A DNA stretch of 64,000 bases, taken from the NCBI GenBank assembly GCA_038314665.1, contig GCA_038314665.1_3677.1, one strand, 5' to 3'. The number at the start of each line of letters is the position of its first letter. Position 1 is the first letter of the stretch. This DNA comes from a phage. The translations under genes and the position numbers were made by a program. The notes beneath the pieces were generated by a model. That model made no database searches. It had not been told where the DNA came from and was given only the letters and a program-made list of their open reading frames with translations. Shown in pieces: positions 1-64,000 of this stretch.

Positions 1-37
1 TGTTGCTTTTGATGTATCTTTGTGGTAAAATACATTA

Positions 38-508
38 GTGAGGGATATAATGCTAAAGGTTAAATGTCAAACAAGGTTCAACCTAAAGCGTTTAGACAGC
101 TTCTACAAAGAACTTGTGAGACTTGAAAGTAAAACAATAACCTACGGCTTTTATGATGAACCTCACCCGTCAGGCTTAAATATGGCAACATTGGCAGCCA
201 TTCACAACTTCGGTTGGAACGGGCTGCCTGTTCGCAATTTCATGGAGACAGCCTTTGCATTTCACAGCACTCAACTACAGACCTTGACAGAAAAATTGTT
301 GAGAGCTATGGCTAGAGGATCAAGTGCAGAGGCTATTCTTAAGCAGATGGGGGACACAGGGGCCAAAGCTATCCAGTTTGTTATTGAGGCTGGTCAGTTT
401 AGTAATCCTACTGTTAGTGAGCAGTGGGCACAAGAAAAGGGCTTCAACGAGGCTATGCGGCATTACGATGTGCTGCTTGAATCTGCAACCTTTAAAATCG
501 GACAGTAA
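38..508 (+). CDS. hypothetical virion morphogenesis/neck protein
   Basis: 156-aa ORF directly upstream of the sheath operon; no diagnostic motif, function inferred from position only. Confidence 0.4.
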   Translation: MRDIMLKVKCQTRFNLKRLDSFYKELVRLESKTITYGFYDEPHPSGLNMATLAAIHNFGWNGLPVRNFMETAFAFHSTQLQTLTEKLLRAMARGSSAEAILKQMGDTGAKAIQFVIEAGQFSNPTVSEQWAQEKGFNEAMRHYDVLLESATFKIGQ

Positions 509-523
509 AAATAAGGGGGTTGA

Positions 524-949
524 GTGGCAGCAGGTTATAAGCTGATAGGAAAGAACAGACTAATACCTCGTAAAACATTCAAAGGTCGCCACAGAGTGTA
601 TAACAAAACAGTTGGTGGTCCTTTTGTCAACGAGGGGTTAGAGCTTGAGTATGAAGAGTTTGATGTCTTAGAGTGTGTTGTGCAGCCGTTGACAGGAAGG
701 GCAGCTAAAGATTACTCCTCTCAAATAAACCCTGAAGGTGACAGACAGTACGAGGCTTTTACAGTGTACTCCTCAACCAAGTTGTATAGTCCGGACGAAG
801 GAACATATGCAATGGCTGACCAAATTCAGCTGCCTGACATCCGTGGTGACTTGAAATGGTTTACCGTTTTAAAATGCGATGCATATGTTACCTCTGGTGG
901 TGGGAGATATAGATTTTTTGTGGTAGAAGAGCCTGAAGGAGAGAACTGA
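524..949 (+). CDS. hypothetical structural protein (neck or tail completion)
   Basis: 141-aa ORF, GTG start preceded by AAGGGGG RBS; position-based call. Confidence 0.4.
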   Translation: MAAGYKLIGKNRLIPRKTFKGRHRVYNKTVGGPFVNEGLELEYEEFDVLECVVQPLTGRAAKDYSSQINPEGDRQYEAFTVYSSTKLYSPDEGTYAMADQIQLPDIRGDLKWFTVLKCDAYVTSGGGRYRFFVVEEPEGEN

Positions 950-1500
950 TGGAAGCTTTCGAAAAAGTTTTTTCTGATCTTGAAACAACCATTGCTAAGC
1001 TCGTCAAGGTTGCCACAGGAAGAACTGTAGTTCTGGCAGAAAGCTCTACCATACCGAAGCCGGAAGGTGAGTTTGTACTTTTACAAACCTTGGCGATCAA
1101 TCCCACCACTTGGGAAGATAATGAGTTTCAAGATGCGGAGGGTAATGCTTACGTCACCCACAGCTACACTGTTACTTATCTATTAACAGCTTATCGTGGC
1201 AGGGCATATGCTGCACTTAGCAGAGTATTGCAAGCAATAAACCTTCCAATGTTTTATGACAAGTATTTCCCTCTGGGATCGTGCTTTGCCTACTCTAACA
1301 ATTCAACAATCTCACCTCAAAGAGTGCCGTTGAATAAGCAGACGTATGAAAATAGAGCCACTGTGATGCTGACATTTAACGTAAGGTTTGTTGAAACAGA
1401 CATTGGGGCTTTTGAGGATCTTCAGGGAATTAAGGCTGAAATAACCACACACTTCCCTTCACCCAATTCTGGTAAAGCGGTTACAGACAGTGGTCAGTAA
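949..1500 (+). CDS. hypothetical structural protein (tail completion)
   Basis: 183-aa ORF whose start overlaps the upstream stop (translational coupling); position-based call. Confidence 0.4.
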   Translation: MEAFEKVFSDLETTIAKLVKVATGRTVVLAESSTIPKPEGEFVLLQTLAINPTTWEDNEFQDAEGNAYVTHSYTVTYLLTAYRGRAYAALSRVLQAINLPMFYDKYFPLGSCFAYSNNSTISPQRVPLNKQTYENRATVMLTFNVRFVETDIGAFEDLQGIKAEITTHFPSPNSGKAVTDSGQ

Positions 1501-1510
1501 TCGTTATAAT
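1482..1510 (+). promoter_or_regulatory. sigma70-like promoter candidate (TTACAG-N17-TATAAT) upstream of sheath gene
   Basis: -35 TTACAG 1482-1487, 17-nt spacer, -10 TATAAT 1505-1510, in the 72-nt gap before the sheath ORF. Confidence 0.35.
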
Positions 1511-1516
1511 TGTGTA

Positions 1517-1531
1517 GTGTAATGATTACAC
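1517..1531. promoter_or_regulatory. 15-bp perfect palindrome GTGTAAT-G-ATTACAC (candidate operator)
   Basis: Read directly: 7-bp inverted arms around a single central base, 7 nt downstream of the candidate -10. Confidence 0.4.
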
Positions 1532-1572
1532 TGCGTGTTTGATATCCGTGCACAGATATTAAGAGGAAACAA

Positions 1573-2949
1573 ATGCCATATTTAGATAAAGTGGTAGATG
1601 TTACAGTTAACCTCGGAACCCAGCCTATTGACACTGTAGGTTTCGAAACTCCCCTGTTCATCGCTATCCACAATAACTTTACTGAGCGAGCTCGCGTATA
1701 TGCGGAGCTGGATCAGATGGTGGAAGATGGTTTCGCACAAGGCTCTGCAGCGTATGAGTTTGCAGCAAAAGCTTTTGGTGGTGTATTCCCTCCACAATAC
1801 GTTATGATCGGCAGACAGGCCAAAGAAAAGACCACTGTAGATTTTAAAGGTATTGCTGCCGCAGCTGATACCGATGTCGTAATGACTATTGCAAAAGGTG
1901 ACTACAATACTGCCTTGATAGTCCCTATCTCTGGTGGAACAGGGGCAACTCAGATCGCAGAGGCAATGAAGGAAAAAATTGAGGCTGATGATAGCTTAGA
2001 CGGTATCACCGTGCAGGCCGACGAAGGTGTTATCACCATCACTGGTGATTGTACTGTTGGTTATCATACTGGTAATTATACGATCAAAAACATTGCCAAT
2101 AGTGAAAAACCTTCTACCGTGATCGACAAGATCAACGCTGAGCAGGATAATTGGTACTTCTTGTGCCATGAAGACCACACAGATATTGAAGCATGTGCTA
2201 AGTGGGCTCAGGCTAACTACAAACTGCATGTCTACTCTACTGCAGAAGATGTTACTGGTAAAGACAGCAACATTGCCACTAAACTGAAAGCTGCAAAATA
2301 TGACAGTGTTGGTATGTACGATCCTCGCGCCGACAAAGACTTCCCAGAGGGCGGTATTATCGGAGCTATGGCATCCAACGATCCGTCTTACGGCGACAGC
2401 TTACACTTAAAACAGATGCCTGGTGTTCTTGCACCATCCCTGACCTTGACCCAGCGCATGGCGATTTGGGAGAACAATATTAACTTCTACAGAACAATCA
2501 ACGGTGTTGGTGCTTTCTGGGAAGGTAAATGTGCCTCTGGTCAGTATGCAGATGCTATCCGATTCGCTCACTGGGTTAAGTTTAGATCTGAAGAGTCCAT
2601 GTTTGGATATATGCACCGCCGATCTAATATGGGCCTGAGCATGAAGATGTCTGATGATGATCTTCCGGTTATTAAGTCTGTCCTGATGAACAACCCAATC
2701 AACACTGGCATTAAGAATGGTGCGATCCTGACAGGTTTCGACGAAGACAATAATGTATTCTACGACCCGATCATCACAGTTCCTAAACGTGCAGAAATTC
2801 CAACTAATCAGTTGGCTGCTCGTGTTCTGGAAGGTGTGAAAGTAGAACTGGTGTATAATAACGCCCTGCACTTCGTTCGTATCCGGATCAACGTCCTTCT
2901 GGACAAAGTTGGTTCTAAATCCACCAATGCTGTTGCAATGACTGAATAA
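1573..2949 (+). CDS. tail sheath protein
   Basis: 458-aa ORF with AGAGGAAACAA RBS; N-terminal region resembles contractile sheath proteins; followed by tube, chaperone pair and tape measure in canonical order. Confidence 0.6.
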   Translation: MPYLDKVVDVTVNLGTQPIDTVGFETPLFIAIHNNFTERARVYAELDQMVEDGFAQGSAAYEFAAKAFGGVFPPQYVMIGRQAKEKTTVDFKGIAAAADTDVVMTIAKGDYNTALIVPISGGTGATQIAEAMKEKIEADDSLDGITVQADEGVITITGDCTVGYHTGNYTIKNIANSEKPSTVIDKINAEQDNWYFLCHEDHTDIEACAKWAQANYKLHVYSTAEDVTGKDSNIATKLKAAKYDSVGMYDPRADKDFPEGGIIGAMASNDPSYGDSLHLKQMPGVLAPSLTLTQRMAIWENNINFYRTINGVGAFWEGKCASGQYADAIRFAHWVKFRSEESMFGYMHRRSNMGLSMKMSDDDLPVIKSVLMNNPINTGIKNGAILTGFDEDNNVFYDPIITVPKRAEIPTNQLAARVLEGVKVELVYNNALHFVRIRINVLLDKVGSKSTNAVAMTE

Positions 2950-2959
2950 GGAAGCCTAG

Positions 2960-3433
2960 ATGGAAACTCAAATTTTAACTCCTTATGCGTATGACCCTAA
3001 AAAGGTCAAACTGTATCTGATGCAGCAGCGTGTCACTGGCTTCGCTGCTGACACCAAGATTGTTGTTTCAAGAAACGAAGACAACATTTATCCTCACGTC
3101 GGTGTGGATGGTGAAATGTCTGCGGCTCTGTCCCGTAACCAATCTGGTGTTATGACTGTGTCTTTGCAGAACACTTCTGTATGGAACGCTTACCTCTCTG
3201 ACTGGCAGAAACAGGCATCGATTACTGGCCTGGTATTCTTCCCGGTTCTGCTGGAAGGTAGCCAGGGCCCCGGTATTTCCACAATAGGTTGGATCCAGAA
3301 ACAGCCTGACCTGACTTACGGAACAGAAGTAGGTCAACTGGACTGGGATATCGGTATTCTGGATGCATGGCTCAACCGTGATAACATCACTGGTGCTCTC
3401 ACTGGCCTCGCAGGTCTTGCAGGTATTATCTAA
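2960..3433 (+). CDS. tail tube protein
   Basis: 157-aa ORF immediately after sheath gene, followed by a strong terminator; size and position typical of myovirus tube proteins. Confidence 0.55.
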   Translation: METQILTPYAYDPKKVKLYLMQQRVTGFAADTKIVVSRNEDNIYPHVGVDGEMSAALSRNQSGVMTVSLQNTSVWNAYLSDWQKQASITGLVFFPVLLEGSQGPGISTIGWIQKQPDLTYGTEVGQLDWDIGILDAWLNRDNITGALTGLAGLAGII

Positions 3434-3450
3434 GGGCACACTTTAGCATA

Positions 3451-3480
3451 AGCCTCACCTTAGGGTGGGGCTTTTTGCTT
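3451..3480 (+). terminator. rho-independent terminator
   Basis: GC-rich hairpin CCTCACC-TTAG-GGTGGGG followed by TTTTTGCTTTTTATT. Confidence 0.7.
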
Positions 3481-3524
3481 TTTATTGTTTTGACACACGT
3501 TCTTGAATTGCTTGAAAGGTTAAA

Positions 3525-3553
3525 TTGACAATGCATCATAATCATGGTAAAAT
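3525..3553 (+). promoter_or_regulatory. sigma70-like promoter with extended -10 (TTGACA-N17-TGgTAAAAT)
   Basis: -35 TTGACA 3525-3530, 17-nt spacer, -10 TAAAAT 3548-3553 preceded by TGG. Confidence 0.55.
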
Positions 3554-3596
3554 ACACAAATATGGTGCACAACATGACTAATAAGGATGCTATAAA

Positions 3597-4070
3597 ATGG
3601 CTATAAACTTTAGACCTACAACAGAGATTGATTTAGCAGGGCACAACTTTGTGATCACCCACTGGGGACCGATGAAAGCAATGAAAAACATGCCTAAAAT
3701 CGGTAAGATTGTGGCTGTTCCGCTAGGTGCTATCGGTGGATCTATTATCTCTGGCGGTCAGAATATGGCAGAGGTCCTTCCTACTGCCCTGGCTTACCTG
3801 TTCCAAGAACTTGATGATAACTCTATTGAAGAGTTATTTAAAATCTTGTTCGAAGATGTTACCGTGGATGGTGTAGATAAGCTTAACCCAGATGTTGTGT
3901 TTGCAGGGCATCTTCTGGAGATGATTAAGCTGGCAGGTAAGGTTCTGGAGGTTAACTACGGCTGTTTTTTCACACAAGACGGTTTAGGAAGCCTTCTGGA
4001 GATGTTACAGCAGATGGGTATGATTCAGCAGGTGAACAACCTGGATCAGACTCCGGAAGAGCAGGAATAA
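3597..4070 (+). CDS. tail assembly chaperone (G-like)
   Basis: 157-aa ORF between tube and tape-measure genes; contains slippery heptamer near its 3' end. Confidence 0.55.
   Translation: MAINFRPTTEIDLAGHNFVITHWGPMKAMKNMPKIGKIVAVPLGAIGGSIISGGQNMAEVLPTALAYLFQELDDNSIEELFKILFEDVTVDGVDKLNPDVVFAGHLLEMIKLAGKVLEVNYGCFFTQDGLGSLLEMLQQMGMIQQVNNLDQTPEEQE
3965..3971 (+). other. candidate -1 programmed ribosomal frameshift site (T TTT TTC)
   Basis: Heptamer in X XXY YYZ register of the 3597 ORF; the -1 frame is open from here with no stop through 4330, joining the 4082..4330 ORF. Confidence 0.45.
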
Positions 4071-4081
4071 GCAAGGTTGTT

Positions 4082-4330
4082 GTGAGGGCCAGTGAGTGGG
4101 CAGCCAAGAACAGTTCACTTAACTGGTTCGACTTTCTTTGGTGCAGGGTGCTCAAGAATTTCAAAGGGGAAAATTTTGAATCGCTAAATCTTGCAGATAT
4201 GGCGTATTTCCTGAAGCTCTGTGAGTATCTTGATATTGAAGAATTCCTAGATACCGTCCAAAACAGGGAAATGGAGCGGGAGCAGAAGGCTGCCGCAGCT
4301 GCTGCGAAAGCTAAGCGCAGGAGAGGATAA
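4082..4330 (+). CDS. C-terminal extension of tail assembly chaperone (GT-like, reached by -1 frameshift)
   Basis: Open frame with GTG pseudo-start and no convincing independent RBS; same frame as the -1 shift from 3965-3971; Lys/Ala-rich C-terminus. Confidence 0.45.
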   Translation: MRASEWAAKNSSLNWFDFLWCRVLKNFKGENFESLNLADMAYFLKLCEYLDIEEFLDTVQNREMEREQKAAAAAAKAKRRRG

Positions 4331-4334
4331 TCTA

Positions 4335-4372
4335 AGGGCCGGATTCCTTTTCTGGGATCTGGCCCTTTTTAT
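4335..4372 (+). terminator. hairpin plus U-tract between chaperone and tape-measure genes (possible attenuator)
   Basis: 10-bp stem AGGGCCGGAT/ATCTGGCCCT with one G-T wobble, followed by TTTTTATTATG. Confidence 0.45.
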
Positions 4373-4384
4373 TATGAGGAAACC

Positions 4385-6724
4385 ATGGCTACAAACAAAA
4401 TAGTTGCCACAACAGTCAACAAGATTGGCTTTGAGATAGAGAACTCCTCCTACAAAAAAGCTGTAGAGAAAATTCGCAGTATTGGGAGGGAGTTCAGGAA
4501 ACTAGGTGAGGATTTTAACTCAGCCAACCCCATGGGGAGATGGCAGGCGGTAGCTGTTAAAACCCAGCAGACAATGCAGAGGGTTGCCAGACAGCAATCT
4601 CAGGCAAATGCTAAACTGCACAGGGAGAGCGTAACACAGGCTAAGAAAGAGGCTGCAGTAAGGGCTGCAATAGAACGTAGGGAGAATGCGAGACGTAAAC
4701 AAGCTGTAGGTAATCTTACCGCTAAAAATCCAGAAATGGCTAGGATGCGTAAGTTCTACCAGCAGCAAGCTAAAGAGGCCAAAAAGGCTGCCAAATCTGC
4801 ACCAGTGTCTTACGGTGGTTATAAGGCACCTAAGGCAAGAGTTTTGGCTAATGCCAAATCTTTCAAATATATCCCCGGTAACCCTAATATGGGTGGTGTG
4901 GCTTCCGACCCTAACCTTGTGAAAGCTCAGACAGCCGCTATGAATCGTTATCATAGACAGCTAAGAAGAGACAGTAAAGCTGGTATGGATAATAAGCTTA
5001 TGTCGGATCGTGAGGCAAGGAGAACCCACCTCTACAACTCCGCGATAAGACTTTCTGCCAAGTATGGGGCCGGATTCCGTGGAAGCTTGCCAGGATACTC
5101 AGAGTTAGAGTCCAGGTTTGCTCGTGGGGAGATGAAAAAGTCAACATTTAATGCCCACTTGTCAGCGCTGCAGTCTGGATTTAAAAGCGCCACCAGTCAA
5201 ACGCTTACACTAGGCGATGCCATGAGAGACCTACGTAGATCTGTTATTAATGCAACAGCTGCGTATACGGCTTTTTCTGGATTTACTGCTGTTAACAGAT
5301 CCGGTCACATGATGGAGGGTGCAAGTGCTGCTCTTACTGCTGTTACTGGAGATCCAAACAAAGCCAACAGTGAGGTTGCGTTTGTCCAGCAAGAGGCTAT
5401 GCGTCTTGGTTTTGATCTCAAATCTGGTCTTCAAGGTTACGCCCAGATGGCGGTAAACGCCAAAAACCAGATGACAAATCAGGAGGTTCATGAGCTGTTC
5501 TCTGCATACTCCCAGTATGCTGCTGCTTATGGTGCTGATGAGGTAAAATATCAGCGCGGTATCATGGCAATACAACAAATGCTAGGCAAGGGACAAGTAA
5601 TGTCCGAAGAACTGAAGCAACAACTTGCTGAAGCGTTGCCTGGTGCATACGAACCTTTTATCAAGGCCACCAAAGAGGCTTTTGGTCTTTCTGAACTATC
5701 CATGGATCAGTTCATGGACATGATGAAGAAAGGTGAGGTTAAAACAGCCAAGATCATGAAGTATGTGGCTAAGTACATGAACGAGGCATCTGCAGCTGGT
5801 TATGAAAGAATGCAGAAGTCTAACGTACTGGCAGAAAACAGACTGAAAACCTTCATCGAACTGTCTCGTCAGAAACTGTTCACCCGTTGGGCAGATGAAT
5901 TGACAGAGTTCTACTACACCCTGATCCGCACAGGTGAGACTCTGCAATTTGTGTGGGATGCCTCAGGTGATTTTGTTAGCGGATTTATTAGAGGCCTTAA
6001 CTGGGTTGTTGGTGAGCTAAACAACACTATAGTTAAGATCCGCCTGTTTTTCCTTGAGTGGGGCATCAAATGGGGGTTCATAACAGCTAAGACGAAGGAG
6101 TATTCCGAAGAGCTGCATGACACCTTCAGCACTGCCAAATGGGCAGGGTATGCTGCTGCCATTATGCTGGTAGTGCACGCTCTTACAAAAGGGTTTGTCA
6201 TGGCATCCATGCTTGTAAAAACTTTTAAGTTCCTTAGCACCCTGAAAGGTGCAGCTGGAGCTGCTGGCGCTGGTGCCATCACCACAGGGGGTTCTGTAGG
6301 TGGCGCAGCAGGAAAAGGTGGTGGAATAAAAGCACCAGGCATCAAAGGTACCGGTATGTTAGGCAAGTTGGGGATACTTGGGACATTATTGAGTGCTGGG
6401 GCTATGGTTAATGATCGTTTCAACCCTTTCAGTGAGAGAAATCAACAGCTGGATACTATTAGTGACATGATCCGCAAAGATATAGTATCGGGTGGCAACG
6501 GGTTTGTTAATCCTCTAGACACTTTACCTGGTGGAACCCTTCCGCTACCCGGTGGTCCTGGTTTTGCCTCTCAACTGAGAACCATGGAAATGTTACCTTT
6601 GGAGATCAGCGATGGTAAAATCACCATTTCGATAGATGAAGGTGAGTTTAGCAAAATACTTGATGCAAAACTTGAGTGGGAGAATAACAAAGATATTAAC
6701 TTTATGTCAACAGATCTTTGGTAA
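4385..6724 (+). CDS. tail tape measure protein
   Basis: 779-aa ORF after the chaperone pair; long predicted helical N-terminal part, Gly/Ala-rich hydrophobic segment (GAAGAAGAGAITTGGSVGGAAGKGGG), GGAAACC RBS. Confidence 0.7.
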   Translation: MATNKIVATTVNKIGFEIENSSYKKAVEKIRSIGREFRKLGEDFNSANPMGRWQAVAVKTQQTMQRVARQQSQANAKLHRESVTQAKKEAAVRAAIERRENARRKQAVGNLTAKNPEMARMRKFYQQQAKEAKKAAKSAPVSYGGYKAPKARVLANAKSFKYIPGNPNMGGVASDPNLVKAQTAAMNRYHRQLRRDSKAGMDNKLMSDREARRTHLYNSAIRLSAKYGAGFRGSLPGYSELESRFARGEMKKSTFNAHLSALQSGFKSATSQTLTLGDAMRDLRRSVINATAAYTAFSGFTAVNRSGHMMEGASAALTAVTGDPNKANSEVAFVQQEAMRLGFDLKSGLQGYAQMAVNAKNQMTNQEVHELFSAYSQYAAAYGADEVKYQRGIMAIQQMLGKGQVMSEELKQQLAEALPGAYEPFIKATKEAFGLSELSMDQFMDMMKKGEVKTAKIMKYVAKYMNEASAAGYERMQKSNVLAENRLKTFIELSRQKLFTRWADELTEFYYTLIRTGETLQFVWDASGDFVSGFIRGLNWVVGELNNTIVKIRLFFLEWGIKWGFITAKTKEYSEELHDTFSTAKWAGYAAAIMLVVHALTKGFVMASMLVKTFKFLSTLKGAAGAAGAGAITTGGSVGGAAGKGGGIKAPGIKGTGMLGKLGILGTLLSAGAMVNDRFNPFSERNQQLDTISDMIRKDIVSGGNGFVNPLDTLPGGTLPLPGGPGFASQLRTMEMLPLEISDGKITISIDEGEFSKILDAKLEWENNKDINFMSTDLW

Positions 6725-6732
6725 TAAACTGC

Positions 6733-6760
6733 GGGGGGCTCCGGCCCCCTTTATTTTTAT
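6733..6760 (+). terminator. rho-independent terminator
   Basis: GGGGGC-TCCG-GCCCCC hairpin followed by TTTATTTTTAT. Confidence 0.8.
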
Positions 6761-6765
6761 CGGTG

Positions 6766-6794
6766 TTGTAAAAACAGCTATTTTATGATACAAT
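6766..6794 (+). promoter_or_regulatory. sigma70-like promoter candidate (TTGTAA-N17-TGaTACAAT)
   Basis: -35 TTGTAA 6766-6771, 17-nt spacer, -10 TACAAT 6789-6794 preceded by TG. Confidence 0.4.
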
Positions 6795-6827
6795 ATCTAA
6801 ATGGTATCGGAGTGTCCTGGAGAGGTT

Positions 6828-7712
6828 ATGCCAAATAATATAGTTGATGAAAAAGATCTGTACAAGCCTCAAGAGGTTAAGTCTCCAAAGGCTGAAAAGG
6901 CTGAGCAGCAAACTGAAGGTGATGTAAAGTACACTATGTTTGTCAGCGGTCTTAACTATGGTGGTCGCAATACGGAGATGAAGGGTAAAAACTTTACTAA
7001 CGATCTTGCTATTATCTTCGACCAGGTTGAGAACTATTCTTTCAAACATTCTGTTGATAAAACTGGTTTTGCAGTGGAAGATAAATCTACCATGTCAGAC
7101 CACGCTGTAATTAAAGATGGTGTATTTTCTTTTACTGGTAGGGTAAATACATCCCCACATATAATTTATGAGCAAAACTACATTGATAGGAATACTGACT
7201 CTAAAAACCCTGCAGCATCTATGAGACCAGGCGCTGCATTGGAGGCTTTGACTGAGATTATCAATAAGCGACAGTTGGTTTCCTTGGTTACCGAGGAGAG
7301 ACTCCTTGAGAACTATATCATAACCAGCCTTTCTGCCAACAAGTCTGTTGGTGAAGGGGCTGCAATGGTGTTTGATGTAGAACTTACAGAATTTCGCACA
7401 TTTTACTTGAACAAAGTTGTTAATGCAACAGTGTACAGCAATCCTAAAAAAGTTGGGAAGACCCAGCAAAAAGGTGCTGTCAACGATTGCAAGAATGGTA
7501 GTAATGTAGGTAACAAGAGAGATACAGGGGCATTTGCAGACACTGCATCCACAAATGCTGCAGAAGAGTGGCAGCCATACAAGTCTATGATGTGGACAGA
7601 TGAAAACGGTGTTACCCAGTCCGCTGCCGATTGGTACTATCAGGAATATGGAAGACCTTCCACTATAGTTCCGTCAGAGCAGGGAAACTACGACAAAGTT
7701 AACGGAAAATAA
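6828..7712 (+). CDS. hypothetical tail/baseplate protein
   Basis: ORF in six-frame track from 6801; ATG at 6828 preferred because of GGAG RBS and because the promoter -10 sits at 6789-6794. Confidence 0.4.
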   Translation: MPNNIVDEKDLYKPQEVKSPKAEKAEQQTEGDVKYTMFVSGLNYGGRNTEMKGKNFTNDLAIIFDQVENYSFKHSVDKTGFAVEDKSTMSDHAVIKDGVFSFTGRVNTSPHIIYEQNYIDRNTDSKNPAASMRPGAALEALTEIINKRQLVSLVTEERLLENYIITSLSANKSVGEGAAMVFDVELTEFRTFYLNKVVNATVYSNPKKVGKTQQKGAVNDCKNGSNVGNKRDTGAFADTASTNAAEEWQPYKSMMWTDENGVTQSAADWYYQEYGRPSTIVPSEQGNYDKVNGK

Positions 7713-7723
7713 GGGGAACAGTA

Positions 7724-8104
7724 ATGGAGCTTAAAGATTGGTGTGTAATCACTTTTGTGTGGGACATTGATGGCTTTCCTGATCAAACCATGCGTGTTGT
7801 TTTAGATAACGAAACGTATGAAATGCGTATGCAGTGGAATGAAAGAGATGAGTCCTGGTGGCTATCCCTTGGTCCGGTAGGGGATAGTCCTCTAGTAACC
7901 AGAAAGGTAACAGCTTGCCAAGATATTTTAGACGGTCTGCATTACAGAGACGATTTACCGAAAGGTAGATTGATGGCTTTGTCGTTTAAAGACGATCAAT
8001 ATTGGGGCAGGGTTGGAAGGTACAACCTTGGTGCGAGATCTGAGTTACAACTTGTGTACGGCACCCCAGTTGATCTTTACAAGGAACAGCAAGGGTTAGA
8101 CTAA
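7724..8104 (+). CDS. hypothetical tail/baseplate protein
   Basis: 126-aa ORF with GGGGAACAG RBS, tightly packed in the baseplate region. Confidence 0.4.
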   Translation: MELKDWCVITFVWDIDGFPDQTMRVVLDNETYEMRMQWNERDESWWLSLGPVGDSPLVTRKVTACQDILDGLHYRDDLPKGRLMALSFKDDQYWGRVGRYNLGARSELQLVYGTPVDLYKEQQGLD

Positions 8105-9108
8105 TGGCAGAGTACAGACGTAGAACATGGCGATTATTGTTTGGTCGTCCTGTAGAGCACGGTGGAAAATCAAAAACCAATATTCCGAAATCTGTTGAAA
8201 AGAAAGGTGAGAGTGATTCTGGAGTCTATGAGATTAGCTCAGACACAGGCGCTGCCAACATAGAGTTCGACATACAAAAGGATAATACAAAAGAGCCAAA
8301 CAAAGGTTATGTGACAGTTTACAACCTGTCTGACGATACAGTTAACTATTTGGATATGCATCAGGCTGATGCCCTTGCAGTTATGTTTGAAGCTGGCTAT
8401 GATAATGAGAACCAGTTGATATTCTCCGGAACTGTGGAGTTTGTTGAAGACAGATGGGAAGGTCCGACCAGAAAAACTAAGTTCATCTTTGGGGATGGCA
8501 CTGAGAACATCATTAAGTGCCAAAGCACAAGATCGTATCAGAAAGGCACACCTCTGAACTCTGTGCTTAATGACCTACTGAAGGATATGAACTTGCCAAA
8601 GGGTAGGGTTGTTGGTTTTGGAAACCAGACTTTGCAATACTCTATGGCTTTCTCTGGAAACACTGCAGAGAACCTCCGCAGGTTTGCAAGGCTGACCAAC
8701 TCAACATTCAGCGTTCAGGATGGGGCTTTGTATTGGACCAAGGTTGGAAAAAGGTTCAAGGACTCTGTGTTTGAAATAAGTGCAGAGTCTGGGATGCACG
8801 GATCTCCTACCCCTAAAAACCCAGAACCTGCTAAAAAACGAAAAGCTAAAGCTGCTGCCAAAGGTGGTTCGACATCTAAAAAGAAAAAGAAAAACCCGAG
8901 AGAGGATGTTGGCCTTACTGTAACCACATGCCTTAACGGGGCCATTCTTCCAGAATCCACCATTTACCTTAAAAGCAGGCAATACACAGGTTTCTATAAG
9001 GTGATCACGGTGCATCATAAAGGTACCATAGAAGGTGGTGATTACACTACAGAGCTTGGCCTTGGGGAAACAGTGGGTGGAGTTGTTGACAAAACTGAGG
9101 AGGTATAA
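8104..9108 (+). CDS. hypothetical baseplate protein (possible hub component) with Lys-rich segment
   Basis: 334-aa ORF with start overlapping upstream stop; contains PAKKRKAKAAAKGGSTSKKKKK basic stretch. Confidence 0.3.
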   Translation: MAEYRRRTWRLLFGRPVEHGGKSKTNIPKSVEKKGESDSGVYEISSDTGAANIEFDIQKDNTKEPNKGYVTVYNLSDDTVNYLDMHQADALAVMFEAGYDNENQLIFSGTVEFVEDRWEGPTRKTKFIFGDGTENIIKCQSTRSYQKGTPLNSVLNDLLKDMNLPKGRVVGFGNQTLQYSMAFSGNTAENLRRFARLTNSTFSVQDGALYWTKVGKRFKDSVFEISAESGMHGSPTPKNPEPAKKRKAKAAAKGGSTSKKKKKNPREDVGLTVTTCLNGAILPESTIYLKSRQYTGFYKVITVHHKGTIEGGDYTTELGLGETVGGVVDKTEEV

Positions 9109-9785
9109 TGGCAATAAACAGGAAAGATGCTGCTGTAAGATCCTTTATAGAAAAAATAATGAGGGACTACCACACCAGCATCAGGGCCAGAGTTGTCAGC
9201 GTAGATTACAGTATCCCCTCTGCAGCCGTGCAGCCAATAGCTGAAACCACGTTTGATGACGGAGATGTGGAGAGATACCCGCTTATCTATGACGTTCCAA
9301 TTCAGGTGATGTCTGCAAACAGTGGGAAGGCAAGGTTAACACTTCCTATTAAGGCTGGAGATGTTGTAGGGCTGCAGTTTTCAGAGAGAAATGAAAACAA
9401 TAACGATGATCAACAAACTCACGGCCTGTTTCCTGGGTGGGCAATCACCTCTGTTCATTCAGACTCAAACGCTTTACAGATCGATCCTGATAACGTAGAG
9501 TTATGGAATGATAGGGTTTATTTTAAACTGACACCTTCTGGCGATTTTGAGCTTCAAACCCCGGGTGGGACATTACGGTGCGACAGCAGCGGGGAGTTTT
9601 CTTTCACTAACGGTGCTGCCAATTTGCGAGCCGCTGTGGATGGAAATATCAGAATGAATGGTGCCACAATAGACCCATCTGGTAGAATTATAACTGCTGC
9701 TGGTGTGGATTTGGATTCATTCTATGCAGAATATAAAGGTCATACCCACTCTTGCCCTGATGGCGAGACAAGTGGACCGCACTAA
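9108..9785 (+). CDS. hypothetical baseplate protein (possible central spike, gpV-like)
   Basis: 225-aa ORF, ATGA start/stop overlap; position before W-like gene; no firm motif. Confidence 0.3.
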   Translation: MAINRKDAAVRSFIEKIMRDYHTSIRARVVSVDYSIPSAAVQPIAETTFDDGDVERYPLIYDVPIQVMSANSGKARLTLPIKAGDVVGLQFSERNENNNDDQQTHGLFPGWAITSVHSDSNALQIDPDNVELWNDRVYFKLTPSGDFELQTPGGTLRCDSSGEFSFTNGAANLRAAVDGNIRMNGATIDPSGRIITAAGVDLDSFYAEYKGHTHSCPDGETSGPH

Positions 9786-9797
9786 TAGAGGGCTTTC

Positions 9798-10514
9798 ATG
9801 GCTACGCTTTATAGTGATATATTAATGGACCCACAGACAGGCGATTTGGCGATAGACAAAGGTCTTGAGTTGATAGATTCAAACCAGGTAAGTCTGCGCC
9901 AGCGCTTGTGGATGAGGTTTAATACGTGGAAGGGGAGCTGGTACTTTGACGAGTTGTTTGGCTTCCCTTATATGGACTTTCTCAGTAAGAAGGTCATGAA
10001 GACTGTTCTTGATAACAAGATTATGGAAGTGGCAAGACAAGAGCCGGATGTGCTAAACATCATAAACTTCCAGTCTACCATGGATCGAAGATCGAGAACA
10101 TACCAAGCGTTCTTTGAAGTTGTTACCAAAGAGAACGAGATTGTAAGGCTGGCTTTCGTAGGTCTTGATCAGTTTACCTACCCACAGCCTGATTCTGGGA
10201 CAACCTCTCTCTGTGATGATGAAGGTTGGATTAAGTGGGCTAATAAACTGTACTATCTGATCAACTTCAGATTGCCTAGAACCGGAGATGCCACATGGTG
10301 GAACCAGTATGCTGGTCCTGAGATGGAAAACCCGATCCCTGTAGGCTCTCTGTTGACTCAGGATAAAGATCTGCTGATGACTGAGGCAGAACAAACCATT
10401 AACCGCAATACCTGGACGCTTGCTCCAGATGAGCGCGAATACTCTGGTGTTATTGCTACCTCCAATGATGAGGCTATTGCCAACCAGTCTGGTCGTGCTA
10501 TTGATGTTAACTAA
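9798..10514 (+). CDS. baseplate wedge protein with gpW/gp25-like motif
   Basis: 238 aa; segment SLRQRLWMRFNTWKGSWYFDELFGFPY resembles the conserved core of gp25/W-family baseplate proteins (recalled consensus, not searched). Confidence 0.4.
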   Translation: MATLYSDILMDPQTGDLAIDKGLELIDSNQVSLRQRLWMRFNTWKGSWYFDELFGFPYMDFLSKKVMKTVLDNKIMEVARQEPDVLNIINFQSTMDRRSRTYQAFFEVVTKENEIVRLAFVGLDQFTYPQPDSGTTSLCDDEGWIKWANKLYYLINFRLPRTGDATWWNQYAGPEMENPIPVGSLLTQDKDLLMTEAEQTINRNTWTLAPDEREYSGVIATSNDEAIANQSGRAIDVN

Positions 10515-10523
10515 GGAGAAATC

Positions 10524-11192
10524 ATGGCTGTAGCTTATCCTACAATACCAATTCCAGATCTTGAAGATGCAGAAACAGTCCTGAGTGATGACTTCTTGGT
10601 TGTCAACCAGACTGATGGGACAAGAAAGGCGAAGATTGATGATGTTGTCAACGATCTCAGTATTACTAAAATAATCTATTTCACAGAGGGTGGTTATCTT
10701 AAGAGCAAGAAGGACTTTGCTTATGATCCAGAGACCAAGCGCTACTACACGTGGAACGGGGATTATCCTAAAATAATCCTCCCAGACTCCACTGTAGAGG
10801 GTGCTGGGGGTGTGTCTGCAAAAGCATGGTCTGTTTTTGGTGAGCTTGCTGCAACTTCTTCTGGCAGGATAGTTGATTACGGATCTATCGGTGGTCAGCT
10901 TGATATGGATCTTGAAGTTGCAGACACCTTTAAAGTTCGACTAACTTCAAATACCACAATCTCTTTTGAAAATCAAACAGAAGGTCTTGAAGGGGTGGCG
11001 AGAACTATAACCGTATGCATTACTCAGACCGCTGGCGGCAACAAAGTCTATTGGCCTGATAATGTTAAATGGGCCTACGGAAGAGATCCTATCCTAACAT
11101 TTACAGCTGGTGCAACAGACATTTTCAAGTTGGAAACCTACGACAACGGGTTAACTTGGTACGGAGCACTGATTATCGCAGGAGCTATCTAA
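10524..11192 (+). CDS. tail fibre/spike-related protein sharing N-terminal domain with the 13827 fibre
   Basis: 222 aa; N-terminus alignable with that of the 1268-aa fibre (shared positions L.V.Q.D.TR..KI.DVV and F.EGG.L....DFAY). Confidence 0.45.
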   Translation: MAVAYPTIPIPDLEDAETVLSDDFLVVNQTDGTRKAKIDDVVNDLSITKIIYFTEGGYLKSKKDFAYDPETKRYYTWNGDYPKIILPDSTVEGAGGVSAKAWSVFGELAATSSGRIVDYGSIGGQLDMDLEVADTFKVRLTSNTTISFENQTEGLEGVARTITVCITQTAGGNKVYWPDNVKWAYGRDPILTFTAGATDIFKLETYDNGLTWYGALIIAGAI

Positions 11193-11193
11193 G

Positions 11194-13791
11194 ATGCGTA
11201 TTCAACACAACATTGATAACGTATTTCAGATGATTGAGGGGCACAGGAAGTGCCTCGATAACAACACAGGTATTACCAACACCCCTACACAAAATAAGTT
11301 AGTGAACCCTGATGGTCTTATAGCTGCAGGGTGGGCAGGTAATAAGATAAATAATGATTGGGCAATGCATGAGGCCCAAGCTGTGTTGATTCTGGGGTAC
11401 ATTGAAGCATACAGGGCATCGAAAAGCGATTTCTACCTGGATAGGGCAAAAGATGCTTGGGAAGCTTACAATAGTCATCTTCTGGGTGCATATGCAGTAG
11501 AAAGTAAAATGCAAAGATTGTCCCACTACCCTCTATCCACAGACGGGGTTCCATCGCATGGTGGGTTTAAAGATGTAGTGGTGTCTTTTACCAATGGTAG
11601 AGGAAAAATCCCAGCTGGATCTCCGACATGGGGGGAATATCTGGACAAGGCATTCCAAGCGTATAACGGCGTGTTAGGAAGAAACACTGTAGACTCTGAT
11701 GTTTACGGTGGCACAGATGATAACCCAGATTGGACAACATCCGGATTAAGTTGGTGGGTTGAGTGGTATATAGCATGGGATGGTAATCGCTATTGGGCTA
11801 ACGGTAGCATAGCTGATAGTGGTCATACGTCTGTAGAGTTTGGCACAATCCAATTACAAGACAAGGGTGTTACAGGCAACCACAAAGTGACCTATTGTGT
11901 AAGATTACCTCAAGAGCAGGGTGGATCGGTGATCCCTGCTGGATCCCCTGTAATTGTGAATCCTATAAACGTGGTTGCAGACAATCAAGCCCCAGAGTTG
12001 GATGGGGAAGAAATGTGGTGTGACGCTTGTTATCAACTCTACACCTTGACAGGTGAGGAAAAGTATTACACCGCGTTTAAACAGTCTTACAACAAGTTGC
12101 TTAATTTCAGTGATATAAACGCTTACGACAAACTGTTTAGAAAGACCACGTTGATTAAGGCACCATTTACAGATGGTACTTGTCTTGTTGCAGGAACAGT
12201 TCCTGTCACGAGCAGAGACAGTGACGGGTATATCAATTTTAGAATGAACGCACGCCAGCCTTGCGAAATAATTCAAAAAGGTACCACCTACAAAATAGGC
12301 AGAGATGCTGAAATTGTCATGAATTTCGGAGGAGAGGGGGTTCTGTTCCAGCCACATTTCATCCTTAATGATGGCAACAATAACAAAAAACAGTACAGGA
12401 TAGGTGTCCCTTTTGGAGGTGCAGAGGTAACAGAAATAGTTGCCAAGGTTACCGATTTCGTAGAGGTAGTTGGTAAAGACGGTAATCCGTACCTCTTACC
12501 TAAAGAGGAAAACATTGCCGTGAGCGGTGGTGCCAGTGTTAGTATGCAGTACGATACTGACATTTACAACCACTCTGACAACTTCACCCGTTGTAATATA
12601 GCAAGAGGCAAAGTAACTTTCAATTTTGGAAGAGAGATTTCTTTAAACTCAGTAACTTATCGATCAGATGATGAGATGGTAAGGGTCAAATTTCTTGACA
12701 AAGATAGGTGGTTATGGTATGCTGATCTATATGCCACTAATGGACAATGGATAACAGAAACTCTTACTCTAGGAGATTTCAAACTAGATCCGACACAACC
12801 TCATCACACTGAAGAAGAGATTAAACCTTTCTTTGCTAATCCTAAGGGACTCACCTCTGTAGATTTCAGCCTAAGCGACAGACAGATAGGTAATGGCTTG
12901 TTTGATCTATATTGCGTCAACACACTGCCGCAATTCTATATTGCAGATAGGGATGCTTATCTAATCTGGTTTAGCGTATGGATGGCAAGCAAGACAGAAT
13001 CAACCGCTAAGGTTGGTGATTGCTATGTCAGAAACTACAAGCAAGGTGCATACAGGCACACTCCTGGTGTGTTCCCTGCCGGAAAGGTGATAGATAAGGA
13101 AAATTACCTCTTGGAGGAAAAGCCAAATTGGCCATATCCAGGTATGCAATACCCAGCAGTCTACTGTATGGGTGCAGAAAACATAGATCGCTATAGGTTG
13201 TCAAATACAATAGGCTTTCTGTATGACGCTCAAGTCTGGTATAATAACACATTTAAGACAGAGGGTCCAGTCGCCTCACGTTATGTATGGCAGAGAGGTA
13301 ATGAAGGATTAACTGGTTGGTGGGAGATGGTAGATAACTCTAAGCTCCAGTCAAGATCTTTTGTTGCTGCGTGCCGCACAATCTATGAGCTCAAGAAACA
13401 TAAAGAACCTGTTGATGAAAGATTATTCCTGTTCTGCCAGAAATGGGCATGGTTCCTCAACAGATTCCAGTCATCTCATTCAGGAAATCTACCTACAGAC
13501 TTTAACACCTCTGGGGGATATTCTTATCAAGACAGAGGAGACAGGATGTGGGTGGTAGGTGAATGGCTTGCAGGCTGCTGCTGGCTAGGTCTGTGCGGGT
13601 ATTCAGAGACAATACCACAAATAGATATTGTTGTAGAAGCCTGTGTGAAGCTACTGCAAAAGCACCACTTCATTAATGGTGATAATGTTTTAAACGGCTG
13701 CTGGGCAGTTTCTGATCCGGTGGGCTATCACTCTGGCGAAATCCTTCGCGGTCTGGGACTTTATGCTCAATACCGTGGATTGTACCTTTAA
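11194..13791 (+). CDS. large tail spike/fibre protein (possible enzymatic domain)
   Basis: 865-aa ORF with GGAG RBS; Trp/Tyr-rich, in the fibre cluster; no catalytic motif confirmed. Confidence 0.4.
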   Translation: MRIQHNIDNVFQMIEGHRKCLDNNTGITNTPTQNKLVNPDGLIAAGWAGNKINNDWAMHEAQAVLILGYIEAYRASKSDFYLDRAKDAWEAYNSHLLGAYAVESKMQRLSHYPLSTDGVPSHGGFKDVVVSFTNGRGKIPAGSPTWGEYLDKAFQAYNGVLGRNTVDSDVYGGTDDNPDWTTSGLSWWVEWYIAWDGNRYWANGSIADSGHTSVEFGTIQLQDKGVTGNHKVTYCVRLPQEQGGSVIPAGSPVIVNPINVVADNQAPELDGEEMWCDACYQLYTLTGEEKYYTAFKQSYNKLLNFSDINAYDKLFRKTTLIKAPFTDGTCLVAGTVPVTSRDSDGYINFRMNARQPCEIIQKGTTYKIGRDAEIVMNFGGEGVLFQPHFILNDGNNNKKQYRIGVPFGGAEVTEIVAKVTDFVEVVGKDGNPYLLPKEENIAVSGGASVSMQYDTDIYNHSDNFTRCNIARGKVTFNFGREISLNSVTYRSDDEMVRVKFLDKDRWLWYADLYATNGQWITETLTLGDFKLDPTQPHHTEEEIKPFFANPKGLTSVDFSLSDRQIGNGLFDLYCVNTLPQFYIADRDAYLIWFSVWMASKTESTAKVGDCYVRNYKQGAYRHTPGVFPAGKVIDKENYLLEEKPNWPYPGMQYPAVYCMGAENIDRYRLSNTIGFLYDAQVWYNNTFKTEGPVASRYVWQRGNEGLTGWWEMVDNSKLQSRSFVAACRTIYELKKHKEPVDERLFLFCQKWAWFLNRFQSSHSGNLPTDFNTSGGYSYQDRGDRMWVVGEWLAGCCWLGLCGYSETIPQIDIVVEACVKLLQKHHFINGDNVLNGCWAVSDPVGYHSGEILRGLGLYAQYRGLYL

Positions 13792-13795
13792 CATA

Positions 13796-13822
13796 GGGGG
13801 CTGTTTGCCCCCTTTCAGGAGA
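13796..13822 (+). terminator. weak hairpin terminator candidate
   Basis: GGGGGC-TGTTT-GCCCCC followed by only TTTC. Confidence 0.35.
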
Positions 13823-13826
13823 AAGA

Positions 13827-16800
13827 ATGGCTGATATTAAAGTTGTCAGAATTGAATCTCTTCCTGCCACTACCGCAGTGACAGAGGATGATTACCTGGT
13901 TGTTCAACAACCAGACCTGACCCGTCGTGTAAAAATTGGCGATGTTGTCCATGTGGATGGGACTGTTTCTCATGTAATCTCCTTTAAGGAAGGTGGTAAG
14001 TTAAACGGCCCAATGGATTTTGCCTACTTCGAAGAGGAAGACCTCTACCTGCGTTGGAAAGGCGAATTTCCACACACTGTTCCTGCACTGTCTTCACCGT
14101 ACTCCGATGGTGGGATTACTGACGCTGCATGGATGGTATATACTGATCCGTCCTTAAGGGAGGAGCTGGAATCTACCATTGGCGCATCCATGATTATGAC
14201 AGCTGAAGGTCAGTCTGTCCAGGATGTAATGGATGTTACAGTTAAGACCGCCAACGATGCTAAAGCACTTGCACAGCGGGTAGATTTTGGTACCGTGCAC
14301 ACTGTAGGCGATGTTATTCACCTTGTCAATTTTGTTGGCCCTGCAGTTATTGAAGAGGGAAGAACTACTAACTACCCTTCTGTAGCAGCTGGTGAAAAAT
14401 TCCTGAACGGTGTGGTATCTCGTCGTGATACTACAACTGTTGATGGTATTTTCCGTGGCGCTACCTCCGGAGCTATGTACACCATTGCAGTAACCAACGG
14501 TGTAGCAACAACAAAAAGAATAGCACTTCGTGATGAATTTAAACGCCTAGAGGCAAACAACCCAACAAGAACCATTATTCGTGCTGGTGATGATGTAAAC
14601 ACAGCCGGGTACTTGCAGCTTGATGCAACAGGTCGTTGGGGCATGTGGAACCAACAGACATCTTCATGGCAACCTCTTGCTGTAGAGCAAGGTGGTACAG
14701 GTGCCAGAGATGCCGCAGGTGCACGTATTAATTTAGGAACTTTTTATAAACAACGTGCAGCCCTTGAGGCAAATTTCAATATCAATAATTTGACGGGTAA
14801 TCAGGATGGTGTATACTACCAGCCGATGACTGCTAATGCAACTGAGGAAAATGGCTACCCTGCAGGTTCTGGTGCTGGTCACTTAATTGTTTGGCAGAAC
14901 AATGCTAACGGCGGTGCAGGTTGTCGTCAGGAATACTATCCATTCTCTAACGTAGATGTTTGGTATTTGAGAACCTATCAGGCCAACACAAATCAGTGGA
15001 CTGCATGGCAGCCTATGGTCAGACCTCGTAACGATGACACCTTCAGATCTCATATCGGCCTTGGTAAAAACAACTCACCAGCATTCGGGCACCTTTACTT
15101 AGCTCAATACTCTGGAGATGTTAAATCGGCCTCAGGTATTGTACACGGTGACAAGTATAATCGAGAAGGTACTCTTGAGCATGGATATCGTATCTACTCT
15201 GAAGTAAGAAACGATAATAAAGCTTGGTTAACAATACACCTCCATAAGGGAGCTACTGGTGCAGAAACACATAGATACCTCGGATTCAGAGAGGATGGTG
15301 TTTTAGATTGTCCTAAATATATGCAGGTTGGCGATCTAAATGGTCAGCTGGCAAACTGGGGACTGGCAGAGTGGATCCGTAGTTCAGGCGCTGAAAGAGG
15401 TTTCTGGGGTTCCAAGAAAGCAGCCAAAATGGTTATCTGGGACGGAGGCATGGATGAGTCTGGTAACGGCACTCTGGAATGGGGTGTTTATAACAACCGG
15501 AAGGCCAAGTGGGAACCTTTACCTCAAGCCGCAGGTGGTACTGGAGCTACAACTCTGGCAGAAGCTCAAAACCTGTTTAGAATACCTATGGCAGCAGGTG
15601 TAAAAGATTTCTTAACACTGCCAAGAACAGCAGCCATGGTGGATGGTAAATATTACCCTGTTATTGTAAGAACAGATCCGTACTATGCACCAGCTGTTGG
15701 GACAGATATTACAATAGTTACAAGATCCTCTTCTGGCAACGATCCTATGAACTGCGCAACACTCCAGTGTCATTACAGAACTGGTGGTTGGACAGACCGT
15801 GGAGACTCTTTTACTGGTGTTATAAACTTCTACCAGAACGAAAGAGCAATACTTGGTTGTGTTGCTCCTACTCGCGGAAAACAAGAGTATGTTGCTTTTT
15901 ATGTAGAGGCCAGAGCTTTCCCAGTAAGCGTATATACAAGCCGAAACGTGCTTGAGGTATTTACCAGGGAAAATGACTGGCAGGTAGGGAATGTAACTGA
16001 CAATCAGGACGGTGTTAAGTTTTGTGCTCCGTTAGAGTCAGCAGACTTAAATCTTGCGATAAAGGGTGATAATGTAACTAACACCAGATCTCTTGCGGAG
16101 TTTAAAGGAACATCAGGTTTTTACACAGGCGGTGGTACTCAGTGGCACTACATCGGCACACCTGAACGCTATGCGGTCATGAGTAAAATGACCATGCCTA
16201 AAGTTGAGCTGTGGGCAGATGGTATCGACTACCTATGCCCTGGTAGCCAGACCACAAGGAAAGCACTGTTCTCTAATGCTGGATTCCAGGCAGCATCTGA
16301 AGGTACAGAGGACTTAATTAACAACACATTTACTTCCAAATGCGGCAAGGGTGCAGGTCTGAAAGGCCAGTCAGAGTTCAGGTCTACCCCAGAGGCTGGA
16401 CAGGTAATTGTCAGAGATGTTGTTGGTTCTGCACATAAATTCTTTAACTTCAACAAAGACGGCACATTCTACCCTCCTGGAGGTTATGTTTGCCAGACAG
16501 GTGCGGATTGGAACAATCAGTTTGGTAACACGAACCCGTCAAAAATAATGGCTGGTAATGTTAACGGACCTGAAGGTTCCATGGTTGTAGCAGGGTTGTC
16601 GGTCGGTTTTTCTGGAAATTATGCATTCCAGATGGCTGGTCGTCTTGATCAGTTATACACTAGGTCTATTGAGGGTGGCAATCACAGAGCGTGGAACAAG
16701 GTAATCCAACACCGTGGTCAGGGCCTAGGGACAAACGATCTTAATGACTACAAGGGCGATAGAGAGGGTTTTTATCATCAAGAGGCCAACTCTCAAGCCA

Positions 16801-17633
16801 CACCTGAGAGAAACTACCCATGCGGACAGGCAGGTACTCTCCTTGTCTATAGAAACTATGCTAACGTTCCAGAGAGTTGCGTACAGGAATATACAACATA
16901 TCTTGGAGAAAAATTCCTGCGTTATGGAACAACGATAGGTGGTGTTTTCACATGGGGCCATTGGCAGCAGCTTGGTGGTAAGGGTATCACTTTAAAAACT
17001 CAAGGGTCCAATCTTGAACCTGAGTTCACAATACACACAGGTGGCGGTACTGATGTTACCAACACTTCAAACATGCCTTCTAATACAGGCAGGTTGTACT
17101 ATTGGGGTAATGGCGCGGATAGGAAGAATGTGCTGGAGTTCCAGATAAGTGATGACTCAACAGCCGCCAGCTGGGTATTCCACTGTGGAGCTAAGACAGA
17201 TGAGGCTAAATCAAGATATTTTGCTGTCAACGGCACGGTAGAATGTACCACTGTTAGCCAAAGTTCCGATAGAGACCTGAAGGATAATATAGAGGTCATA
17301 CCTAACGCTCTGGAAGCAATTAGAAAGATGAAAGGCTATACCTACACCTTGAAAGAGAATGGTATGCCTTATGCAGGCGTGATTGCTCAAGAGGTTATGG
17401 AAGCATTGCCAGAGGCAGTAGGATCTTTCGTGAAAAGGAAGGAAATAGAAGGTCCTACTCAAGACGGTACTCCTCTGATGACCGAGGAAAGGTTCTATAA
17501 CGTTGACTACGCAGCCGTAACAGGCTTGCTTGTCCAGGTTTGCAGGGAGCAGGATGATAAAATAACTGCCCTTGAGGAGCAGGTTAAAAAATTAACGGAG
17601 GTTGTTACTGGGTTGCAAGAGAAACTGAAGTAA
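13827..17633 (+). CDS. tail fibre/spike with C-terminal intramolecular chaperone (peptidase S74-like) domain
   Basis: 1268 aa; C-terminus SDRDLKDNIEVIPNALEAIRKMKGYTYTL...AGVIAQEVMEALPEAV matches the self-cleaving chaperone domain known from endosialidases and L-shaped tail fibres; terminal coiled coil. Confidence 0.65.
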   Translation: MADIKVVRIESLPATTAVTEDDYLVVQQPDLTRRVKIGDVVHVDGTVSHVISFKEGGKLNGPMDFAYFEEEDLYLRWKGEFPHTVPALSSPYSDGGITDAAWMVYTDPSLREELESTIGASMIMTAEGQSVQDVMDVTVKTANDAKALAQRVDFGTVHTVGDVIHLVNFVGPAVIEEGRTTNYPSVAAGEKFLNGVVSRRDTTTVDGIFRGATSGAMYTIAVTNGVATTKRIALRDEFKRLEANNPTRTIIRAGDDVNTAGYLQLDATGRWGMWNQQTSSWQPLAVEQGGTGARDAAGARINLGTFYKQRAALEANFNINNLTGNQDGVYYQPMTANATEENGYPAGSGAGHLIVWQNNANGGAGCRQEYYPFSNVDVWYLRTYQANTNQWTAWQPMVRPRNDDTFRSHIGLGKNNSPAFGHLYLAQYSGDVKSASGIVHGDKYNREGTLEHGYRIYSEVRNDNKAWLTIHLHKGATGAETHRYLGFREDGVLDCPKYMQVGDLNGQLANWGLAEWIRSSGAERGFWGSKKAAKMVIWDGGMDESGNGTLEWGVYNNRKAKWEPLPQAAGGTGATTLAEAQNLFRIPMAAGVKDFLTLPRTAAMVDGKYYPVIVRTDPYYAPAVGTDITIVTRSSSGNDPMNCATLQCHYRTGGWTDRGDSFTGVINFYQNERAILGCVAPTRGKQEYVAFYVEARAFPVSVYTSRNVLEVFTRENDWQVGNVTDNQDGVKFCAPLESADLNLAIKGDNVTNTRSLAEFKGTSGFYTGGGTQWHYIGTPERYAVMSKMTMPKVELWADGIDYLCPGSQTTRKALFSNAGFQAASEGTEDLINNTFTSKCGKGAGLKGQSEFRSTPEAGQVIVRDVVGSAHKFFNFNKDGTFYPPGGYVCQTGADWNNQFGNTNPSKIMAGNVNGPEGSMVVAGLSVGFSGNYAFQMAGRLDQLYTRSIEGGNHRAWNKVIQHRGQGLGTNDLNDYKGDREGFYHQEANSQATPERNYPCGQAGTLLVYRNYANVPESCVQEYTTYLGEKFLRYGTTIGGVFTWGHWQQLGGKGITLKTQGSNLEPEFTIHTGGGTDVTNTSNMPSNTGRLYYWGNGADRKNVLEFQISDDSTAASWVFHCGAKTDEAKSRYFAVNGTVECTTVSQSSDRDLKDNIEVIPNALEAIRKMKGYTYTLKENGMPYAGVIAQEVMEALPEAVGSFVKRKEIEGPTQDGTPLMTEERFYNVDYAAVTGLLVQVCREQDDKITALEEQVKKLTEVVTGLQEKLK

Positions 17634-17640
17634 CTGTTTT

Positions 17641-17670
17641 GCCCTCGCTTCGGCGGGGGCTTTTTGTTTG
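17641..17670 (+). terminator. rho-independent terminator
   Basis: GCCCTCGC-TTCG-GCGGGGGC hairpin followed by TTTTTGTTTG. Confidence 0.8.
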
Positions 17671-17672
17671 TA

Positions 17673-17701
17673 TTGCGTATTAACTCAAAATCTGGTAAAA
17701 T
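17673..17701 (+). promoter_or_regulatory. sigma70-like promoter with extended -10 (TTGCGT-N17-TGgTAAAAT)
   Basis: -35 TTGCGT 17673-17678, 17-nt spacer, -10 TAAAAT 17696-17701 preceded by TGG; same TGGTAAAATA motif as at 3548 and 22967. Confidence 0.5.
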
Positions 17702-17732
17702 AACTATCATGATTGTTTAACCTGGAGGCACA

Positions 17733-18323
17733 ATGTTTTTATGGGAAAGGCCTAGATACCTTCCAGATATTAGATTGGAGCTGCTGGCAGATATTGTTAC
17801 GTTTAAAAGTCCGTTTACAGGTAAAACGCAAAAAGTAACCTATGCCACACCTAACTGGAAAGGCACTTTGACGGTTTCCAATATCAGCGAGTCACAGTTG
17901 CTAGAGCTTAAGAGCTTTGTTGATCAGGTGTATAAAGATGGGAACATATTTCTCATTAAAACTTACGGTCACTCAGTAACAGCTAATGAGCCAATCGCCC
18001 TTGGGCCTACTGGTAACGACGATTTTTTGAAGACGGTTGGGTGGGAGCCAAACAGAGACATAGCTAGAGCTGGGGATAAAATATCTGTCAATGATGAATT
18101 GAAAGTGGTAACAGCTCCAGTACGCAGCGATGGTGTTGGGTCTGCTGTTATAAGCATATCTCCAAGACTTAGAAAACCTATTGCCGCAGGGGATACTATG
18201 AAGATAATAACTCAATCCCCAAAGGGTAGGTTTCATATCAGAGATATTTATAAAATTAAGCAAAAAGTCGATGCTATGCAAAAAGGTGATAATATAGTTA
18301 TCAACTTCTTTGAGGATTTCTAA
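17733..18323 (+). CDS. hypothetical tail-tip protein
   Basis: 196-aa ORF with GGAGG RBS; first gene of a tail-tip-like operon; no motif. Confidence 0.4.
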   Translation: MFLWERPRYLPDIRLELLADIVTFKSPFTGKTQKVTYATPNWKGTLTVSNISESQLLELKSFVDQVYKDGNIFLIKTYGHSVTANEPIALGPTGNDDFLKTVGWEPNRDIARAGDKISVNDELKVVTAPVRSDGVGSAVISISPRLRKPIAAGDTMKIITQSPKGRFHIRDIYKIKQKVDAMQKGDNIVINFFEDF

Positions 18324-18324
18324 G

Positions 18325-18876
18325 ATGATTAGAGCGCCATTAGATAATTTATTTCTTGAGAAGCTGGAGCTTGATGGTGTTGAGATCTTAATTGCTGCAA
18401 AGCTAGAGCTACCGACAGGGACTGTCAGGGTGTGCTCAGGCACTGGTGTTGTAGTAATTGAGGGTCAACATTTTATAGGGATAGGTGGATCAGCAACATT
18501 AACTGCTGTGTCTGAGAAAGATGCCACCAACTTCGGATCTGTGGTAGCAACATTGAACGGGTTTGATCCTAAGTATGTTGGTGATCTACTGAAGACGGAG
18601 TATTCTGGTTGTCGTGCCACGTTGTACATTACCGCTATGGAGAATGGTCTGCCTGTTACAACTAATGGTTTGTTTGACGGCCTTATAACAGATATGGCTA
18701 TTCAGACAGGTGAGAACAGTGCTTTGTCCATATCCATCTCTTCCATCTTCAACAGTTGGTTAAGAGGTTTTCCTTATCGGTACACGGAGGAAAGCCACAG
18801 CTCAAGAAACGATAATGACAGATTTTTTAAATATGTGGATCAGGTGGCGAGCCGCCCGATCATTTGGGAGGTTTAA
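18325..18876 (+). CDS. hypothetical tail-tip protein
   Basis: Track ORF begins at a TTG (18310); ATG 18325 with GAGGA RBS preferred. Confidence 0.4.
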   Translation: MIRAPLDNLFLEKLELDGVEILIAAKLELPTGTVRVCSGTGVVVIEGQHFIGIGGSATLTAVSEKDATNFGSVVATLNGFDPKYVGDLLKTEYSGCRATLYITAMENGLPVTTNGLFDGLITDMAIQTGENSALSISISSIFNSWLRGFPYRYTEESHSSRNDNDRFFKYVDQVASRPIIWEV

Positions 18877-19301
18877 TGAGCACACATCCTCGTTTAGTAG
18901 ATTGGCAAGAAAGATTGTGGAAAGTGTTTGACGAAGAGGCCACCATACCTTTTGAATGGGGATTCCACGATTGTTGCACCTTTGCAGCCAAGTGCGTTGA
19001 TGCCCAGTACGGAACAGATTTTCTTTCTAACTTCGAAGGAACGTATAAAACAGAGTTGGAAAGCAAAAGATGGTGCATGCTCCGTTTCAAAACCACACAC
19101 CTGCCTACTATTTTTGATCTCTTTATGACTCGGCTGGATACTCATAAACAGGTTCAGCGTGGAGATATTGTCATTTTCGAAGGTCTGAACGGGCTCACCG
19201 CTGGTGTGTTCTGGAACAACCAGATTTGGGCGAAAGGTGATAAAGGGGTCTTTATGTTCGACATGAAAGATTCTATCGTTGTTGATGTCTGGAGGTATTA
19301 A
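18876..19301 (+). CDS. NlpC/P60-like putative tail-associated peptidase (gpK-like)
   Basis: Motifs WGFHDCCTF (Cys-containing) and RGDIVIFEG resemble NlpC/P60 peptidase cores; ATG 18876 chosen over the TTG at 18864. Confidence 0.4.
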   Translation: MSTHPRLVDWQERLWKVFDEEATIPFEWGFHDCCTFAAKCVDAQYGTDFLSNFEGTYKTELESKRWCMLRFKTTHLPTIFDLFMTRLDTHKQVQRGDIVIFEGLNGLTAGVFWNNQIWAKGDKGVFMFDMKDSIVVDVWRY

Positions 19302-22300
19302 TGCCAATTGCAATGATTGATAACATCGTTGCTTCTGCAAGATCTTCAAGTTATGACTGGAACGCATCCAAGGCAGCTCTGGCTGACAGCCTGAACACTG
19401 TTACCACCAGAACTCTGGATAAGATTTTTGAGGGCAACAAATCTTACAGAAGTCAGCAAGATAGACAAAAGCTTCTCAGATCTTCTGCTGCACCCTGCTC
19501 TGTAGTGTATGGGAAGACACGCACGTCTGGGCTGCTTGCGTTTTTGGAGCAGGACAGAGACAGAACCCTCCATTGTGCCATTGTTCTTGCTAATCATCCT
19601 CTGGAAGGTATAGAAGACATACTCATCGACGGTAATCCTATTTCCTCGTATGGAGATCTGGTATCGTGGGAGCTACATAACGACAGAAAAACATCTGATC
19701 CTTTCATGGGTACACACTGCCCATCGTGGTCACCAGATATGATAGGCAGAGGTATCAGTTGGCTGCGTGCCAGCTTCAAGTTTGACCCCAGTAAGTTTCC
19801 TTTTGGGTTGCCAAACGTTACACTGGTCAAGGTTGGTAAAAAATGCTATGACCCCCGCATCAGTAAAGAGGTGTATACCAATAACGCGGCCTTGGTGATC
19901 CTGGACTATTTAAGAACGTACCTTAAATGTCCTGACGAAACCATCAACTGGGAGTCCTTTAGGGAGGCTGCCAATATATGCGACGAGGCGGTAAAAAACG
20001 CTGACGGAACCAGTGAGCGACGTTACACCATTAACGGTGAGTTTGACATGGATGAGGCCCCAGCAAGTATTATGGCAGAAATGCTGAAAGCTTGCGGTGC
20101 AGACCTTAGTTATGTTGCTGGTAAGTATGGTTTGCTGGTTGGTGCATACTATGGCCCAGCAACAATGACACTGAGTGAGGATTGTGTCTGTGGTGAGGTC
20201 AAGATCTATCCGGAAGCCTCCTTTGACAAGAGATCCAACACAATAACTGGCAGATTCACTAGTCCGACCAAAGGGTATTCTGAAACAGATTTTCCATCAG
20301 TGTTTGTCCCAGAGTGGATAGAGAAGGATGGAGAAAGAAAGATAATTGATATAGACTATCGCTTTGTTACCAGTCCTTATCAAGCTCAGCGTGTTTCTGC
20401 AATCTTCTTAAGACGTGCTAGAGCTGGCAGGATTATTGAAGTCACCTGCAATATGCGAGGTTTTAAATTTAAACCTGGCCGTTACGTTACAATGGACCTT
20501 CCAAGTATTGGTATAGTAGGCCAAGAAATGAGGGTTCTTGAATGGGAGTTCACCAAAAAGGGCGGTGTCAAGGTAAAACTTCGTCAAGATGCTAAAGAGT
20601 GGAATGATGCCACAGGGCAACTTCCGGATTCTGGTGATGTAGATATTCCGATATCTCCATCTGGTGTAGCTCAACCGCAAAACTTCAGATATTCCGTTCT
20701 CCAAGCCGGGGAAGTAACTCACGGTGTTTTGGCTTGGGACAACGTTGGAACTTACGCTCAAAATATTGTGCAGGTAAGAAAGAACGGAGAGATTGTTTGG
20801 ACAGCACAGACAGTTGAGCAGTTTGTCCGAGTAGAAGGCTTGACCAAAGGATCATACACAGCAACCGTGGTTGCAACATCTTATAAAGGTGGTGTATCTC
20901 CAGAAGCGTACTGCGAGTTCAACATTCAGGCACCTGAAGCTCCTGTTTCTGTGGAAGTTAAGCAGGGATACTTTGCTATTACCCTGATCCCGCACAGCAG
21001 AGACTTGGCTAGTGTAAGCACCCAGTACGACTTTTGGACATCTGGGATGACAAGATTGCCAGATACCAGTGATGTAACAGTTACTTCAAAAGCCACTCGT
21101 ATGGGTGTTGGTTCAACTTGGACATCTGAAGGTCTGCAGAACGATAAGATTTATTACTGGTATATCAGGACAACAAATGCTTTTGGTTCATCTGCTTTTG
21201 TGGAGTGTGCAGCCCACTGTTACACATCCATAGAAGATCTTATGCCACAGATTGATGCTGAGTTCAAAAAGACAGAGACTTATAAAGAGCTTACCGCCAA
21301 TCTTGATAATGCAGTCAAGGAAATGGATAAAAATGTTGGTGCAGTCAATGACCGTGTTACTAGCATTTTTGAAGAGCTTGGGGATACAATAGAGGGTGTT
21401 GTCAGAGAGACGACAGAAAAATTTACAGGGGTTAATGGAGAAATTTCTGCCCTTAACAGTAAGCTGGTAGCAGCTCAGCAATCCTTTGACGATAAACTTG
21501 CAGCAGAGTCTGGTAGGCTTGGGTCACTAATCGAGACAACAAATAGATCAACCGTTGATCTTGTTAATCGTAAAACTCAAGCATTGAGTGAGCAAATAAC
21601 TGCAACTCAAGGTACTCTGCGGGAAGAGTTGAAGAACACTGAGAGCAAACTTAACTCCTCTATTCAAGAAACCAACAAGGCAACAACCGATCTGCTAAGT
21701 AAGACAACGGAAGCTATTAAGCAGGATCTGGTGGCAGCTACAGGGAAGATCACCAAGCTGGAAGATGATGTGCAGAAAGAGGTTGCCAATCTGCAAGCAT
21801 CTATTCAAGAAACTAATAGTACAACAGTTGATCTTGTTAATAATACAGCCACAGCGATCCGTCAAGAACTTACCTCTGCAAAACAAGAAATTGTTGACGA
21901 AATGGGTAATATTGATGAGCTCAGGGCTACAGTATCTAATACCTCTAAAGCTGTAACAACACTTGAGGGTAAAATAGATGCTCAGTGGGGAGCTAAGATT
22001 CAGGTTGACAGCCATGGTAATAAATATGTGGCAGGTATCCAGCTGGGCATGGAGGGGTCTGGAGGACAAGTTCAATCATACTTCATGGTTAGTGCAAACA
22101 ACTTTGCGGTATATAACCCCGGAAATGGAACAGCAACCCTTGCTTTCGCAATCAAGAACAACCAAGCGTTCTTGAAAGACGCTTTTATAGAGAATGGCAC
22201 GATCTCCTCTGCCAAGATCGCACAAGAAATTTCGTCAAACAACTACGATGGCAACGGGTACCATAAATACGGTTGGTATATTAACAAGAACGGGCATGCC

Positions 22301-22900
22301 CAATTTATGGATGTGTGGGTGAAAGGCAACATCAACGCCAGTTCTGGTAACTTCACAGGGGCAGTTAATGCCACTAGTGGTACCTTCCGTGGAGATGTTT
22401 ATGCCAATAATGGTAGCTTTAGAGGCACCATAGATGCAACCGGAGGTACATTCCGTGGTCGTGTAGAAGCTTCTGTTATCCGTGCTAACCAGTTCGAAGG
22501 TGCAATTGTTGCACACAGGACTTACGGAGATTGTGCTCCAGTGCATAACTCCCAGCAGAGGGTTTGCCGTTGGAGGTGGAGATACGTAGATAACGTTTCA
22601 GGTCAAGGTAAGAACGTAACATTCTTCTTTAAACTGAACGGTACTCGTGCCAACTCCCAACTAAATGCGTGGATAGCTGGTCATCAACTCCTTGCTGGCA
22701 AGAAGTACGGGAACGACAACGATGGCATGTGTGCAATTGGGATAACAGGTCTAGGTGAACAAACTATAGACATTATTATTGAAATCTACACCCCGTGGTC
22801 AACGTCAAACGTGACAGGTGTCACAATCTCCTGTCCCACTGTGATCGTTAGTCGTTCTAACTCAAGCTTCCAGGGACCTTGGAACGAGTCTCACGACTAA
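19301..22900 (+). CDS. large tail tip/host-specificity protein (gpJ-like) with coiled-coil repeats and C-terminal fibre repeats
   Basis: 1199 aa; central region resembles J-type tail tip proteins; internal repeats (IQETN..TVDLVN), GTFRG-type C-terminal repeats. Confidence 0.5.
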   Translation: MPIAMIDNIVASARSSSYDWNASKAALADSLNTVTTRTLDKIFEGNKSYRSQQDRQKLLRSSAAPCSVVYGKTRTSGLLAFLEQDRDRTLHCAIVLANHPLEGIEDILIDGNPISSYGDLVSWELHNDRKTSDPFMGTHCPSWSPDMIGRGISWLRASFKFDPSKFPFGLPNVTLVKVGKKCYDPRISKEVYTNNAALVILDYLRTYLKCPDETINWESFREAANICDEAVKNADGTSERRYTINGEFDMDEAPASIMAEMLKACGADLSYVAGKYGLLVGAYYGPATMTLSEDCVCGEVKIYPEASFDKRSNTITGRFTSPTKGYSETDFPSVFVPEWIEKDGERKIIDIDYRFVTSPYQAQRVSAIFLRRARAGRIIEVTCNMRGFKFKPGRYVTMDLPSIGIVGQEMRVLEWEFTKKGGVKVKLRQDAKEWNDATGQLPDSGDVDIPISPSGVAQPQNFRYSVLQAGEVTHGVLAWDNVGTYAQNIVQVRKNGEIVWTAQTVEQFVRVEGLTKGSYTATVVATSYKGGVSPEAYCEFNIQAPEAPVSVEVKQGYFAITLIPHSRDLASVSTQYDFWTSGMTRLPDTSDVTVTSKATRMGVGSTWTSEGLQNDKIYYWYIRTTNAFGSSAFVECAAHCYTSIEDLMPQIDAEFKKTETYKELTANLDNAVKEMDKNVGAVNDRVTSIFEELGDTIEGVVRETTEKFTGVNGEISALNSKLVAAQQSFDDKLAAESGRLGSLIETTNRSTVDLVNRKTQALSEQITATQGTLREELKNTESKLNSSIQETNKATTDLLSKTTEAIKQDLVAATGKITKLEDDVQKEVANLQASIQETNSTTVDLVNNTATAIRQELTSAKQEIVDEMGNIDELRATVSNTSKAVTTLEGKIDAQWGAKIQVDSHGNKYVAGIQLGMEGSGGQVQSYFMVSANNFAVYNPGNGTATLAFAIKNNQAFLKDAFIENGTISSAKIAQEISSNNYDGNGYHKYGWYINKNGHAQFMDVWVKGNINASSGNFTGAVNATSGTFRGDVYANNGSFRGTIDATGGTFRGRVEASVIRANQFEGAIVAHRTYGDCAPVHNSQQRVCRWRWRYVDNVSGQGKNVTFFFKLNGTRANSQLNAWIAGHQLLAGKKYGNDNDGMCAIGITGLGEQTIDIIIEIYTPWSTSNVTGVTISCPTVIVSRSNSSFQGPWNESHD

Positions 22901-22908
22901 CCTTTAAA

Positions 22909-22935
22909 GCCCCGCTTCGGCGGGGTTTATTTTTA
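22909..22935 (+). terminator. rho-independent terminator
   Basis: GCCCCGC-TTCG-GCGGGG hairpin followed by TTTATTTTTAT. Confidence 0.8.
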
Positions 22936-22943
22936 TGCTCAGA

Positions 22944-22972
22944 TTGACTATTGTTACAAAATTTGGTAAAAT
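22944..22972 (+). promoter_or_regulatory. sigma70-like promoter with extended -10 (TTGACT-N17-TGgTAAAAT)
   Basis: -35 TTGACT 22944-22949, 17-nt spacer, -10 TAAAAT 22967-22972. Confidence 0.55.
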
Positions 22973-23005
22973 ACCTTGTAGAGATTTTCATACCGGAGGA
23001 GTGAC

Positions 23006-24496
23006 GTGGCTAAGTATGGATTGACAGAGGCTGGTTTCGTTATACCAACCCTAAATGACCTAATCGTTGAAACTAAGCAAAGCCTGATCCGTGCTTTTGG
23101 CGAAAACTTCAACGTACAGAGTAACTCCGTTGCAGATAAGCTGACCACTATCTTCAACGAGCGAGAGTATCAACTTATTCTTATGGCAGCATCTGTATAC
23201 GCATCACAGACGCTGTATGGGGCAGAAGGTATTTACCTAGACGAACTTCTTGGAAGACGGGGTATTTACCGAAGAGGCCGTTCTAAATCATCAGGTACCT
23301 GCCAGTTGACGATCAACACAACTGTTCCGTACAATATGATTTACGATTCCAAAACTTATACGTTGGATAGTGGCAACTTTGTTCTTAGCAATGATGTGCA
23401 AGTAGCAGGGAATCTTATTGCTCACAGAATAAATGCTCCAGACCTAAGGATTGGTAAATACAACTTTCAAATTACCAACCAGACAGATGGAAGTATCAAA
23501 ACAAAAAGTCTGGTTTTAACAGATAAGGCTCTGGACTCTTCTGATCTGCCAAGCTTTTACGGAGAGATTAAGCAATTCATTGTCGATAATACAACTCTGT
23601 TGAACGACGATTTGATTCAGATCGATATGTTGACAGGAACGTTGTGGATAGGGTACAATTCGAATCTTGACCAAGTTGGACTTAATAGTAGGGTAGATTT
23701 CAGAGTATCCCCGATTGTAGGGGAAAGAACTATCACCCTAGATGTTATCGCTAACGAGGCTGGTGAGCTGTCAAGAGAGGCAGAAACCGTGACAACAATG
23801 TCACCTACTCCCAGTGGATTTATCAAGCTTACCAACCGAGAAAGATTCAATGAGGGAAGGGATGTTGAGAAAGACTCAGAGTACCGCTTAAGAGCTTCCA
23901 GCACAAAACAGTTAACATCTAAGGCTACCCGTCCTGCAATCCTTAGCGCTGTAAGCGAGGTGAAAGGTGTTGAGAAAGTGAGAGTGTTCTCTAACAATAC
24001 CGATAAAACTGATGCTAAAGGTATACCTCCTTACAAGTTCCAAGTGGTTGTGTTTGGTGGTGCAACAGAGGACATTTGCCAAGCACTTTACCAAACTATA
24101 GCCTGTACGAACAGGACTTATGGTAATATTTTCTACGATGTAACTACATCTGACGGTCAAACTGAAAGAATTTATTATTCCAAGGCAAATACCTACCGCC
24201 TGGATGTAAGAATTACCTACTCCGGTGCTGCGCTTTCCACAACCGAAAAAGATGCCATTGTAGAGGCTCTTTTGCAGGTTGTTAACGGACTGGATGTTGC
24301 AGATACGTTGTACAATATCCAATTGGTCGGTGCTGCATCTGCTGCTGTGTCGATAGGCAGATTTAATAGACTGGTAATTCAAGTTAAACCTGTAGGGGCT
24401 TCTGATGAAGCTTACACTGCAAACGATATTGTTGCAAACATGACCGAGGTGTTTGACCTCGATGAAAGTAATATAACTTTCCAACAAACTATTTAA
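23006..24496 (+). CDS. baseplate wedge protein (gpJ/gp6-like)
   Basis: 496 aa; N-terminal and central segments resemble baseplate J family proteins; GTG start with GGAGGA RBS. Confidence 0.55.
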   Translation: MAKYGLTEAGFVIPTLNDLIVETKQSLIRAFGENFNVQSNSVADKLTTIFNEREYQLILMAASVYASQTLYGAEGIYLDELLGRRGIYRRGRSKSSGTCQLTINTTVPYNMIYDSKTYTLDSGNFVLSNDVQVAGNLIAHRINAPDLRIGKYNFQITNQTDGSIKTKSLVLTDKALDSSDLPSFYGEIKQFIVDNTTLLNDDLIQIDMLTGTLWIGYNSNLDQVGLNSRVDFRVSPIVGERTITLDVIANEAGELSREAETVTTMSPTPSGFIKLTNRERFNEGRDVEKDSEYRLRASSTKQLTSKATRPAILSAVSEVKGVEKVRVFSNNTDKTDAKGIPPYKFQVVVFGGATEDICQALYQTIACTNRTYGNIFYDVTTSDGQTERIYYSKANTYRLDVRITYSGAALSTTEKDAIVEALLQVVNGLDVADTLYNIQLVGAASAAVSIGRFNRLVIQVKPVGASDEAYTANDIVANMTEVFDLDESNITFQQTI

Positions 24497-24507
24497 GGCG
24501 GCGAGAT

Positions 24508-25194
24508 ATGGCAGAGATTAAGTCGGATGTTAACCACATCCACACTCTGCCAGATTTTGTTCAGGGGGGTCTTGACTACCTGCCTGGAGATTTTCTGGCT
24601 GAGAAGGTTAATTTAGTCACATTCTTAACCGTGTACCTTAAAAGGTTGGAGGATGTTGATAAGATGCTGGTAGGTTTGGCTGAAGGAAGATTGCTTAACA
24701 ATGCCAGCGGAAGATACCTTGACGAAGTTGGTAATCAACTCGGTATTCTTAGGAATGGACTTTCAGATGCTGATTTTCGTGCCACACTAATTATTCAGCA
24801 GGCCGCAGCATCAAGGGGCGGGACTCGCGAAGATGTCATCTCCACCTTGCGACAATTGTTCGGAAGAGACAATTTCGATACGTGGAAAGGAGACAACTTC
24901 AGGTTTGACATAAATATTAGAAAAACTTGCTTTGACATATTGCAGTCTATTGATCAGATCTTAGACATGCTACCACTGCCTTGTCATTTGCGTCTTACAG
25001 AATCGCAAGGGCAAGCTTTTGGTTTTGAAGGTGACTCTACAGCTCTTGGCTTCGGATCAGTGTGGGAAGAAAGCCAATTCGGAGTTGGTGGGCTGGCTAC
25101 TTTGCTGTATGTTCCTGACGTAAGACCTGATTGGGACACCACAACCATTTATTGTGAAAGTATTACAGTAAACGCAACTAGACAGGAGGGTTAA
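24508..25194 (+). CDS. baseplate protein (tail protein I-like)
   Basis: 228-aa ORF directly after the J-like gene, the usual position of gpI-type wedge proteins. Confidence 0.4.
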   Translation: MAEIKSDVNHIHTLPDFVQGGLDYLPGDFLAEKVNLVTFLTVYLKRLEDVDKMLVGLAEGRLLNNASGRYLDEVGNQLGILRNGLSDADFRATLIIQQAAASRGGTREDVISTLRQLFGRDNFDTWKGDNFRFDINIRKTCFDILQSIDQILDMLPLPCHLRLTESQGQAFGFEGDSTALGFGSVWEESQFGVGGLATLLYVPDVRPDWDTTTIYCESITVNATRQEG

Positions 25195-27266
25195 TGGCAA
25201 CAGCTGTTTTTAAACCTTACCGTGATTACTCTACAATGGCTGCACGGTTTCATTACCGCACAGTTCAGGATACTGCCGTTCCTGGTAGGGATTATGATCA
25301 TGTTGAGGGCGATATAACTATCCCAGTTGGGGCAACCAGTATTGAGATCCCAGTGGAAATTGTTGACAAATTACCCAACAGGTTACCAAGAAGCTTCTTT
25401 ATGGAGTTTTCATCAAAATCCCAAGGGGTGATGATTGGGACACAAAGGGCGAAATGTACAATAGTTTCAGATGAGAATCTTGACAGGATATCTTGGGATA
25501 CTGTCGAGGAGAGAATGTTTCACCCAAGATACTGGGTTACAACCACCCAGCAGACTGAAAGTACCTGTATTGTTGCAGATGACAACTGTTGTATTAACCG
25601 TTTAGTGTCAAGAACATATGGAGGTATGGCTGGGTGCATTTGGGAAACAGTTGACAAGTATGACCATTTCGGTATTGGGTTTGATGATCACTATGAGATG
25701 AGAAACACCAAGCTTTGGTTCAGAATGTCAATAACCAATGCCAGCAACTTCTCCACTCCTGAAAAGATGATTATGACTGTAGACCTTGTTGATGGTACAA
25801 TCATCTATGTTCCTTTAGCTCAATATGCTGTCAGCATCTCAGAGGATAAGAATGTTGCAGAGATTCATATTGATTTCGAGGACTGCGTCGGGATGGATCA
25901 GAACAACAACATGATGGGTGTTGATCCTCGACAGGTGAGAAGAATTTTAATACCGCTCATGCCTAAAGACTGGGTAAGTAATAGCACAGACCCGAGAACG
26001 GAAAATGTAGAGTGTGAGTTGCGCCTAGATCTGCTTCAGCCAGACACGGGCTGGAAAATGATGCAACTTAACAATATTCAGGTTAAAGAGCACGACGTTG
26101 GGATCTGCACCGCATATGACGATATGTGGAACGTATCTCCTTTAAGGGTGTTGAACAATATCAAGCGTCTGGGCTATACCGGAACCATAAACCATTATGT
26201 TGGTATGAGTCATTATTATGACTACACATGGTCAGGAACCCAATGGTCTATAAACAGAACAGGAGCGCTAAACGCTGCAGCTTATAAATGGCATGATGAT
26301 TTTATGTACAATGCCAAACGACATAACTTCGACGTTATGCAGTCTGTAAGTTTTGAGCTTTACAGCGATGCCTGCCCGTTGGAATGGACCCAAAGAGACT
26401 GGAATGATAACTACGCTAAAACAGGATATACACCTTGTAGCTACCTCCTGTCTCCAACCATTGAAGAGGGTATGAATTTCCTTACTGCAGTATTTAAGAA
26501 TTTTGCATCAGCCGCTATGAGAAACAACCTGCCAGTGATTATGCAGGTTGGTGAACCGTGGTGGTGGTACAATACCGATACTCGCAGACCTTGCATTTAT
26601 GATTACCCTACAAAACAGGCGTTTTATGATGAGACAGGCGAGTATGCCTTAGATATTGGGACTATTGACGATCCTAAAACTGGCGGTGTTTACGACAAGT
26701 ATGTAGCATTTTGTCGTGGTAAGCTTGGCGCTCGTATTGCGGCTATTTCAAAGGCAATAAAGGCACACGCTGCATCAGCTCAGATGACAGCTCTGCTGTT
26801 TTTCCCAACCATTATGGAAACCGAGCTTACGCAAAAGCTGAACCTTGCTGACCAATATAAAAAAGAAGCAGGTACTCTTGATTTCTTCTGCACTGAGTGC
26901 TACGATTGGGTGATGCAGGGAGGTATTGAAAAGGCAAAAGAGTCTGTAAACATACCTATCGTTAAGTTAGGTTGGCAACCGTCTGAAATACAATACCTTG
27001 CAGGGTTCGTTCCTAGTAAAGAGCTTGCTCCGGTATATGGATACGACCCAACTAGGAATTACCAAGAATTTTTATGGAGATGTATTTGCGGAAACATGGC
27101 AACTATAGAGTATAGATACCCTGAGGTAAAACAGTATGTGTGGGCATACCCGCAAGTAATGTCTGACAGCATCACTGTTACCGCTAGAGATTCTACCGTG
27201 CTTCATATGGGGCAGGTTGCTCTGAAAGGGTATGTAGAAGATGTTGTCCCGCCAGACTTCTCATAA
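25194..27266 (+). CDS. large baseplate/tail-associated protein, possible enzymatic domain
   Basis: 690-aa ORF, start overlaps upstream stop; Trp-rich C-terminal half (GEPWWWY); no catalytic motif confirmed. Confidence 0.35.
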   Translation: MATAVFKPYRDYSTMAARFHYRTVQDTAVPGRDYDHVEGDITIPVGATSIEIPVEIVDKLPNRLPRSFFMEFSSKSQGVMIGTQRAKCTIVSDENLDRISWDTVEERMFHPRYWVTTTQQTESTCIVADDNCCINRLVSRTYGGMAGCIWETVDKYDHFGIGFDDHYEMRNTKLWFRMSITNASNFSTPEKMIMTVDLVDGTIIYVPLAQYAVSISEDKNVAEIHIDFEDCVGMDQNNNMMGVDPRQVRRILIPLMPKDWVSNSTDPRTENVECELRLDLLQPDTGWKMMQLNNIQVKEHDVGICTAYDDMWNVSPLRVLNNIKRLGYTGTINHYVGMSHYYDYTWSGTQWSINRTGALNAAAYKWHDDFMYNAKRHNFDVMQSVSFELYSDACPLEWTQRDWNDNYAKTGYTPCSYLLSPTIEEGMNFLTAVFKNFASAAMRNNLPVIMQVGEPWWWYNTDTRRPCIYDYPTKQAFYDETGEYALDIGTIDDPKTGGVYDKYVAFCRGKLGARIAAISKAIKAHAASAQMTALLFFPTIMETELTQKLNLADQYKKEAGTLDFFCTECYDWVMQGGIEKAKESVNIPIVKLGWQPSEIQYLAGFVPSKELAPVYGYDPTRNYQEFLWRCICGNMATIEYRYPEVKQYVWAYPQVMSDSITVTARDSTVLHMGQVALKGYVEDVVPPDFS

Positions 27267-27278
27267 TCAGGAGATAAA

Positions 27279-28319
27279 ATGTCAAAACCTAGTTTTCCAT
27301 TAGAGATTTGGGCAGAGGAGGATCAGGTTCTGCCTAACACCCACAGACAGAACAGGCTACGCCCGATTGATGATTTGTGGAGAAAAGGTTGGGATCTTGG
27401 TCAAAAGCCCTCATGTGAAGAACTTAACTATATTTTCAATATGCTCGGAACTTGGGCAAAATACATTGCTGACGAGCAGATCCCCGCTCAAGAAGGTCGT
27501 TATCTGGTACGTGATAATAACTTGAGTGATCTTTTGAACATCCCTGTTGCCCGTAGAAACCTTGGGATTATTACTAAGGAAGAGGCAGACGCCAGGTATG
27601 TAAAAGTTACAGGTGATACAATGACAGGCCCCTTGGGTTTGCAACGTATCAACTTTAAAGCTGCCGAGACAGATAAGGCTTGGATAGAGACAACTATTGG
27701 CCCAGATAAGACAACTCTCGACTTTGGGTTAAGTGATAATACCGGGTCGTTTGATGATGGTGGTACATCTACAGTAGATGCGTTCCGTTGGAGATTCCAG
27801 CCAACTCAGCCGGATATTAATCCAGAGTTCACTTTGATGTACCTTAACGCGATCACGGCTAACCGTGCGATGTTGAAAGTGGTAGGCAATGTTGAAGTTG
27901 TCGATAACATGAGGTGCAATAACCTTACTATCAGCAATACAGCAACATTCACCAACTGTAATGTGGCCAGTCAGTTGACGGCTGGGTCAGTATATGTTAA
28001 TGGTGGTGCAAGTTGTGACAGTATGGTTGTAAGAAGCCAGCACTGTGTTGTCGGTAACAGAAATGTGGTGCGCTCTGTGAATGGGGTGACGGCTAACGGT
28101 AACGGTGATGTAACAATCACTATCCCGCAGACAGGTGTGCAAGACATCAGAATCGGTGCAAGACTTGTTGACGGCGTTTCTGAATCTCCAATTCGCAACG
28201 GCTACGTTGTCACAGGTTGGCATTTCGGTGACAAAAAAGAGATGCGTGGTTCAACCTACTGGGCAGGACCTTTACAAAAACTTGTAAATGGTCAATGGAT
28301 CACTGTTAATTATGCATAG
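27279..28319 (+). CDS. tail fibre protein (copy 1 of a duplicated pair)
   Basis: 346 aa; fibre motifs LSDLLNIPVARRNLG and GDTMTGPLGLQRI; C-terminus QKLVNGQWITVNYA shared with the 29334 ORF. Confidence 0.6.
   Translation: MSKPSFPLEIWAEEDQVLPNTHRQNRLRPIDDLWRKGWDLGQKPSCEELNYIFNMLGTWAKYIADEQIPAQEGRYLVRDNNLSDLLNIPVARRNLGIITKEEADARYVKVTGDTMTGPLGLQRINFKAAETDKAWIETTIGPDKTTLDFGLSDNTGSFDDGGTSTVDAFRWRFQPTQPDINPEFTLMYLNAITANRAMLKVVGNVEVVDNMRCNNLTISNTATFTNCNVASQLTAGSVYVNGGASCDSMVVRSQHCVVGNRNVVRSVNGVTANGNGDVTITIPQTGVQDIRIGARLVDGVSESPIRNGYVVTGWHFGDKKEMRGSTYWAGPLQKLVNGQWITVNYA
28275..28304 (+). repeat. 30-nt direct repeat (copy 1), identical to 30333-30362
   Basis: caaaaacttgtaaatggtcaatggatcact read at both positions, at the 3' ends of the two paralogous fibre genes. 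Confidence 0.8.
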
Positions 28320-28333
28320 ATCGGAGGACTAGC

Positions 28334-28918
28334 ATGAAAATACTTCAAGAGTTTAAACTTTACCAACCGGGATCTGGCGAATACCTCCCCAACAAGGGAA
28401 CCAAGGAGCTGACCCCTCAAGAGGTTGAGGATTACACTGCATACACTGGGTATTTTTTACGTAATGATGATGGCGATTGGTATGTGCAGTCACGAACATT
28501 ACGACAAGAAAATCCTGGTTGTATCTTCCTACTTGTTGACGAGAAGGGAATTCTTAAGACATCTACAGAAGAACCTGATGCCCTATGGCCTGCTCCAGGT
28601 CTTCGTGTGGTTATCGCCAAAAAAGAAGAGGTACCAGAAAACATTATGCTTCACCACGACGCTTTGCGTTTAGTTGGTGATGAATTTGTCACAGACAATG
28701 AATTCTTTGTTCAACAGGCAGAGGGTGTCATAGAGACAGAACTTGCTTGGGCTACTGCTAGAATTGGTGCCTATCAAGACATGATTGACCTTGAATATGA
28801 TCTTACTGATGACCAGAAACGTAACATCAGAGATTTGAAAATGTACAGGGTAAAACTTCTTGAAATAGATACATCTAAAGCCCCTGACATTTTCTTCCCG
28901 GAGCGACCTACCCTCTAA
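28334..28918 (+). CDS. tail fibre assembly protein (Tfa-like chaperone)
   Basis: 194 aa; C-terminal RDLKMYRVKLLEIDTSKAPDIFFPERP resembles the conserved C-terminus of tail fibre assembly proteins; directly downstream of a fibre gene. Confidence 0.6.
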   Translation: MKILQEFKLYQPGSGEYLPNKGTKELTPQEVEDYTAYTGYFLRNDDGDWYVQSRTLRQENPGCIFLLVDEKGILKTSTEEPDALWPAPGLRVVIAKKEEVPENIMLHHDALRLVGDEFVTDNEFFVQQAEGVIETELAWATARIGAYQDMIDLEYDLTDDQKRNIRDLKMYRVKLLEIDTSKAPDIFFPERPTL

Positions 28919-28929
28919 GAGGAGGTGTT

Positions 28930-29244
28930 GTGGAGTTGGATTTGGCGGCATTGTACGGTATCTGCATGGGTACCGTTGTCCCGATCTGTGTATGGGCTTT
29001 CAACCAGTGGCACACCAAATGGAAAGGCATTTCCAAGAGGTTGGATGAACTGGAGAAAGACCTCATCTTAGTGAAAAACAGTATGGTTACAAAAGATAAA
29101 CTTGATTCTATTATCGAGACCCGGTTAAGCAAGCTAGAGGCCGATATTAACGACCTTAAGCAGGATGTTAGGACAGATGTCTCCGGCATCAGAGCTGATG
29201 TACAAAAGATTTTGCACATGCTTGTAGAGCATAGTAAAAGGTAA
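28930..29244 (+). CDS. small membrane protein with N-terminal TM helix and C-terminal coiled coil
   Basis: 104 aa; hydrophobic LAALYGICMGTVVPICVWAF followed by heptad-like charged region; GTG start with GAGGAGG RBS. Confidence 0.4.
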   Translation: MELDLAALYGICMGTVVPICVWAFNQWHTKWKGISKRLDELEKDLILVKNSMVTKDKLDSIIETRLSKLEADINDLKQDVRTDVSGIRADVQKILHMLVEHSKR

Positions 29245-29249
29245 ACAAA

Positions 29250-29285
29250 GGTCAGGACGGAAAGGACTCCGTTCTTGCATTTTGT
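29250..29285 (+). terminator. weak hairpin terminator candidate
   Basis: GGACGGA/TCCGTTC stem with one wobble followed by TTGCATTTTGTT. Confidence 0.3.
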
Positions 29286-29333
29286 TCACTAAAGTGTTAA
29301 AATAGTCCTAAGGAATTTTCTCAGGAGAACGTG

Positions 29334-30377
29334 ATGACTAAACCAGTTATCTCTCTTGATATTTGGGCCAATCAGGATGTTGTGCTTGAAAATACGGGAG
29401 AATTGAATAAGTCCCAACCAAAAAAAGAAGAGAGACTGAAAGGTTGGGATATGACACAAAGAGTGGCATGTGAAGTTGTTAACTTTGAACTTCACATGCT
29501 TTCTGCGTGGTTAAAGCATTTAACAGAAGATGTTGTCCCAGGATGGGATAATAGATTCTTAAGGGTCACTAATAATCTGGCAGACGTTCCAGACAAAGCT
29601 GCTGCACGTCAAGTTCTCAATGTATACTCGCCTGAAGAAATGGATGACCTTTATGTTGACAAGGCTGGAGACACAATGATCCAGACTCAAACTTTAGGTC
29701 TTCAAAGAATCGAGTTTGCATCCGCGTCAACAGACAATGCGGCGATATACACCACCATAACTTCAGACAAGACGATGATGGATTTCTGGATTATGGACAA
29801 CATCGGTGGTGCTGACGGCACAGACCTTGATGATCCCTCTCACCAAATAGACGGTTTCCGTTGGAGATTTCAACCTTCTGGTGGGCAGCCTGTGTTTTCA
29901 GCTATGAAGCTCAATGCTATAACTGCCAACCGTGCAAGACTGGCTATCCAAGGAAATCTTGAATGCAACGACGCAAAAAGTTCCTCTACAAATGCCAATG
30001 CAGCTACTATACCAAGAGCCACTGTTAATGGACAACAATCCTGTGGAAGCGCTCAAATAGGTGGAAGAGTTGATTGTAACGATGAAACCGTCAGGGGCCA
30101 ATATGCAACAGTTGGTGGAAGAAACGTGGTCCGCAGGGTAAATGGTAACAGCGCAGACGGTATTGGTAACCTTACTATCCCTATGCCCAGCAGAGGGGTT
30201 GATGATGTGAGGATAGCAAACCGTTTCAAAACCACCTACAGAGAGTCAAGAGTCTACCCTGGACATGTGATGTGCTCGGGTAACTACGCTTATAAACACC
30301 CTTATCAAGGTGATTACTGGACAGGTGCTATCCAAAAACTTGTAAATGGTCAATGGATCACTATATCTTATGCTTAA
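29334..30377 (+). CDS. tail fibre protein (copy 2 of the duplicated pair)
   Basis: Paralogue of 27279..28319 (shared GDTM..LGLQRI, FRWRFQP and C-terminal QKLVNGQWITISYA); ATG 29334 with AGGAGA RBS. Confidence 0.6.
   Translation: MTKPVISLDIWANQDVVLENTGELNKSQPKKEERLKGWDMTQRVACEVVNFELHMLSAWLKHLTEDVVPGWDNRFLRVTNNLADVPDKAAARQVLNVYSPEEMDDLYVDKAGDTMIQTQTLGLQRIEFASASTDNAAIYTTITSDKTMMDFWIMDNIGGADGTDLDDPSHQIDGFRWRFQPSGGQPVFSAMKLNAITANRARLAIQGNLECNDAKSSSTNANAATIPRATVNGQQSCGSAQIGGRVDCNDETVRGQYATVGGRNVVRRVNGNSADGIGNLTIPMPSRGVDDVRIANRFKTTYRESRVYPGHVMCSGNYAYKHPYQGDYWTGAIQKLVNGQWITISYA
30333..30362 (+). repeat. 30-nt direct repeat (copy 2), identical to 28275-28304
   Basis: Same 30-mer as copy 1, read directly. 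Confidence 0.8.
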
Positions 30378-30388
30378 AAAGAGGGTAA

Positions 30389-30655
30389 ATGAAACTAACT
30401 CAGTTTTTATGGGGACTGGTTGCGGCATCTGATGACCCTACGAAAGTGTCCCAATCTAAGCTATGGTCAAACATAGGTATGGCGGTGATGACTGGGGTGT
30501 TTATTCATATGGGGTATAATGATACGCTTCCTGAATGGTATGCGTGGATATATGCGCCTTCGGTAGCTTGCCCCCAGCTTATTAGCAAATTCATCTCGCT
30601 CCGGTGGGGTTGCCAGCACCCTGACCACGTTAAAAACGAAGAGCAAAAAGCTTAA
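30389..30655 (+). CDS. small putative membrane protein
   Basis: 88 aa with one hydrophobic segment (IGMAVMTGVFIHMGY); GAGGG RBS; sits between fibre genes. Confidence 0.35.
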   Translation: MKLTQFLWGLVAASDDPTKVSQSKLWSNIGMAVMTGVFIHMGYNDTLPEWYAWIYAPSVACPQLISKFISLRWGCQHPDHVKNEEQKA

Positions 30656-30664
30656 GGAGAAATC

Positions 30665-32410
30665 ATGGCGCAAGACATGACAAGCTTTGAGCAGGCGGTA
30701 GATCAAGTAATTGTTGATTCTGAACGTTTGCACTTGATTGTCAACGGTAACGCTGTGGATGAAGTTGTCGTAGAGGATGGGACCACCATCCCTACGGTAC
30801 GAAAAGCCATGCTTGACACCCTTTATTTTAAAACGCCACCAATCCCTTGGGCGTATGGTGCATCCACAACAGTTTTTAACCAGTTGTATGAGTTTAAAGG
30901 GGATACAGGCACTCAGTGGTGGTACGCTCCAGCAGCATCAAAATCTAACCCGGTTAGGATGCCAGCAGATCCTTCACAATCTCCGAACTGGAGATTATAT
31001 ACCGATTCTGCAGTAATGGCAAAATACTACGCAAAACTTAACAGTCCAAGGTTCGAAGGTGACCCGAGAGCACCTACACCTCCAATGGACGATAAGTCTG
31101 AGTCTATAGCAAACACAGAGTTTGTTGTTGACTATGTTGATAGTATATTTAAAGCCATGGAGGGGATGAAAGTTACTGTAGGATCTTTGGTGGTAAAAGG
31201 TCTTACAGAACTCGCTAACACCATAGTTGGTGGTACCCTTACCTTACATGGACCTGTTAATGGGGCAGATTCTACTGCACGCTTTAGGAATCTAATCCTT
31301 ACGGCAAATACTTCTACACTTACTTTTGCGTGGAGCGATCCTAAGCATGCAGACTGGAGGAGTACAGAGCTGCAACCTCATGAAGTGTCCACCCACAGGG
31401 TTATAGCCGACACTATAACTTCTGGGAAACCAGTGGCTAATAACAACGATGTACATTTTGATGGTCTTGGTAATAACTTTTTTGACTACGTGTACATTCG
31501 TGGTAATGCCATGAAGGCAGCAACCGAACCGACATTGCAGGTCGATGGGACCACCAGGGTTAAGAACCTTGAGGTGACAGGTACCGTTACAGGGATAACC
31601 TACTCTGTCGATGGCACCATGATCTACCCTAGCTATATCGAAAGCACGGGTGATGCATTGATAAATGGCGATTTGGAGGTTGGCGGGTCTGTAGTTATTC
31701 GAGGAACAGCCTCTATCCAAAATATAGCTCTGAATACTCTAAGAGTCAATGAGCGTGCAACTTTTGAAGGGGAAGGGCTTACAGCTAATAAAGGTACAAT
31801 TACCGAGCTGACAACCACCACTTTAACTGCAACAACTGCAAACTCTGAAAACTGCAACGTTACCAGAAACTTGCAGGTAAATGGAGATGTTAGTTTAAAC
31901 GCAGCAGGGACGGGCACCACCTACCTTCACAATCTTGAAATATCCGGCACAGTGACCGGATGGCTGCCAGACTTCTCTAATGTCAATTTTGTCTGTAATG
32001 GCATTAACTCCAGTGGTAAGATAACCACCTCTCAAGAAATTGAGGCTGGTAAAACCATCACTGCACCTACTTTCCACGCAGGGAAGGTAGATTTCGATTT
32101 AGAGGAGGTTGACGCGTCCAGTGGGACATGGACACCTAACGGGCAGGCCAGTATGTATGTTGTCCACGCGAAAGGGGATTTTACAATAGGGCAGTGGCCT
32201 GGGACATCAGCGGAAGATAAACCTTATCCATTCACTGCGGTTATCTATGTAATTCAGGATGCTGTAGGTCACAACGTGACTTTGCACGATAAGTATGCTA
32301 TCCTGTCGGCAACACCTGTTATTAACAACAAGGCTAACAGTGTTACCTTGCTGCAATTAACGTATTGTGGTGTTGGTGATATCGTAGATGTAGTAATTGC
32401 ACAACGTTAA
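30665..32410 (+). CDS. tail fibre protein (P2 gpH/Mu S-like N-terminal motif)
   Basis: 581 aa; N-terminal SPRFEGDPRAPTPPMDDKSESIANTEFV matches the conserved N-terminal motif of myovirus tail fibres. Confidence 0.6.
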   Translation: MAQDMTSFEQAVDQVIVDSERLHLIVNGNAVDEVVVEDGTTIPTVRKAMLDTLYFKTPPIPWAYGASTTVFNQLYEFKGDTGTQWWYAPAASKSNPVRMPADPSQSPNWRLYTDSAVMAKYYAKLNSPRFEGDPRAPTPPMDDKSESIANTEFVVDYVDSIFKAMEGMKVTVGSLVVKGLTELANTIVGGTLTLHGPVNGADSTARFRNLILTANTSTLTFAWSDPKHADWRSTELQPHEVSTHRVIADTITSGKPVANNNDVHFDGLGNNFFDYVYIRGNAMKAATEPTLQVDGTTRVKNLEVTGTVTGITYSVDGTMIYPSYIESTGDALINGDLEVGGSVVIRGTASIQNIALNTLRVNERATFEGEGLTANKGTITELTTTTLTATTANSENCNVTRNLQVNGDVSLNAAGTGTTYLHNLEISGTVTGWLPDFSNVNFVCNGINSSGKITTSQEIEAGKTITAPTFHAGKVDFDLEEVDASSGTWTPNGQASMYVVHAKGDFTIGQWPGTSAEDKPYPFTAVIYVIQDAVGHNVTLHDKYAILSATPVINNKANSVTLLQLTYCGVGDIVDVVIAQR

Positions 32411-32418
32411 TATATCTA

Positions 32419-32446
32419 ACCGCTCCTGACGGGGCGGTTTTCTTAT
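32419..32446 (+). terminator. rho-independent terminator
   Basis: ACCGCTCC-TGAC-GGGGCGGT hairpin followed by TTTCTTATC. Confidence 0.65.
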
Positions 32447-32458
32447 CTGGAGAACACA

Positions 32459-35400
32459 ATGCTTCCAATCCCTTTGCTAAAACTTGGTCGTCATTTCCTC
32501 GATAAGAGGGGTGGAATTAAGGAACTTGCTGTTCTGTCATACCCAATAGACAACAGTGATGGTACAAGCAATACAGTATCCTATGTAAATAGCTTAGCTA
32601 TACTTTTTGATGATGGTCAGCTTAATATTACTGGCTATAATAGGTTCGGAGAGTGTCGGACTGGAGATCTTGATACAATAAACTATCCTAATGAGGCAGC
32701 TTGGAACGTAGACCATGTTTGGAGAGCTGACCGTGCATTTGTAATCCGCACATTCGATAATAAATTTTTCTATATTGGTTGCACAGCTGGTCTTATCGGA
32801 TCTGAGGCAGCAGGTGGAAACGATGTTTGTGTCAGGGAGTGGACACCTTTGCCGGAACAGATCGTAACAGGGTTGCATTTGGACACCCATCCTGAGAGAC
32901 TTGTTGAAGTAATGGGTGGCGTAAACAATACAGTGTGGGTAATTGCCGCACCGGAGGCTGATGGTATGCTTCACCTGTACGGCTCTGGCAATAATACTTA
33001 CGGCTCTCTTCATGTTGACAAAAATCAACACGCTACTCCAGTTAAGATTGGTGAAACATCTGAAAGTCCAGAGACAGGTCCTTGGAAAAATCCAAGAATT
33101 AATTGTGAAGTTCATGACAACTCGGTTATTTTTGGTGGTCCTAACGGATTCTGGATTGCAGGTTACGATTTCTTAAGAAATAACAGCAAAAACGCACTAG
33201 TTTATCCAGCCGAGCATGTGACTCTTGACCAGTTTAAAGGCATCCCGGTAGGCGAGACATGGAAAGGGTTCATGTGTGGACCTAATGGTGCAATTATAGC
33301 CACAGAAAGGATGCACAAACCTGATGACCAACAGCTTGTTAATGTGTTTTATGGTCAGGATGTTTGGGGTGACGACACGTGGAGAAGCCTTAACATCACC
33401 TATACCCATGAAGTAATTATGTCTCGCGGGTACGGGACTAGTGGAATTTTCTTCAATAATGGTACAAAACAGTACCGTGGTTTCTCCAGAAACCTGTGTA
33501 ACGATATTGGTGCTCAATCTGCTAATAATAATCCTAGGGCCAATTTTATTCATTACAGAGCGCTGGCAACAGCTAAGTTTGTTGAACAGACAGAGCCAGT
33601 AAGCTGGACAGAAAGCGTTTATTTTCAAGGGATCCACAGGGAAGGTTTCTTAGGCACATTTTGTGTGGTAAATGGAAAGCTTTGGTGGTCAGGAATACCA
33701 CGTGGTAGTTTTTCAGGATCTAATAACCTCTTTGGCGGCAGACTTAACAGCCAAGGGTTCACAGAGATTCCGGAGAATTGGTATAAAAATGTCCCGGTAG
33801 ATAGCTGGGGTATCGAAGACATCTTTGATGTCAATGGTGTAAGCAATGCTAGCAACATTTACATTGGAGATACTGTCAAGATGAAATTGAAACCTCAGCC
33901 GGAGGGTGCTACGTTCATTATTGACAAGATTGAGTTGGTAAATGCTGCAGGCACTGTTGTTACAGATGCAAACTATCAGTTTTCCACTAACTGGAACCAT
34001 GGTGGTGCTAACGAAGTTGTGGTTACCCAGTATAACCGTAACATCAACAGACGTGGTTTGTATTCTATCAAGATCACCTACCATGACAAGCATGGCACTG
34101 GAAGAACCTATACGACAAGGACTTTGAACTGGAACACTATAGTTCCTGCGTATCCGTCCGACGGCAAGTGGCATACCGTTGGTAGAAACAAGCAGTTCCA
34201 TATTAACGATACTGTATACTTTGGGCTGAATGGGACCCAGCCTGCAGTAGAAGGGGATACATCGTATATGGTCAGACTCCACAGAATGGATGCTGGATCG
34301 GTCACTTATGATGTGACCCAAGAGATCTACGATCAAAGACGCGCCACGTATGACAATATTGTGAAAACACAAGCCTTGTGGGAGTTCAATCCTAATGGCA
34401 AGGGTGGTAAAATGTTGCAGGTTAATGAGCAGAACGGAACGTCGTTGACTGTTCACGAACACCCAGATCCTTGGCCTGACCCTGGAAAACCTCACCCTGG
34501 AGCTCGTACGCTGAAAGTTGTCAGCCATGATGCAGGATATTTCGGAATACGCTGGGAAGCCACAGTAAGATATGCCGACGGGACAACAAACAACATAGGG
34601 ATCACCCTTGGTGGCACTAGTGAAGATAACTCACTGAAAATTGCCTATACCCCTAGAGGCATCTCTATTGATAATATGGATGTTGTTCGCAACGGTTACG
34701 GCGATGTAAATGTCAAAGTTACTCTTGGTGAACATCTCGGTGGGGAAAGGATCATCATGTATGCCTTTGATCATGATCCTCGCACCAACGGAACCTATGC
34801 AAATCAGGCGTGGAGTTACCTGATAAATGCACCTGAGCCGAATACTAAAGAGTTTTATTACGGTATGAAGCGGGATGTGTGCAAGAAAACAGGGACACAT
34901 GATTGGATTGCTATCTGCGTTAAAGATGAACGAACCGCTTGGGACGAGCCTGTTAACCGATGGTTCATAGGGATTCCCACCAGAAGTGATAAGTATGTCG
35001 CAGAATATATTGTGTGCATGGGCGGCACCAACCTGAACTTGTGTTGGAACGAGGATGCAAATAAATACTCTGATTATGACTATATGAGGGATATCTCTTG
35101 CAATCAGTGGTTTAGCCAATCAACAGGTTACCCTCCAAGACAGGCGAGAGTAAACCCTGCAATCTTCACAGACACGCAGGTTTTCTTGACAAAACAGGCC
35201 AACGAGGTTCAGACCTTCAAGAATAAATACGATCCTAACAAGTGGTTCTACAACTGTTACGGCGCATTTTTCTGGGGACCTGGTGAGTTACCTGGTGGAG
35301 GATCTTGCTTGAATGAGGCAACTTACGCCAGTGACTACATCATGGGGCAGGTCAAGAAGTATAAGATAATCCCCGGTCCTGAGACTTTGGGCAATGCCGT

Positions 35401-38086
35401 TGACCCTTATATCATCATGACTGCACTGAGATCAAACATGGATGGGACATCCATGTCCATGCAAATTCCGGTAACAAACGGATACAAACGTGTTGTGATG
35501 ATCATTAAGTGCGACCTGATAGGTAAACAAGTTCTTGCAGAAAACGGGACATCCACACATCCTTTTGAGATCGCTCTACACTATCAGTTTGCTGACTCAC
35601 CTTTTGCAGGGGATAAGAGAATATCTGATACAGACGCACAGCGTTGTAAGAAAGTATTGTTGGGTGCAGGTTGGTGGTGGTATGAGTTTGATTTAACAGA
35701 TAAATTCACCGACACGTCTAAAGTTGTAACAGGACTTCGTCTAGACCTTGGCGAGAACATGCACAAAGCTGTTTGTGATGGCACCTATGGTGACCCTACA
35801 ATATACCTAAAATATGTTTCTTTTGAGCATCCGGAAGATGTTGTCTACGGTCCAAAACTGAGATTGTTTGGCAGCTGGATTGCAAAAGATAGGGTAGGTA
35901 TGGGTAAGAAGGTAAGAGGGTTCTTGGTTGATGCAGGAACAGAAGACATGCTGGTTAATGCAGTATGGCCTGAATTACCTGGGACTCAGTGGGACAACTC
36001 AGCCAAATCTGTAAACTGGTTTAACATTCATAGGGCCATGTGGACCACTAACTGCTACTTGTGGAGAGAGCTTAACGATCAGGCCTTTGGCTTCAGCGAT
36101 GGTAGAAGGATGGCGATCATTTGCTGGACAACACTGCAAAGATGTTATGACCATAACTATGAGATTGGAGGCAGGGAATGGAAAAATATCAGGGACAGAA
36201 TCATAACCAATTTTGCAGACGACAACGGTGGCGGAGCACATAACTTTGGCACAAGCCGACTCATCCATTTGAACGGATCCTCAGCCTACAAGAAAGAAGG
36301 ATACTCTGGGTCCATGATTGAGTGGGGTCTGGTAAAAGATGCTCGTGTGTTGATGGGTCAGCAACTTGCTGCTGCAATAGGGCCGAACGCAGTACAATCT
36401 GTTAAACCAGCGTGGTTCGATATCCCATTATGGTCATCTGGAACACCAGGAACTGCTGCAATCAACCCTACCACTGGGGATTTGGAAATCTCCTGGGAAG
36501 ACTTGAAGCAGGTCGGTGGTTGGGACAAAACAGGGTATCAGGTTCAGTGGTGGAGAGCTGACGGATCTTTAGCCGCTGATGAGTTTGTTAAGGACAATTT
36601 CTACACCATGTCCTCTGCAAAAGCACAGGAATTGTTCGGTCAGGCAACTCCGTCAACGATCACCATGTCTATGTGCTGTAAAGACAACAGGACTGGAGCT
36701 TTGGGGCCAAGGGTTGCTAAGGTTTTCTCAGGTATTAAATGGAATCCCTCTGTTCAAAGTGTTTCATGGAAGCAAATAGGTGATAACAAGCTGCTAGTTA
36801 CCCCCGCCTGTCAGTTCAACGCAACTCTTAACGTTGATCCTGCTGCTGCGGCAAACTCAGCTAAAGCTTCTGACTTCTCTGTGTCTAACACTGCTATGGC
36901 AGATGTGAGGAAGATTGACACGCTGAACGCCAGAATTACCTGTAAAAACACTTATGGCACATTCCAGATCATCAACAACTTCACAGATGCTGATTCTAAG
37001 GTAGTGAGGACAGCAAGCCAGACTCTGAGTTTAGGAACTCTGGCCTATGCAGCCCTGATCACTGAACAGTCGGCAACACTCCAAGGAGGTGGTGTAGGCA
37101 AGTCTATTACAACACCTGTGTGGAAGCCAAATGAGTGGGTTGTGTTTGATTTGACTGTGGACTTCTCTAGTGATAATAACTGGACATGGGTAAGGGATTG
37201 CTTGTCACAACTGATGGGTGGTCCAAGCTCCGTTAGTGATAGCCACGACTCCACTGACCCGAGTGTGTTTCAGGTGGGTAAAACTCACCCGGAGACTGGA
37301 GCAACTTTGCCTGACAGGAAGTATGCTTTGGTTTGCATCTCTAACGGCAAGGCAGATGTCACATTCTCAGGAACACACACTTATAACGGTACATATAACT
37401 TCTCAAGGAAGTATAGTCTTAAGGCAGGGAACATTATAGATGAGGTTGGTCCGTTATATAACCCTGGTAACGGTATAGGTATTGTTGGCGGTTGGTTGCA
37501 AATGCAAGAGCCATCCATAACACCTTCTAATGTTCCTGGCATTATCAAAAAGTGGAAGAGTAATAACGAAACTGTTGCAACAGTCGATCCTAAGACTGGC
37601 AAGGTGACTTTTAAAGCACCCGGTAACGTAGAGATTACCTTCATGGTTATTGACGATGCAGGAACAAAAAGGTCAACAACGTCATTTACTGTTAAACAGA
37701 TGACCCCTCAGTGGTTTATTTGGGAAGGAAATCCTCTTGACGGGGCCTACCCTAGACCTTCAGGAACGTCTAATATGAGGGTATTTACTGGTCCGGTCAT
37801 GGACAATCCGACCACAACCACCAACCCTGCATTTTTTGGTGCTTACATACCTGAAATTATTGGCCTACCAAGGAACCAGATACAACTGCTTTTAGGAACA
37901 GGTGTTGATGGTCTGGCTACTTTTGGGTACAGTGACAACATTGATGCAGCCAGAAGCTCTGGTTGGATTGGATTTAAGTTCCAGTGGAACCCTGGTGGTA
38001 GAACATTAGGCCTCGCAAGTATAGGTGTTATGCTGCCTGGCAACCAGCAATACCATCTCGAAGCTTATACAAACTTCCCTAGTTAA
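32459..38086 (+). CDS. giant virion/fibre-like protein with Ig-like (Big_2-type) domain near C-terminus
   Basis: 1875-aa uninterrupted ORF with GGAGAA RBS; Ig-like segment NETVATVDPKTGKVTFKAPGNVEITFMVIDDAGTKRSTTSFTVK; last gene of the plus-strand structural block. Confidence 0.5.
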   Translation: MLPIPLLKLGRHFLDKRGGIKELAVLSYPIDNSDGTSNTVSYVNSLAILFDDGQLNITGYNRFGECRTGDLDTINYPNEAAWNVDHVWRADRAFVIRTFDNKFFYIGCTAGLIGSEAAGGNDVCVREWTPLPEQIVTGLHLDTHPERLVEVMGGVNNTVWVIAAPEADGMLHLYGSGNNTYGSLHVDKNQHATPVKIGETSESPETGPWKNPRINCEVHDNSVIFGGPNGFWIAGYDFLRNNSKNALVYPAEHVTLDQFKGIPVGETWKGFMCGPNGAIIATERMHKPDDQQLVNVFYGQDVWGDDTWRSLNITYTHEVIMSRGYGTSGIFFNNGTKQYRGFSRNLCNDIGAQSANNNPRANFIHYRALATAKFVEQTEPVSWTESVYFQGIHREGFLGTFCVVNGKLWWSGIPRGSFSGSNNLFGGRLNSQGFTEIPENWYKNVPVDSWGIEDIFDVNGVSNASNIYIGDTVKMKLKPQPEGATFIIDKIELVNAAGTVVTDANYQFSTNWNHGGANEVVVTQYNRNINRRGLYSIKITYHDKHGTGRTYTTRTLNWNTIVPAYPSDGKWHTVGRNKQFHINDTVYFGLNGTQPAVEGDTSYMVRLHRMDAGSVTYDVTQEIYDQRRATYDNIVKTQALWEFNPNGKGGKMLQVNEQNGTSLTVHEHPDPWPDPGKPHPGARTLKVVSHDAGYFGIRWEATVRYADGTTNNIGITLGGTSEDNSLKIAYTPRGISIDNMDVVRNGYGDVNVKVTLGEHLGGERIIMYAFDHDPRTNGTYANQAWSYLINAPEPNTKEFYYGMKRDVCKKTGTHDWIAICVKDERTAWDEPVNRWFIGIPTRSDKYVAEYIVCMGGTNLNLCWNEDANKYSDYDYMRDISCNQWFSQSTGYPPRQARVNPAIFTDTQVFLTKQANEVQTFKNKYDPNKWFYNCYGAFFWGPGELPGGGSCLNEATYASDYIMGQVKKYKIIPGPETLGNAVDPYIIMTALRSNMDGTSMSMQIPVTNGYKRVVMIIKCDLIGKQVLAENGTSTHPFEIALHYQFADSPFAGDKRISDTDAQRCKKVLLGAGWWWYEFDLTDKFTDTSKVVTGLRLDLGENMHKAVCDGTYGDPTIYLKYVSFEHPEDVVYGPKLRLFGSWIAKDRVGMGKKVRGFLVDAGTEDMLVNAVWPELPGTQWDNSAKSVNWFNIHRAMWTTNCYLWRELNDQAFGFSDGRRMAIICWTTLQRCYDHNYEIGGREWKNIRDRIITNFADDNGGGAHNFGTSRLIHLNGSSAYKKEGYSGSMIEWGLVKDARVLMGQQLAAAIGPNAVQSVKPAWFDIPLWSSGTPGTAAINPTTGDLEISWEDLKQVGGWDKTGYQVQWWRADGSLAADEFVKDNFYTMSSAKAQELFGQATPSTITMSMCCKDNRTGALGPRVAKVFSGIKWNPSVQSVSWKQIGDNKLLVTPACQFNATLNVDPAAAANSAKASDFSVSNTAMADVRKIDTLNARITCKNTYGTFQIINNFTDADSKVVRTASQTLSLGTLAYAALITEQSATLQGGGVGKSITTPVWKPNEWVVFDLTVDFSSDNNWTWVRDCLSQLMGGPSSVSDSHDSTDPSVFQVGKTHPETGATLPDRKYALVCISNGKADVTFSGTHTYNGTYNFSRKYSLKAGNIIDEVGPLYNPGNGIGIVGGWLQMQEPSITPSNVPGIIKKWKSNNETVATVDPKTGKVTFKAPGNVEITFMVIDDAGTKRSTTSFTVKQMTPQWFIWEGNPLDGAYPRPSGTSNMRVFTGPVMDNPTTTTNPAFFGAYIPEIIGLPRNQIQLLLGTGVDGLATFGYSDNIDAARSSGWIGFKFQWNPGGRTLGLASIGVMLPGNQQYHLEAYTNFPS

Positions 38087-38094
38087 CAGGAGGC

Positions 38095-38130
38095 AAATAA
38101 AAAAGGGGCCGTTTGGCCCCTTTCTTTTTA
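38095..38130. terminator. bidirectional rho-independent terminator between convergent genes
   Basis: AGGGGCC-GTTT-GGCCCCT hairpin flanked by an A-run upstream and T-run downstream. Confidence 0.8.
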
Positions 38131-38133
38131 TAA

Positions 38134-38334
38134 TTAGTAATATTCCCAACACGACCCATCTTCAGACGGCTGGACACGCCTACCTTCATGATCGACATAG
38201 GTGTAACCACAGCCTTCACAGATAACAGGTGCCGCGTAACCTTCCTTCCACTGGTCTTCTGTGATCAGTCCTTTCAGATCTCCGCAGTCACGACCAAACA
38301 ACTCTTCAGAACAATCTTTGCAAAAATCAGCCAT
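38134..38334 (-). CDS. small Cys4 zinc-ribbon-like protein
   Basis: 66 aa with CxxC (FCKDC) and CxxC (CEGC) pairs. Confidence 0.45.
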   Translation of the reverse strand: MADFCKDCSEELFGRDCGDLKGLITEDQWKEGYAAPVICEGCGYTYVDHEGRRVQPSEDGSCWEYY

Positions 38335-38337
38335 TTC

Positions 38338-38784
38338 TCAGTCCTCGCATTTAACAAATTTTTCTACAGATCCACCAAGCACAGCTTGCTGTTTTATGGC
38401 ACTTTCTTCATCATAGTGGATAGACTTATGTTCCGTACCTCCAAACTTACCTGTGTGGAAGGTGTGCACCCAAATCTCTTTAGGAAGGGATTTATTCTCT
38501 TCCTCCACCAACTCCCACATACCCCACAAGTGATCTGTGATATCTTTGATGAAATATCCCTCTCCTAGGTTTGTATTCACACTATAGGCCGATTCGTGAT
38601 TTCCGCAAATATAACGGAAGGCAGTGTACTCTTTTCCTGGTGTGAAGTGGGTATCCATTAGTATAGCTGTTAAAGAATAAGGGTCTCGAAAGCCCAAGAA
38701 CTTTAGTTTAACAATTTCGACATTTACATCTGCAAGATTGTCCATGACGATCTCCTCTGTTTGGTTGGTGAGATAATCATACAT
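38338..38784 (-). CDS. phosphoesterase-like protein (partial calcineurin-like motif GNHE)
   Basis: 148 aa containing ICGNHES, reminiscent of metallophosphoesterase motif; other canonical motifs not evident. Confidence 0.35.
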   Translation of the reverse strand: MYDYLTNQTEEIVMDNLADVNVEIVKLKFLGFRDPYSLTAILMDTHFTPGKEYTAFRYICGNHESAYSVNTNLGEGYFIKDITDHLWGMWELVEEENKSLPKEIWVHTFHTGKFGGTEHKSIHYDEESAIKQQAVLGGSVEKFVKCED

Positions 38785-38909
38785 AGATCTGATGTTAGGG
38801 TCAAGCTTAATTTTAAACTATTTTGGAGAGGTATTTTGTTCAGGAGGGTAATCACATAGGATAGGGCAATTTATGAAGGCACAGGCCTCTTTTGAGGCCT
38901 TAAAATCGA

Positions 38910-39293
38910 TTATGACACTTTGACGTAGCGCTCCGACAGAGCTGGAAAGCCAAAAGCAGTACCTATACTACCGTATGCTACCCACCATTGAAGTTCATCG
39001 TGACACCATTTTCCGATCAGGAAGGTGCTGGGGTAGCGGGTCAGTATTTTGGCATAAGCTTTAGGGTCTGCATCCTCTGGGATAATGATGCTTGGAACAT
39101 CTTTGTTATGACCGCAGCAGCAGTTTAGAGTTTTCAGTCCTGCCGCCCATAGACTTATGATAGGCTTAGCCATGCACTTATCAAGGCACACACGTTTTTT
39201 GCCGTCTCGAAGTTTTTTAGGCACATCAACGATAACATTTGGATGCTTGGCACCTTTCACTTTCCAATTATAGGATTTACACTTGCACATCAT
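38910..39293 (-). CDS. hypothetical Cys-rich protein
   Basis: 127 aa with CKCK and NCCCGH clusters; GGAG RBS on minus strand. Confidence 0.4.
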   Translation of the reverse strand: MMCKCKSYNWKVKGAKHPNVIVDVPKKLRDGKKRVCLDKCMAKPIISLWAAGLKTLNCCCGHNKDVPSIIIPEDADPKAYAKILTRYPSTFLIGKWCHDELQWWVAYGSIGTAFGFPALSERYVKVS

Positions 39294-39324
39294 TTAATCA
39301 GTCTCCATCTAGAAAGCAATACTT

Positions 39325-39495
39325 TACTTAAAATCTTTGTCACCTATTACGATTGCACGAATCCACTCATTGTGATGTTTAATGGCGGTAAGGTGCAACA
39401 TAATGCAGCGATTGTCATTACTAAACACGGTACGGTAAGCTTTAGCAGCACCATGATATAACTTCCACATCAGGTAATGATATCTTCGCCTCATA
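39325..39495 (-). CDS. small hypothetical protein (56 aa, not in six-frame track)
   Basis: Translated by hand from minus strand: ATG at 39495 four nt after the HAD gene stop, GGAG RBS, TAA at 39325-39327; fills a 200-nt gap. Confidence 0.3.
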
Positions 39496-39499
39496 GCTC

Positions 39500-39970
39500 T
39501 TACTCCGGTTCAGGATCTGGGTAATCTTCAATAATAAAGGGCCATCCGTTCCGCTTAGCCTCCGACTTATACTCAATCTCCTTCATTGCAAACTCTAACT
39601 GATTCTTAGCCGGAATACATGCCGGAGAATCATCAATCCAGATATCTGGGTAGATATCAAACTGCGCCAGATAGGCTGCCTTCTGAATACCCCCAGTATA
39701 AAACACTCCAACATCAAGCTCCTTGCGCCAATATTCAATGTCCACGTTGTCTTGAGTGATGAACCGAGAAGTCACAAGATAGACTGTCCACCCTTCCTTC
39801 TTCAGGTCCTTAATCAGACGGGAGAAGATGAAAGGGCTCGCATTAAACGTTCCATCAAAGTCAATGGCAATGATATGTGTGCCGTGGCGAGTCTCATATG
39901 GATTGCTCGTGGTAAGATTGCTATAGTTAAAAGGTACTTCTTCCCCGCAGTAGCTATAGTCCATATTCAC
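39500..39970 (-). CDS. HAD-superfamily phosphatase (5'-nucleotidase-like)
   Basis: 156 aa with HAD motif I IAIDFDGT, motif II-like VTSR, and acidic IWIDDSP motif. Confidence 0.55.
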   Translation of the reverse strand: MNMDYSYCGEEVPFNYSNLTTSNPYETRHGTHIIAIDFDGTFNASPFIFSRLIKDLKKEGWTVYLVTSRFITQDNVDIEYWRKELDVGVFYTGGIQKAAYLAQFDIYPDIWIDDSPACIPAKNQLEFAMKEIEYKSEAKRNGWPFIIEDYPDPEPE

Positions 39971-40242
39971 ACCTTCTCGTTGATAAATTTACGGGCGGTT
40001 TGGTGAGTTGTTTCTGCTGTCTTCAGAATGATATTGATTTTGTTGTCAAGATCATTCATCTCAGCAGTTAATTCAGGAATCTCTCCAGCATGCATGGTGA
40101 AATCATACATGGACATGCCTAGAATCTCATTGATGCGGCGGTTGCATTCTGCAGCACGCTGGTTCATTTTCCAAGCTAACACCAAAGCCTCCTGCGTAGC
40201 CTCTAGTGCAAAATCTAATACGTCGGCTTCTTCTTTCGTCAT
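39967..40242 (-). CDS. hypothetical protein
   Basis: 91-aa ORF overlapping neighbour by 4 nt. Confidence 0.4.
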   Translation of the reverse strand: MTKEEADVLDFALEATQEALVLAWKMNQRAAECNRRINEILGMSMYDFTMHAGEIPELTAEMNDLDNKINIILKTAETTHQTARKFINEKV

Positions 40243-40300
40243 CTCAGTCTCTCCTGTTGTATTGTTGGTAGGTGTATGAATACCTTATAACTAACCTTTT

Positions 40301-40867
40301 TTATTCAAACTGCAATAGTAAGTCCACTACCGCGCTAGGTCTGTCGACAAATTCCCCAGGTCCACATGCCCACAGAGGGTATCCGTCCACATACCGCCAA
40401 ATCCAACCTGCAGTGTGTAGCTCAAGCAGGGCAGTACCGTCCTTACTGTCAACCACCCTTTCCCACAGTGTTGGGCAGCGAAGCTTGAGAATCGGATCAC
40501 CCCCCTTATACCCATCCATGTAGATACCCATTGCAAAATTCAGCATCATCTTTTTGTGCACTGATCTCTTATTGAGAGTGCTCATCACTTCCTCTTTGTG
40601 AATATTTGTAAGCTTCTCCCTGGCTACCCGCAGATCGTTGCAACCATTGTTCAGCAGATCTTCCAGACACTTGATCCGGAGGTCGTGAATGTCTTTGTCG
40701 TGTACCGTTGGCACAGGGTCGTAGCGGTATAGCACTGTTGATACAAGGTTGCTCGGGTGTGGGTCTGACAGCAACCCATAACCCCAATACTCTTCTGTAT
40801 CTGAAAGGACAAGACATCCAATGTCTCTGTCAAGCTTTCCTGTGTTGTAAGCCACATTGACCGCCAT
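40301..40867 (-). CDS. hypothetical protein
   Basis: 188-aa ORF, no recognisable motif. Confidence 0.45.
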   Translation of the reverse strand: MAVNVAYNTGKLDRDIGCLVLSDTEEYWGYGLLSDPHPSNLVSTVLYRYDPVPTVHDKDIHDLRIKCLEDLLNNGCNDLRVAREKLTNIHKEEVMSTLNKRSVHKKMMLNFAMGIYMDGYKGGDPILKLRCPTLWERVVDSKDGTALLELHTAGWIWRYVDGYPLWACGPGEFVDRPSAVVDLLLQFE

Positions 40868-40869
40868 GA

Positions 40870-41115
40870 CTATAGTTCCACTAGCAAAGTGCTTTCAAAG
40901 TGCCGTTCATGCAGACCGCTGTAAGGGACCACTTCCACAACACCATCACGGACATACGGGGCCATCATAGTGGTATACTCTCCAAACGGGTTGGTATTGT
41001 CACTAACCACAACCACCTTCTGCCCTTCCTTGGCAGAGTGCCAAATAGATCTACACTTCATCAGGTGTTCGAGAGCTCCAGGTAAAATTTTGTTACGTTC
41101 TTTACGGGTCTTCAT
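40870..41115 (-). CDS. hypothetical protein
   Basis: 81-aa ORF, coupled to neighbours. Confidence 0.4.
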   Translation of the reverse strand: MKTRKERNKILPGALEHLMKCRSIWHSAKEGQKVVVVSDNTNPFGEYTTMMAPYVRDGVVEVVPYSGLHERHFESTLLVEL

Positions 41116-41561
41116 AACAGATATAGCTCCTTATGAAAGTGGTCTTTTAATTTCTCACTGAGAAACTTCTTGATACCTTCCTCTAAAGTGTTTTCGATGT
41201 AGTCCAGCTTAACTGCTTCGATGGACATATCATAGATTGCCAGCTCTAAGCTGTCAAGTCCCATCATAGCATGAACCATAAGATTTTCATCTTCAGATAC
41301 ATTCAGGGGACTTCCTATAACATCTGGAGGCAGAATAGTTTCCCAATTATTCTGGGTGGTAGTTCTCCCGCCATCTACTTTACGGCGCAGTTCGAATGTG
41401 TTCTTAGTGTAGAACACTTCATAAGAAACGATACGACTGTCACTCTCATAATAAACGAAGTTCAGGTAGGAGCCTAGCCGCAGTCGGCAAACTTCCACCC
41501 CAAACCATTGTTTCTTATAAGAATTCAGGCTAATGCTGTCGCATTCACGTTTGCTCAACAC
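41112..41561 (-). CDS. hypothetical protein
   Basis: 149-aa ORF, no motif. Confidence 0.45.
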   Translation of the reverse strand: MLSKRECDSISLNSYKKQWFGVEVCRLRLGSYLNFVYYESDSRIVSYEVFYTKNTFELRRKVDGGRTTTQNNWETILPPDVIGSPLNVSEDENLMVHAMMGLDSLELAIYDMSIEAVKLDYIENTLEEGIKKFLSEKLKDHFHKELYLL

Positions 41562-41577
41562 GGCTATCTCCTTTTTG

Positions 41578-41811
41578 TTAATCTTCGTAAATCAGGATTT
41601 CTGCTTTAGGTTTTCGTGCTTTCAGGTCCAGCTCTATCCAGTGCACCATAGCTGTTTCAAGAAAAACAGCTTGGATGCATCCGTCCTCAGCGTGCCCCAC
41701 CAACATAACAAGATCTTCACATTCGTCATCTGCATCACGAACATACAGAATCTCTCCAGATTCAAAGTCTTTCACAACCTGATTGCTGGATAATTTACGA
41801 ATTTTTGCCAT
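41578..41811 (-). CDS. small paralogue family A, member 4
   Basis: 77 aa; shares G(E/T)(I/V)(L/V)..V and C-terminal (E/K)I.I(L/Y) features with the three upstream 87-aa ORFs. Confidence 0.45.
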   Translation of the reverse strand: MAKIRKLSSNQVVKDFESGEILYVRDADDECEDLVMLVGHAEDGCIQAVFLETAMVHWIELDLKARKPKAEILIYED

Positions 41812-41812
41812 A

Positions 41813-42076
41813 TCAGAAACCCTCTAAAAAGCTCTTGTAGAAAACAATCTCAGTATCCACACCAGTCACGATCTTGTCGTTCCTGATTTCGTCGGTAAGA
41901 TAGGTGTCAAAACGCAGAACCTGTGTGGTGTTGTCACACATCCACTCAGCTGTGACCATTGCGAAAATCTTAGCATCTTCATTGTCTGGTGTGAATGTTA
42001 CCACCTCACCGCACTTAAACTTTTCGATAGGTTGAGTGTTGGCTTTCGGTTCTGCGATAGTGATTTTTGTGGTCAT
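41813..42076 (-). CDS. small paralogue family A, member 3
   Basis: 87 aa; CGEVVTF and TGVDTEIVFY segments alignable with neighbours. Confidence 0.5.
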   Translation of the reverse strand: MTTKITIAEPKANTQPIEKFKCGEVVTFTPDNEDAKIFAMVTAEWMCDNTTQVLRFDTYLTDEIRNDKIVTGVDTEIVFYKSFLEGF

Positions 42077-42339
42077 TATTCTCCTCCTTCTTTTGAATAG
42101 CTTGTCTCTCCAAGGATGGTAATTTTGGTGTCAAGCTCTGTAACTTTCATGTTTGGCGGCAGATCGTACAACTCATTATTTTCTAAATCGAAACCCCACA
42201 CACAATGTTCTCCTGTTTTGACAATCATAACTATGTTTTGAATGCCGTCTCCGTCGCAACTTACCACGGTCCCACACGGAAAACTGTCTGCACGCTTTTT
42301 GTTCTTCACCTTAGAATTGAATACAATGCTAGTAGCCAT
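42076..42339 (-). CDS. small paralogue family A, member 2
   Basis: 87 aa; MAT..F.S..K.KK N-terminus, CGTVV and VTELDTKITILGE shared with member 1. Confidence 0.5.
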   Translation of the reverse strand: MATSIVFNSKVKNKKRADSFPCGTVVSCDGDGIQNIVMIVKTGEHCVWGFDLENNELYDLPPNMKVTELDTKITILGETSYSKEGGE

Positions 42340-42602
42340 TATTGTTCCTCCACCATAACTTCGCCAAGAATTTCTATGCAGGCATCCATTTCTGTAACAA
42401 CCGAACTGTGAGGTAGTTCTACAAACACCTTTCTGAACAGGTCAAATACCCCAACATATATGTTTGCAGGATGTGATTTTACAACAAGTGCTGTATTCAC
42501 ATCCCCAAGTTCATCAACAAACATCACCACAGTGCCTGGAGCTACTGAGGACAGATACTTCTTAGTTTTACGGTTTGATGCAAATTTTAACTCTGTTGCC
42601 AT
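42339..42602 (-). CDS. small paralogue family A, member 1
   Basis: 87 aa; PGTVV and VTEMDACIEILGE; 1-nt overlap with member 2. Confidence 0.5.
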   Translation of the reverse strand: MATELKFASNRKTKKYLSSVAPGTVVMFVDELGDVNTALVVKSHPANIYVGVFDLFRKVFVELPHSSVVTEMDACIEILGEVMVEEQ

Positions 42603-42617
42603 AAATAACCTCCTCTC

Positions 42618-44099
42618 TTACTTAGCGTACTCGATTAATTCCACAGTTTTCCCAAAGCTCGGGATATAATTTTTATTATACCCATCAGTGAGGACCCATA
42701 GAGTATCGTACTTTTTCCACTTGTTGTCAATAGCCTTTTGTTCAAAGTTATGCTCAAAGTATAGGTCGGTCAGGACGATGACATCTTTTGCATTCGGTAT
42801 GTTGGCATCCAGATACTCGAACACGCAAGCAGCTGTTGTTCCCCATGTTGAGTGGACCTCATAGTTGATTATCTCGTCTATGTTGCCACGAGTGTATACT
42901 TTAACCTCTCCAACCTCAGTTGACCAACAGAACATTGTAACCTTAAACTCTTTATACAGATTGCACAATCCGGTGATTTCATTGAACATTTTCTTTAAAG
43001 TTCTTTGAGAGATCGAGCCAGAAACGTCTAAAGCCACCACAATATCTATAGTGTTTTCCGGATTACGACCAGGAACAATAACGTGCTGGTTCTTGTTTAT
43101 AGCCCCAACTTTTCGCATTGTGCTGGTCAAAGACCCAGATCGGCGACCAGGTTTTCTGTAGGTCAGTTCGGCCTTTCTTTTAGACAACATGCGTTGCTTA
43201 ATGATGTCTATATAATTGATTACGGGCTTACCTCTGTTCTTGACAAACTCGCGCACCGCCTCAGGGCAACGACCTCCGGAAGCTTGCATTGCTGCCTCCA
43301 GCATGTCACCAGAGTCCTGCATGGCCTGATCTTTATCAGATTGGCTGATTACAGGTTGTGGCTGATCATACCCCATAGCCTTTCCAAGATTATCACTGGT
43401 GCCACCATTCCCACTCATGTGATCATCGGTTTGTCGCTTATCGCCTTGAGAGTTCTCACCTTTACCGCTCTTACTTTTACCGTTATTCTGATCTCTTTGC
43501 TTATCAAGAACTGCATAGACGTTCTCAGCAATCCATCCATGAAACTTCATGTCGCAGTAGCAGCTGGCTAAGAAGCCAAAAGGCTTACCTTTCACGAACG
43601 TAGTGCTTTTCCCCTTCGGGAAGAAAACACAAGGAGGTTTGCTAAAGTCAACCACAAGGCCTGTGTTGATAACGTGATCACAAGCAATATTGAACAGTTC
43701 CGGCTCAAAGCTTTTACCACGGACCAGGTGATCACAGATAATATGCCCCACCTCATGTGACAAAAGAAAGGCCACCTCTTTCACAGATTTGGGGGAATAG
43801 AAAACCTCAGCCATCTCAAACTGCTCGTCAGTTAGAGAAGCCTTAAGAATAGCCCTGCGTTCGTCAGCCAACCCCACAATGAACTCAGGACTGTAATAGA
43901 TGCGTTTATGGTCGGTTGCCATGGTGGAGCACCATGTGTGGTTTTCTACGAACTGCAACCCTGACAGTAGTGTGCCATAAAAAGGCAGCTTTTCAAGAAG
44001 ATACATACGTGCAGCTTGCAACATTCTCAGGGCATCATCTTTCTGTGAGGTAATGATTTCTGAACTTCTGCTATCCATTAAAACTCCAGAAGGGGCCAT
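42618..44099 (-). CDS. VWA-domain protein with N-terminal HExxH metallopeptidase-like domain
   Basis: 493 aa; HEVGH zinc-binding motif near N-terminus, long Gly/Ser/Asp/Lys-rich low-complexity linker, C-terminal MIDAS motif DVSGS. Confidence 0.65.
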   Translation of the reverse strand: MAPSGVLMDSRSSEIITSQKDDALRMLQAARMYLLEKLPFYGTLLSGLQFVENHTWCSTMATDHKRIYYSPEFIVGLADERRAILKASLTDEQFEMAEVFYSPKSVKEVAFLLSHEVGHIICDHLVRGKSFEPELFNIACDHVINTGLVVDFSKPPCVFFPKGKSTTFVKGKPFGFLASCYCDMKFHGWIAENVYAVLDKQRDQNNGKSKSGKGENSQGDKRQTDDHMSGNGGTSDNLGKAMGYDQPQPVISQSDKDQAMQDSGDMLEAAMQASGGRCPEAVREFVKNRGKPVINYIDIIKQRMLSKRKAELTYRKPGRRSGSLTSTMRKVGAINKNQHVIVPGRNPENTIDIVVALDVSGSISQRTLKKMFNEITGLCNLYKEFKVTMFCWSTEVGEVKVYTRGNIDEIINYEVHSTWGTTAACVFEYLDANIPNAKDVIVLTDLYFEHNFEQKAIDNKWKKYDTLWVLTDGYNKNYIPSFGKTVELIEYAK

Positions 44100-44111
44100 T
44101 GGCCCCTGTCA

Positions 44112-45155
44112 TTATTTAACGTGTTTGAAAATACCTGCCAACTCGGTCATTGTCATGCGAGTGGTCTTCATAAGGTCTGTCATAGCTTTCTCCATAATTG
44201 GAGATACTACCATAAAGTTTCCTTTAGTGAAACCTTTATTCCAGTCGGTCACCAACAGGGGTTTAAGTCCAGCTCCAAGACGTTCACCAGTTAAAGCACA
44301 GCATTTGCGAATATACGAACTCTTAAATTGGCTGAACGACAGATCAACTTTCATACCTGCATCGTAGAACGTTTGACAATAGAAAGTGTAAGCCTTAGCA
44401 ATCTCAACATCATCAGGCAGTGCAGGAACCTCTTCTGCAATCCCCTCTTCGACCTCCTGAGGCTCTTTTTCCTCTTCAGAGTTCTGTTCTTCAACTTCTT
44501 CTGTCACAGTCTCGTTTACGATGTCTGAAATGTGTTTGTTGGCTGCACGATCAGCCATGAAATTTTTAAAGTCCTGCATTGGTGACATATCTTCTTCCTC
44601 TTCGTCAAAGAGTGCCAGTTTATCCTCTTCCGTTCCATATTGCAAGATGAAATCTTCAAAAGTATAATCACCTTTCAATTTCTCCATACGCTCTTCGCTC
44701 AGGTGGAGCATCATCTGCTGGACAATTTTTCGATCAGTTTCGTCTTTAATCAAGACTGCAGTCTTTTTATCTACCAGACAGTCCTTTAGAGAGTTGCATC
44801 TCAATCCCACCACACAACAGTTATCAACCGCATAAGGACCTTCATCATCTATCCGCTCCAGAGATGGGTAGAAAGGATTTCCCAGCCCGTTTTCATCTGT
44901 GTGCATGTCAAAAGGTATAAGGGTATAGTCGCATACTCCATCTCCTAAAAGTTTTTTACCAAATAGGAGGTATTCTTCCCATGACAGGTCGAACTCTATA
45001 TCTCGTTTCCGTGCATTATTCTGTTTGCGTCTATATTTTTTGAGCAGGCGCTCTAACTCTTCTGGTGTATAATATTTTTCAAGATTCATGAGTTGTCTCT
45101 CGTGCTCTGTAAGTGAAGAAATCGTATCAATTGTCTCAACAGATGTCAACATCAA
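44112..45155 (-). CDS. hypothetical protein with internally duplicated degenerate HNH/AP2-like motif and poly-acidic linker
   Basis: 347 aa; N-terminal DLSWEEY...PSLERID...YAVDNCCVV...CN..K echoed near the C-terminus (DLSFSQF...PLLVTDWNKGFTKGNFMVV); central EEEED/EEVEEQNSEEEKE run. Confidence 0.4.
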   Translation of the reverse strand: MMLTSVETIDTISSLTEHERQLMNLEKYYTPEELERLLKKYRRKQNNARKRDIEFDLSWEEYLLFGKKLLGDGVCDYTLIPFDMHTDENGLGNPFYPSLERIDDEGPYAVDNCCVVGLRCNSLKDCLVDKKTAVLIKDETDRKIVQQMMLHLSEERMEKLKGDYTFEDFILQYGTEEDKLALFDEEEEDMSPMQDFKNFMADRAANKHISDIVNETVTEEVEEQNSEEEKEPQEVEEGIAEEVPALPDDVEIAKAYTFYCQTFYDAGMKVDLSFSQFKSSYIRKCCALTGERLGAGLKPLLVTDWNKGFTKGNFMVVSPIMEKAMTDLMKTTRMTMTELAGIFKHVK

Positions 45156-45162
45156 AAATGTG

Positions 45163-45191
45163 TTGACTTTACTCTAACTCCATAATATAGT
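45163..45191 (+). promoter_or_regulatory. sigma70-like promoter (TTGACT-N17-TATAGT) in divergent intergenic region
   Basis: -35 TTGACT 45163-45168, 17-nt spacer, -10 TATAGT 45186-45191, upstream of 45232 ORF. Confidence 0.5.
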
Positions 45192-45231
45192 GCACCCATT
45201 CGAAAGAAAACTAACATAGGAGCACTTACTT

Positions 45232-46131
45232 ATGGCAAATCTTAACAGTTTTAGTACGCGGTGGAAACAGGACATAACAACCAATCTTTCAGCTGGGGAC
45301 ATCCTTTCTGCAATTTACGAGGCTTTAGATGATAAAGCTACTTCAAAAGCGGTTTGTACCAACCCACTAATTCCTGTAGTGATGAAGGTTATTGAGCGTA
45401 GATTGGTATCTGGGTCTGATAAGTGGACATATTTAGATAATGAAGGACACACCTATTCCAATGGGTATGTCGATATAAAAGTAGAATACGCGGTATCATA
45501 CCGCCGAAGCGGTTCTGTGACTTTCAACTTTTCTGGAGGTTTCAGATCTCTGGCAACTTCACCTTTTGTTTCCTCAGAAGAGAAGTATGAGCTGCCATTT
45601 CTTTGGATGATGGCTAACGCGACAGGAAAAACCCCCGTTAGCATCCGAGTAAAATACAATTACAACGGATCTAGTAAGATCTATGCCGAAAGTGTCTCAG
45701 CAAGTTTTTATTTTGTGATGGGGGATGGAATCCTCAAACATATAAAGATGTGCGATATGCATGATGTTATAAATGAAGTGACTGATAAGAATGTTCTAGT
45801 GAAAGACCTCAACAATTTTTATACACCCGGAGACTATTACGTCAACCGTCCACTGTGCATCTTTAATGCCGCACACCCTCTAGGTGAGTATTTGATCGCC
45901 AATAGCGATATTGCCAATAACCGCTTCGAGGTAGCAAGAGTTCAGAATGAGGTATTGACATCTTGCAAGAGCGGTGATAAGTTTACCGAAGAAGAGATGG
46001 GTGTTTTAGAAATGATGGGATATAAGTGTAGCCTTTGGGTAGATGAGGTGTTTAATGATTGCATCTATGGACAGGATATTCACCCACTAAAGAAGTATAC
46101 TGATTCCAGTTTAATTTACGCGGAGATTTGA
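45232..46131 (+). CDS. hypothetical early protein
   Basis: 299-aa ORF with AGGAG RBS. Confidence 0.5.
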   Translation: MANLNSFSTRWKQDITTNLSAGDILSAIYEALDDKATSKAVCTNPLIPVVMKVIERRLVSGSDKWTYLDNEGHTYSNGYVDIKVEYAVSYRRSGSVTFNFSGGFRSLATSPFVSSEEKYELPFLWMMANATGKTPVSIRVKYNYNGSSKIYAESVSASFYFVMGDGILKHIKMCDMHDVINEVTDKNVLVKDLNNFYTPGDYYVNRPLCIFNAAHPLGEYLIANSDIANNRFEVARVQNEVLTSCKSGDKFTEEEMGVLEMMGYKCSLWVDEVFNDCIYGQDIHPLKKYTDSSLIYAEI

Positions 46132-46406
46132 CTATGATGAAGTCATGTGGTAGTGTATATTATGTTGGTGAGAATGTTCAGGCAGATAGTGTGTGGAAAT
46201 CCATTAAGTCCACCACCGATGATGCCTTTCTGAGCGGGTTATGTTTTCCCAATCCGGGAGACATCCTCCCTCATCCTGGAGATTTTGTTGTCAACAAGAT
46301 GGACGGTTATACCGTGTGCCTGATGGTTGAAAAAATCTTTTTAGACACTAGACACAATCACCGTCTTGTGTTAAAATTTCAAGAATGTAAAATGACAATT
46401 TCCTAA
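46128..46406 (+). CDS. hypothetical protein
   Basis: 92-aa ORF overlapping upstream stop. Confidence 0.4.
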   Translation: MTMMKSCGSVYYVGENVQADSVWKSIKSTTDDAFLSGLCFPNPGDILPHPGDFVVNKMDGYTVCLMVEKIFLDTRHNHRLVLKFQECKMTIS

Positions 46407-46419
46407 GGAGACCTTACCG

Positions 46420-46776
46420 ATGTCTAAAGTTACTTATCGTGCAGCTATTTACTGCAATGAACACCCAATCAATAATGATGGTCACTGCCTTTTCAAAGAA
46501 AATCAGTTGGGATGTATTGTCCTCCCTGATGAAGGGGAAGGTTATCTGATTGCATTAACAGGGTTTGAGCCTGAAGCTTTGGAAGCCAATCTGGACTACC
46601 TGGTAGAAGAGGGTGCTGCAGACCTGGTTGCCAATGGCTTCCCCGTAAGCCTTGACGAAGTGGAGCGCTTCATGGGCAATTACCGTGTAGTGCGTGAGTT
46701 TACTATCGAGGTGGAAACTCCAGAGTGGGGCAGCCATGAAACTAATGCCGAAGAAAAAGAAGAGGGGGTAGAATAA
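46420..46776 (+). CDS. hypothetical acidic protein
   Basis: 118-aa ORF with AAGGAGA RBS; Glu-rich C-terminus. Confidence 0.45.
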   Translation: MSKVTYRAAIYCNEHPINNDGHCLFKENQLGCIVLPDEGEGYLIALTGFEPEALEANLDYLVEEGAADLVANGFPVSLDEVERFMGNYRVVREFTIEVETPEWGSHETNAEEKEEGVE

Positions 46777-47033
46777 TGAAAGTGCAGATCTTGACTAATG
46801 CCGAGAAGATGTTTATCGAAGATACACCTTTTGAAGCTGGTGAGCTACAGTTCGTTTATTTTGTTGACTTAGATAAGGTGTTCCCTGCACTGAATCTGGG
46901 TCTGGATGAAGTTCCTCATAAGGTTTTGTGCCAAGTTGTTCGTGCATTAGCGGCAGATGGAGAGTTCCACACCCTTCAAGATGTCCAGACCTACGGGTAC
47001 CTTGAACTACAACGAGAAGAAGAGGTGGACTGA
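46776..47033 (+). CDS. hypothetical protein
   Basis: 85-aa ORF, coupled start. Confidence 0.4.
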   Translation: MKVQILTNAEKMFIEDTPFEAGELQFVYFVDLDKVFPALNLGLDEVPHKVLCQVVRALAADGEFHTLQDVQTYGYLELQREEEVD

Positions 47034-47035
47034 TA

Positions 47036-47416
47036 ATGGCTCAGTGGAAGACAACAGTTGACCTTCATGATCAGTGGTTAGGACGCATCACTGAAGACGG
47101 GAAGCTAGTGGAGTGGGACAATAAGCATGTTAGCGAGTTGGCAAGTATTGTGGCTGGTAAGCTACGCTCCAAGTTCCCTGAACAACTGGATCCTGATAGT
47201 TCAAAGTTCGATCCTGAGTTGGAGGATGTTGTATACTACTTCGACACCGTTGATGACTACGATGCGTGGTTTGCAGCACGGGAGCTTTACCCACAAGGCT
47301 CTGCTATGCGCCAGATGGAAGAAGATTATCCTCCGTGCGAGCAATTTAATAGCGCAATGACTTGCCTCTACGATTGGGCAGATAAGAACCTTGTCTGGAT
47401 TCGGACTGCATTTTAG
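47036..47416 (+). CDS. hypothetical protein
   Basis: 126-aa ORF. Confidence 0.45.
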   Translation: MAQWKTTVDLHDQWLGRITEDGKLVEWDNKHVSELASIVAGKLRSKFPEQLDPDSSKFDPELEDVVYYFDTVDDYDAWFAARELYPQGSAMRQMEEDYPPCEQFNSAMTCLYDWADKNLVWIRTAF

Positions 47417-47460
47417 TGGGCAGGAATGGCGGCAAGGATGCTGCTTAAGGAGTAGTAGAG

Positions 47461-47730
47461 ATGTTATACCAGCAATATGAACTTCGTGCAGAAAAAGAGT
47501 TAAATTTTGACAAAGATATTCACAGATATTATTATGGGAAAGTTAGAGGGCAAGCAAGAAAGTGTACTCCAACACTCTTTTATGCCAGCAGACGACTAGC
47601 GCCAGAAGAGGCAACAGCAGAAAGGGTTGCGTACAACTGGAGAGTCACGTATGATATTGACAGATCCGATGTGATATCTGTTTTGGAAAACTTTGAAAAC
47701 ACTTACACACAAGTAGAGGACTTTTACTAA
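47461..47730 (+). CDS. hypothetical protein
   Basis: 89-aa ORF with AAGGAG RBS. Confidence 0.45.
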   Translation: MLYQQYELRAEKELNFDKDIHRYYYGKVRGQARKCTPTLFYASRRLAPEEATAERVAYNWRVTYDIDRSDVISVLENFENTYTQVEDFY

Positions 47731-48914
47731 TGTCAAGAAACGTATTTGAAAGTGGTCAAATCACTGTCCGTGAGTTGCCAGCTATCATTCAGTTTGCCCA
47801 GCGTCATAACCGATCTGTCCTGATTTTAGGACCAATGGGCGTGGGAAAGAGCCAAGTGATGAAGCAGATCGCCGATAATATGTTCGGTGAGCGAGATGAT
47901 AACTTGGTTGACGTGCGACTGTCAGATAAAGATCCTGCCGACTTATCTGGGCTACCTATCCCTGTAGAAGCGGATGGAACTACACGTACAGTATTTGCAA
48001 TTCCAGAATTTTGGCCTGCGGATCCTGACTGGAGCGGAATTATCTTTCTGGATGAGCTCACTCATGCAGATAACTACCTGCAAAAGGTTGCAATGCAAAT
48101 TATGCTCGACCACAAGTGCGGTACCTATGCATTCCCTAAGGGTTCTGTTTTTGTGGCTGCTGGTAACCGTTCTACAGATGGTGCGGTTCTTTCGGCGCTC
48201 GAAGCCCCTCTGGCTAACCGTTTTATCATTGTAGAAGTTACAAGCAATGCAGAGGTGTTTATTGAGGACTACGCATTCCTTAATGGGGTGCACTCCTCTG
48301 TAATTGGATATCTGAAAAGAGTTCCATCAGCTATCGATAATTATGAGGCCATGGCTGAGATTAATTGTCCATCTTTTGCCACACCACGATCTTGGGTTGC
48401 TGCATCTGATATCTTGCACGATTTTGACAGCGGTATTATTTCTGACGCTATGGCCCGTGTTCTTCTGCAAGGTGCTATCGGTCACACTGCAGCGGTAGAG
48501 ATCTGGACTTACCACACCAAGAAACGCAACTTACCGGAAATCGGTCGGATTATGGCAGGAGGTTGCAAAGAATACGTAGGTCCTAAACAGCCGGACATCT
48601 TGTGGATTCTTGGATCTGAAGGTTGTATCGCTATTCGTAATATGATGGAAAATGCAAGTATCTCCGACGAAGATCTTGTTAGCTGTGTGGCAAACTTCCT
48701 CGATTTCCTTTGGGAAAACTTCAAGGACGAGAACCGAGATTTTGTATTCTCAGTCTTTATGGCGATGATGAAACCTAATGCCTTAGGAAATGCCTTGCTT
48801 ATCGGTAAAGGTCGTGACAAGATCGTTGCTCAGCTGATCAAAGCATACCCAAACCTGATGAAGATTGTAAAGGAGTTTGGTGAAGAGTTTAGCGCCATTT
48901 TGGCTAAAGCTTAA
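47730..48914 (+). CDS. MoxR-like AAA+ ATPase (CobS-like)
   Basis: 394 aa; Walker A GPMGVGKS, Walker B IIFLDELTHAD, single AAA module of MoxR/AAA_5 size. Confidence 0.65.
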   Translation: MSRNVFESGQITVRELPAIIQFAQRHNRSVLILGPMGVGKSQVMKQIADNMFGERDDNLVDVRLSDKDPADLSGLPIPVEADGTTRTVFAIPEFWPADPDWSGIIFLDELTHADNYLQKVAMQIMLDHKCGTYAFPKGSVFVAAGNRSTDGAVLSALEAPLANRFIIVEVTSNAEVFIEDYAFLNGVHSSVIGYLKRVPSAIDNYEAMAEINCPSFATPRSWVAASDILHDFDSGIISDAMARVLLQGAIGHTAAVEIWTYHTKKRNLPEIGRIMAGGCKEYVGPKQPDILWILGSEGCIAIRNMMENASISDEDLVSCVANFLDFLWENFKDENRDFVFSVFMAMMKPNALGNALLIGKGRDKIVAQLIKAYPNLMKIVKEFGEEFSAILAKA

Positions 48915-48923
48915 GGAGGTTGT

Positions 48924-49304
48924 ATGGCTAAAGTAGGTAAGCGGGGAAACTACCTGGTGGTATTAACTGAGGAGCCGGAGAAGGAGTACGAATGCAGCTC
49001 CACTTGCGTGATCGATATCCGAGAAAAAGATGTAGATGAAATCTGGTTTAAAATATTGGACGCTTGCGATAGCAGTGATTATTTCTTCATCTATGTCAAC
49101 GATAAGGCTGGGTTCTTCCATGACGACGGAGAGTTACCGTATGAAATTTATGAACTTGTAGAGGCTTGCCATCGTGGAGATGCGGAGTTATTTGGCTTAC
49201 GGCTGAAAAGCGGTAAATTCTTCTATCAAGATGAGTGCATGAATCTTCATAACTTTGTAGAGGGAACTTGCAACGATGGAGAAATTTTGGCACACTACGA
49301 TTAA
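48924..49304 (+). CDS. hypothetical protein
   Basis: 126-aa ORF with AAGGAGG RBS. Confidence 0.45.
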   Translation: MAKVGKRGNYLVVLTEEPEKEYECSSTCVIDIREKDVDEIWFKILDACDSSDYFFIYVNDKAGFFHDDGELPYEIYELVEACHRGDAELFGLRLKSGKFFYQDECMNLHNFVEGTCNDGEILAHYD

Positions 49305-49314
49305 TTTCTAAGAC

Positions 49315-49345
49315 CACCCCGCTTCGGCGGGGATTTTCTATTTGG
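49315..49345 (+). terminator. rho-independent terminator
   Basis: CCCCGC-TTCG-GCGGGG hairpin followed by ATTTTCTATTT. Confidence 0.7.
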
Positions 49346-49352
49346 AGTTATT

Positions 49353-49853
49353 GTGAAAATTAAGATCTTTGCTATTATTTTGAGCGCATTTTTATCGCTG
49401 CCTGTTGTTGCAGCACCAAAACAAAAAGTATACCATACTTGCAAGCCATCAGATACTAAGGAAAACATTCTAGCATGCAATATCTACAGGGAAGCTAGAG
49501 GTGATGGCACGATGGGTATGCTGGCATCTGGGTTTGCCACCCTAAACAGGAAATCTCACCCCAAATACCCAGACACTATAAGAAAGATTGTCTACCAACC
49601 TAACCAGTTTTCGTGGACAAACCACGGCAAAACTTTTAAGGTGACAGAAAAAGATTCATGGGATCACGCTAAAAGTCTTGCAAAGATGCTTCTAAAGGTC
49701 TATAATAACAACCATGTTGCATACATGGCTATGGATATAACAGGTGGAGCAACACACTACCATACAACCAAAGTACGACCGAAATGGGCAAAAAAGATGC
49801 AGAGGACAGCTCAATTCGGGAGCCATATCTACTACAAGGAGTGCAATAAATGA
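49353..49853 (+). CDS. cell wall hydrolase (SleB/Hydrolase_2-like) with N-terminal signal peptide
   Basis: 166 aa; hydrophobic N-terminus MKIKIFAIILSAFLSLPVVAAP; motifs YREARGDG, NQFSWTNHG and GATHYHT resemble the SleB-type hydrolase fold. Confidence 0.55.
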   Translation: MKIKIFAIILSAFLSLPVVAAPKQKVYHTCKPSDTKENILACNIYREARGDGTMGMLASGFATLNRKSHPKYPDTIRKIVYQPNQFSWTNHGKTFKVTEKDSWDHAKSLAKMLLKVYNNNHVAYMAMDITGGATHYHTTKVRPKWAKKMQRTAQFGSHIYYKECNK

Positions 49854-51832
49854 TCGTAAACAGTAATGAAACTAAAGCGGTACTAACCGGGAATATGGAG
49901 GTCACCAGGGGCTCAATTTCTCTGAACAAAGAGACTTTTGGGCTAATTATTAAAGGGATTTACGAAGATAAGGTGCTGGCAAGCTGCCGTGAACCAATCT
50001 TCAATGCCGTGGACTCCCATGTTGAGTCTGGACGGGGGGATGTACCGATCATTATTCACTCTCCTACAGACCTTGAACCATACTTCTTTGTACAGGACGT
50101 TGGATTGGGTATGTCAGAAGAGATGGTCCGCAACACTTTTATGAACCTCGGGGAGTCAACCAAGCGCAACAGCAACGCTCTGGTAGGTAATAAAGGTGTT
50201 GGTTCAAAGGCTCCGTTCAGCATGGTGGACACTTTCGATGTGATCAGTGTGCATAATGGTGTTGAAAGCACATATCTATTGTTCTTGGATCAGGGTATCC
50301 CAAACGTTACCAAGATCCGCGAGCGGAAGACTGAAGAGCACAACGGGGTAAAAGTTCAGTTCCATGTTAAGAAAGAGCATGTACTGAAATATCGCACTGC
50401 TATTGCATCGTGCTTACGCTATGCGAAGTTTCCGTTCACCGTCACCGATCCCATGACCAGTAAGATGTTAGAAGGTGACAAGGTTGAGGCACAGTATCAT
50501 TACGAGAAGGATGGTTGGAAGATGACCATTCTGAAGGGCTATACCAGCTCAGACGAGAGCCGTGTTGTGATGGGTCACCAACCTTACCGCTCTAAGTTCC
50601 TGGAGACATTGACCGATTACCCTGCAATCTGCGTGGAAATTCCTATCGGAGATTGCAATATTAACCCAGGACGTGAATGGACTATAGAGGGCCATGACGA
50701 CGGTGGATTCCAGGATCGCCTGGAGGCCTTTGTCAAAGAAGGTATACGTCTTCGTGGGGCAGAAGTTGTTGCAGAACTGGAGACGGCAAAAACCTCCGCA
50801 GAAGCACGTGAAATGATGAAGAATAGTGGAGTGTTCGGACACATCTTCGGCAAAAACTTTATGTGGAACCGTTGGGAAGAAACAGGGCTTGGCGACTTAG
50901 GCGATTGTGAAATTTTCGCTGGCGGCTTAAATAAAGGCCGCATAGGTTATGCTCGTTACGGAAAGTCGGAGTTCTTACGAGGTGTATACCTTGTATTTAA
51001 CGACGGAGACGGCAAATATAACCGAAATAAGTGTAACTACTTAAGCGAGATCACCGGACGCAACGTTTTCTATTGCCGGGACACGGATCTGGTGAAAGAG
51101 TTTAAAGAGGTGGCACACCATCCGTTCTTTGCAGATACGGTCAAATTGTTATCTGAGCTTCCACGCCGACCTGCGAAGAAAGGTGAAACCAAAACTCATT
51201 ATGAGCCAGGTTATTGGGTTAAAAAACTTGAGAAGGATGGTTACTTCCGTCGTGAACGTATTACTAAGGCAGAGTTCAAGAAGATTAAGCACTGCATTCC
51301 TTATGAGGGTGATATCCAACGTGGAAGTTGTTGGCTGGGGCAGCTGAGTAACATCTACCAGCAAGATTATGACCGCGTGCGTGCGGCACTCCAGATTCCT
51401 GAAGGGGAAGATCTGTACCTGGTATCGGAATCCCGTCTGCTTTGGACTGATCCTGATTGCCAGTATGTTACAGAGAAGAATGTGGAACATTTGTTGAAAG
51501 AGGACGCTTGGAAATTCTTACTGACTCGCGCAGCAAATGAAACTTCATATGACAGCCTGTATAAACAATTAGGGAAAATTATCCCCATGCAAGATTTTGG
51601 AAATTATCGGCCACATTTCCACAAGTGGGAAGGCAACACCGCGTGGAAGCACAGTGAGCTAAATCATCGTGCCAAAATCTTAATCGCCAACCGAGTCAAG
51701 TGCGGGAAGGCCTATATTGCAAGATTGGAAAAGAAATATCCACTTTTGGAGCATGTAGGCTTGAAATATTGGGACACTCCTGCTATGATTGAATACCGTG
51801 AGCTGATTGATACAAAGAATAACACCAAATAA
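49850..51832 (+). CDS. rIIA: rIIA-like protein (GHKL ATPase-like N-terminal domain)
   Basis: 660 aa; N-terminal GHKL-type boxes REPIFNAVDS, DVGLGM, GNKGVGSKA; followed by a second large gene as in rIIA-rIIB pairs. Confidence 0.55.
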   Translation: MIVNSNETKAVLTGNMEVTRGSISLNKETFGLIIKGIYEDKVLASCREPIFNAVDSHVESGRGDVPIIIHSPTDLEPYFFVQDVGLGMSEEMVRNTFMNLGESTKRNSNALVGNKGVGSKAPFSMVDTFDVISVHNGVESTYLLFLDQGIPNVTKIRERKTEEHNGVKVQFHVKKEHVLKYRTAIASCLRYAKFPFTVTDPMTSKMLEGDKVEAQYHYEKDGWKMTILKGYTSSDESRVVMGHQPYRSKFLETLTDYPAICVEIPIGDCNINPGREWTIEGHDDGGFQDRLEAFVKEGIRLRGAEVVAELETAKTSAEAREMMKNSGVFGHIFGKNFMWNRWEETGLGDLGDCEIFAGGLNKGRIGYARYGKSEFLRGVYLVFNDGDGKYNRNKCNYLSEITGRNVFYCRDTDLVKEFKEVAHHPFFADTVKLLSELPRRPAKKGETKTHYEPGYWVKKLEKDGYFRRERITKAEFKKIKHCIPYEGDIQRGSCWLGQLSNIYQQDYDRVRAALQIPEGEDLYLVSESRLLWTDPDCQYVTEKNVEHLLKEDAWKFLLTRAANETSYDSLYKQLGKIIPMQDFGNYRPHFHKWEGNTAWKHSELNHRAKILIANRVKCGKAYIARLEKKYPLLEHVGLKYWDTPAMIEYRELIDTKNNTK

Positions 51833-51842
51833 GGAGACAGTT

Positions 51843-53048
51843 ATGATTTTCATCTACGAACACTTCAAAACTCGTAAAGAAGCACGCGACCGCCGTGCAG
51901 AGCTTGAGAAGAAGGGTTTCACATGTGCCATTGAGAAAGGCGACACAACCTGGACACTGGCAGTTGGTGCCCCAGAGTTGTTCGATCCTGACCGTGACAG
52001 CGTCTGCTACACCCGTGAGGATTTTGAAACCCGCGAAGAGGCCCGTTTATTTCGATACGGTCTGGAAGATAACGGTAAGTACGCCATGATCTTAGATTTA
52101 GGCGAAGGTTCCGTTAAACGTTGGGGCGTGGTATACCCACTGTGTGTTGTTCACGGTGTAGGGTTCACTGGGGTAGCAATCAAGTCAGAAGAACCTTTAG
52201 TAGAAGTAAAAGATCCGGTGTTGGAGGTGGTGAGCAGTGTGTCTCAGCAACAGACTCGAAGCATCGAGCCTTTGGTAGTTATTTGCGGAGAACTCCTCCA
52301 GATCACCTGCAACGAAGGTATTTTTGAAATTCGCCGCAGTGAAAGTGAGGAAGTTTACCAGAAAGTCTTCGACCATATCTCTGTTCAGGAATATGATGAG
52401 GCAATTGGTGAAATCCTTGTCTGGCTGGAACGCAAGAACGAGTTCACTACACTTGCAGACAACCTGATCATGAAAGATGGTAAGCTCTACTACTACGGCG
52501 TAGAGATGCGATCCACCATTGCAAAGAAAATTGAGAAAGACTACGCAGACGGAACATTGGATGACCGCTATGTGAAATTCCTCGTTCGCCTGCTACGCAA
52601 TCCATCTGCAAAATCTGTAAACATGCTTTACGATTTTATGCAGGCCAACGATATCCAGATTGCAGAAGATGGTCGAATCATTTGCTATAAGGGGGTTCAG
52701 TTTAACGGAAGCAAGTGGGTGGATTGGCACAGCGGTAAAGTTCCACAATACCAGGGTGCTTTTGTATCCATGCCTCGTAACTTTGTAGAAGATGATCCGG
52801 AAGCTGCGTGTTCTTATGGCCTGCACTGCGCCAGCAAAGAGTATGCAAAGAGCTACGGCACTGTAATGACTGTTATGGTTGACCCTGCAGATGTGGTTAG
52901 TGTGCCATACCAACACAATAGCGCTAAGTGCCGTGCATGCCGCTATGAGATTGTGGTAGCTCCGGAAGCACGCAAAGATGGAGACCCTATCGAATACGTA
53001 GTTGACCGCGACGGTAACACTATCGACATTCTTTACGAGGAGGCGTAA
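51843..53048 (+). CDS. rIIB: rIIB-like protein (position-based)
   Basis: ORF immediately downstream of rIIA-like gene; ATG 51843 with AAGGAG RBS preferred over track start 51807. Confidence 0.35.
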   Translation: MIFIYEHFKTRKEARDRRAELEKKGFTCAIEKGDTTWTLAVGAPELFDPDRDSVCYTREDFETREEARLFRYGLEDNGKYAMILDLGEGSVKRWGVVYPLCVVHGVGFTGVAIKSEEPLVEVKDPVLEVVSSVSQQQTRSIEPLVVICGELLQITCNEGIFEIRRSESEEVYQKVFDHISVQEYDEAIGEILVWLERKNEFTTLADNLIMKDGKLYYYGVEMRSTIAKKIEKDYADGTLDDRYVKFLVRLLRNPSAKSVNMLYDFMQANDIQIAEDGRIICYKGVQFNGSKWVDWHSGKVPQYQGAFVSMPRNFVEDDPEAACSYGLHCASKEYAKSYGTVMTVMVDPADVVSVPYQHNSAKCRACRYEIVVAPEARKDGDPIEYVVDRDGNTIDILYEEA

Positions 53049-54418
53049 TGGAAAAAGGGCAGTATGATGTAGGCACAGATGCTGCCCTCGTTGCAATCAT
53101 GAGCGGTGAGAATGTCTTCGTCTCAGGACCTGCAGGTTGTGGGAAGACGTACCTCATCAACATGATCCAGTCAATGTATGGAGACTCTTGCATAACGGTT
53201 GCCCCGACAGGGGTAGCCGCTTTAAACGTTAATGGAGCAACAGCACACCGAACCTTCGATCTTGCAGCAGGTGTGAGCATGGAGTCAGACTGGACCGCAA
53301 TAAGGGCAAAAACAGCAAAGCCTTTGAAAAGCAAGGCATTTACCATCCTAATTATCGATGAAATCTCTATGATCCGTGCTGATAAGTTTATAGAGATGGA
53401 TAGGAAACTCCGCTTCCTTCGAAAAAATGACAAACCTTTCGGAGGCATACAGGTCATATTGTTTGGCGATTTTTACCAGGCACCTCCTGTTGTCTCTTCT
53501 ATGGAGAAGGAAGCCTACTTCAACTTCTACCATACGGACCTGTGTTGCTATACCGAATCTTGGAAAGAGCTTGACCTCCACAACATAGCCCTAGTAGATC
53601 AGTTCCGACAGGAGTCTATTCGATTTGCCACAATGCTCAACTGTGTTCGTGAGGGTCGTCGCATAAAAGAAGTTGTAGCAGAACTTAATGCTCGCTGTTA
53701 CAAAGGAGGTGTACCAACAGACGCTCTCACAATTTGCGCCACCAACAAACAAGCGGAGGAAGTGAACAGAAGGTTCTATGATGCCATCAACGCCCCAGAG
53801 AAGGTATACACTGGTGAAATGAAAGGTAAGTTTCCCTCCACCCTGCCAGTTGAGCAGGAGATGAAGTTGAAAATTGGCATGAAGGTTATGATAACCGCCA
53901 ACGATGTTGACCCGACGCACAAAGTACCTTATTATGTTAACGGAACACGTGCCACGATTGTTAAATTTAAGAACAAGGCGGTGGTGGTGGAGCTTGAAGA
54001 TGGAACACAGGTTGACATAGAGCAAAGGTTGTGGGAGAATAACGAGTATAAGCCATCTCAAAGATACAACATTGCAGAAAGGAAGATGGAGAAGTTTATA
54101 GAGAGGGTAGTGATTGGATCATACAGGCAACTTCCTCTGAAATCTGGATACGCCGTAACATCTCATAAAAGTCAAGGACTTACGCTAGATTGTTACAACC
54201 TGGACCTTGGAAAGAACGGAGCTTTCTCTCCTGGGATGACGTATGTTGCTTTGAGTCGAGTTAAGACAATACAAGGAATAAACTTGTTGCGTCCACTAAG
54301 AGAAGTTGACATTATTGTTGACCCGCGAGTCGTAGAGTTTTACAATACAACATTCCCTGACTTAGACAAAATTGTCAGGAAAGATTTTGAAACCAGAGCA
54401 GAAGAGGGGGACGTATGA
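53048..54418 (+). CDS. SF1B DNA helicase (Dda/PIF1/RecD-like)
   Basis: 456 aa; Walker A GPAGCGKT, Walker B LIIDEISM, and GGIQVILFGDFYQ motif typical of Dda/RecD-like helicases. Confidence 0.65.
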   Translation: MEKGQYDVGTDAALVAIMSGENVFVSGPAGCGKTYLINMIQSMYGDSCITVAPTGVAALNVNGATAHRTFDLAAGVSMESDWTAIRAKTAKPLKSKAFTILIIDEISMIRADKFIEMDRKLRFLRKNDKPFGGIQVILFGDFYQAPPVVSSMEKEAYFNFYHTDLCCYTESWKELDLHNIALVDQFRQESIRFATMLNCVREGRRIKEVVAELNARCYKGGVPTDALTICATNKQAEEVNRRFYDAINAPEKVYTGEMKGKFPSTLPVEQEMKLKIGMKVMITANDVDPTHKVPYYVNGTRATIVKFKNKAVVVELEDGTQVDIEQRLWENNEYKPSQRYNIAERKMEKFIERVVIGSYRQLPLKSGYAVTSHKSQGLTLDCYNLDLGKNGAFSPGMTYVALSRVKTIQGINLLRPLREVDIIVDPRVVEFYNTTFPDLDKIVRKDFETRAEEGDV

Positions 54419-54756
54419 GTTTGTGGAGAAATATAGTTAACTACGTGTGTGGCAATCCAACTCCTGAAGAGAAGGATGTTGTGATTCACGATTTTACTAA
54501 AAGATCTCGTGAAAAAGACCTGCTGCTAACAAAGGTGGTTGATAAAGATCCTGCAGTCGGGGACTGGGCAGGTTTTGCGTTTACATCGGACAAATACACC
54601 TTTAACAAAGGTGACTATCTTGTTGTAGATTTTAACGAAGACATTGAGGGTGCTGAACCTTACTATCAGACCCTTATTATTGCAGGGTGCGTTGATCTCT
54701 CTGCAGGAATGCACAGTTTGATTCTTTTTGAGCTTGACTCTGAAGACCTTCAGTAG
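54415..54756 (+). CDS. hypothetical protein
   Basis: 113-aa ORF with overlapping start. Confidence 0.4.
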   Translation: MSLWRNIVNYVCGNPTPEEKDVVIHDFTKRSREKDLLLTKVVDKDPAVGDWAGFAFTSDKYTFNKGDYLVVDFNEDIEGAEPYYQTLIIAGCVDLSAGMHSLILFELDSEDLQ

Positions 54757-54815
54757 TAAGATGTTAGTCTAAAGGGGAGGCACTCCTCCCCACAAAACTA
54801 AGGAAGCACTAAACG

Positions 54816-55118
54816 ATGAAACGTTATAAACCATACACTTTTGAAATCGATTTCGAACTTGACGATATGTTTACTGTGGAAGCTCAAGCAGTTGTCCAGT
54901 TGCCAGACTCGGCGTGCCGTGACTCTGATGTTGACTATTACGGATTTAGACAAATTACCGATGTGCGTGTTTACCACAACGGTAAAGAGGTGGACTTCCA
55001 CCAACTACCAAACGATATGCGCCACTCAATTTACAAACGTGCAGCCCGTGAACTAGAGTCCTATCTGGATGCAGCGACGACAGCAGCTGCATTTGCTGAA
55101 GAAGTTGGAGGTTTCTGA
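54816..55118 (+). CDS. hypothetical protein
   Basis: 100-aa ORF with AAGGAAG RBS. Confidence 0.45.
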   Translation: MKRYKPYTFEIDFELDDMFTVEAQAVVQLPDSACRDSDVDYYGFRQITDVRVYHNGKEVDFHQLPNDMRHSIYKRAARELESYLDAATTAAAFAEEVGGF

Positions 55119-55513
55119 TGATTACAAGTGTGAAGATTATCCAATACCACTTAACCAAATTGGGAGATGCTGAAAAAGAGCTTGCAGAAGTTCTGAATAG
55201 TGGATATACTTTGCTATCATGCGCCTGCTCAGATACCTACGCTGTGTGGACACTTACCCGGAAGGAAGAGCCTGCATGGGTCTTGGTGCCAAACCCTAAG
55301 ATTATTAGTGAGGTGGATGACTACCCTCAGGACGGCGTGCCGGAAGACTGGGTAGTATGGGAAGGTGGTGAAAACCCTGCACCAGGTAAGTGGGTAAAAT
55401 ATAAACTACGTAGTGGTGCACAGTACGCTGACTACTCTGATAACCTAGACTGGAGTCATTCTTCACTAGGATCGTCTGCAAGTTCATATGATATCGTTGC
55501 TTTTCAGGAATAA
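55118..55513 (+). CDS. hypothetical protein
   Basis: 131-aa ORF, ATGA coupling. Confidence 0.45.
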   Translation: MITSVKIIQYHLTKLGDAEKELAEVLNSGYTLLSCACSDTYAVWTLTRKEEPAWVLVPNPKIISEVDDYPQDGVPEDWVVWEGGENPAPGKWVKYKLRSGAQYADYSDNLDWSHSSLGSSASSYDIVAFQE

Positions 55514-55524
55514 GGAGAAGGTGG

Positions 55525-56007
55525 ATGTCAGATTTTATGTGGAAAGTTGGTTATTCCTCCCCTGAAATGTGTAAGGCCTGTTTTGTGAAAATAGGTCGCG
55601 AAGATATCGACAAAGTGATCCTTAAGTTTCGTGATGTGGCTGTGATCGGCAACCGAGTGCTTAAGCACTTAAAGAATCTGAAGCTCACCAAAAAGAAATT
55701 CTTCGGACTTTTCGAAGAGAAAGTTGATGCTTGGACCCATTGCATTCAGGAAGCTAAATCTCACTACAGTGCTATCGTTACCCCAGAACGGGTAGCCAAG
55801 ATGGAAGGACTCATCAACAGCACAGAGTTTGAGTGTCTGAAAGCTGCACTCGATAGTTATCCGAAATGCCTCAAGCACTTGGACAAGTATGTAGAAAAGG
55901 ATGGGGAAATGTATCTCACCCTGGACGCATACTATGAGATGCAAGAAATTTTAAATTTAGATTTGACATTGGTATCCACCGAGTATACAATAGGTATCCG
56001 GGTTTAA
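55525..56007 (+). CDS. hypothetical protein
   Basis: 160-aa ORF with AAGGAGAAGG RBS. Confidence 0.45.
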   Translation: MSDFMWKVGYSSPEMCKACFVKIGREDIDKVILKFRDVAVIGNRVLKHLKNLKLTKKKFFGLFEEKVDAWTHCIQEAKSHYSAIVTPERVAKMEGLINSTEFECLKAALDSYPKCLKHLDKYVEKDGEMYLTLDAYYEMQEILNLDLTLVSTEYTIGIRV

Positions 56008-56012
56008 CACTA

Positions 56013-56041
56013 GGCCCTGCCCGAAAGGGTGGGGCTTTTTG
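56013..56041 (+). terminator. rho-independent terminator
   Basis: GCCCTGCCC-GAAA-GGGTGGGGC hairpin followed by TTTTTG; overlaps the track start of the next ORF, so the real start lies downstream. Confidence 0.65.
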
Positions 56042-56058
56042 CATTAGGAGACAGCAAA

Positions 56059-56823
56059 TTGAAATTTATCTACAAAGAACACTACCACAAAGGTGTTGTG
56101 TGGAGTCTATTTGACGGGTCTGGTGGTGCAGTCATTGACTGGGCAAAAGCTGGGTACCTGTGCCTGTGCTTTAATGCAGAAGGTGCTGATCACGGCAGTT
56201 ATGCAGAGGTGATAACCGATCATCCCAACATTCACTATGTGGATTATTGGATTGACCCATGGTTCCCTCAGGAAACTTTTTGCATGTACCCAGCTCCAGA
56301 CTTTATTCTTGCATTTCCTCCGTGCACGCATTTAGCGGTATCAGGTGCTGCACATTTTAAGAAAAAGCTGGCTAAGGACCCTATGATCCAAATTAATGCT
56401 GTAAAGGATGCTCGGGTTGCGGAAGAGCTGGGAGAGATTTACGATTGCCCGTGGCATGTAGAGAATCCTGTAGGTGTTATGTCCACACTGTGGCGCAAAC
56501 CTGATTACCGTTTTCATCCTTCTGACTATGGCGGGTATTTACCGGAGGATGATGTAAACCCTTGGTTTCCTGAATTTATAGCTCCACGCGATGCCTATCC
56601 AAAAATAACTTGCGGCTGGATAGGTAATGGATTTATAATCCCGGTCACAAAACCTGTCCCGCAAATAGTTGACGCGGTTAGCGGGTATTCCATGCAACAC
56701 GCTAAGCTAGGTGGAAAAAGTGCAAGGACGAAGATGATTCGAAGCCTCACGCCCCGTGGCTGGGCAAAAGCCGTATTCTTAGCAAACGAGCCTGTGGTAA
56801 GGAGCAGAATTAATGGGAAGTAA
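56059..56823 (+). CDS. DNA (cytosine-5)-methyltransferase-like protein
   Basis: Motif I-like LFDGSGG, motif IV-like FPPCTHLAVSG (Pro-Cys), ENV-like HVENPVG; TTG start at 56059 with AGGAGA RBS (start uncertain). Confidence 0.5.
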   Translation: MKFIYKEHYHKGVVWSLFDGSGGAVIDWAKAGYLCLCFNAEGADHGSYAEVITDHPNIHYVDYWIDPWFPQETFCMYPAPDFILAFPPCTHLAVSGAAHFKKKLAKDPMIQINAVKDARVAEELGEIYDCPWHVENPVGVMSTLWRKPDYRFHPSDYGGYLPEDDVNPWFPEFIAPRDAYPKITCGWIGNGFIIPVTKPVPQIVDAVSGYSMQHAKLGGKSARTKMIRSLTPRGWAKAVFLANEPVVRSRINGK

Positions 56824-58891
56824 ATTTATGGCATCTGCATATAACCGTTTCGGTGAGCCAAACCCGAAAGCAACTAAGTATAAAAGTGGGGGAAGTGTGA
56901 AACGAGACTATCGTGATGAAAAAGAGGTTGAAACTGTAGAGACTGTTTTAGAAAATACTAAAATCGTCCCTGTCCCACAACAAAATATCGGTCTGATGGC
57001 TGCACAATATTTTGGTGTGCGATCAGCATTGTCCCAAGAAGACGGTGTGACAGTTACTGCAACATATTTCCCATATTACGACCGCTACGGGAATCTGTCC
57101 GGTTTCAAAAAGCGTGACTGGACGATCCCCAAAGAGCAACGTGGGCACTTTACGACGGTTGGGATCGTAAAGGCTAACTCCCAAATGTTTGGGCAAAAGC
57201 TGTGTGCATCTTCTAACAACCGTAAGCAGATTAACGTTTGTGAGGGGGAAGGCGATGTTATTGCAGCATGGCAGGCTGCATATCAGATACAAGTAAAAGG
57301 GATTCTCACCAACGCTAAAGCCCCGGCAAAGGTGAAACAGTGGGCTAAAGAGGTCCAGGACGGGATCGATGCAGTTATCAACGGGGGTGATCTGGCAGGA
57401 AAACCCTGCCTGCCTTTTGTTGGAATTAACTGTGGATGTGCAAACGCAGTAGATACTTTTGCAAACAATGAGAAATTTATCCGTAGCTACGGAACAGTGG
57501 TCCTTGCAATGGACAACGATGCAGCTAACGAGGTAGAGAAGCAAAAACACGTTATCAAAGGTGTTGAAGCCACACATAATATCGCGGCATTTTTGATGGC
57601 TGATAACGTTTACCACGTGGAATACCCAAGTGAGGTAAACGACCCTGACGGTGTAAAAGATATCCGTGACATGCTGAAGGCTAAAAAGCTGGAAGATATT
57701 GTCAACATGTTCCGTCACCCAGTCAAATATGTGCCTGATGCTGTATCTGATTTAGAAGACTTCTCCATTGAATCTCTTCGTAAGAAGACTTCTAATGGCG
57801 TAGATATCAGCGCGGAGTTCCCTAAATTGCAGAAGATGCTGAAAGGACTTCACAAAGGCACCTTGATGATGCTGACAGGCCCATCTGGTGGTGGTAAAAC
57901 AACTGTAGCCAAGAAACTAGAGCACTGTATTGCAAAATACTTGATGGATCCGACATGCCCTAAAGCCGATGATTATGAAGAGGATGATCGCCTGTGTCTG
58001 ATTCACCTTGAAGAGGACCCTGAGGAAGCAATTAACTCTCTATACGCCAACCAGTTGGGGTTTGATGTTAAAGAGTTTGTTGAAGACCCTAGTCAGTTCC
58101 TGACTGATCAGGAGCATGCTGAGATTCACCAATCTTGGGCCAAGGCGGGAAAAATCAAAGTGTTCAAGCATTTTGGGTCTATTCCTGTAGATGAGTTGAT
58201 CACTAAGCTTAAACAAATGGTGTGTCTGTATCACTGCCGTTATATTGTGCTGGATCACCTGTCCATGGTAATTTCAGGGCTTAATGTTAAGGATGAGCGA
58301 AAAGAGCTGGACATGGCTATGACCCAACTAGCCGCGTTCTGTAAGCAGTTTAATGTGTTTATCTTGGTGATCGCTCACCTGAAACGCACAGAGATTGTGC
58401 CTCCAAAGGACAAGGATGGGAATCCGTTACCTTTCTGGTATCCTGTACGAAAAGAGAACCTTCGGGGTAGTGCCGGATTGGAGCAACTTAGCTGGGTAGT
58501 TGTTGGGGTGGAGGCAGAAGAGATGGTGGATCGTTCCCGTGGACGTGTCCGACTGGTAGGTCTTAAAAACCGCCCAGCAAAAACGTTAGGCATTGCGGAT
58601 ACCTTAGTTATGGATCCTCACACAGGTAAGTTCCATGATGCCAGCAACTGGTACTGGGACAAAGAAATGCAGATGTTCACAGACGGAGAAGGTGGGGAGG
58701 TTGTTTGGAGACCTCAAGCTATGTTTGAGGATCAAGAGCACGCAGTTGTAGAAACACCTGTAGGTAGGGTTGTGGCTGATAAGGTTGTAACTCCTACTGT
58801 TAACCATGTTGACACACAAGAAGACCTTCCGTATGATGATCCGTCCTCTGACCCTGTTCCCGGTTTTGAAGACGATGAAACACCTTTTTAA
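56813..58891 (+). CDS. primase-helicase (TOPRIM-like N-terminal region plus DnaB/gp4-like helicase)
   Basis: 692 aa; acidic VCEGEGDVIAA and AMDNDAANE in N-terminal half; helicase Walker A LTGPSGGGKT, Walker B IVLDHLSMV, motif NLRGSAGLEQ in C-terminal half; no N-terminal Cys4 zinc domain. Confidence 0.6.
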   Translation: MGSKFMASAYNRFGEPNPKATKYKSGGSVKRDYRDEKEVETVETVLENTKIVPVPQQNIGLMAAQYFGVRSALSQEDGVTVTATYFPYYDRYGNLSGFKKRDWTIPKEQRGHFTTVGIVKANSQMFGQKLCASSNNRKQINVCEGEGDVIAAWQAAYQIQVKGILTNAKAPAKVKQWAKEVQDGIDAVINGGDLAGKPCLPFVGINCGCANAVDTFANNEKFIRSYGTVVLAMDNDAANEVEKQKHVIKGVEATHNIAAFLMADNVYHVEYPSEVNDPDGVKDIRDMLKAKKLEDIVNMFRHPVKYVPDAVSDLEDFSIESLRKKTSNGVDISAEFPKLQKMLKGLHKGTLMMLTGPSGGGKTTVAKKLEHCIAKYLMDPTCPKADDYEEDDRLCLIHLEEDPEEAINSLYANQLGFDVKEFVEDPSQFLTDQEHAEIHQSWAKAGKIKVFKHFGSIPVDELITKLKQMVCLYHCRYIVLDHLSMVISGLNVKDERKELDMAMTQLAAFCKQFNVFILVIAHLKRTEIVPPKDKDGNPLPFWYPVRKENLRGSAGLEQLSWVVVGVEAEEMVDRSRGRVRLVGLKNRPAKTLGIADTLVMDPHTGKFHDASNWYWDKEMQMFTDGEGGEVVWRPQAMFEDQEHAVVETPVGRVVADKVVTPTVNHVDTQEDLPYDDPSSDPVPGFEDDETPF

Positions 58892-58949
58892 TGTTTAACC
58901 AAGAGTGGGAGGGGTAGTACAACCGCCTCCCCTTTAAGGAGAACTGTAT

Positions 58950-61379
58950 ATGAGTATGTGGTCTTTCGACCTGGAGGCCTCTGGTTTACTAGAAGACCTA
59001 GATCTTTATTATCACTGCGGCTTGTTTAAAGAGCTGAATAAGAACCGTTTTATGCTGTTCCTTCCTCTAAATGACCGCACACACTACTCTGAAGAGGATA
59101 TAGAGAAGGCTAAGAACTTTATTCTGGCAAAGAAAACTCTTTATAAAGATTTTGAAGTTCGCATAGCAGATTTTTCAGAGTTGGAAGGTTGGCTTACAGG
59201 CAATTCTGACTGGTCACCCACAGCTTTGAACTGCCACAACTGCTACAGCTACGACTTTATGCTGATGGAGAGATTGTCCGGTATTCATTTTGATATGTTC
59301 CGTGATCCTAAGTGTATGGGGACTATCAACGACCACCAGGTTAATCTGTTTGATACATTGGCTATGAGCCGAATTTTGTGGCCTGACCGACCTTTGCCAA
59401 AAGGTTGTCCAGACTCAGTATTTAACCCGGTTACTAAGAAAATGCAGCCTGTTGGACCTCACGGTCTTATGGCATGGGGCTACGCCCTTGGTAACCAGAA
59501 AGTTCAAATTGATGACTGGCGCGATCTCCCGTTGTGGAAGTATGTGGATCGTGTATTCGAGGACGTTATCATCCAGGAGCTACTCTGGAAAGAGCTGGTA
59601 GCGGAATCAAAAGGTGTATTCTACGGCAAATCTGACATGCAGAACTTTATGTACGATCCAGCCAAAGAGAAGCCGAAAGGGTTCAAGAAGATCACCTGGA
59701 AGAACGCATTACGTCGAGGCATGCTGCAGCACTTCCTGATGGAGCTGCAGGCCCGTCAGGGTGTATACTTCGACATAGATGGAGCTATTGCTTTACGTGA
59801 CCGTTGCGATGCGTGGATGAAAGAAATAGCTGATCGTGTTGAACCACAACTGCCTTTAAAAGAGCTGTCAATGTCTCAGCGGCCCAAATTCCCTGAAAAG
59901 CCGTTTAACCAAGACGGGACAATCTCTAATAATGGTTGGAAATGGTTAAAAGATAAGCTTGGCTATCCTGTAGACATGAGCGCTTTAGAGTTCAAAGCCC
60001 CGCCTAAGAGAGCATTTACCTCTACAGGGGATGTCAGCAAGATGGGGATAAAATGGTGTGAAGAGATGGGCTGCAAAGACCCCGATAAGATGGCTGATTT
60101 CTTGAGAGGCTATATTAAGGGCACTTCCACACCACACCCTTTGCCTAAAGAGCTGATGGATCAGGCAATAAGTGATCTACAGCAGAAGCGAATGCCGGAC
60201 TGCAAGATACCTATGAAAATCAGCAATCAGGACGACATTAAGCGGTATCTGATCAGCGCTGGCTGGCTCCCGACAATGTGGAGAACTAAGGATGTAACTA
60301 AAGACAGCAAGAAGAAAGCTCTACCTGATGCAGATGTTGATGCACGAGTATATGCTTATATGGACGAGCTTTTAGAGTCAGAGTATTGTGACCTAATTAT
60401 CAACTTCTGGAACAAAACTGATGCTAAGTTCCAGACAACCGTGCACAAGTTCCGAAGCTTTCCTAACTCCGAAAGGATTAAAAAGGAAGTGTTCGGGAAA
60501 ATACGTAGAAAAGCCAGGGCACTTATTACTTCTCCGCAACTGAAAGATACGTTTGGACACCTGTGCCCGAATCTTGAAAAATTGAACGGAGAGATGGCTA
60601 AAGATATCGTCTTGTGGTTATCATTGCGAAACCGCAGATCGGTCCTTGACCCAATCAAGGAGGATAAGGTTGATACTGGTCTTCTTAATCACCCACGTTT
60701 GAAGATTGACCATAAGCTTCCTGCTAAAAGTTCTGGGCTAACAAACACTTCCAGACAGAAACACAGTATTTGTGCAAACATGCCTAAACCATCTCCTAAA
60801 GTGGTTATGGGTAAAGAGATGCGTAGTCTATGGGGTGTTCCTCCTGGATACTTTCAGATCGGTATTGACGGGTCCAACTTAGAGCAGCTTATCGGGGCTT
60901 GGGGTGCCTTTGAGTTCGACAACGGCCTGTATTATGATGTTGTAAGTAACGGAGACGCACACCAAAACAATGCTGAGGCATATACAAAAGTAGCAGGCAG
61001 AGAGGTGTCCCGTAACGACGGTAAACCTATCACGTATGGTGTTATGTACGGGGCACAAAAAGATAAAGTTGCAGATATGCTGGACATCTCTCCAGAGTTG
61101 GGGCAAAGGGTAATAGATGCACTTTGGGATGCCAACCCCGGTCTTAAGGGGCGCAAAGAGGATCTGGAGAAATTCTGGGAAGCAACAGGTAAGAAGTTTA
61201 TCTACTCTTTTGATGGTCATGCTATCTGGACCCGATCTAAACACTCTTTACTTAATGCATACCAACAAAATGGTGGTGCATCGCTGTGTGACTTAGTCGG
61301 GATACTCATGCACCACCAAATGGTGAAGCGTGGGTGGTACGATGAAGGTGTCCGTCGTATTATTTATTACCATAAATAA
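58950..61379 (+). CDS. family A DNA polymerase, exon 1 (exonuclease, motif A and motif B)
   Basis: 809-aa ORF; N-terminal FDLEASGL (Exo I DxE), motif A GIDGSNLEQL, motif B RNDGKPITYGVMYGA; ORF stops before a canonical motif C region is completed. Confidence 0.65.
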   Translation: MSMWSFDLEASGLLEDLDLYYHCGLFKELNKNRFMLFLPLNDRTHYSEEDIEKAKNFILAKKTLYKDFEVRIADFSELEGWLTGNSDWSPTALNCHNCYSYDFMLMERLSGIHFDMFRDPKCMGTINDHQVNLFDTLAMSRILWPDRPLPKGCPDSVFNPVTKKMQPVGPHGLMAWGYALGNQKVQIDDWRDLPLWKYVDRVFEDVIIQELLWKELVAESKGVFYGKSDMQNFMYDPAKEKPKGFKKITWKNALRRGMLQHFLMELQARQGVYFDIDGAIALRDRCDAWMKEIADRVEPQLPLKELSMSQRPKFPEKPFNQDGTISNNGWKWLKDKLGYPVDMSALEFKAPPKRAFTSTGDVSKMGIKWCEEMGCKDPDKMADFLRGYIKGTSTPHPLPKELMDQAISDLQQKRMPDCKIPMKISNQDDIKRYLISAGWLPTMWRTKDVTKDSKKKALPDADVDARVYAYMDELLESEYCDLIINFWNKTDAKFQTTVHKFRSFPNSERIKKEVFGKIRRKARALITSPQLKDTFGHLCPNLEKLNGEMAKDIVLWLSLRNRRSVLDPIKEDKVDTGLLNHPRLKIDHKLPAKSSGLTNTSRQKHSICANMPKPSPKVVMGKEMRSLWGVPPGYFQIGIDGSNLEQLIGAWGAFEFDNGLYYDVVSNGDAHQNNAEAYTKVAGREVSRNDGKPITYGVMYGAQKDKVADMLDISPELGQRVIDALWDANPGLKGRKEDLEKFWEATGKKFIYSFDGHAIWTRSKHSLLNAYQQNGGASLCDLVGILMHHQMVKRGWYDEGVRRIIYYHK

Positions 61380-61646
61380 CATTGTGGCTTCATAGAGTAA
61401 TCTATGTCGAATAACCTCTTTAACTGCGGGAAGCCTAAACCTTATGGCAAGGTAATCCGCAACGAAGCGCTCAAAAGAGCGAACGCTCAGAGGCCATTCC
61501 GAAAGGAAGTAGACCAGCAAGTGCGGTCGAAATGGGAGGATTCCTGTGGTTGCTTATCATAGGAATATGAGATGGTCCGATCCTACGTGAAAACGTATGG
61601 CTATGCACGTAATGGTGCGGGGTAGCTTAACGACCTACCTGAACTA
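61380..61646 (+). ncRNA. putative group I self-splicing intron core in the DNA polymerase gene
   Basis: Non-coding gap containing, in order, P-like CTGCGGGAAG, Q-like AATCCGCAAC, R-like GCTCAGAGGCCA and S-like GAGATGGTCC elements with short hairpins between; exact splice sites not determined, 5' site probably lies inside the last codons of exon 1. Confidence 0.5.
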
Positions 61647-62003
61647 TTGGATGAGTACCAACTTCAAGTGCCTGACACACCGAAGTATAAGACTGTGTAC
61701 ACCTTCGACACAATTGAAGAACTGGAAGCATTTAAGGCAGAGCAGGAGGCCAAACTTCATGTGTTCGACGGTCATAAGTACAAAAAGGCACGCAAGGATG
61801 AGGACGGAAACGAAGTGGTTGACAGAGACGGAAACACGGTGTACGATCCTATTCTGAACGATGACGGAAAGCTTGAACTTATCTGGAGCCCTGTGGGTGA
61901 AATGGTGGTGCATTGCTTCTGGCAAGCTTCTAAAATGATGGGAGTCCCGTTCCAGATCACAGGTGAATACTTGTGTGGTCGTAACTGGGGTGATTGTCAC
62001 TAA
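61647..62003 (+). CDS. family A DNA polymerase, candidate exon 2 (C-terminal segment)
   Basis: Frame opens at 61626 without ATG or RBS; ends ...GRNWGDCH, resembling the conserved pol A C-terminus ending in His (E. coli pol I ...GENWDQAH, T7 ...GPNWAICH, recalled). Confidence 0.45.
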   Translation: MDEYQLQVPDTPKYKTVYTFDTIEELEAFKAEQEAKLHVFDGHKYKKARKDEDGNEVVDRDGNTVYDPILNDDGKLELIWSPVGEMVVHCFWQASKMMGVPFQITGEYLCGRNWGDCH

Positions 62004-62052
62004 TGTAAACCATCAGCACAGGGAGGTGCTGTTGAGCAAAGAGGAGACTTTT

Positions 62053-62337
62053 ATGGTAGTAGAGCCAACAAAAACATTTACATCCATGACCATTCCTGTT
62101 ATTATGCAGGTGGAGTGTGTTCAGGTATCTCAAGTGTGGCCCGGCACCAAAATCCCAACAGGGCCTGATTTCTTTCAGGTTGGGAAAGTGTACAATGTCT
62201 GGAAGGCACCAGATTGTTACCCTTTCATTAAAGATGACCGTGGGATGCTGTGGTACCTTGGAAATGACTTGACACTGCACCTTGGGAATACTATTATTGC
62301 AGTATTCAGACTTAACAAGAAGGAGACCGATCAATGA
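62053..62337 (+). CDS. small paralogue family B, member 1
   Basis: ATG 62053 with GAGGAG RBS (track ORF starts earlier at 61963); motif FFQVGKVY...IKDDRGMLWYL. Confidence 0.45.
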   Translation: MVVEPTKTFTSMTIPVIMQVECVQVSQVWPGTKIPTGPDFFQVGKVYNVWKAPDCYPFIKDDRGMLWYLGNDLTLHLGNTIIAVFRLNKKETDQ

Positions 62338-62561
62338 CGACTTTGGTTAAAGCTACCTTTGTAGAAGAAAAGATGACAGACCTGTCATTCTTTAAAGAAG
62401 GAAAGACCTACGAGGTTTATTACGATAAAGCTCGTGCAAACAAAATGATTAAAGACGAGGAAGGGGTTGCCTGGTATATCTCTCACCTGGCAAACGGTGA
62501 GTATCATATCTACGGAACCACTTTGCTTGCCAAGTTTGTAGTTGTTGAAGAGGACCTATGA
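62334..62561 (+). CDS. small paralogue family B, member 2
   Basis: 75 aa; FFKEGKTY...IKDEEGVAWYI. Confidence 0.45.
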   Translation: MTTLVKATFVEEKMTDLSFFKEGKTYEVYYDKARANKMIKDEEGVAWYISHLANGEYHIYGTTLLAKFVVVEEDL

Positions 62562-62752
62562 AAGTAAAGTATCTTGCTGAAGGTATGAATAGGTATTTTA
62601 CCCTTGGTGAAGAATATTGGCCCTTTACAAACAACGGCGATGTCTACGTGAAAGATAATTTCGGCACGCCGTGGTTTCTGCACTCTAATGGGCTGGGATA
62701 CTCCATTTACTGCGGTGCAGTGAACAACACAACTCTTGCAGAGTTCGTTTAG
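62558..62752 (+). CDS. small paralogue family B, member 3
   Basis: 64 aa; YFTLGEEY...VKDNFGTPWFL. Confidence 0.45.
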   Translation: MKVKYLAEGMNRYFTLGEEYWPFTNNGDVYVKDNFGTPWFLHSNGLGYSIYCGAVNNTTLAEFV

Positions 62753-62762
62753 AGGAGGTAGG

Positions 62763-63134
62763 ATGTTAGTAAAAGGTACCCACACAGTTAAACAACGTAT
62801 TGAAGTTGAGATTGATGATTGTGAGCTGAAGCATATTTTACGGTCATGCTCCAACGTTTTGCTCCTTAGTATTCTTCAGGAGCGAGCGGAGAACGAGTTC
62901 TTAAATGCATTGGCAGGCCGTCCCGGTGACTTCTGTGTGCGTAAGCGTGGTGACAACAAGTCGTGGTTGTGGGAGATCGATGCCGACTGGGATTACCACA
63001 AAAATGAGGGTATAGATGAGCCTATTCGTGAACTGACTGAAAACGAAGTTCAGATGTACGAAGATGTTTGCCAGTGGGCAAAAAGTCAACAAACCTACCT
63101 TGATCCTTGGTGGATGATTGAAAATAGTCGTTGA
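62763..63134 (+). CDS. hypothetical protein
   Basis: ATG 62763 with GAGGAGG RBS (track start 62736). Confidence 0.45.
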   Translation: MLVKGTHTVKQRIEVEIDDCELKHILRSCSNVLLLSILQERAENEFLNALAGRPGDFCVRKRGDNKSWLWEIDADWDYHKNEGIDEPIRELTENEVQMYEDVCQWAKSQQTYLDPWWMIENSR

Positions 63135-63159
63135 CAAGAAGTAAAGTTAGATGTAAGAT
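63131..63159 (+). promoter_or_regulatory. sigma70-like promoter (TTGACA-N17-TAAGAT)
   Basis: -35 TTGACA 63131-63136, 17-nt spacer, -10 TAAGAT 63154-63159, upstream of 63211 ORF. Confidence 0.5.
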
Positions 63160-63210
63160 ACTCCCCACAAACAGAGTATTGATTGTTAAATAATTAAGGA
63201 GACCTCCAAG

Positions 63211-63465
63211 ATGAAAATCATGTTGAAACCAGAATGCGTTGCAAACGACCGAGCTTTTAAAGATTGCACACTTGGCACTATTTATGAAGCAGAGTTTTGT
63301 GAGAACCCTTTGGTAAAAGCCCTTTTGGAAGAAGGGGCCCCTTTATCACAAGAAGAGATTGATGAGCTGGAAAACTCAGTACAGTGCCTTACCTTTAAAG
63401 ATGATGAAGGAGACTCTGTCTGGTGCACTGTTAATGAAGTAGTTTTTGTAAAACCTGAACATTAA
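63211..63465 (+). CDS. small paralogue family B, member 4
   Basis: 84 aa; AFKDCTLGTIY...FKDDEGDSVWCT; AAGGAGA RBS. Confidence 0.5.
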   Translation: MKIMLKPECVANDRAFKDCTLGTIYEAEFCENPLVKALLEEGAPLSQEEIDELENSVQCLTFKDDEGDSVWCTVNEVVFVKPEH

Positions 63466-63468
63466 TAC

Positions 63469-63497
63469 TTGACAACAGTGATGGGGCCTAATATAAT
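63469..63497 (+). promoter_or_regulatory. consensus sigma70 promoter (TTGACA-N17-TATAAT) with flanking palindrome
   Basis: -35 TTGACA 63469-63474, 17-nt spacer, -10 TATAAT 63492-63497; GGGCC...GGCCC inverted repeat brackets the -10. Confidence 0.55.
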
Positions 63498-63528
63498 GGC
63501 CCTATCAAAACGAAAGGGGACCACAGCA

Positions 63529-63801
63529 ATGACCAAACAATATCAACGAATTAAAGCCAAGGTTAAGCCAGACTATCTGGAGAAAGACTCTGCTTTTCGG
63601 GACTGCACAGCTGACAAAGTTTACACAGGGGCCGTCCTGTTGAACGATGAACTTGAAGTAGATATTCTGGGTAAAGAGGCAACTATTAAGGACGACCAAG
63701 GCGATTATGTTTGCTGCACCACACGTGAGCTAGAAATCTTAGAATACTTCGGTGAAATCTTCACCTCTCTTGATGATTACTTAGATGATGAGGAAGCGTG
63801 A
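63529..63801 (+). CDS. small paralogue family B, member 5
   Basis: ATG 63529 downstream of the consensus promoter (track start 63469 would place the promoter inside the gene); SAFRDCTADKVY...IKDDQGDYVCCT. Confidence 0.5.
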   Translation: MTKQYQRIKAKVKPDYLEKDSAFRDCTADKVYTGAVLLNDELEVDILGKEATIKDDQGDYVCCTTRELEILEYFGEIFTSLDDYLDDEEA

Positions 63802-64000
63802 TGAAAAATATTTGGGATATTGATATCTTTAAAGCCTCTAAGCTTGATGGTGCTGATGGAGTGATTATGGTGTCTGATGGCAAGGCAACACTAACTTCCG
63901 GAGATATCATCTATGCATTGGACGAGCTGGCACTTCTGAAATCTACTGGTAACACTTTGGAGGAGCGTCTTCAAGGATTCGCTTTCAAAGAAGGTACAAA
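63801..64000 (+). CDS. hypothetical protein (5' part; continues beyond window)
   Basis: ATG overlapping upstream stop (ATGA); open to the window end. Confidence 0.4.
   Translation, partial: MKNIWDIDIFKASKLDGADGVIMVSDGKATLTSGDIIYALDELALLKSTGNTLEERLQGFAFKEGT

Follow-up and report, generated by a model that had tools for sequence, protein, structure and literature searches.

A leftward transcription unit, "genes 11-26", was described in phage rV5 by Kropinski et al. (2013, Virol J 10:76), together with its promoters P010/P011 and terminators t026/t027, and rV5 gp11 was named there as a homologue of T4 Srd. The sequence analysed here (the window, a stretch of 64,000 nt from contig GCA_038314665.1_3677.1 of assembly GCA_038314665.1) is that of a Vequintavirus, and the block of minus-strand genes beginning at nt 38134 is this already published unit of the rV5-like E. 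coli phages, not a new one. Block and rV5 unit share gene order, P010/P011, P025, t026/t027 and a DNA identity of about 95%, and both are placed between gene 10 and the gene for a large tail fibre with Ig domains (gp27). They differ in that the window carries a two-gene paralogue cassette (a+b) in place of a single rV5 gene, so that its array counts 4 copies against 3; the DUF2201 gene is a single ORF in the window but was split into gp12 + gp13 in the 2013 table; and rV5 gene 23 (a 49-aa ORF overlapping gene 22) is missing from the window. We consider it likely that the block, as the Vequintavirus counterpart of rV5 genes 11-26, is an early, accessory operon for interaction with the host.

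The ORF list of the window gives 15 consecutive minus-strand ORFs (38134 to 45089/45155), numbered g01 to g15 below, and the same 15 CDSs (bas57_0041-0055) are found in MaxTheCat, the best annotated relative. The tiling ORFs of at least 100 aa in the rest of the window are on the plus strand throughout, and GC skew is negative, between -0.08 and -0.17, in 7/7 of the 1-kb bins covering 38001-45000 and positive in the 57 remaining bins. The features of the region, and the ATPase gene discussed with it, are as follows.

38091..38134, both strands: two-way intrinsic terminator, aaataaaaaaGGGGCCgtttGGCCCCtttcttttt; rV5 t026/t027 (Table S4)
38134..38334, minus: g01, 66 aa, CxxC...CxxC; phrog_2210, 1.9e-37
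38338..38745, minus: g02, 135 aa (148 aa from the upstream ATG 38784), variable slot 2; phrog_15992, phrog_30425, phrog_3955
38776..38804, minus: internal sigma-70-like promoter before g02, TTGACC-17-TATGAT, 10/12; counterpart of rV5 P025 (Table S4)
38910..39290, minus: g03, 126 aa, Cys-rich; phrog_12958, 9e-89; 98% conserved within the genus
39324..39494, minus: g04, 56 aa; annotated in relatives, 86-95% conserved
39500..39964, minus: g05, 154 aa, HAD-like by conserved motifs (DxDxT, T, K, DD)
39967..40242, minus: g06, 91 aa; phrog_12604, 3.7e-63; other matches sub-threshold and of coiled-coil type only
40301..40867, minus: g07, 188 aa, genus-restricted ORFan; by tblastn only in 116 Vequintavirus records, 95-100% identity
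40870..41115, minus: g08, 81 aa; phrog_4868
41112..41561, minus: g09, 149 aa; family directly after DUF2201 in sister genera, aligned across 6 genera
41578..41811, minus: g10, 77 aa, doubtful fourth paralogue; own family, phrog_12046
41813..42076, minus: g11, 87 aa, paralogue c; 99-100% conserved in the genus
42076..42602, minus: g12 and g13, paralogues b and a, 87 aa each, variable slot 1; related by phmmer
42618..44078, minus: g14, DUF2201 protein of N4 gp25 type, N-terminal HExxH zinc metallopeptidase and C-terminal VWA domain with complete MIDAS
44091..44107, minus: GC-rich hairpin between the Srd-like and DUF2201 genes, GGGGCCaauGGCCCC, -18 kcal/mol, z = -3.05
44112..45089, minus: g15, 325-aa Srd-like protein, Srd/EndoVII-like N-terminal module, acidic linker and weaker second module
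45121..45149, minus: block promoter, TTGACA-17-TACGAT with TG extension (extended -10), 10/12; rV5 P011 (Table S4)
45163..45191, plus: promoter of the rightward early unit, TTGACT-17-TATAGT, 10/12; rV5 P010 (Table S4)
47730..48914, plus: AAA+ ATPase, 394 aa, annotated MoxR, outside the block and 2.6 kb away; presumed partner of the DUF2201 protein

The terminator serves both the tail-fibre gene (plus strand) and the block (minus strand): read on either strand, it folds into a hairpin that leads into a U-tract, with energies of -16.9 kcal/mol (plus) and -19.7 kcal/mol, z = -3.75 (minus). At the other end, the -35 boxes of the two divergent sigma-70-type promoters are an inverted repeat of each other. 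The start of the last gene, g15, is most likely ATG 45089, as annotated in relatives, while the -35 box of g15 itself is downstream of the alternative start, TTG 45155; with g15 starting at 45089, the divergent intergenic region is 45090-45231. The most likely starts of the DUF2201 gene (486 aa), g02, g03 and g05 are 44078, 38745, 39290 and 39964, respectively. The strand switch, bidirectional terminator and divergent promoters reported by the sequence-only reading are thus borne out by ORFs, GC skew, hairpins and promoter boxes, with adjusted coordinates. No clean U-tract was found at the hairpin between g14 and g15, which is absent from rV5 Table S4 and may act in attenuation or stabilise RNA. 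In a PHROGs scan of 14 proteins (all but the 56-aa g04), 14/14 matched a family at E<=1e-32, and the block DNA is matched by 122 phage records at 90-99% identity (megablast), so the ORFs are real genes and not chance.

The sequence-only reading had taken the block for an inverted island, whose variability was to be judged by comparison with related genomes. An island gained by horizontal transfer, mobile or able to invert, and lodged between the tail module and the replication module would fit the orientation of the block, opposite to its neighbours, the genes it has in common with unrelated phages, and two polymorphic spots. Among the shared genes is g01, which has tblastn matches in 836 phage records, FelixO1-like (75-77% identity) and T5-like ones among them, and is, judged by these matches, a small protein widespread among virulent enterobacterial phages; extra genes of FV3 also resemble T-even phage genes. 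However, all of the approximately 118 complete relatives carry the block in synteny, with at least 80% of it covered in 113 of 122 records (90-99% identity), and for this reason the island idea largely fails. The G+C content of the block (0.41-0.47) is that of its flanks, no integrase, recombinase or transposase was found in it by Pfam, NCBIfam or PHROGs, and the only repeats at its edges are short, chance ones. Many megablast matches cross both junctions in one piece, with no inversion polymorphism among the listed records. Furthermore, the head of the block (promoter, Srd-like gene, DUF2201 gene and 149-aa gene) and the divergent promoter are kept in four sister genera (Avunavirus, Seunavirus, a Klebsiella phage lineage and Henunavirus), where promoters scoring 10-11/12 precede the Srd-like gene and the AAA+ ATPase gene lies in the divergent operon. 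Exchange between genomes is confined to two small slots, each <1 kb (slot 1, g12/g13; slot 2, g02). An island is therefore largely refuted and extremely unlikely; what is seen is a fixed transcription unit.

The block content is non-structural and non-replicative, in agreement with the earlier view that it is not morphogenetic. That view also held that none of the proteins could be tied to a characterised function, which was wrong for g15, a recognised T4 Srd homologue, and for the DUF2201 protein, an ATPase partner of N4 gp25 type; an activity is assignable for these 2 of the 15 block proteins only.

The combination of VWA domain and HExxH motif in g14 is upheld by Pfam matches to DUF2201_N (PF13203, 1.3e-27) and DUF2201 (PF09967, 5.5e-11). 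Across 9 phage lineages, with identities as low as 25%, its HExxH and MIDAS residues (H115, E116, H119, D141, D358, S360, S362, T421 and D445) do not vary. The two genes lie together in four phage lineages unrelated to one another: an ATPase gene adjoins the DUF2201 gene in the same orientation in CR9, N4-like EC1-UPM and jumbo phage phAPEC6, and is one gene away from it in KLEP7. Membership of the window's ATPase in the MoxR clade was not confirmed (Pfam AAA_14 is below cut-off); its AAA+ similarity is weak, with PDB matches confined to the Walker A region of Clp ATPases. In cells, AAA+ ATPases are coupled with VWA/MIDAS adaptors in the MoxR-VWA pairs RavA-ViaA, CbbQ-CbbO and NorQ-NorD. The phage proteins resemble these in joining an AAA+ ATPase with a VWA/MIDAS protein, but the phage VWA protein also contains a peptidase and presumably acts on a host protein, not on the cell's own metalloenzyme, and MoxR membership of the phage ATPase is the unconfirmed assignment noted above. 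PMC3893208 is a source for the pairing in cells. Closer counterparts are N4 gp24 and gp25, core genes of N4-like viruses (Wittmann 2020), and the MoxR-vWA-metallopeptidase pair of jumbo phages (Iyer 2021), which have the same DUF2201 architecture, invariant catalytic and metal-site residues and pairing with an AAA+ ATPase. Unlike these, the two genes in the window are on opposite strands, flanking the divergent promoter and 3.6 kb apart, and a Vequintavirinae-specific 149-aa gene (g09) accompanies the peptidase. The 149-aa gene, whose product is a candidate third partner of ATPase and DUF2201 protein, has BLAST matches of 23-31% identity in three sister-genus loci; its AlphaFold model is unusable (pLDDT 48).

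For the jumbo-phage pair, a role in assembly was proposed by analogy with the MoxR-VWA pair of Acidianus two-tailed virus (Iyer et al. 2021, PMC7824862), and on this proposal ATPase and VWA-metallopeptidase would be a virion-assembly chaperone and a maturation protease, and the block would serve morphogenesis. The position of the block beside the tail module, the core status of the pair in N4-like phages and the label 'tail protein' given to g09 in PHROG and GenBank are all consistent with this. The published transposon sequencing of the relative Bas54 argues otherwise. On E. coli K-12, 15/15 orthologues (bas54_0042-0056) tolerate insertions, 14 being non-essential and one giving reduced fitness, and the ATPase, DUF2201 and 149-aa genes take insertions at 91-94% of TA sites, while true structural genes take almost none. 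In the clinical strain CFE311, MoxR mutants (log2FC -7.23, q=0) and DUF2201 mutants (log2FC -2.20, q=0.009) are depleted, and the value for the 149-aa gene (log2FC -2.28, p=0.028, q=0.195) is not significant after correction. Bas54 MoxR is required in CFE311 to overcome the defence system DS-28, and a MoxR knockout is sensitive to cloned DS-28. The ATPase thus becomes essential only in a host carrying DS-28, an anti-defence phenotype that differs from the assembly role proposed for the jumbo-phage pair. In addition, gp11-26 are not listed in the rV5 virion mass spectrometry, and the block promoter is of sigma-70 type, not the T4-late-like motif seen before rV5 structural genes. Taken together, a morphogenetic function is very unlikely. 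The original authors' DS-28 validation covered MoxR and bas54_0140, not DUF2201, and since the depletion of DUF2201 mutants is about 30-fold weaker than that of MoxR mutants, the ATPase may act largely without the DUF2201 protein. Dispensability in Bas54 and the depletion of DUF2201 mutants in CFE311 support the accessory, host-directed part of the earlier host-takeover or counter-defence proposal, though not its 'inverted island'.

The first gene behind the block promoter, g15, has no match in Pfam, and its PHROGs matches are 'decoy of sigma70' (7.9e-15), 'Srd' (2.3e-9) and 'endonuclease VII' (7e-11). In BLASTP against T4 Srd, the N-terminal part matched at E=4e-7 and residues 249-295 at E=0.001, with 24% identity over 143 residues. 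The acidic linker noticed earlier is real, with 24 D/E against 5 K/R in residues 151-215. As with T4 Srd, to which its N-terminal ~130 residues are homologous (PHROG families 4592 and 1400), g15 is an early-type, dispensable gene behind a sigma-70 promoter, but its architecture differs: it has 325 aa against 248 aa, and it carries an acidic linker of 65 residues and a further module with weak similarity. Kropinski et al. suggested that the Srd-like protein is an anti-sigma decoy driving the early-to-late switch, in which case the block would be a core regulatory unit; the PHROG names ('decoy of host sigma70', 'Srd anti-sigma factor') agree with this, as does the position of the gene first behind the strongest-looking early promoter in five genera. 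An essential switch is argued against by the orthologue bas54_0056, which takes insertions at 55/55 TA sites, was classed as non-essential and, when disrupted, left fitness unaltered on K-12 and CFE311 (log2FC -0.08). Moreover, the only experimentally supported activity of T4 Srd, as cited in PMC7430671, is stimulation of RNase E, by which host mRNA decays faster, and the T4 record itself marks the anti-sigma role as 'postulated'. We regard the anti-sigma switch as unlikely, and an accessory, host-directed role remains the preferred reading of the block. In this respect it resembles the early clusters of large virulent phages of the T4 srd-modA-modB-mrh type, which also are runs of small dispensable genes with sigma-70 promoters, mix host-takeover functions with unknowns and show local cassette polymorphism; gene content differs except for Srd, and the timing of the block is predicted only.

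The remaining genes are small. The orthologue of g01, bas54_0042, is non-essential. An N-terminal domain and an optional 45-aa C-terminal module make up g02, which in relatives is replaced, shortened or joined by extra genes, among them a 109-aa gene in 30 records. No match to g03 was found in Pfam, NCBIfam or PADLOC, and none for g07 beyond phrog_12232 in Pfam, PHROGs, NCBIfam or PADLOC. The proposed HAD phosphatase, g05, retains all four HAD motifs (D37, D39, T41, T67, K97, D113 and D114 do not vary among 9 homologues with identities as low as 31%) and has homologues in three sister-genus loci, but has no significant Pfam or PDB profile match. A phosphoesterase-like protein, also proposed, found no support in Pfam, NCBIfam, PHROGs or PADLOC.

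Four tandem paralogues had been described, and three of them (a, b and c) are supported. In slot 1, the two-gene a+b cassette (44 records) alternates with a single 85-aa allele, x (74 records); phmmer relates a to b (2e-10 to 4e-10) and x to both (1e-13 to 1e-17), and g11 aligns with the a/b/x profile over 76 columns (hhalign E=7e-6, probability 84%). The fourth, g10, is not sustained (hhalign E=0.052, probability 1%; phmmer E 0.01-0.04 in a 17-sequence database). Membership of g08 in this family was considered and rejected (hhalign against the paralogue profile, E=0.25). The AlphaFold model of paralogue b (pLDDT 76.5) is all-beta, with a best Foldseek match at E=0.04 to SH3/Tudor/KOW-like barrels.

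The block would thus be a single operon read leftward, with one or more internal promoters. Host sigma-70 RNA polymerase, unmodified, would probably transcribe it early from its near-consensus extended -10 promoter; this timing is predicted from the promoter consensus. The promoter lies back to back with the one that serves the rightward early genes (AAA+ ATPase, rIIA/B, helicase), and transcription would stop at the terminator common to the block and the last tail-fibre gene. The products would be accessory host-interaction proteins, neither structural nor replicative. By analogy with T4 Srd, the two-module g15 would act on a host protein of RNA metabolism or transcription, and the other 13 genes are predicted to be small accessory genes, including a HAD-like protein and three small, putatively beta-barrel paralogues. 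An active-looking zinc metallopeptidase with a VWA/MIDAS domain, g14 would work with the phage AAA+ (MoxR-type) ATPase as its conserved partner: the VWA domain may dock a target on the ATPase, which would remodel it for cleavage. Since the ATPase is needed against DS-28 and mutants in the peptidase gene are also depleted in CFE311, at least one target may be a component of host defence.

The block comprises 15 successive minus-strand ORFs (g01 at the terminator end to g15 at the promoter end, 38134 to 45089/45155), and the long ORFs tiling the rest of the 64-kb window all lie on the plus strand. All seven 1-kb bins at 38–45 kb have a negative GC skew, and the remaining 57 a positive one. The elements that delimit the block are:

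38091–38134, both strands, two-way terminator at the 3' end of the block (aaataaaaaaGGGGCCgtttGGCCCCtttcttttt), a hairpin followed by a U-tract in either direction

45149–45121, minus strand, sigma-70-type promoter of the block, TTGACA-17-TACGAT with a TG extension

45163–45191, plus strand, sigma-70-type divergent promoter, TTGACT-17-TATAGT, back-to-back with the block promoter at the 5' end

The terminator folds at -16.9 kcal/mol on the plus strand and at -19.7 kcal/mol (z = -3.75) on the minus strand. The anatomy described in the sequence-only reading (strand switch, terminator, divergent promoters) is therefore correct by ORF map, GC skew, hairpin and promoter motifs. The promoter consensus suggests that the block is transcribed early; a literature search for a Vequintavirus transcriptome found none. 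For the Srd-like gene (g15), a start at TTG 45155 (347-aa ORF) would fall upstream of its own -35 box, and in relatives the gene is annotated from ATG 45089 (325 aa). For the DUF2201 gene (g14), the most probable start is 44078, in agreement with the N-termini of the sister-genus proteins in the alignment of homologues. The 33-nt gap between these two genes contains a GC-rich hairpin (44091–44107, GGGGCCaauGGCCCC; -18 kcal/mol, z = -3.05) that has no clean U-tract and is not among the terminators listed for rV5; a role in attenuation, RNA processing or RNA stability is conceivable. Scanning the block with Rfam and for tRNAs gave no hits.

A megablast search with nt 38000–45300 matched 122 phage records, 113 of them with at least 80% query coverage at 90–99% identity, essentially all Vequintavirus (rV5-like E. 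coli myoviruses); the rV5-type unit, genes 11–26, gave 100% query coverage at 95–97% identity, both junctions included. The rV5 genome paper (PMC3606486) describes four transcription units, genes 11–26 among them, names gp11 as a probable Srd homologue, and lists promoters P010 and P011, internal promoters P020 and P025, and terminators t026/t027 (Table S4). The promoter and terminator sequences of the window match the divergent P010/P011 and the two-way t026/t027, and the genes follow the rV5 order from the gp27 tail fibre to gene 10, Table S3 of that paper giving the same series of genes between the 1878-aa gp27 and gene 10. The block is the counterpart of this unit, and the feature is therefore already published: strand-switched unit, promoters, terminator and Srd homologue in 2013, and gene dispensability by a transposon screen in 2025. 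Nothing new comes from it as a genome feature. What novelty is left lies only in a presumed connection of the peptidase to anti-defence, a 149-aa protein that may be a third partner, and two cassette polymorphisms. In the 2013 table the DUF2201 gene is split into overlapping genes 12 and 13 (441 aa and 81 aa), and in the window and most relatives it is a single ORF of 486–493 aa; the split is probably a frameshift or a sequencing error in the old record. Sixteen GenBank records (MG0656xx) named 'Campylobacter phage', host Campylobacter jejuni, match nt 38000–45300 at 90–99% identity, the four among the matches listed showing 93–95% identity to the block, and their host assignment or preparation purity looks doubtful.

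The block had been taken for an inverted island, a description that does not fit a fixed unit with conserved synteny, parts of which are retained across the subfamily. Its G+C content (0.41–0.47) equals that of the flanks. No recombinase, integrase or transposase was found in the block with Pfam, NCBIfam or PHROGs, searches for direct or inverted boundary repeats returned only chance matches of 14–19 nt, none at both boundaries, and neither inversion nor presence/absence polymorphism was seen, the orientation being the same in every relative among the matches listed or fetched. The head of the unit is kept in Avunavirus, Seunavirus, a Klebsiella phage lineage and Henunavirus, with a promoter scoring 10–11/12, the Srd-like gene (39–41% identity) and the DUF2201 gene (43–47%), the latter directly followed by a member of the 149-aa (g09) family. 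An AAA+ ATPase gene (43–54% identity) sits in the divergent operon of these genera, and homologues of the HAD-like gene (g05) occur further downstream in three of the four sister-genus loci, where the other block genes were not found. Within the block, g07 is genus-restricted (116 records) and g01 is common to FelixO1-like and T5-like phages (836 records). In the sister-genus loci (L002–L006), a different conserved protein, about 87 aa long, is encoded between the Srd-like gene and DUF2201, at about 8690–8960 in each. Its copies match one another by phmmer at 1e-9 to 1e-25, and no similarity to the 87-aa paralogues of the window, which lie after DUF2201, could be detected. In the unrelated Aeromonas phage vB_AceP_PAc (OP718284, 124 kb), homologues of DUF2201 and the Srd-like protein are encoded at 2587–3948 and 121144–121968, near opposite ends of the linear record; on a circularly permuted genome they would lie side by side, a hint that the pairing extends beyond Vequintavirinae.

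Variability among relatives is present in two polymorphic slots; apart from these, the block is syntenic throughout the genus. The slot directly after DUF2201 is occupied either by a two-gene cassette of paralogues a and b (g13 and g12; 44 records) or by a single allele, x (74 records), which is only 38–41% identical to a or b. The slot around g02 varies in the presence of a C-terminal module and of one or two further genes, among them an optional 109-aa gene (30 records). At these cassette-like slots, phages that are nearly identical elsewhere diverge, so that differences in host range or defence evasion might map there.

Four tandem paralogues had been proposed in this part of the block. Paralogues a and b are clearly related to each other and to x (mutual E-values 1e-10 to 1e-17), and paralogue c (g11) joins them by profile comparison (hhalign E=7e-6); the fourth, the 77-aa g10, does not join (E=0.052 against the a/b/x profile). 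For paralogue b, AlphaFold gives a small beta-barrel (pLDDT 76.5, moderate confidence) resembling generic SH3/Tudor/KOW-like barrels (best E=0.04, TM about 0.5), matches that carry no functional information. The proposed HAD phosphatase, g05, retains its four motifs (D37-x-D39-x-T41, T67, K97, D113-D114) in 9/9 homologues, down to 31% identity. It gave no Pfam match above threshold, also when each homologue was scanned (best PF06189, E=0.08–0.12), nothing in NCBIfam, and no HAD structure with a PDB sequence search or the nine-homologue profile, so that the motifs stand and the assignment by profile or solved structure does not. PDB sequence searches with the Srd-like, DUF2201 and HAD-like proteins returned nothing significant. 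No block protein resembles the phosphoesterase that had been suggested (Pfam, NCBIfam, PHROGs, PADLOC), nor, according to PADLOC, defence-system proteins.

The Srd-like protein g15 matches the PHROG families 'decoy of host sigma70' (phrog_4592, 7.9e-15) and 'Srd anti-sigma factor' (phrog_1400, 2.3e-9) as well as an 'endonuclease VII' family (7e-11). It aligns with T4 Srd by BLASTP at E=4e-7 (24% identity over 143 aa), and residues 30–80 of T4 Srd align a second time, to g15 residues 249–295 (E=0.001). It is longer than T4 Srd (325 aa vs 248 aa), from which it differs in having a second module and an acidic linker (residues 151–215, 24 D/E vs 5 K/R). Of the nuclease-like repeats and acidic linker previously ascribed to it, the linker holds; no nuclease model (HNH, Endonuclease_7) was found in Pfam or NCBIfam even at E<=1, the endonuclease matches are limited to PHROG families so labelled, and the N- and C-terminal parts do not align significantly with each other (z = -0.7), the putative two repeats deriving only from the match of T4 Srd to both halves. 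T4 Srd, the only protein for which this activity is known, binds and stimulates RNase E, speeding host mRNA decay (as cited in PMC7430671), and this is the sole Srd activity with experimental support in the account of Srd given there. Disruption of the Srd-like gene in the Vequintavirus Bas54 had no phenotype (log2FC -0.08, q 1.0 in strain CFE311; 10.1101/2025.11.20.689424).

Several labels propagated among database records ('HNH endonuclease', 'tail protein', 'holin', 'anti-termination', 'polynucleotide kinase') are unsupported and should not be trusted. In many records g14 is labelled 'HNH endonuclease' (phrog_1314) or 'anti-sigma factor', the former a misnomer, as Pfam gives a peptidase-VWA protein; the 149-aa protein appears as 'tail protein' or 'putative holin', and the Srd-like gene as 'anti-termination'. 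None of the labels on these three genes finds support in Pfam, NCBIfam or the transposon data. The first gene of the rightward unit (45232–46131, 299 aa) is widely annotated 'putative alpha 1-3 fucosyltransferase'; it has no Pfam match at E<=0.001, and the label traces to rV5-derived annotation, the 2013 gene table giving no homologue.

The only block protein recognised by Pfam is g14, which had been described as a VWA and HExxH metallopeptidase-like protein and scores above the cut-offs for both DUF2201_N (putative metallopeptidase; 1.3e-27, 97.6 bits vs 23.2) and DUF2201 (VWA-like; 5.5e-11, 43.1 bits vs 26.4). Nine homologues were aligned, drawn from six lineages of Vequintavirinae, one N4-like and one jumbo phage, and Pseudaeromonas phage KLEP7; the HExxH motif (H115, E116, H119) and D141 are invariant among them down to 25% identity, as is the full MIDAS set (D358, S360, S362, T421, D445). 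Because these residues are invariant, both domains look functional. In other phages a DUF2201 gene is found close to an AAA+ ATPase gene: the pair sits side by side and in the same orientation in Certrevirus CR9, N4-like EC1-UPM (gp24/gp25) and jumbo phage phAPEC6, and is separated by one gene in KLEP7. Among N4-like viruses, gp24 and gp25 of N4 belong to the core gene set. In the window, the ATPase gene (394 aa, 47730–48914) lies 3.6 kb from DUF2201, on the opposite strand, across the divergent promoter. Its only Pfam match is AAA_14 (21.4 bits vs a cut-off of 27), its PDB matches (E>=1e-4) are confined to the Walker A region of ClpB/ClpC, and its 'MoxR' label originates from depositors and the literature.

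Experimental data bearing on these genes come from transposon sequencing of Bas54 (HIDEN-SEQ preprint, 10.1101/2025.11.20.689424), in which bas54_0042–0056 are the block orthologues. All 15 tolerate insertions in E. coli K-12, 14 being non-essential and one showing reduced fitness. The resampling table for K-12 vs the clinical strain CFE311 gives the following values.

Depletion of Bas54 insertions, K-12 vs CFE311 (gene; log2FC; q)

AAA+ 'MoxR' ATPase (bas54_0063); -7.23; 0

DUF2201 gene (bas54_0055); -2.20; 0.009

149-aa gene (bas54_0051); -2.28; 0.195

Srd-like gene; -0.08; 1.0

The other 11 block genes range from -1.32 to +0.47, none significant, and the ATPase together with bas54_0140 is required to overcome DS-28 of CFE311 (same preprint). 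The idea of an accessory, host-directed locus is thus reasonable, the support from Bas54 dispensability and CFE311 depletion being indirect. Just upstream of the block, the 1875-aa lateral tail fibre gene (32459–38086) is dispensable in K-12 (Bas54 insertions at 281/336 TA sites) and significantly depleted in CFE311 (log2FC -2.23, q=0), suggesting that the fibre binds a receptor in a host-specific manner. In Extended Data Table 8 of the preprint (supplement 9, sheets S6 and S7), the 'K-12 vs CFE303' table is the same as 'K-12 vs CFE311', with an identical command line and files named 311; since the sheet duplicates CFE311, the CFE303 comparison is missing from the file.

For the jumbo-phage ATPase/DUF2201 pair, Iyer et al. 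(PMC7824862) proposed a role in virion assembly, which is hard to reconcile with both genes being dispensable in Bas54. We infer that DUF2201 serves the ATPase as VWA adaptor and protease, and that counter-defence is at least part of what the pair does; co-depletion of the two genes in a DS-28 host and their conserved pairing in four phage lineages point to a testable counter-defence mechanism of the protease type. The 149-aa protein is a possible third partner. A search for its homologues found only Vequintavirus copies (92–100% identical), the cross-genus alignment as query gained one more lineage, its AlphaFold model has a pLDDT of 48, and its family has no member among the genes that follow DUF2201 in KLEP7 and phAPEC6. 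That the ATPase, DUF2201 and this Vequintavirinae-specific protein form a single ATP-driven anti-defence machine is a speculative and rather unlikely extension of the protease reading. In this scheme the three would be co-expressed from the two sides of a single divergent early promoter. A component of a host defence system, for instance DS-28, would be bound by the VWA domain, unfolded by the ATPase and cleaved by the HExxH domain. Were this so, the N4 gp24/gp25-type pair, widespread among N4-like, jumbo and rV5-like phages, would serve generally as a counter-defence protease and not as an assembly chaperone.

Follow-up and report, generated by a model that had tools for sequence, protein, structure and literature searches.

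The two genes described here encode a divergent MoxR-class AAA+ ATPase and a DUF2201-family protein that carries a predicted zincin-type peptidase domain and a VWA domain. By analogy with other MoxR–VWA systems, it is somewhat probable that the pair forms a single conserved machine, an ATP-gated protease or remodeller of the adaptor type, which acts in the early or middle phase inside the infected cell. The identity of the pair is already known, and the split, divergent gene order is its only lineage-particular feature. The genes lie in a window of 64,000 nucleotides (contig GCA_038314665.1_3677.1), the whole stretch of DNA that was analysed. It is 97–98% identical to annotated Vequintavirus genomes, and its source is an rV5-like coliphage.

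Domain composition of the two proteins

The ATPase gene (47730–48914, plus strand) encodes 394 residues and is a homologue of rV5 gp4 and N4 gp24, with a match to PHROG 1297 (E 1.4e-110). The protein contains the full AAA+ motif set of Walker A (GPMGVGKS, 47829–47852, plus strand), Walker B (IIFLDEL, 48039–48059, plus strand), sensor 1, arginine finger and sensor 2, and a helical extension at its C-terminus spans about 190 residues. The catalytic residues Gly37, Gly39, Lys40, Ser41, Asp108, Glu109, Asn146, Arg164 and Arg220 are invariant in 34 homologues. When searched alone, the window protein falls below the gathering cut-off of Pfam AAA_5 (16.7 bits vs 22); homologues at 35% identity (E about 1e-45) carry AAA_3, AAA_5 and bpMoxR, and membership is therefore assigned by transitive homology. 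A profile of the family matched the midasin AAA domain (E 8e-13), which ranked above Clp and p97. The AlphaFold2 model has a pLDDT of 83.9, and Foldseek placed NorQ or CbbQ2 at ranks 1–18 (E 1e-8 to 4e-8; target-normalised TM scores 0.59–0.66). A helix-2 insert is predicted in this model as a hairpin (strands E75–81 and E84–90) between β2 (59–63) and β3 (102–108), and short strands (129–134) are predicted in the pre-sensor-1 region, between a helix (115–127) and β4 (138–145). A resemblance to the MoxR 'PSDITG' insert is seen in the motif RLSDKDPADLSGLP. Homologues, profile search and predicted structure together indicate that the ATPase is a divergent MoxR-class AAA+ protein of the helix-2-insert clade, in agreement with the MoxR assignment of the preliminary description.

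The partner gene (42618–44099, minus strand) encodes a homologue of rV5 gp12 and N4 gp25 and matches PHROG 1314 (E 2e-122). Translation from the first ATG, at 44099, gives 493 residues, and this numbering is used throughout. The second ATG, at 44078, is the more likely true start (486 residues): a GGAG ribosome-binding site precedes it, and public records use it, with a CDS of 1461 nt. The DUF2201 family combines a zincin-like domain (PF13203) with a VWA-like domain (PF09967). Both were found above their gathering cut-offs and in the correct N-to-C order: DUF2201_N, a putative metallopeptidase (E 1.3e-27, 97.6 bits vs 23.2), and DUF2201, the VWA-like domain (E 5.5e-11, 43.1 bits vs 26.4). The AlphaFold2 model of the protein has a pLDDT of 80.8.

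Conservation, profiles and the model delimit the N-terminal zincin-like domain to residues of about 9–206 (43482–44075, minus strand). Its putative zinc-binding and catalytic motif, HEVGH (43743–43757, minus strand), forms the sequence His115-Glu116-x-x-His119 on the active-site helix and is followed by His124 and Asp141. These five residues are invariant in 37 of 37 homologues, at identities down to 20%. A profile of the domain matched only M48/minigluzincin peptidases in the PDB, and these weakly (selecase, E 0.004; HtpX, BepA and Ste24). Peptidase_M48 was a weak Pfam match in 9 of 16 members, and the remaining larger secondary matches were also to peptidase families. The model shows three strands followed by helices 106–121 and 133–151. 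Fold searches were dominated by the VWA domain and returned VWA matches only, with no solved peptidase matched by the zincin domain; BchD appeared solely as one among many VWA matches. From Pfam, the weak profile matches and the order of secondary structure elements in the model, the N-terminal domain is predicted to be a zincin-type peptidase.

The zincin domain is followed by a charged, low-complexity linker (residues 207–235; 43395–43481, minus strand), which is predicted to be disordered (pLDDT < 50) and is gap-rich and variable in length among homologues. A helical region then leads to the C-terminal VWA domain (residues of about 350–493; 42621–43052, minus strand), a VWA fold with a MIDAS site (DxSxS...T...D). 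The site is complete, with Asp358-x-Ser360-Gly-Ser362 (DVSGS, 43014–43028, minus strand), Thr421 and Asp445, and is invariant in the 37 homologues, again at identities down to 20%. The N-terminal HEVGH motif and the long disordered linker noted in the preliminary description are thus both borne out, and the invariance of the HExxH and DxSGS motifs shows that neither arose as a chance match.

Gene order and distribution

The two genes are separated by 3.63 kb. Between them, sigma-70-type promoter-like sites stand back-to-back at 45121–45191, as located by promoter scan and sequence. The leftward site is TTGACA-17-TACGAT (45149–45121, minus strand) and the rightward site TTGACT-17-TATAGT (45163–45191, plus strand), and an inverted repeat at 45145–45167 contains the −35 boxes of both. 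The scan found 20 promoter-like sites in the region vs 15.5 ± 4.4 in shuffled sequence, which is no excess. Two divergent units start at these sites. The leftward unit begins with an Srd-like 'anti-sigma factor' gene (44112–45089, minus strand; PHROG 3118/4592/1400), directly upstream of the VWA gene; the rightward unit has six genes before the ATPase gene. The Srd-like gene also adjoins the VWA gene in other loci of the split type and is regarded as context of the module, not a member; rV5 gp11 is termed an Srd homologue in the rV5 paper. The neighbors of the pair include rIIA/rIIB and a DNA helicase, in the early/replication region. The ORF coordinates and the divergent promoter-like sites agree with the earlier placement of the partners 3.6 kb apart, on opposite strands and in separate transcription units.

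In 66 other loci, among them phage contigs, phage N4 and bacterial chromosomes such as that of Sulfurivermis fontis, the ATPase gene is followed by the DUF2201 gene on one strand with a median gap of 80 nt. The split layout is found in the window and in 11 further loci of Vequintavirinae (rV5-like) type, with the genes 3.4–4.4 kb apart, and is limited to rV5-like phages. The pair is linked in all other loci that hold enough sequence, with two exceptions. Homologues in isolate phages number 672 and 813 records for the two proteins, with parallel distributions of host genera. The module is carried by Vequintavirinae, N4-like phages, Rak2-like jumbo phages, many aquatic phage contigs and bacterial chromosomes, and its neighbors in other loci are 5'-3' exonuclease, thymidylate synthase, dCTP deaminase and DNA polymerase genes. 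Comparison of these neighborhoods identified no third gene co-conserved with the pair.

The adjacency in 66 loci indicates that the ATPase and the peptidase-VWA protein are functional partners, as had been expected of a MoxR ATPase and a VWA protein. The ancestral ATPase-then-VWA order was probably broken in rV5-like phages, where the VWA gene lies inverted across a putative bidirectional promoter. The arrangement had been described as unusual for a phage. This is not supported, since the module is common in phages; only the split, divergent layout is particular to the rV5-like lineage. A pair of this kind belongs to the N4-like core genome and has been reported from jumbo phages (Iyer et al. 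2021, Viruses 13:63), and the existing annotation of near-identical Vequintavirus genomes includes a 'MoxR ATPase' and a 'putative metallopeptidase', rV5 gene 4 having been labelled 'MoxR-ATPase' since 2013.

Possible function and alternatives

Reading the pair as an ATP-driven remodelling or proteolytic device, as originally proposed, is reasonable. NorQ–NorD works by insertion of a VWA finger into the pore of the ATPase, with remodelling of the linker. By analogy with this and other MoxR–VWA systems, a hexamer of the phage ATPase would dock the VWA domain, and the MIDAS site would bind the target protein through one of its acidic residues. ATP hydrolysis could then pull or twist the linker, and this movement would either bring the bound target to the HExxH site to be cleaved or switch the peptidase on. 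What the hexamer remodels would thus be the peptidase-VWA adaptor or the target at its MIDAS site. No experimental data were found in the literature for any member of the family, nor any on the function of DUF2201.

The target would be a host protein or a non-virion phage protein, met inside the infected cell and not by a particle-borne device. Early or middle intracellular action is suggested because the genes lie behind sigma-70-type promoter-like sites in the early/replication region, their N4 homologues are middle genes transcribed by N4 RNAPII, and the proteins have not been reported from rV5 virions: neither gp4 nor gp12 carries a 'MS evidence' flag in the 2013 virion proteome table, which is weak evidence of absence. 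The PEV2 homologues lie among genes annotated as early-transcribed by RNA-seq.

The alternative of a virion-assembly chaperone and protease, in which the pair would aid folding or assembly of a structural complex, with trimming of structural proteins by the zincin domain, was proposed by Iyer et al. (2021) for the same architecture in jumbo phages. They drew a parallel with Acidianus two-tailed virus, which requires MoxR/VWA proteins to develop its tails. MoxR–VWA systems are in general assembly chaperones, and virion-protein genes lie near the gp24/gp25 homologues of some N4-like phages, which fits an assembly role; in roseophage RPP1 and LIT1 these form a 'second structural module' expressed in mid-infection. 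We nevertheless consider this role unlikely. The genes lie in early/replication regions in the window, in N4 and in other loci, outside the late structural block; the middle expression in N4 and the rV5 virion proteome also speak against it; and the module is found in phages with myo-, podo- and jumbo virions, which have no obvious structural protein in common, as well as on bacterial chromosomes.

If the pair were a chaperone for metal or cofactor insertion, in the manner of NorQ/NorD, CoxD/CoxE or CobS/CobT, the HExxH motif would bind or hand over a metal ion instead of cutting peptides, and the pair would mature a phage or host metalloenzyme, for example ribonucleotide reductase. The closest solved structures of both proteins, NorQ and NorD, form such a metal-insertion system, and the module often lies among nucleotide-metabolism genes. 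This role is nonetheless quite improbable: the catalytic Glu116 shares the invariance of the metal ligands, which fits a hydrolase, the larger secondary matches of the N-terminal domain are to peptidase families, the pair matched no CobS/CobT or Mg-chelatase model in Pfam or NCBIfam, and no metalloenzyme gene accompanies the module consistently. An anti-defence or host-takeover effector modelled on the MoxR-vWA ternary NTP-dependent conflict systems would share their MoxR-vWA core, and the early placement beside an Srd-like anti-sigma gene and rIIA/rIIB is in its favor. These systems are defined by a third core component and effector domains (Kaur et al. 2020). No VMAP, iSTAND, FtsH or β-propeller Pfam domain was found among the neighbors of the pair, no third component is conserved, and PADLOC gave only weak, P-loop-level noise. 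The module also lacks the pattern of a variable counter-defence gene: all N4-like phages have it in their core, although their hosts differ widely. The conflict-system reading raised in the preliminary description is thus not upheld, and an effector of this type appears very improbable.

A more specific version of the protease/remodeller reading is possible, though doubtful: an ATP-gated, MIDAS-targeted, site-specific protease needed in the replication phase by architecturally diverse phages, namely N4-like podoviruses, rV5-like myoviruses, Rak2-like jumbo phages and aquatic phages. Its substrate for cleavage or remodelling would be a single conserved bacterial protein or a replication or transcription factor of the phage. 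Such a shared need, if true, would explain why gp24 and gp25 are among the 14 core genes of N4-like phages (Schitoviridae), and the pair would found a new class of AAA+-dependent proteases, with the peptidase carried by the VWA adaptor instead of the ATPase.

Comparison with known systems

The best structural matches of both window proteins are the solved MoxR–VWA machines NorQ/NorD and CbbQ/CbbO, at identities of 9–21%. A NorD-type partner has the same layout as the window protein, with an N-terminal domain, a linker and a C-terminal VWA domain. However, NorD and CbbO, which insert metal or reactivate rubisco, lack a HExxH peptidase domain. In the phage ATPase the lid is followed by an additional helical region of about 120 residues. 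No Pfam or NCBIfam match points to a chelatase-type pair (CobS/CobT, BchI/BchD).

From sequence comparison, the pair is homologous to N4 gp24/gp25 and is probably the phage version of a bacterial MoxR-type ATPase–DUF2201 pair. The bacterial operons (PF13203/PF09967, 'predicted metal-dependent peptidase') share the domain order and the invariant residues, with the ATPase gene directly upstream, as in Sulfurivermis fontis (AP018724); they are chromosomal, 21–28% identical, and have thioredoxin, Hsp15, Lon and ferrochelatase genes nearby. The pair of a MoxR AAA+ protein and a metallopeptidase-vWA protein described by Iyer et al. (2021) in group 2.2 jumbo phages has the same two-protein architecture, a vWA cochaperone with an N-terminal metallopeptidase. 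That report concerns jumbo phages and a proposed virion-assembly role, whereas the pair here belongs to a 137-kb Vequintavirus and has a split layout in the early region.

N4 gp24, an AAA ATPase, is a homologue of the window ATPase (BLASTP E 3e-28; HMM E 7e-59), and N4 gp25, a vWFA protein, is a homologue of the peptidase-VWA protein (BLASTP E 1e-21; HMM E 5e-84) and shares its HExxHxxxxH, D and DxSGS motifs. Both pairs are located upstream of rIIA-rIIB and a DNA helicase. Both window proteins exceed their N4 counterparts in length: the peptidase domain has a 30-residue insert (residues of about 75–105), the linker is longer, and so is the C-terminal extension of the ATPase. In N4 the two genes are adjacent and co-oriented, whereas those in the window lie on opposite strands and are associated with sigma-70-type promoter-like sites.

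Domain architecture of the VWA protein and the ATPase

Both open reading frames (ORFs) were found as described from the sequence: 42618–44099 on the minus strand (493 residues, the VWA protein) and 47730–48914 on the plus strand (394 residues, a divergent AAA+ protein). The VWA protein matches the Pfam families DUF2201_N (putative metallopeptidase, E 1.3e-27) and DUF2201 (VWA-like, E 5.5e-11), both far over the curated cut-offs. Its translation contains an HEVGH motif (43743–43757, minus strand) and a DVSGS motif (43014–43028, minus strand). In an alignment of 37 homologues, with identities down to 20%, the zincin-site residues H115, E116, H119, H124 and D141 are invariant, as is a complete MIDAS (D358, S360, G361, S362, T421 and D445). 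This invariance rejects a chance match for HExxH and for DxSGS alike.

The AlphaFold2 model of the VWA protein (mean pLDDT 80.8) consists of three parts: an N-terminal helical/beta domain with the HExxH motif on a long helix (residues 106–121), a segment at pLDDT below 50 (residues 207–235), and a C-terminal alpha/beta domain. The middle segment coincides with the low-complexity, length-variable linker of the alignment, in agreement with the disordered linker noted earlier. Both result lists of the fold searches were filled by matches to the VWA domain, with none for the N-terminal domain, and the single sequence gave no match in the PDB. A profile of residues 1–206 gave weak PDB matches, all to zincin peptidases of the M48/minigluzincin type (selecase, E 0.004; HtpX, an M48 peptidase, BepA and Ste24, all weak). 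Peptidase families likewise account for the larger secondary Pfam matches within the family: M48 (9 of 16 members), followed by SprT-like, PhageMetallopep and M78.

Translation of the VWA protein likely starts at the second ATG (44078, 486 residues), since this codon is preceded by GGAG and is used in public records, and the first in-frame ATG sits within a GC hairpin. The latter is a perfect GC-rich palindrome, AGGGGCCATTGGCCCCT (44091–44107), between the Srd-like and VWA genes; its overlap with the first ATG argues for the downstream start, and it could act as a terminator, an attenuator or a translational control hairpin.

Assignment of the ATPase to the MoxR class required a family profile and a structure model, beyond single-sequence searches. 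The sequence alone scored 16.7 bits on AAA_5, below the cut-off of 22, and gave matches at the P-loop level alone (ClpB and ClpC) in the PDB and NCBIfam. Homologues at 35% identity (E about 1e-45) carry AAA_3, AAA_5 and bpMoxR, and a 28-sequence family profile matched the midasin AAA domain (E 8e-13) far ahead of Clp or p97. The 18 best PDB matches of the ATPase model (pLDDT 83.9) were NorQ and CbbQ2, both of the MoxR class. Walker A, Walker B, sensor 1 (N146), R164 and R220 are invariant in the alignment. The model displays a beta-hairpin insert after beta2 and a small hairpin before beta4, as would be expected for the helix-2-insert/pre-sensor-1 clade. An ATPase outside the MoxR clade and fortuitous motifs were the two outcomes on which the preliminary description would have failed; both were examined, and the protein lies within the class and the motifs are genuine. 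Identity with CobS/CobT was considered separately and rejected, as no CobS/CobT or chelatase match was obtained in Pfam or NCBIfam.

The identity of the pair is already known, being annotated in near-identical genomes, with the architecture in the literature. Over its full length, the region 42000–49400 is 97–98% identical to more than 100 Escherichia rV5-like myoviruses (Vequintavirus), including phiWec193, RudolfGeigy/Bas52, LL12 and Murica. These records annotate the VWA gene as "putative metallopeptidase" or "VWA-like domain containing protein" and the ATPase gene as "MoxR ATPase". In the 2013 rV5 paper, gene 4 is "MoxR - ATPase", and gene 12, called a conserved hypothetical protein, has PF13203 DUF2201_N. 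The original rV5 record divides the VWA gene into a 441-residue gene 12 and an overlapping 81-residue gene 13; it is a single intact ORF in the window and in most of the related phages, pointing to a frameshift or a sequencing error in that record.

Two database irregularities were observed. Sixteen unannotated "Campylobacter phage" records (MG065644, MG065682, MG065635 and others; host Campylobacter jejuni) are 98–99% identical here to E. coli rV5-like phages, and are probably mislabelled as to host or contaminated with coliphage. PHROG 1314, which corresponds to the DUF2201 zincin-VWA family and includes the window protein (42618–44099), N4 gp25 (3165–4307 of the N4 locus) and PEV2 gp35 (6517–7743 of the PEV2 locus), is labelled "HNH endonuclease", a label now found in many GenBank/RefSeq phage records, including N4 gp25, PEV2 and slur16. 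As DUF2201_N and DUF2201 are the only Pfam matches of the window protein, the label looks like a propagated mis-annotation.

Linkage and distribution of the two genes

Eighty IMG/VR loci found with the ATPase alignment, plus further contigs, were scanned with HMMs of both families. In 66 of the first 89 loci the ATPase gene is followed by the DUF2201 gene on the same strand (median distance 80 nt), and in a few of these one to four small genes intervene. Bacterial chromosomes, e.g. Sulfurivermis fontis, are among the 66. Eleven loci, all with an ATPase at least 50% identical to that of the window, have a split layout with the VWA gene inverted and 3.4–4.4 kb upstream. No VWA gene was detected in the remaining 12, 10 of which end within about 200 nt of the ATPase gene. 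The real exceptions are L013 and possibly L039. The former, the one clear exception (IMGVR_UViG_3300045988_163358), encodes an ATPase 59% identical to that of the window, then rIIA/rIIB; neither a DUF2201 gene nor any further window gene occurs over 10 kb upstream and 4 kb downstream. Both genes are present in all seven loci fetched later (L090–L096). The ATPase and the VWA protein are thus partners by gene neighbourhood, as the preliminary description had supposed. When every window gene lying between the two or flanking them was compared with the full set of loci, no third conserved component emerged; since no further window gene is co-conserved across lineages, the pair is a two-gene module. 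Linkage to rIIA/rIIB, tested across the loci, is confined to Vequintavirinae and N4.

In S. fontis and a related gammaproteobacterium (L007–L009), the pair closely follows the genes for Hsp15 and thioredoxin, and ferrochelatase and either HtpG or Lon are encoded in the vicinity. These neighbours, in two related genomes only, might hint at a role in proteostasis.

A tblastn search of 50,697 isolate phage records gave 672 with the VWA protein and 813 with the ATPase; about 1.3–1.6% of isolate phage genomes have the module. Counts by host genus run in parallel (VWA/ATPase: Escherichia 212/214, Pseudomonas 104/108, Pectobacterium 26/26, Cronobacter 17/17), and among the carriers are Vequintavirinae, Rak2-like jumbo phages (phAPEC6, PBECO4) and numerous podoviruses of the N4-like type. 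The adjacent N4 genes gp24 and gp25 are homologues of the ATPase and the VWA protein (BLASTP E 3e-28 and 1e-21); both belong to the 14-gene core of N4-like phages, in which their entries read "unknown" and "vWFA domain". The same MoxR and metallopeptidase-vWA pair was described in group 2.2 jumbo phages (Iyer et al. 2021). Hence the module is not novel, and, contrary to the preliminary description, it is not an unusual one in a phage; the lineage-specific feature is the split arrangement and nothing else.

Transcription and gene context

The two genes lie in different, divergent transcription units, as had been proposed. The 142-nt gap between an Srd-like gene (44112–45089, minus strand) and gene 10 (45232, plus strand) contains two sigma-70-like promoters placed back to back, one on the minus strand (TTGACA-17-TACGAT) and one on the plus strand (TTGACT-17-TATAGT), whose -35 boxes form an inverted repeat; bidirectional promoters were reported at the same place in the rV5 paper. 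Counted from this gap, the leftward unit has the VWA gene in second place and the rightward unit has the ATPase gene in seventh. The rV5-like split layout shows that co-transcription of the partners is not required. The ATPase gene shares one base with the 89-codon ORF ahead of it. Inside that ORF, 195 nt upstream of the ATPase start, a near-consensus sigma-70 promoter-like site (47507–47535, TTGACA-17-TATTAT, 11 of 12 matches) may serve the ATPase gene as an internal promoter.

The PHROG labels of the Srd-like ORF (44112–45155) vary between HNH endonuclease, decoy of host sigma70, Srd anti-sigma factor and endonuclease VII. If it began at the mechanical start (TTG, 45155), the ORF would run into the minus-strand promoter; in annotation it begins at ATG 45089. 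Immediately after the VWA gene, 41578–42602 contains four small minus-strand ORFs, three of 87 residues (42339–42602, 42076–42339 and 41813–42076) and one of 77. The first two are 39% identical and thus tandem paralogues; the others share 16–19% identity and a similar pattern. No homologues were found outside rV5-type loci.

Downstream of the ATPase gene are a SleB-like hydrolase, rIIA, rIIB and a DNA helicase; N4 shares the order ATPase, rIIA, rIIB, helicase. In other genomes the module sits among genes for 5'-3' exonuclease, thymidylate synthase, dCTP deaminase and DNA polymerase.

Proposed mechanism and relation to known systems

The observation itself is confirmed, and its interpretation is supported in part. 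In NorQ-NorD, the ATPase hexamer takes up a finger of the VWA domain in its pore, and the NorD linker is remodelled by ATP hydrolysis. By analogy, the most likely mechanism is that a hexamer of the phage ATPase would dock the VWA domain of its partner, while the MIDAS site would hold an acidic residue of a target. With the charged linker pulled at the expense of ATP, either the target would be brought to the HExxH site or the peptidase would be turned on. The pair could instead be a metal-insertion chaperone, but the invariant catalytic glutamate favours real hydrolysis over pure metal handling. The kinship to conflict systems in the preliminary description would make it an effector of that kind; the defining third component is absent, none being co-conserved with the pair, and membership of the conflict-type ternary systems was rejected.

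For the jumbo-phage pair, a role in virion assembly and proteolytic processing was proposed (Iyer et al. 2021); virion assembly is a rival reading for the present pair too. N4 gp24 and gp25 are middle transcripts, and neither rV5 gp4 nor gp12 is flagged as virion-detected in the rV5 virion proteome. Position and timing favour intracellular action of the pair in the early/middle phase.

No experimental work on the family was found in the literature on DUF2201/COG3864, rV5 MoxR, phage MoxR/metalloprotease or Vequintavirus transcriptomes, and the CRISPRi-ART paper, searched for gp24, gp25, MoxR and vWA, says nothing of the two genes. The module is widely conserved, being core to N4-like phages and also found in bacteria. 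With rV5 gp4/gp12, N4 gp24/gp25 and the jumbo-phage pair now connected, a single study in an easily handled coliphage, such as N4 or a Vequintavirus of the BASEL collection, would bear on every one of these systems.

Follow-up and report, generated by a model that had tools for sequence, protein, structure and literature searches.

The best-described relative of the gene analysed here is that of the Srd protein of phage T4 (NP_049634, 248 aa; PHROGs 1400 and 4592). According to the accounts of Qi et al. 2015 that are given in PMC13232886, PMC4980113 and PMC7430671, Srd accelerates host mRNA decay and has the catalytic N-terminal half of RNase E as its binding partner; T4 Srd is the only relative that has been studied, and RNase E binding is known for it alone. 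How Srd makes RNase E destroy host mRNA has been a question since 2015, and the literature that we searched gives Srd no fold. The T4 record describes the protein as a 'postulated decoy of sigma factors RpoD and RpoS', and the label 'anti-sigma factor' that its relatives carry is historical, as it traces back to this postulate.

The closest solved relative is the restriction enzyme PacI (PDB 3ldy/3m7k), which is placed in group 20 of the His-Me finger nucleases (Jablonska et al. 2017, PMC5714182). PacI is active although it lacks the canonical histidine: it carries the sequence VD-R93-SD at that position and uses instead a tyrosine from the omega loop, which acts as base or nucleophile, while an Asp and an Asn serve as metal ligands (PMC5714182, PMC4081073). 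In the His-Me classification, a group is judged inactive only if both the histidine and the equivalent tyrosine have been lost (PMC5714182).

The DNA studied here is a stretch of 64,000 nucleotides (the window) from a Vequintavirus, an rV5-like E. coli phage; the DNA of the 10 kb surrounding the gene is 97–98% identical to that of other rV5-like coliphages of this genus, among them phiWec193 and the BASEL phage Bas58. The maximal open reading frame at 44112..45155 on the minus strand is real and comprises 347 codons with a TTG start. The coding sequence most likely begins 22 codons further in, at ATG 45089, since homologues from other genera begin at this methionine (M23 of the reading frame) and relatives in GenBank are annotated as proteins of 325 aa. 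Codons 1–22 of the reading frame are probably untranslated because a sigma-70-type promoter sits within them. All residue numbers below are counted from ATG 45089, and numbering by the reading frame is 22 higher.

44112..45089, minus strand: likely coding sequence, 325 aa plus stop codon, starting MNLEKYY; matches PHROG 3118 over its full length, E 2.5e-110
45121..45149, minus strand: sigma-70-type promoter, TTGACA, 17-nt spacer, TG-n-TACGAT, within the first 22 codons of the open reading frame

The promoter (45149..45121) is near-consensus, with 10 of 12 hexamer positions matching and an extended -10 TG, and it stands back to back with a plus-strand promoter at 45163..45191. The likely coding sequence is the first gene of a leftward early operon. 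In the Proteus phage Mydo, which belongs to another genus, the start codon of the orthologue (~39% identity) lies 39 nt downstream of the sequence TTGACA-17-GATAAT, and in more distant phages the homologue is located among small early-type open reading frames. Judged from sequence, the gene is an early one that is transcribed by host RNA polymerase, because a sigma-70 promoter lies directly upstream both here and, independently, in Mydo; in the literature searched we found no temporal expression data for the Vequintavirinae. The arrangement is syntenic across genera, with the gene at the same divergent-promoter junction and adjoining a DUF2201 gene. A scan of the whole window with HMMs of both domains of the protein (described below) found no paralogue.

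The gene has a full-length orthologue in 201 phage records, both in the various genera of the Vequintavirinae and further afield, and it occurs in essentially all relatives rather than sporadically. The names given to it in GenBank vary widely ('anti-sigma factor' in most records, but also 'anti-termination protein', 'HNH endonuclease', 'alpha 1-3 fucosyltransferase' and 'hypothetical'), and one NCBI record labels the protein a type II restriction endonuclease. An exhaustive profile search recovers a two-domain family of 168 representative clusters at E < 1e-10, and of 3261 at E < 1e-3, whose members are mostly 230–310 aa long and match over both halves. The whole protein falls into PHROG 3118, named 'HNH endonuclease', whereas the N-terminal domain alone matches the T4 Srd families PHROG 4592 (7.9e-15) and PHROG 1400 (2.3e-9) as well as the 'endonuclease' families PHROG 3322 and PHROG 1035. 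Among the viral models in BFVD, the matches are Srd-type 'anti-sigma factors' (Srd of Acinetobacter phages) and giant-virus HNH proteins, which is the same mix as in His-Me finger group 20, the PacI group (PMC5714182). Pfam and NCBIfam returned nothing meaningful for the whole protein, for each domain, for nine distant relatives or for T4 Srd, and a single-sequence search of the PDB sequences found nothing. The only PADLOC match, a weak one to Cas12a in the helical/linker region (E 0.0015), is spurious. Proteins holding just the N or just the C domain were considered as possible split genes and dropped, as the one checked proved to be a fragment at a contig end.

An AlphaFold2 model built on 123 sequences (mean pLDDT 89) divides the protein into two domains separated by a helical extension and a disordered linker.

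44769..45089, minus strand: N-terminal PacI-type His-Me (beta-beta-alpha-metal) domain of Srd type, residues 1–107 (reading-frame residues 23–129)
44784..44858, minus strand: active-site-like motif ERIDDEGPYAVDNCCVVGLRCNSLK with E78, R79, Y86, N90, N99 and K102 (reading-frame E100, R101, Y108, N112, N121 and K124)
44589..44768, minus strand: helical extension packed after the N-terminal domain, residues 108–167
44424..44588, minus strand: acidic, disordered, hypervariable linker, residues 168–222, pLDDT 44–72
44115..44423, minus strand: degenerate C-terminal copy of the domain, residues 223–325, pLDDT 93–98

The helical extension consists of helices 117–129, 132–139, 144–151 and 154–167, is predicted with a pLDDT of 93–96 up to about residue 160, and is kept within the Vequintavirinae. 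Both halves of the model show an identical order of elements (helix, strand, helix, hairpin, beta-beta-alpha), while a pTM of 0.57 leaves the relative placement of the two domains uncertain.

That the N-terminal segment is echoed near the C-terminus had been proposed in an earlier note made from the letters alone, and the proposal is borne out, in the register given there, once deep profiles are compared; in the single sequence the repeat is invisible. A Smith–Waterman comparison of the N and C domains of the query scores 23, against 25.8 ± 4.3 for shuffles, and an hhalign comparison with 16 close homologues aligns 14 columns at E 0.055, which is suggestive only. For the deep alignments, 128 N-domains and 128 C-domains were cut from the family obtained by the exhaustive profile search, and these align with each other over 80 columns with a probability of 97.8% and an E-value of 7.1e-13. 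The controls, a reversed C alignment and 20 column-shuffled ones, scored 7–13 with E-values of at least 0.05. An HMM made from C-domains only matches the N-domains of distant family members, and one and the same T4 Srd domain is matched by the N-HMM (5.6e-22) and by the C-HMM (1.3e-10); with BLASTP, too, one T4 Srd domain aligns with both halves of the query (4e-7 over 143 columns, and 1e-3). Together with the predicted structure, in which both halves have the same element order, this makes us nearly certain of the fold and of the duplication. The protein thus has two homologous HNH-type (beta-beta-alpha-metal) modules flanking an acidic segment, much as the note described it.

The N-terminal copy is where the kinship with PacI is clearest. 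A profile of the family run against the PDB sequences finds PacI (E 0.0013) as the sole PDB relative, and an hhalign comparison of the N domain with PacI residues 30–123 gives 94.5% and E 8e-8; the predicted beta-beta-alpha-metal fold can be superposed on PacI. In the alignment, E78, R79, Y86, N90, N99 and K102 of the query fall on PacI D92, R93, Y100, N104, N113 and K116. We take PacI Y100 to be the catalytic tyrosine because it is the sole tyrosine in the omega loop. Over 128 sequences, the first four of these columns are E/D, R, Y and N at 100% each, the N99 column is 97% N and 3% H, and the K102 column is 97% K, despite an overall identity among family sequences of only ~20–25%. The N copy therefore has the configuration that defines the PacI type, namely no canonical histidine together with an omega-loop Tyr and Asp/Glu and Asn ligands.

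The earlier note had read the arginine in place of the catalytic histidine as a sign of lost catalysis. The substitution itself is real in the N copy, where R79 (R101 of the reading frame) occupies the canonical His position in 128 of 128 sequences; it does not extend to the C copy, which has a Val there. The conclusion drawn from it does not hold for the N copy, which retains the PacI-type set, including the tyrosine, at 97–100% conservation, as PacI is active without the histidine. R79 shows no sign of decay, since it is part of a strictly conserved variant site that is active in PacI, and by the His-Me classification the N copy is potentially active because the tyrosine is retained. We think it somewhat probable that this site is functional on nucleic acid, although its 'catalytic' residues could instead bind phosphate, metal or a partner protein. 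The two structural zinc sites of PacI are missing: of the positions of its ligands C63, C66, C109 and C112, only one is conserved, as C53, the others being T/S, V and A. The active-site geometry of the N copy is in consequence that of a predicted model.

Other differences from PacI are that a Glu replaces the Asp as putative metal ligand, and that PacI is a homodimer of 142-aa chains that serves as a bacterial DNA restriction enzyme, whereas the protein described here is the product of a phage early gene and unites in one chain an intact and a degenerate copy with a helical extension and an acidic tether. With the canonical HNH proteins (PF01844 HNH and PF13392 HNH_3; McrA, Gme HNH, Cas9 HNH) it shares the pattern [D/E]-[H/R] ... 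N ... N-x-x-K, but the general-base His and the CxxC zinc knuckles are absent. The note's assignment to an HNH_3/AP2-type motif is not upheld, as no Pfam model matches the whole protein or either domain even at E <= 10; the HNH and HNH_3 models and the catalytic His that mark the HNH, HNH_3 and AP2 homing endonucleases are thus both missing.

The C-terminal copy has kept C264, D282 and N291 and has lost five of the six active-site residues (E to L, R to V, Y to F, N to E and K to M). It gives no direct match to PacI and is connected to it only via the N copy, and it lacks the tyrosine and the ligand set that characterize the N copy. By the criterion of His plus Tyr loss, the C copy alone looks dead from its sequence. 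It is conserved as much as the N copy, however, with 44–50% identity across genera; it is thus under strong constraint and has a function of its own. The active-site motif is found once in 135 of 153 family sequences, and four relatives have the intact motif twice in tandem. As these four keep two intact motifs, they suggest an evolutionary path that began with a homodimeric enzyme, passed through a tandem duplicate and ended with one copy live and the other dead.

The segment between the two copies had been described as a run of about 40 residues dominated by Glu and Asp, and had been likened to a DNA mimic. The acidic segment is real: the 78 residues 147–224 contain 26 D/E against 5 K/R, for a net charge of about -21, with runs such as EEEED and EEVEE. 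'Dominated' slightly overstates it, as the richest 40-residue window holds 17 D/E (~43%). Among the Vequintaviruses compared, the linker is the only variable part of the protein, being 55–59% identical where the N and C domains are 97–100% identical. At the DNA level it is GAA/GAG-rich and 51–84% identical, with in-frame indels of 3, 12 and 9 nt, between flanks that are 98–100% identical. In 132 family members, the inter-domain segment is 32–129 residues long and has a median net charge of 0; for 53% of them the net charge is 0 or above, and the query is the most acidic of all. In T7 Ocr, ArdA and other known acidic DNA mimics, the protein is folded and its charges form a fixed array. High Asp/Glu density and early expression are shared with them, whereas the acidic part here is a disordered, poorly conserved tether between two nuclease-type domains, with nothing resembling a conserved, structured array of acidic residues. 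Because the linker is disordered, hypervariable and not acidic in most members, it fits a flexible tether whose acidity is local to this lineage, and a conserved DNA mimic does not fit.

The likeness to T4 Srd is confined to the N-terminal domain, which is homologous to the N domain of the query and has in common with it the motif ER-x-D...GY...N...N-x-x-K/R (E64 to R88 in T4 Srd). Both are early genes in host-takeover regions, and both are labelled 'anti-sigma factor' in databases. The architectures differ: T4 Srd has a basic C-terminal half and no acidic linker, identity with the query is ~24% over the one domain, and the profile of PHROG 1400 is matched no further than position 156 of 251. 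In the C-terminal half of T4 Srd, no second copy is detectable and neither of the two domain HMMs finds a match, and the query's own family is PHROG 3118.

Taken together, we favour the reading that this member of the Srd superfamily takes part in the early takeover of the host and carries two PacI-type copies, of which one is live and the other dead, and that it contributes to host shut-off through the decay of nucleic acid; we give this reading a probability of roughly 0.5. The N copy would bind a phosphodiester with one metal ion and would probably cleave it. The C copy would replace the second subunit of a PacI-type homodimer and serve in binding or in partner contacts without catalysis, although the pseudo-dimer arrangement of the two copies can only be inferred from the model, given the uncertain relative placement of the domains. 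Such a protein would act asymmetrically, as a nickase or as a single-site cutter or binder, and the tether may set its reach and solubility or transiently shield a basic nucleic-acid surface. Its most likely cellular role, by analogy with T4 Srd, would be early host shut-off through a faster decay of host nucleic acid, mRNA first and with or through RNase E, as T4 Srd speeds host mRNA decay. The catalysis, the substrate and the RNase E link are thus all proposed by analogy and from the model. An action through RNase E-dependent mRNA decay is conceivable, although we lean against it, since the homology that would carry this function over from T4 Srd is limited to one domain, which makes the transfer a weak one.

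Several other explanations bear on the same observations. The nuclease-like fold might be silent, so that the protein would be a pure adaptor, much as textbooks currently picture T4 Srd, whose attachment to the catalytic N-terminal half of RNase E or to some other host enzyme alters the activity of that enzyme, with the conserved residues forming a binding surface. T4 Srd is reported, in the accounts cited above, to bind this half of RNase E and to act through it, the N domain here is homologous to that of Srd, the zinc sites of PacI have been lost, and some His-Me domains elsewhere, such as those of Smad MH1 and Enpp, have taken on non-catalytic roles (PMC5714182). We nevertheless regard a pure adaptor as unlikely, as a protein-binding surface is not expected to retain the metal, base and phosphate residues of PacI at 97–100%, as the inactive His-Me groups have lost both His and Tyr (PMC5714182) whereas the Tyr is invariant here, and as related proteins retain two intact tandem motifs. 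The earlier note had envisaged a dead DNA-binding scaffold which, combined with a DNA-mimic-like acidic stretch, inhibits a host restriction or defence nuclease, and nothing found in our analysis points to such a target. The strong negative charge with its glutamate runs and the early position of the gene would suit this proposal, and the fast divergence of the linker within the species could reflect an arms race. The in-frame indels, however, are what replication slippage would produce in a tether of low complexity, the stretch has the predicted disorder of a flexible segment and not the form of a rigid charge array, and neither its length nor its acidity is conserved in the family. In addition, PADLOC gives no meaningful match, Pfam (DNA mimics included) gives none, the PDB searches return only PacI, and the N copy does not look dead; we consider this proposal very improbable.

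No more credible is an anti-sigma factor or sigma decoy that binds host RNA polymerase or sigma-70/sigma-S and redirects transcription. The gene is an early one and its relatives are annotated accordingly, but the label was inherited from T4 Srd, where it is a postulate and not a result, and the only experimental work cited for Srd concerns RNase E. The fold is that of a His-Me nuclease, and no Pfam sigma-70 region or anti-sigma model matches at E <= 10, nor does any NCBIfam model. The name of PHROG 3118, several GenBank records labelled 'HNH endonuclease' and the single type II restriction endonuclease record would agree with the gene being a selfish mobile element that encodes a free-standing HNH homing endonuclease. 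Against this, the gene keeps its place at the divergent-promoter junction beside the DUF2201 gene across genera, is found in essentially all relatives rather than sporadically, and has no paralogue in the window; the protein lacks the canonical His and has no NUMOD or AP2 DNA-binding modules, and its domains are 97–100% identical among phages that differ elsewhere. A mobile gene is accordingly a highly doubtful explanation of the locus.

A bolder form of the favoured reading, in which one live and one dead PacI-type copy act in nucleic-acid decay, would extend to the whole group: Srd-type proteins, T4 Srd included, would be active Tyr-dependent, His-less endonucleases of PacI type and not mere RNase E adaptors. 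We hold this to be a long shot. HNH nucleases leave 5'-monophosphate ends, and 5'-end-dependent RNase E prefers such entry sites. If the proposal is true, the cuts of Srd-type proteins would leave 5'-monophosphate ends, catalysis would account for at least part of the 'stimulation of RNase E', and the Vequintavirus protein with its two domains would represent an asymmetric variant in a single chain, one copy being live and the other dead.

Databases already contain this gene family under the loose label HNH. In the literature searched, we found no statement linking Srd to HNH, His-Me or PacI proteins and no description of an architecture of an intact plus a degenerate copy; relative to that literature, the probable placement of Srd-type proteins among the PacI-type Tyr-dependent His-Me fingers and the two-copy architecture are new. 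Assigning the Srd domain to the PacI branch of these nucleases makes the mechanism of Srd testable with a few point mutants. Hundreds of phage genomes carry misleading labels ('anti-sigma factor', 'anti-termination protein', 'fucosyltransferase' and 'HNH homing endonuclease') that this assignment replaces, and the pairing of a live with a dead copy would exemplify the conversion of a homodimeric nuclease into an asymmetric protein of one chain.

Two smaller observations concern the surrounding DNA. The palindromic 6-mers AGTACT, CGATCG, CTCGAG and GACGTC are absent from the window; we considered this as a possible footprint of a phage-encoded site-specific nuclease and set it aside, as it is indistinguishable from ordinary restriction-site avoidance. 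The other lies immediately downstream of the gene.

44091..44107, no strand assigned: G+C-rich perfect palindromic hairpin AGGGGCCATTGGCCCCT, 5 nt 3' of the stop codon

The DUF2201 metallopeptidase/VWA gene that follows downstream has its ATG (44099) within this hairpin, which could be an attenuator or a translational control element.

The Srd-like gene, a relative of T4 srd, opens a leftward operon, and the features that surround it in the window are as follows.

45232-46131 (+): 299-aa ORF, for which many relatives carry the annotation 'putative alpha 1-3 fucosyltransferase'
45121-45191: two sigma-70-like promoters placed back to back, with -35 boxes TTGACA and TTGACT
44091-44107: perfect palindromic hairpin with a 7-bp stem (AGGGGCC-ATT-GGCCCCT), lying between the Srd-like stop codon and the DUF2201 start codon
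42618-44099 (-): DUF2201 gene, just downstream of the Srd-like gene, encoding a DUF2201_N metallopeptidase and a DUF2201 VWA-like domain
41813-42076, 42076-42339 and 42339-42602 (-): three consecutive 87-aa ORFs with overlapping stop and start codons

The order of the first two genes of this operon, Srd-like followed by DUF2201, is kept in Mydovirus and in one metagenomic relative. The hairpin at their junction sequesters the DUF2201 start codon (ATG at 44099), and it could act as an attenuator or as a translational control element. The usual partner of a DUF2201 metallopeptidase/VWA protein is a MoxR-type AAA+ ATPase, and such an ATPase lies in the operon that diverges from the DUF2201 gene, a position taken only from the annotation of Bas58, a closely related Vequintavirus coliphage. 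The three 87-aa ORFs are diverged paralogues (18–28% identity) that have the motifs G..VV, FD and VTE.DT.I in common; a Pfam search returned no match for any of them, and their counterparts in relatives are labeled hypothetical.

Upstream of the Srd-like gene, the -35 boxes of the two divergent promoters together make an inverted repeat with an 8-bp stem, GTCAACA...TGTTGAC (45145-45167), which could be an operator for a single regulator common to both promoters. A Pfam search with the 299-aa ORF gave no match at E ≤ 0.01, and in some records the alpha 1-3 fucosyltransferase label sits on the Srd-like gene instead. The fucosyltransferase annotation looks unreliable.

The Srd-like gene is also present, at 91–97% identity, in 16 unannotated 'Campylobacter phage' GenBank records (including MG065682, MG065662 and MG065655), for which the stated host is C. 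jejuni. By megablast these same records match the E. coli Vequintavirus region, and they may reflect either a wrong host assignment or contamination.

Four palindromic hexamers, AGTACT, CGATCG, CTCGAG and GACGTC, have no copies in the 64-kb window, compared with 12–19 copies of each expected from base composition, an absence that is typical of restriction-site avoidance.
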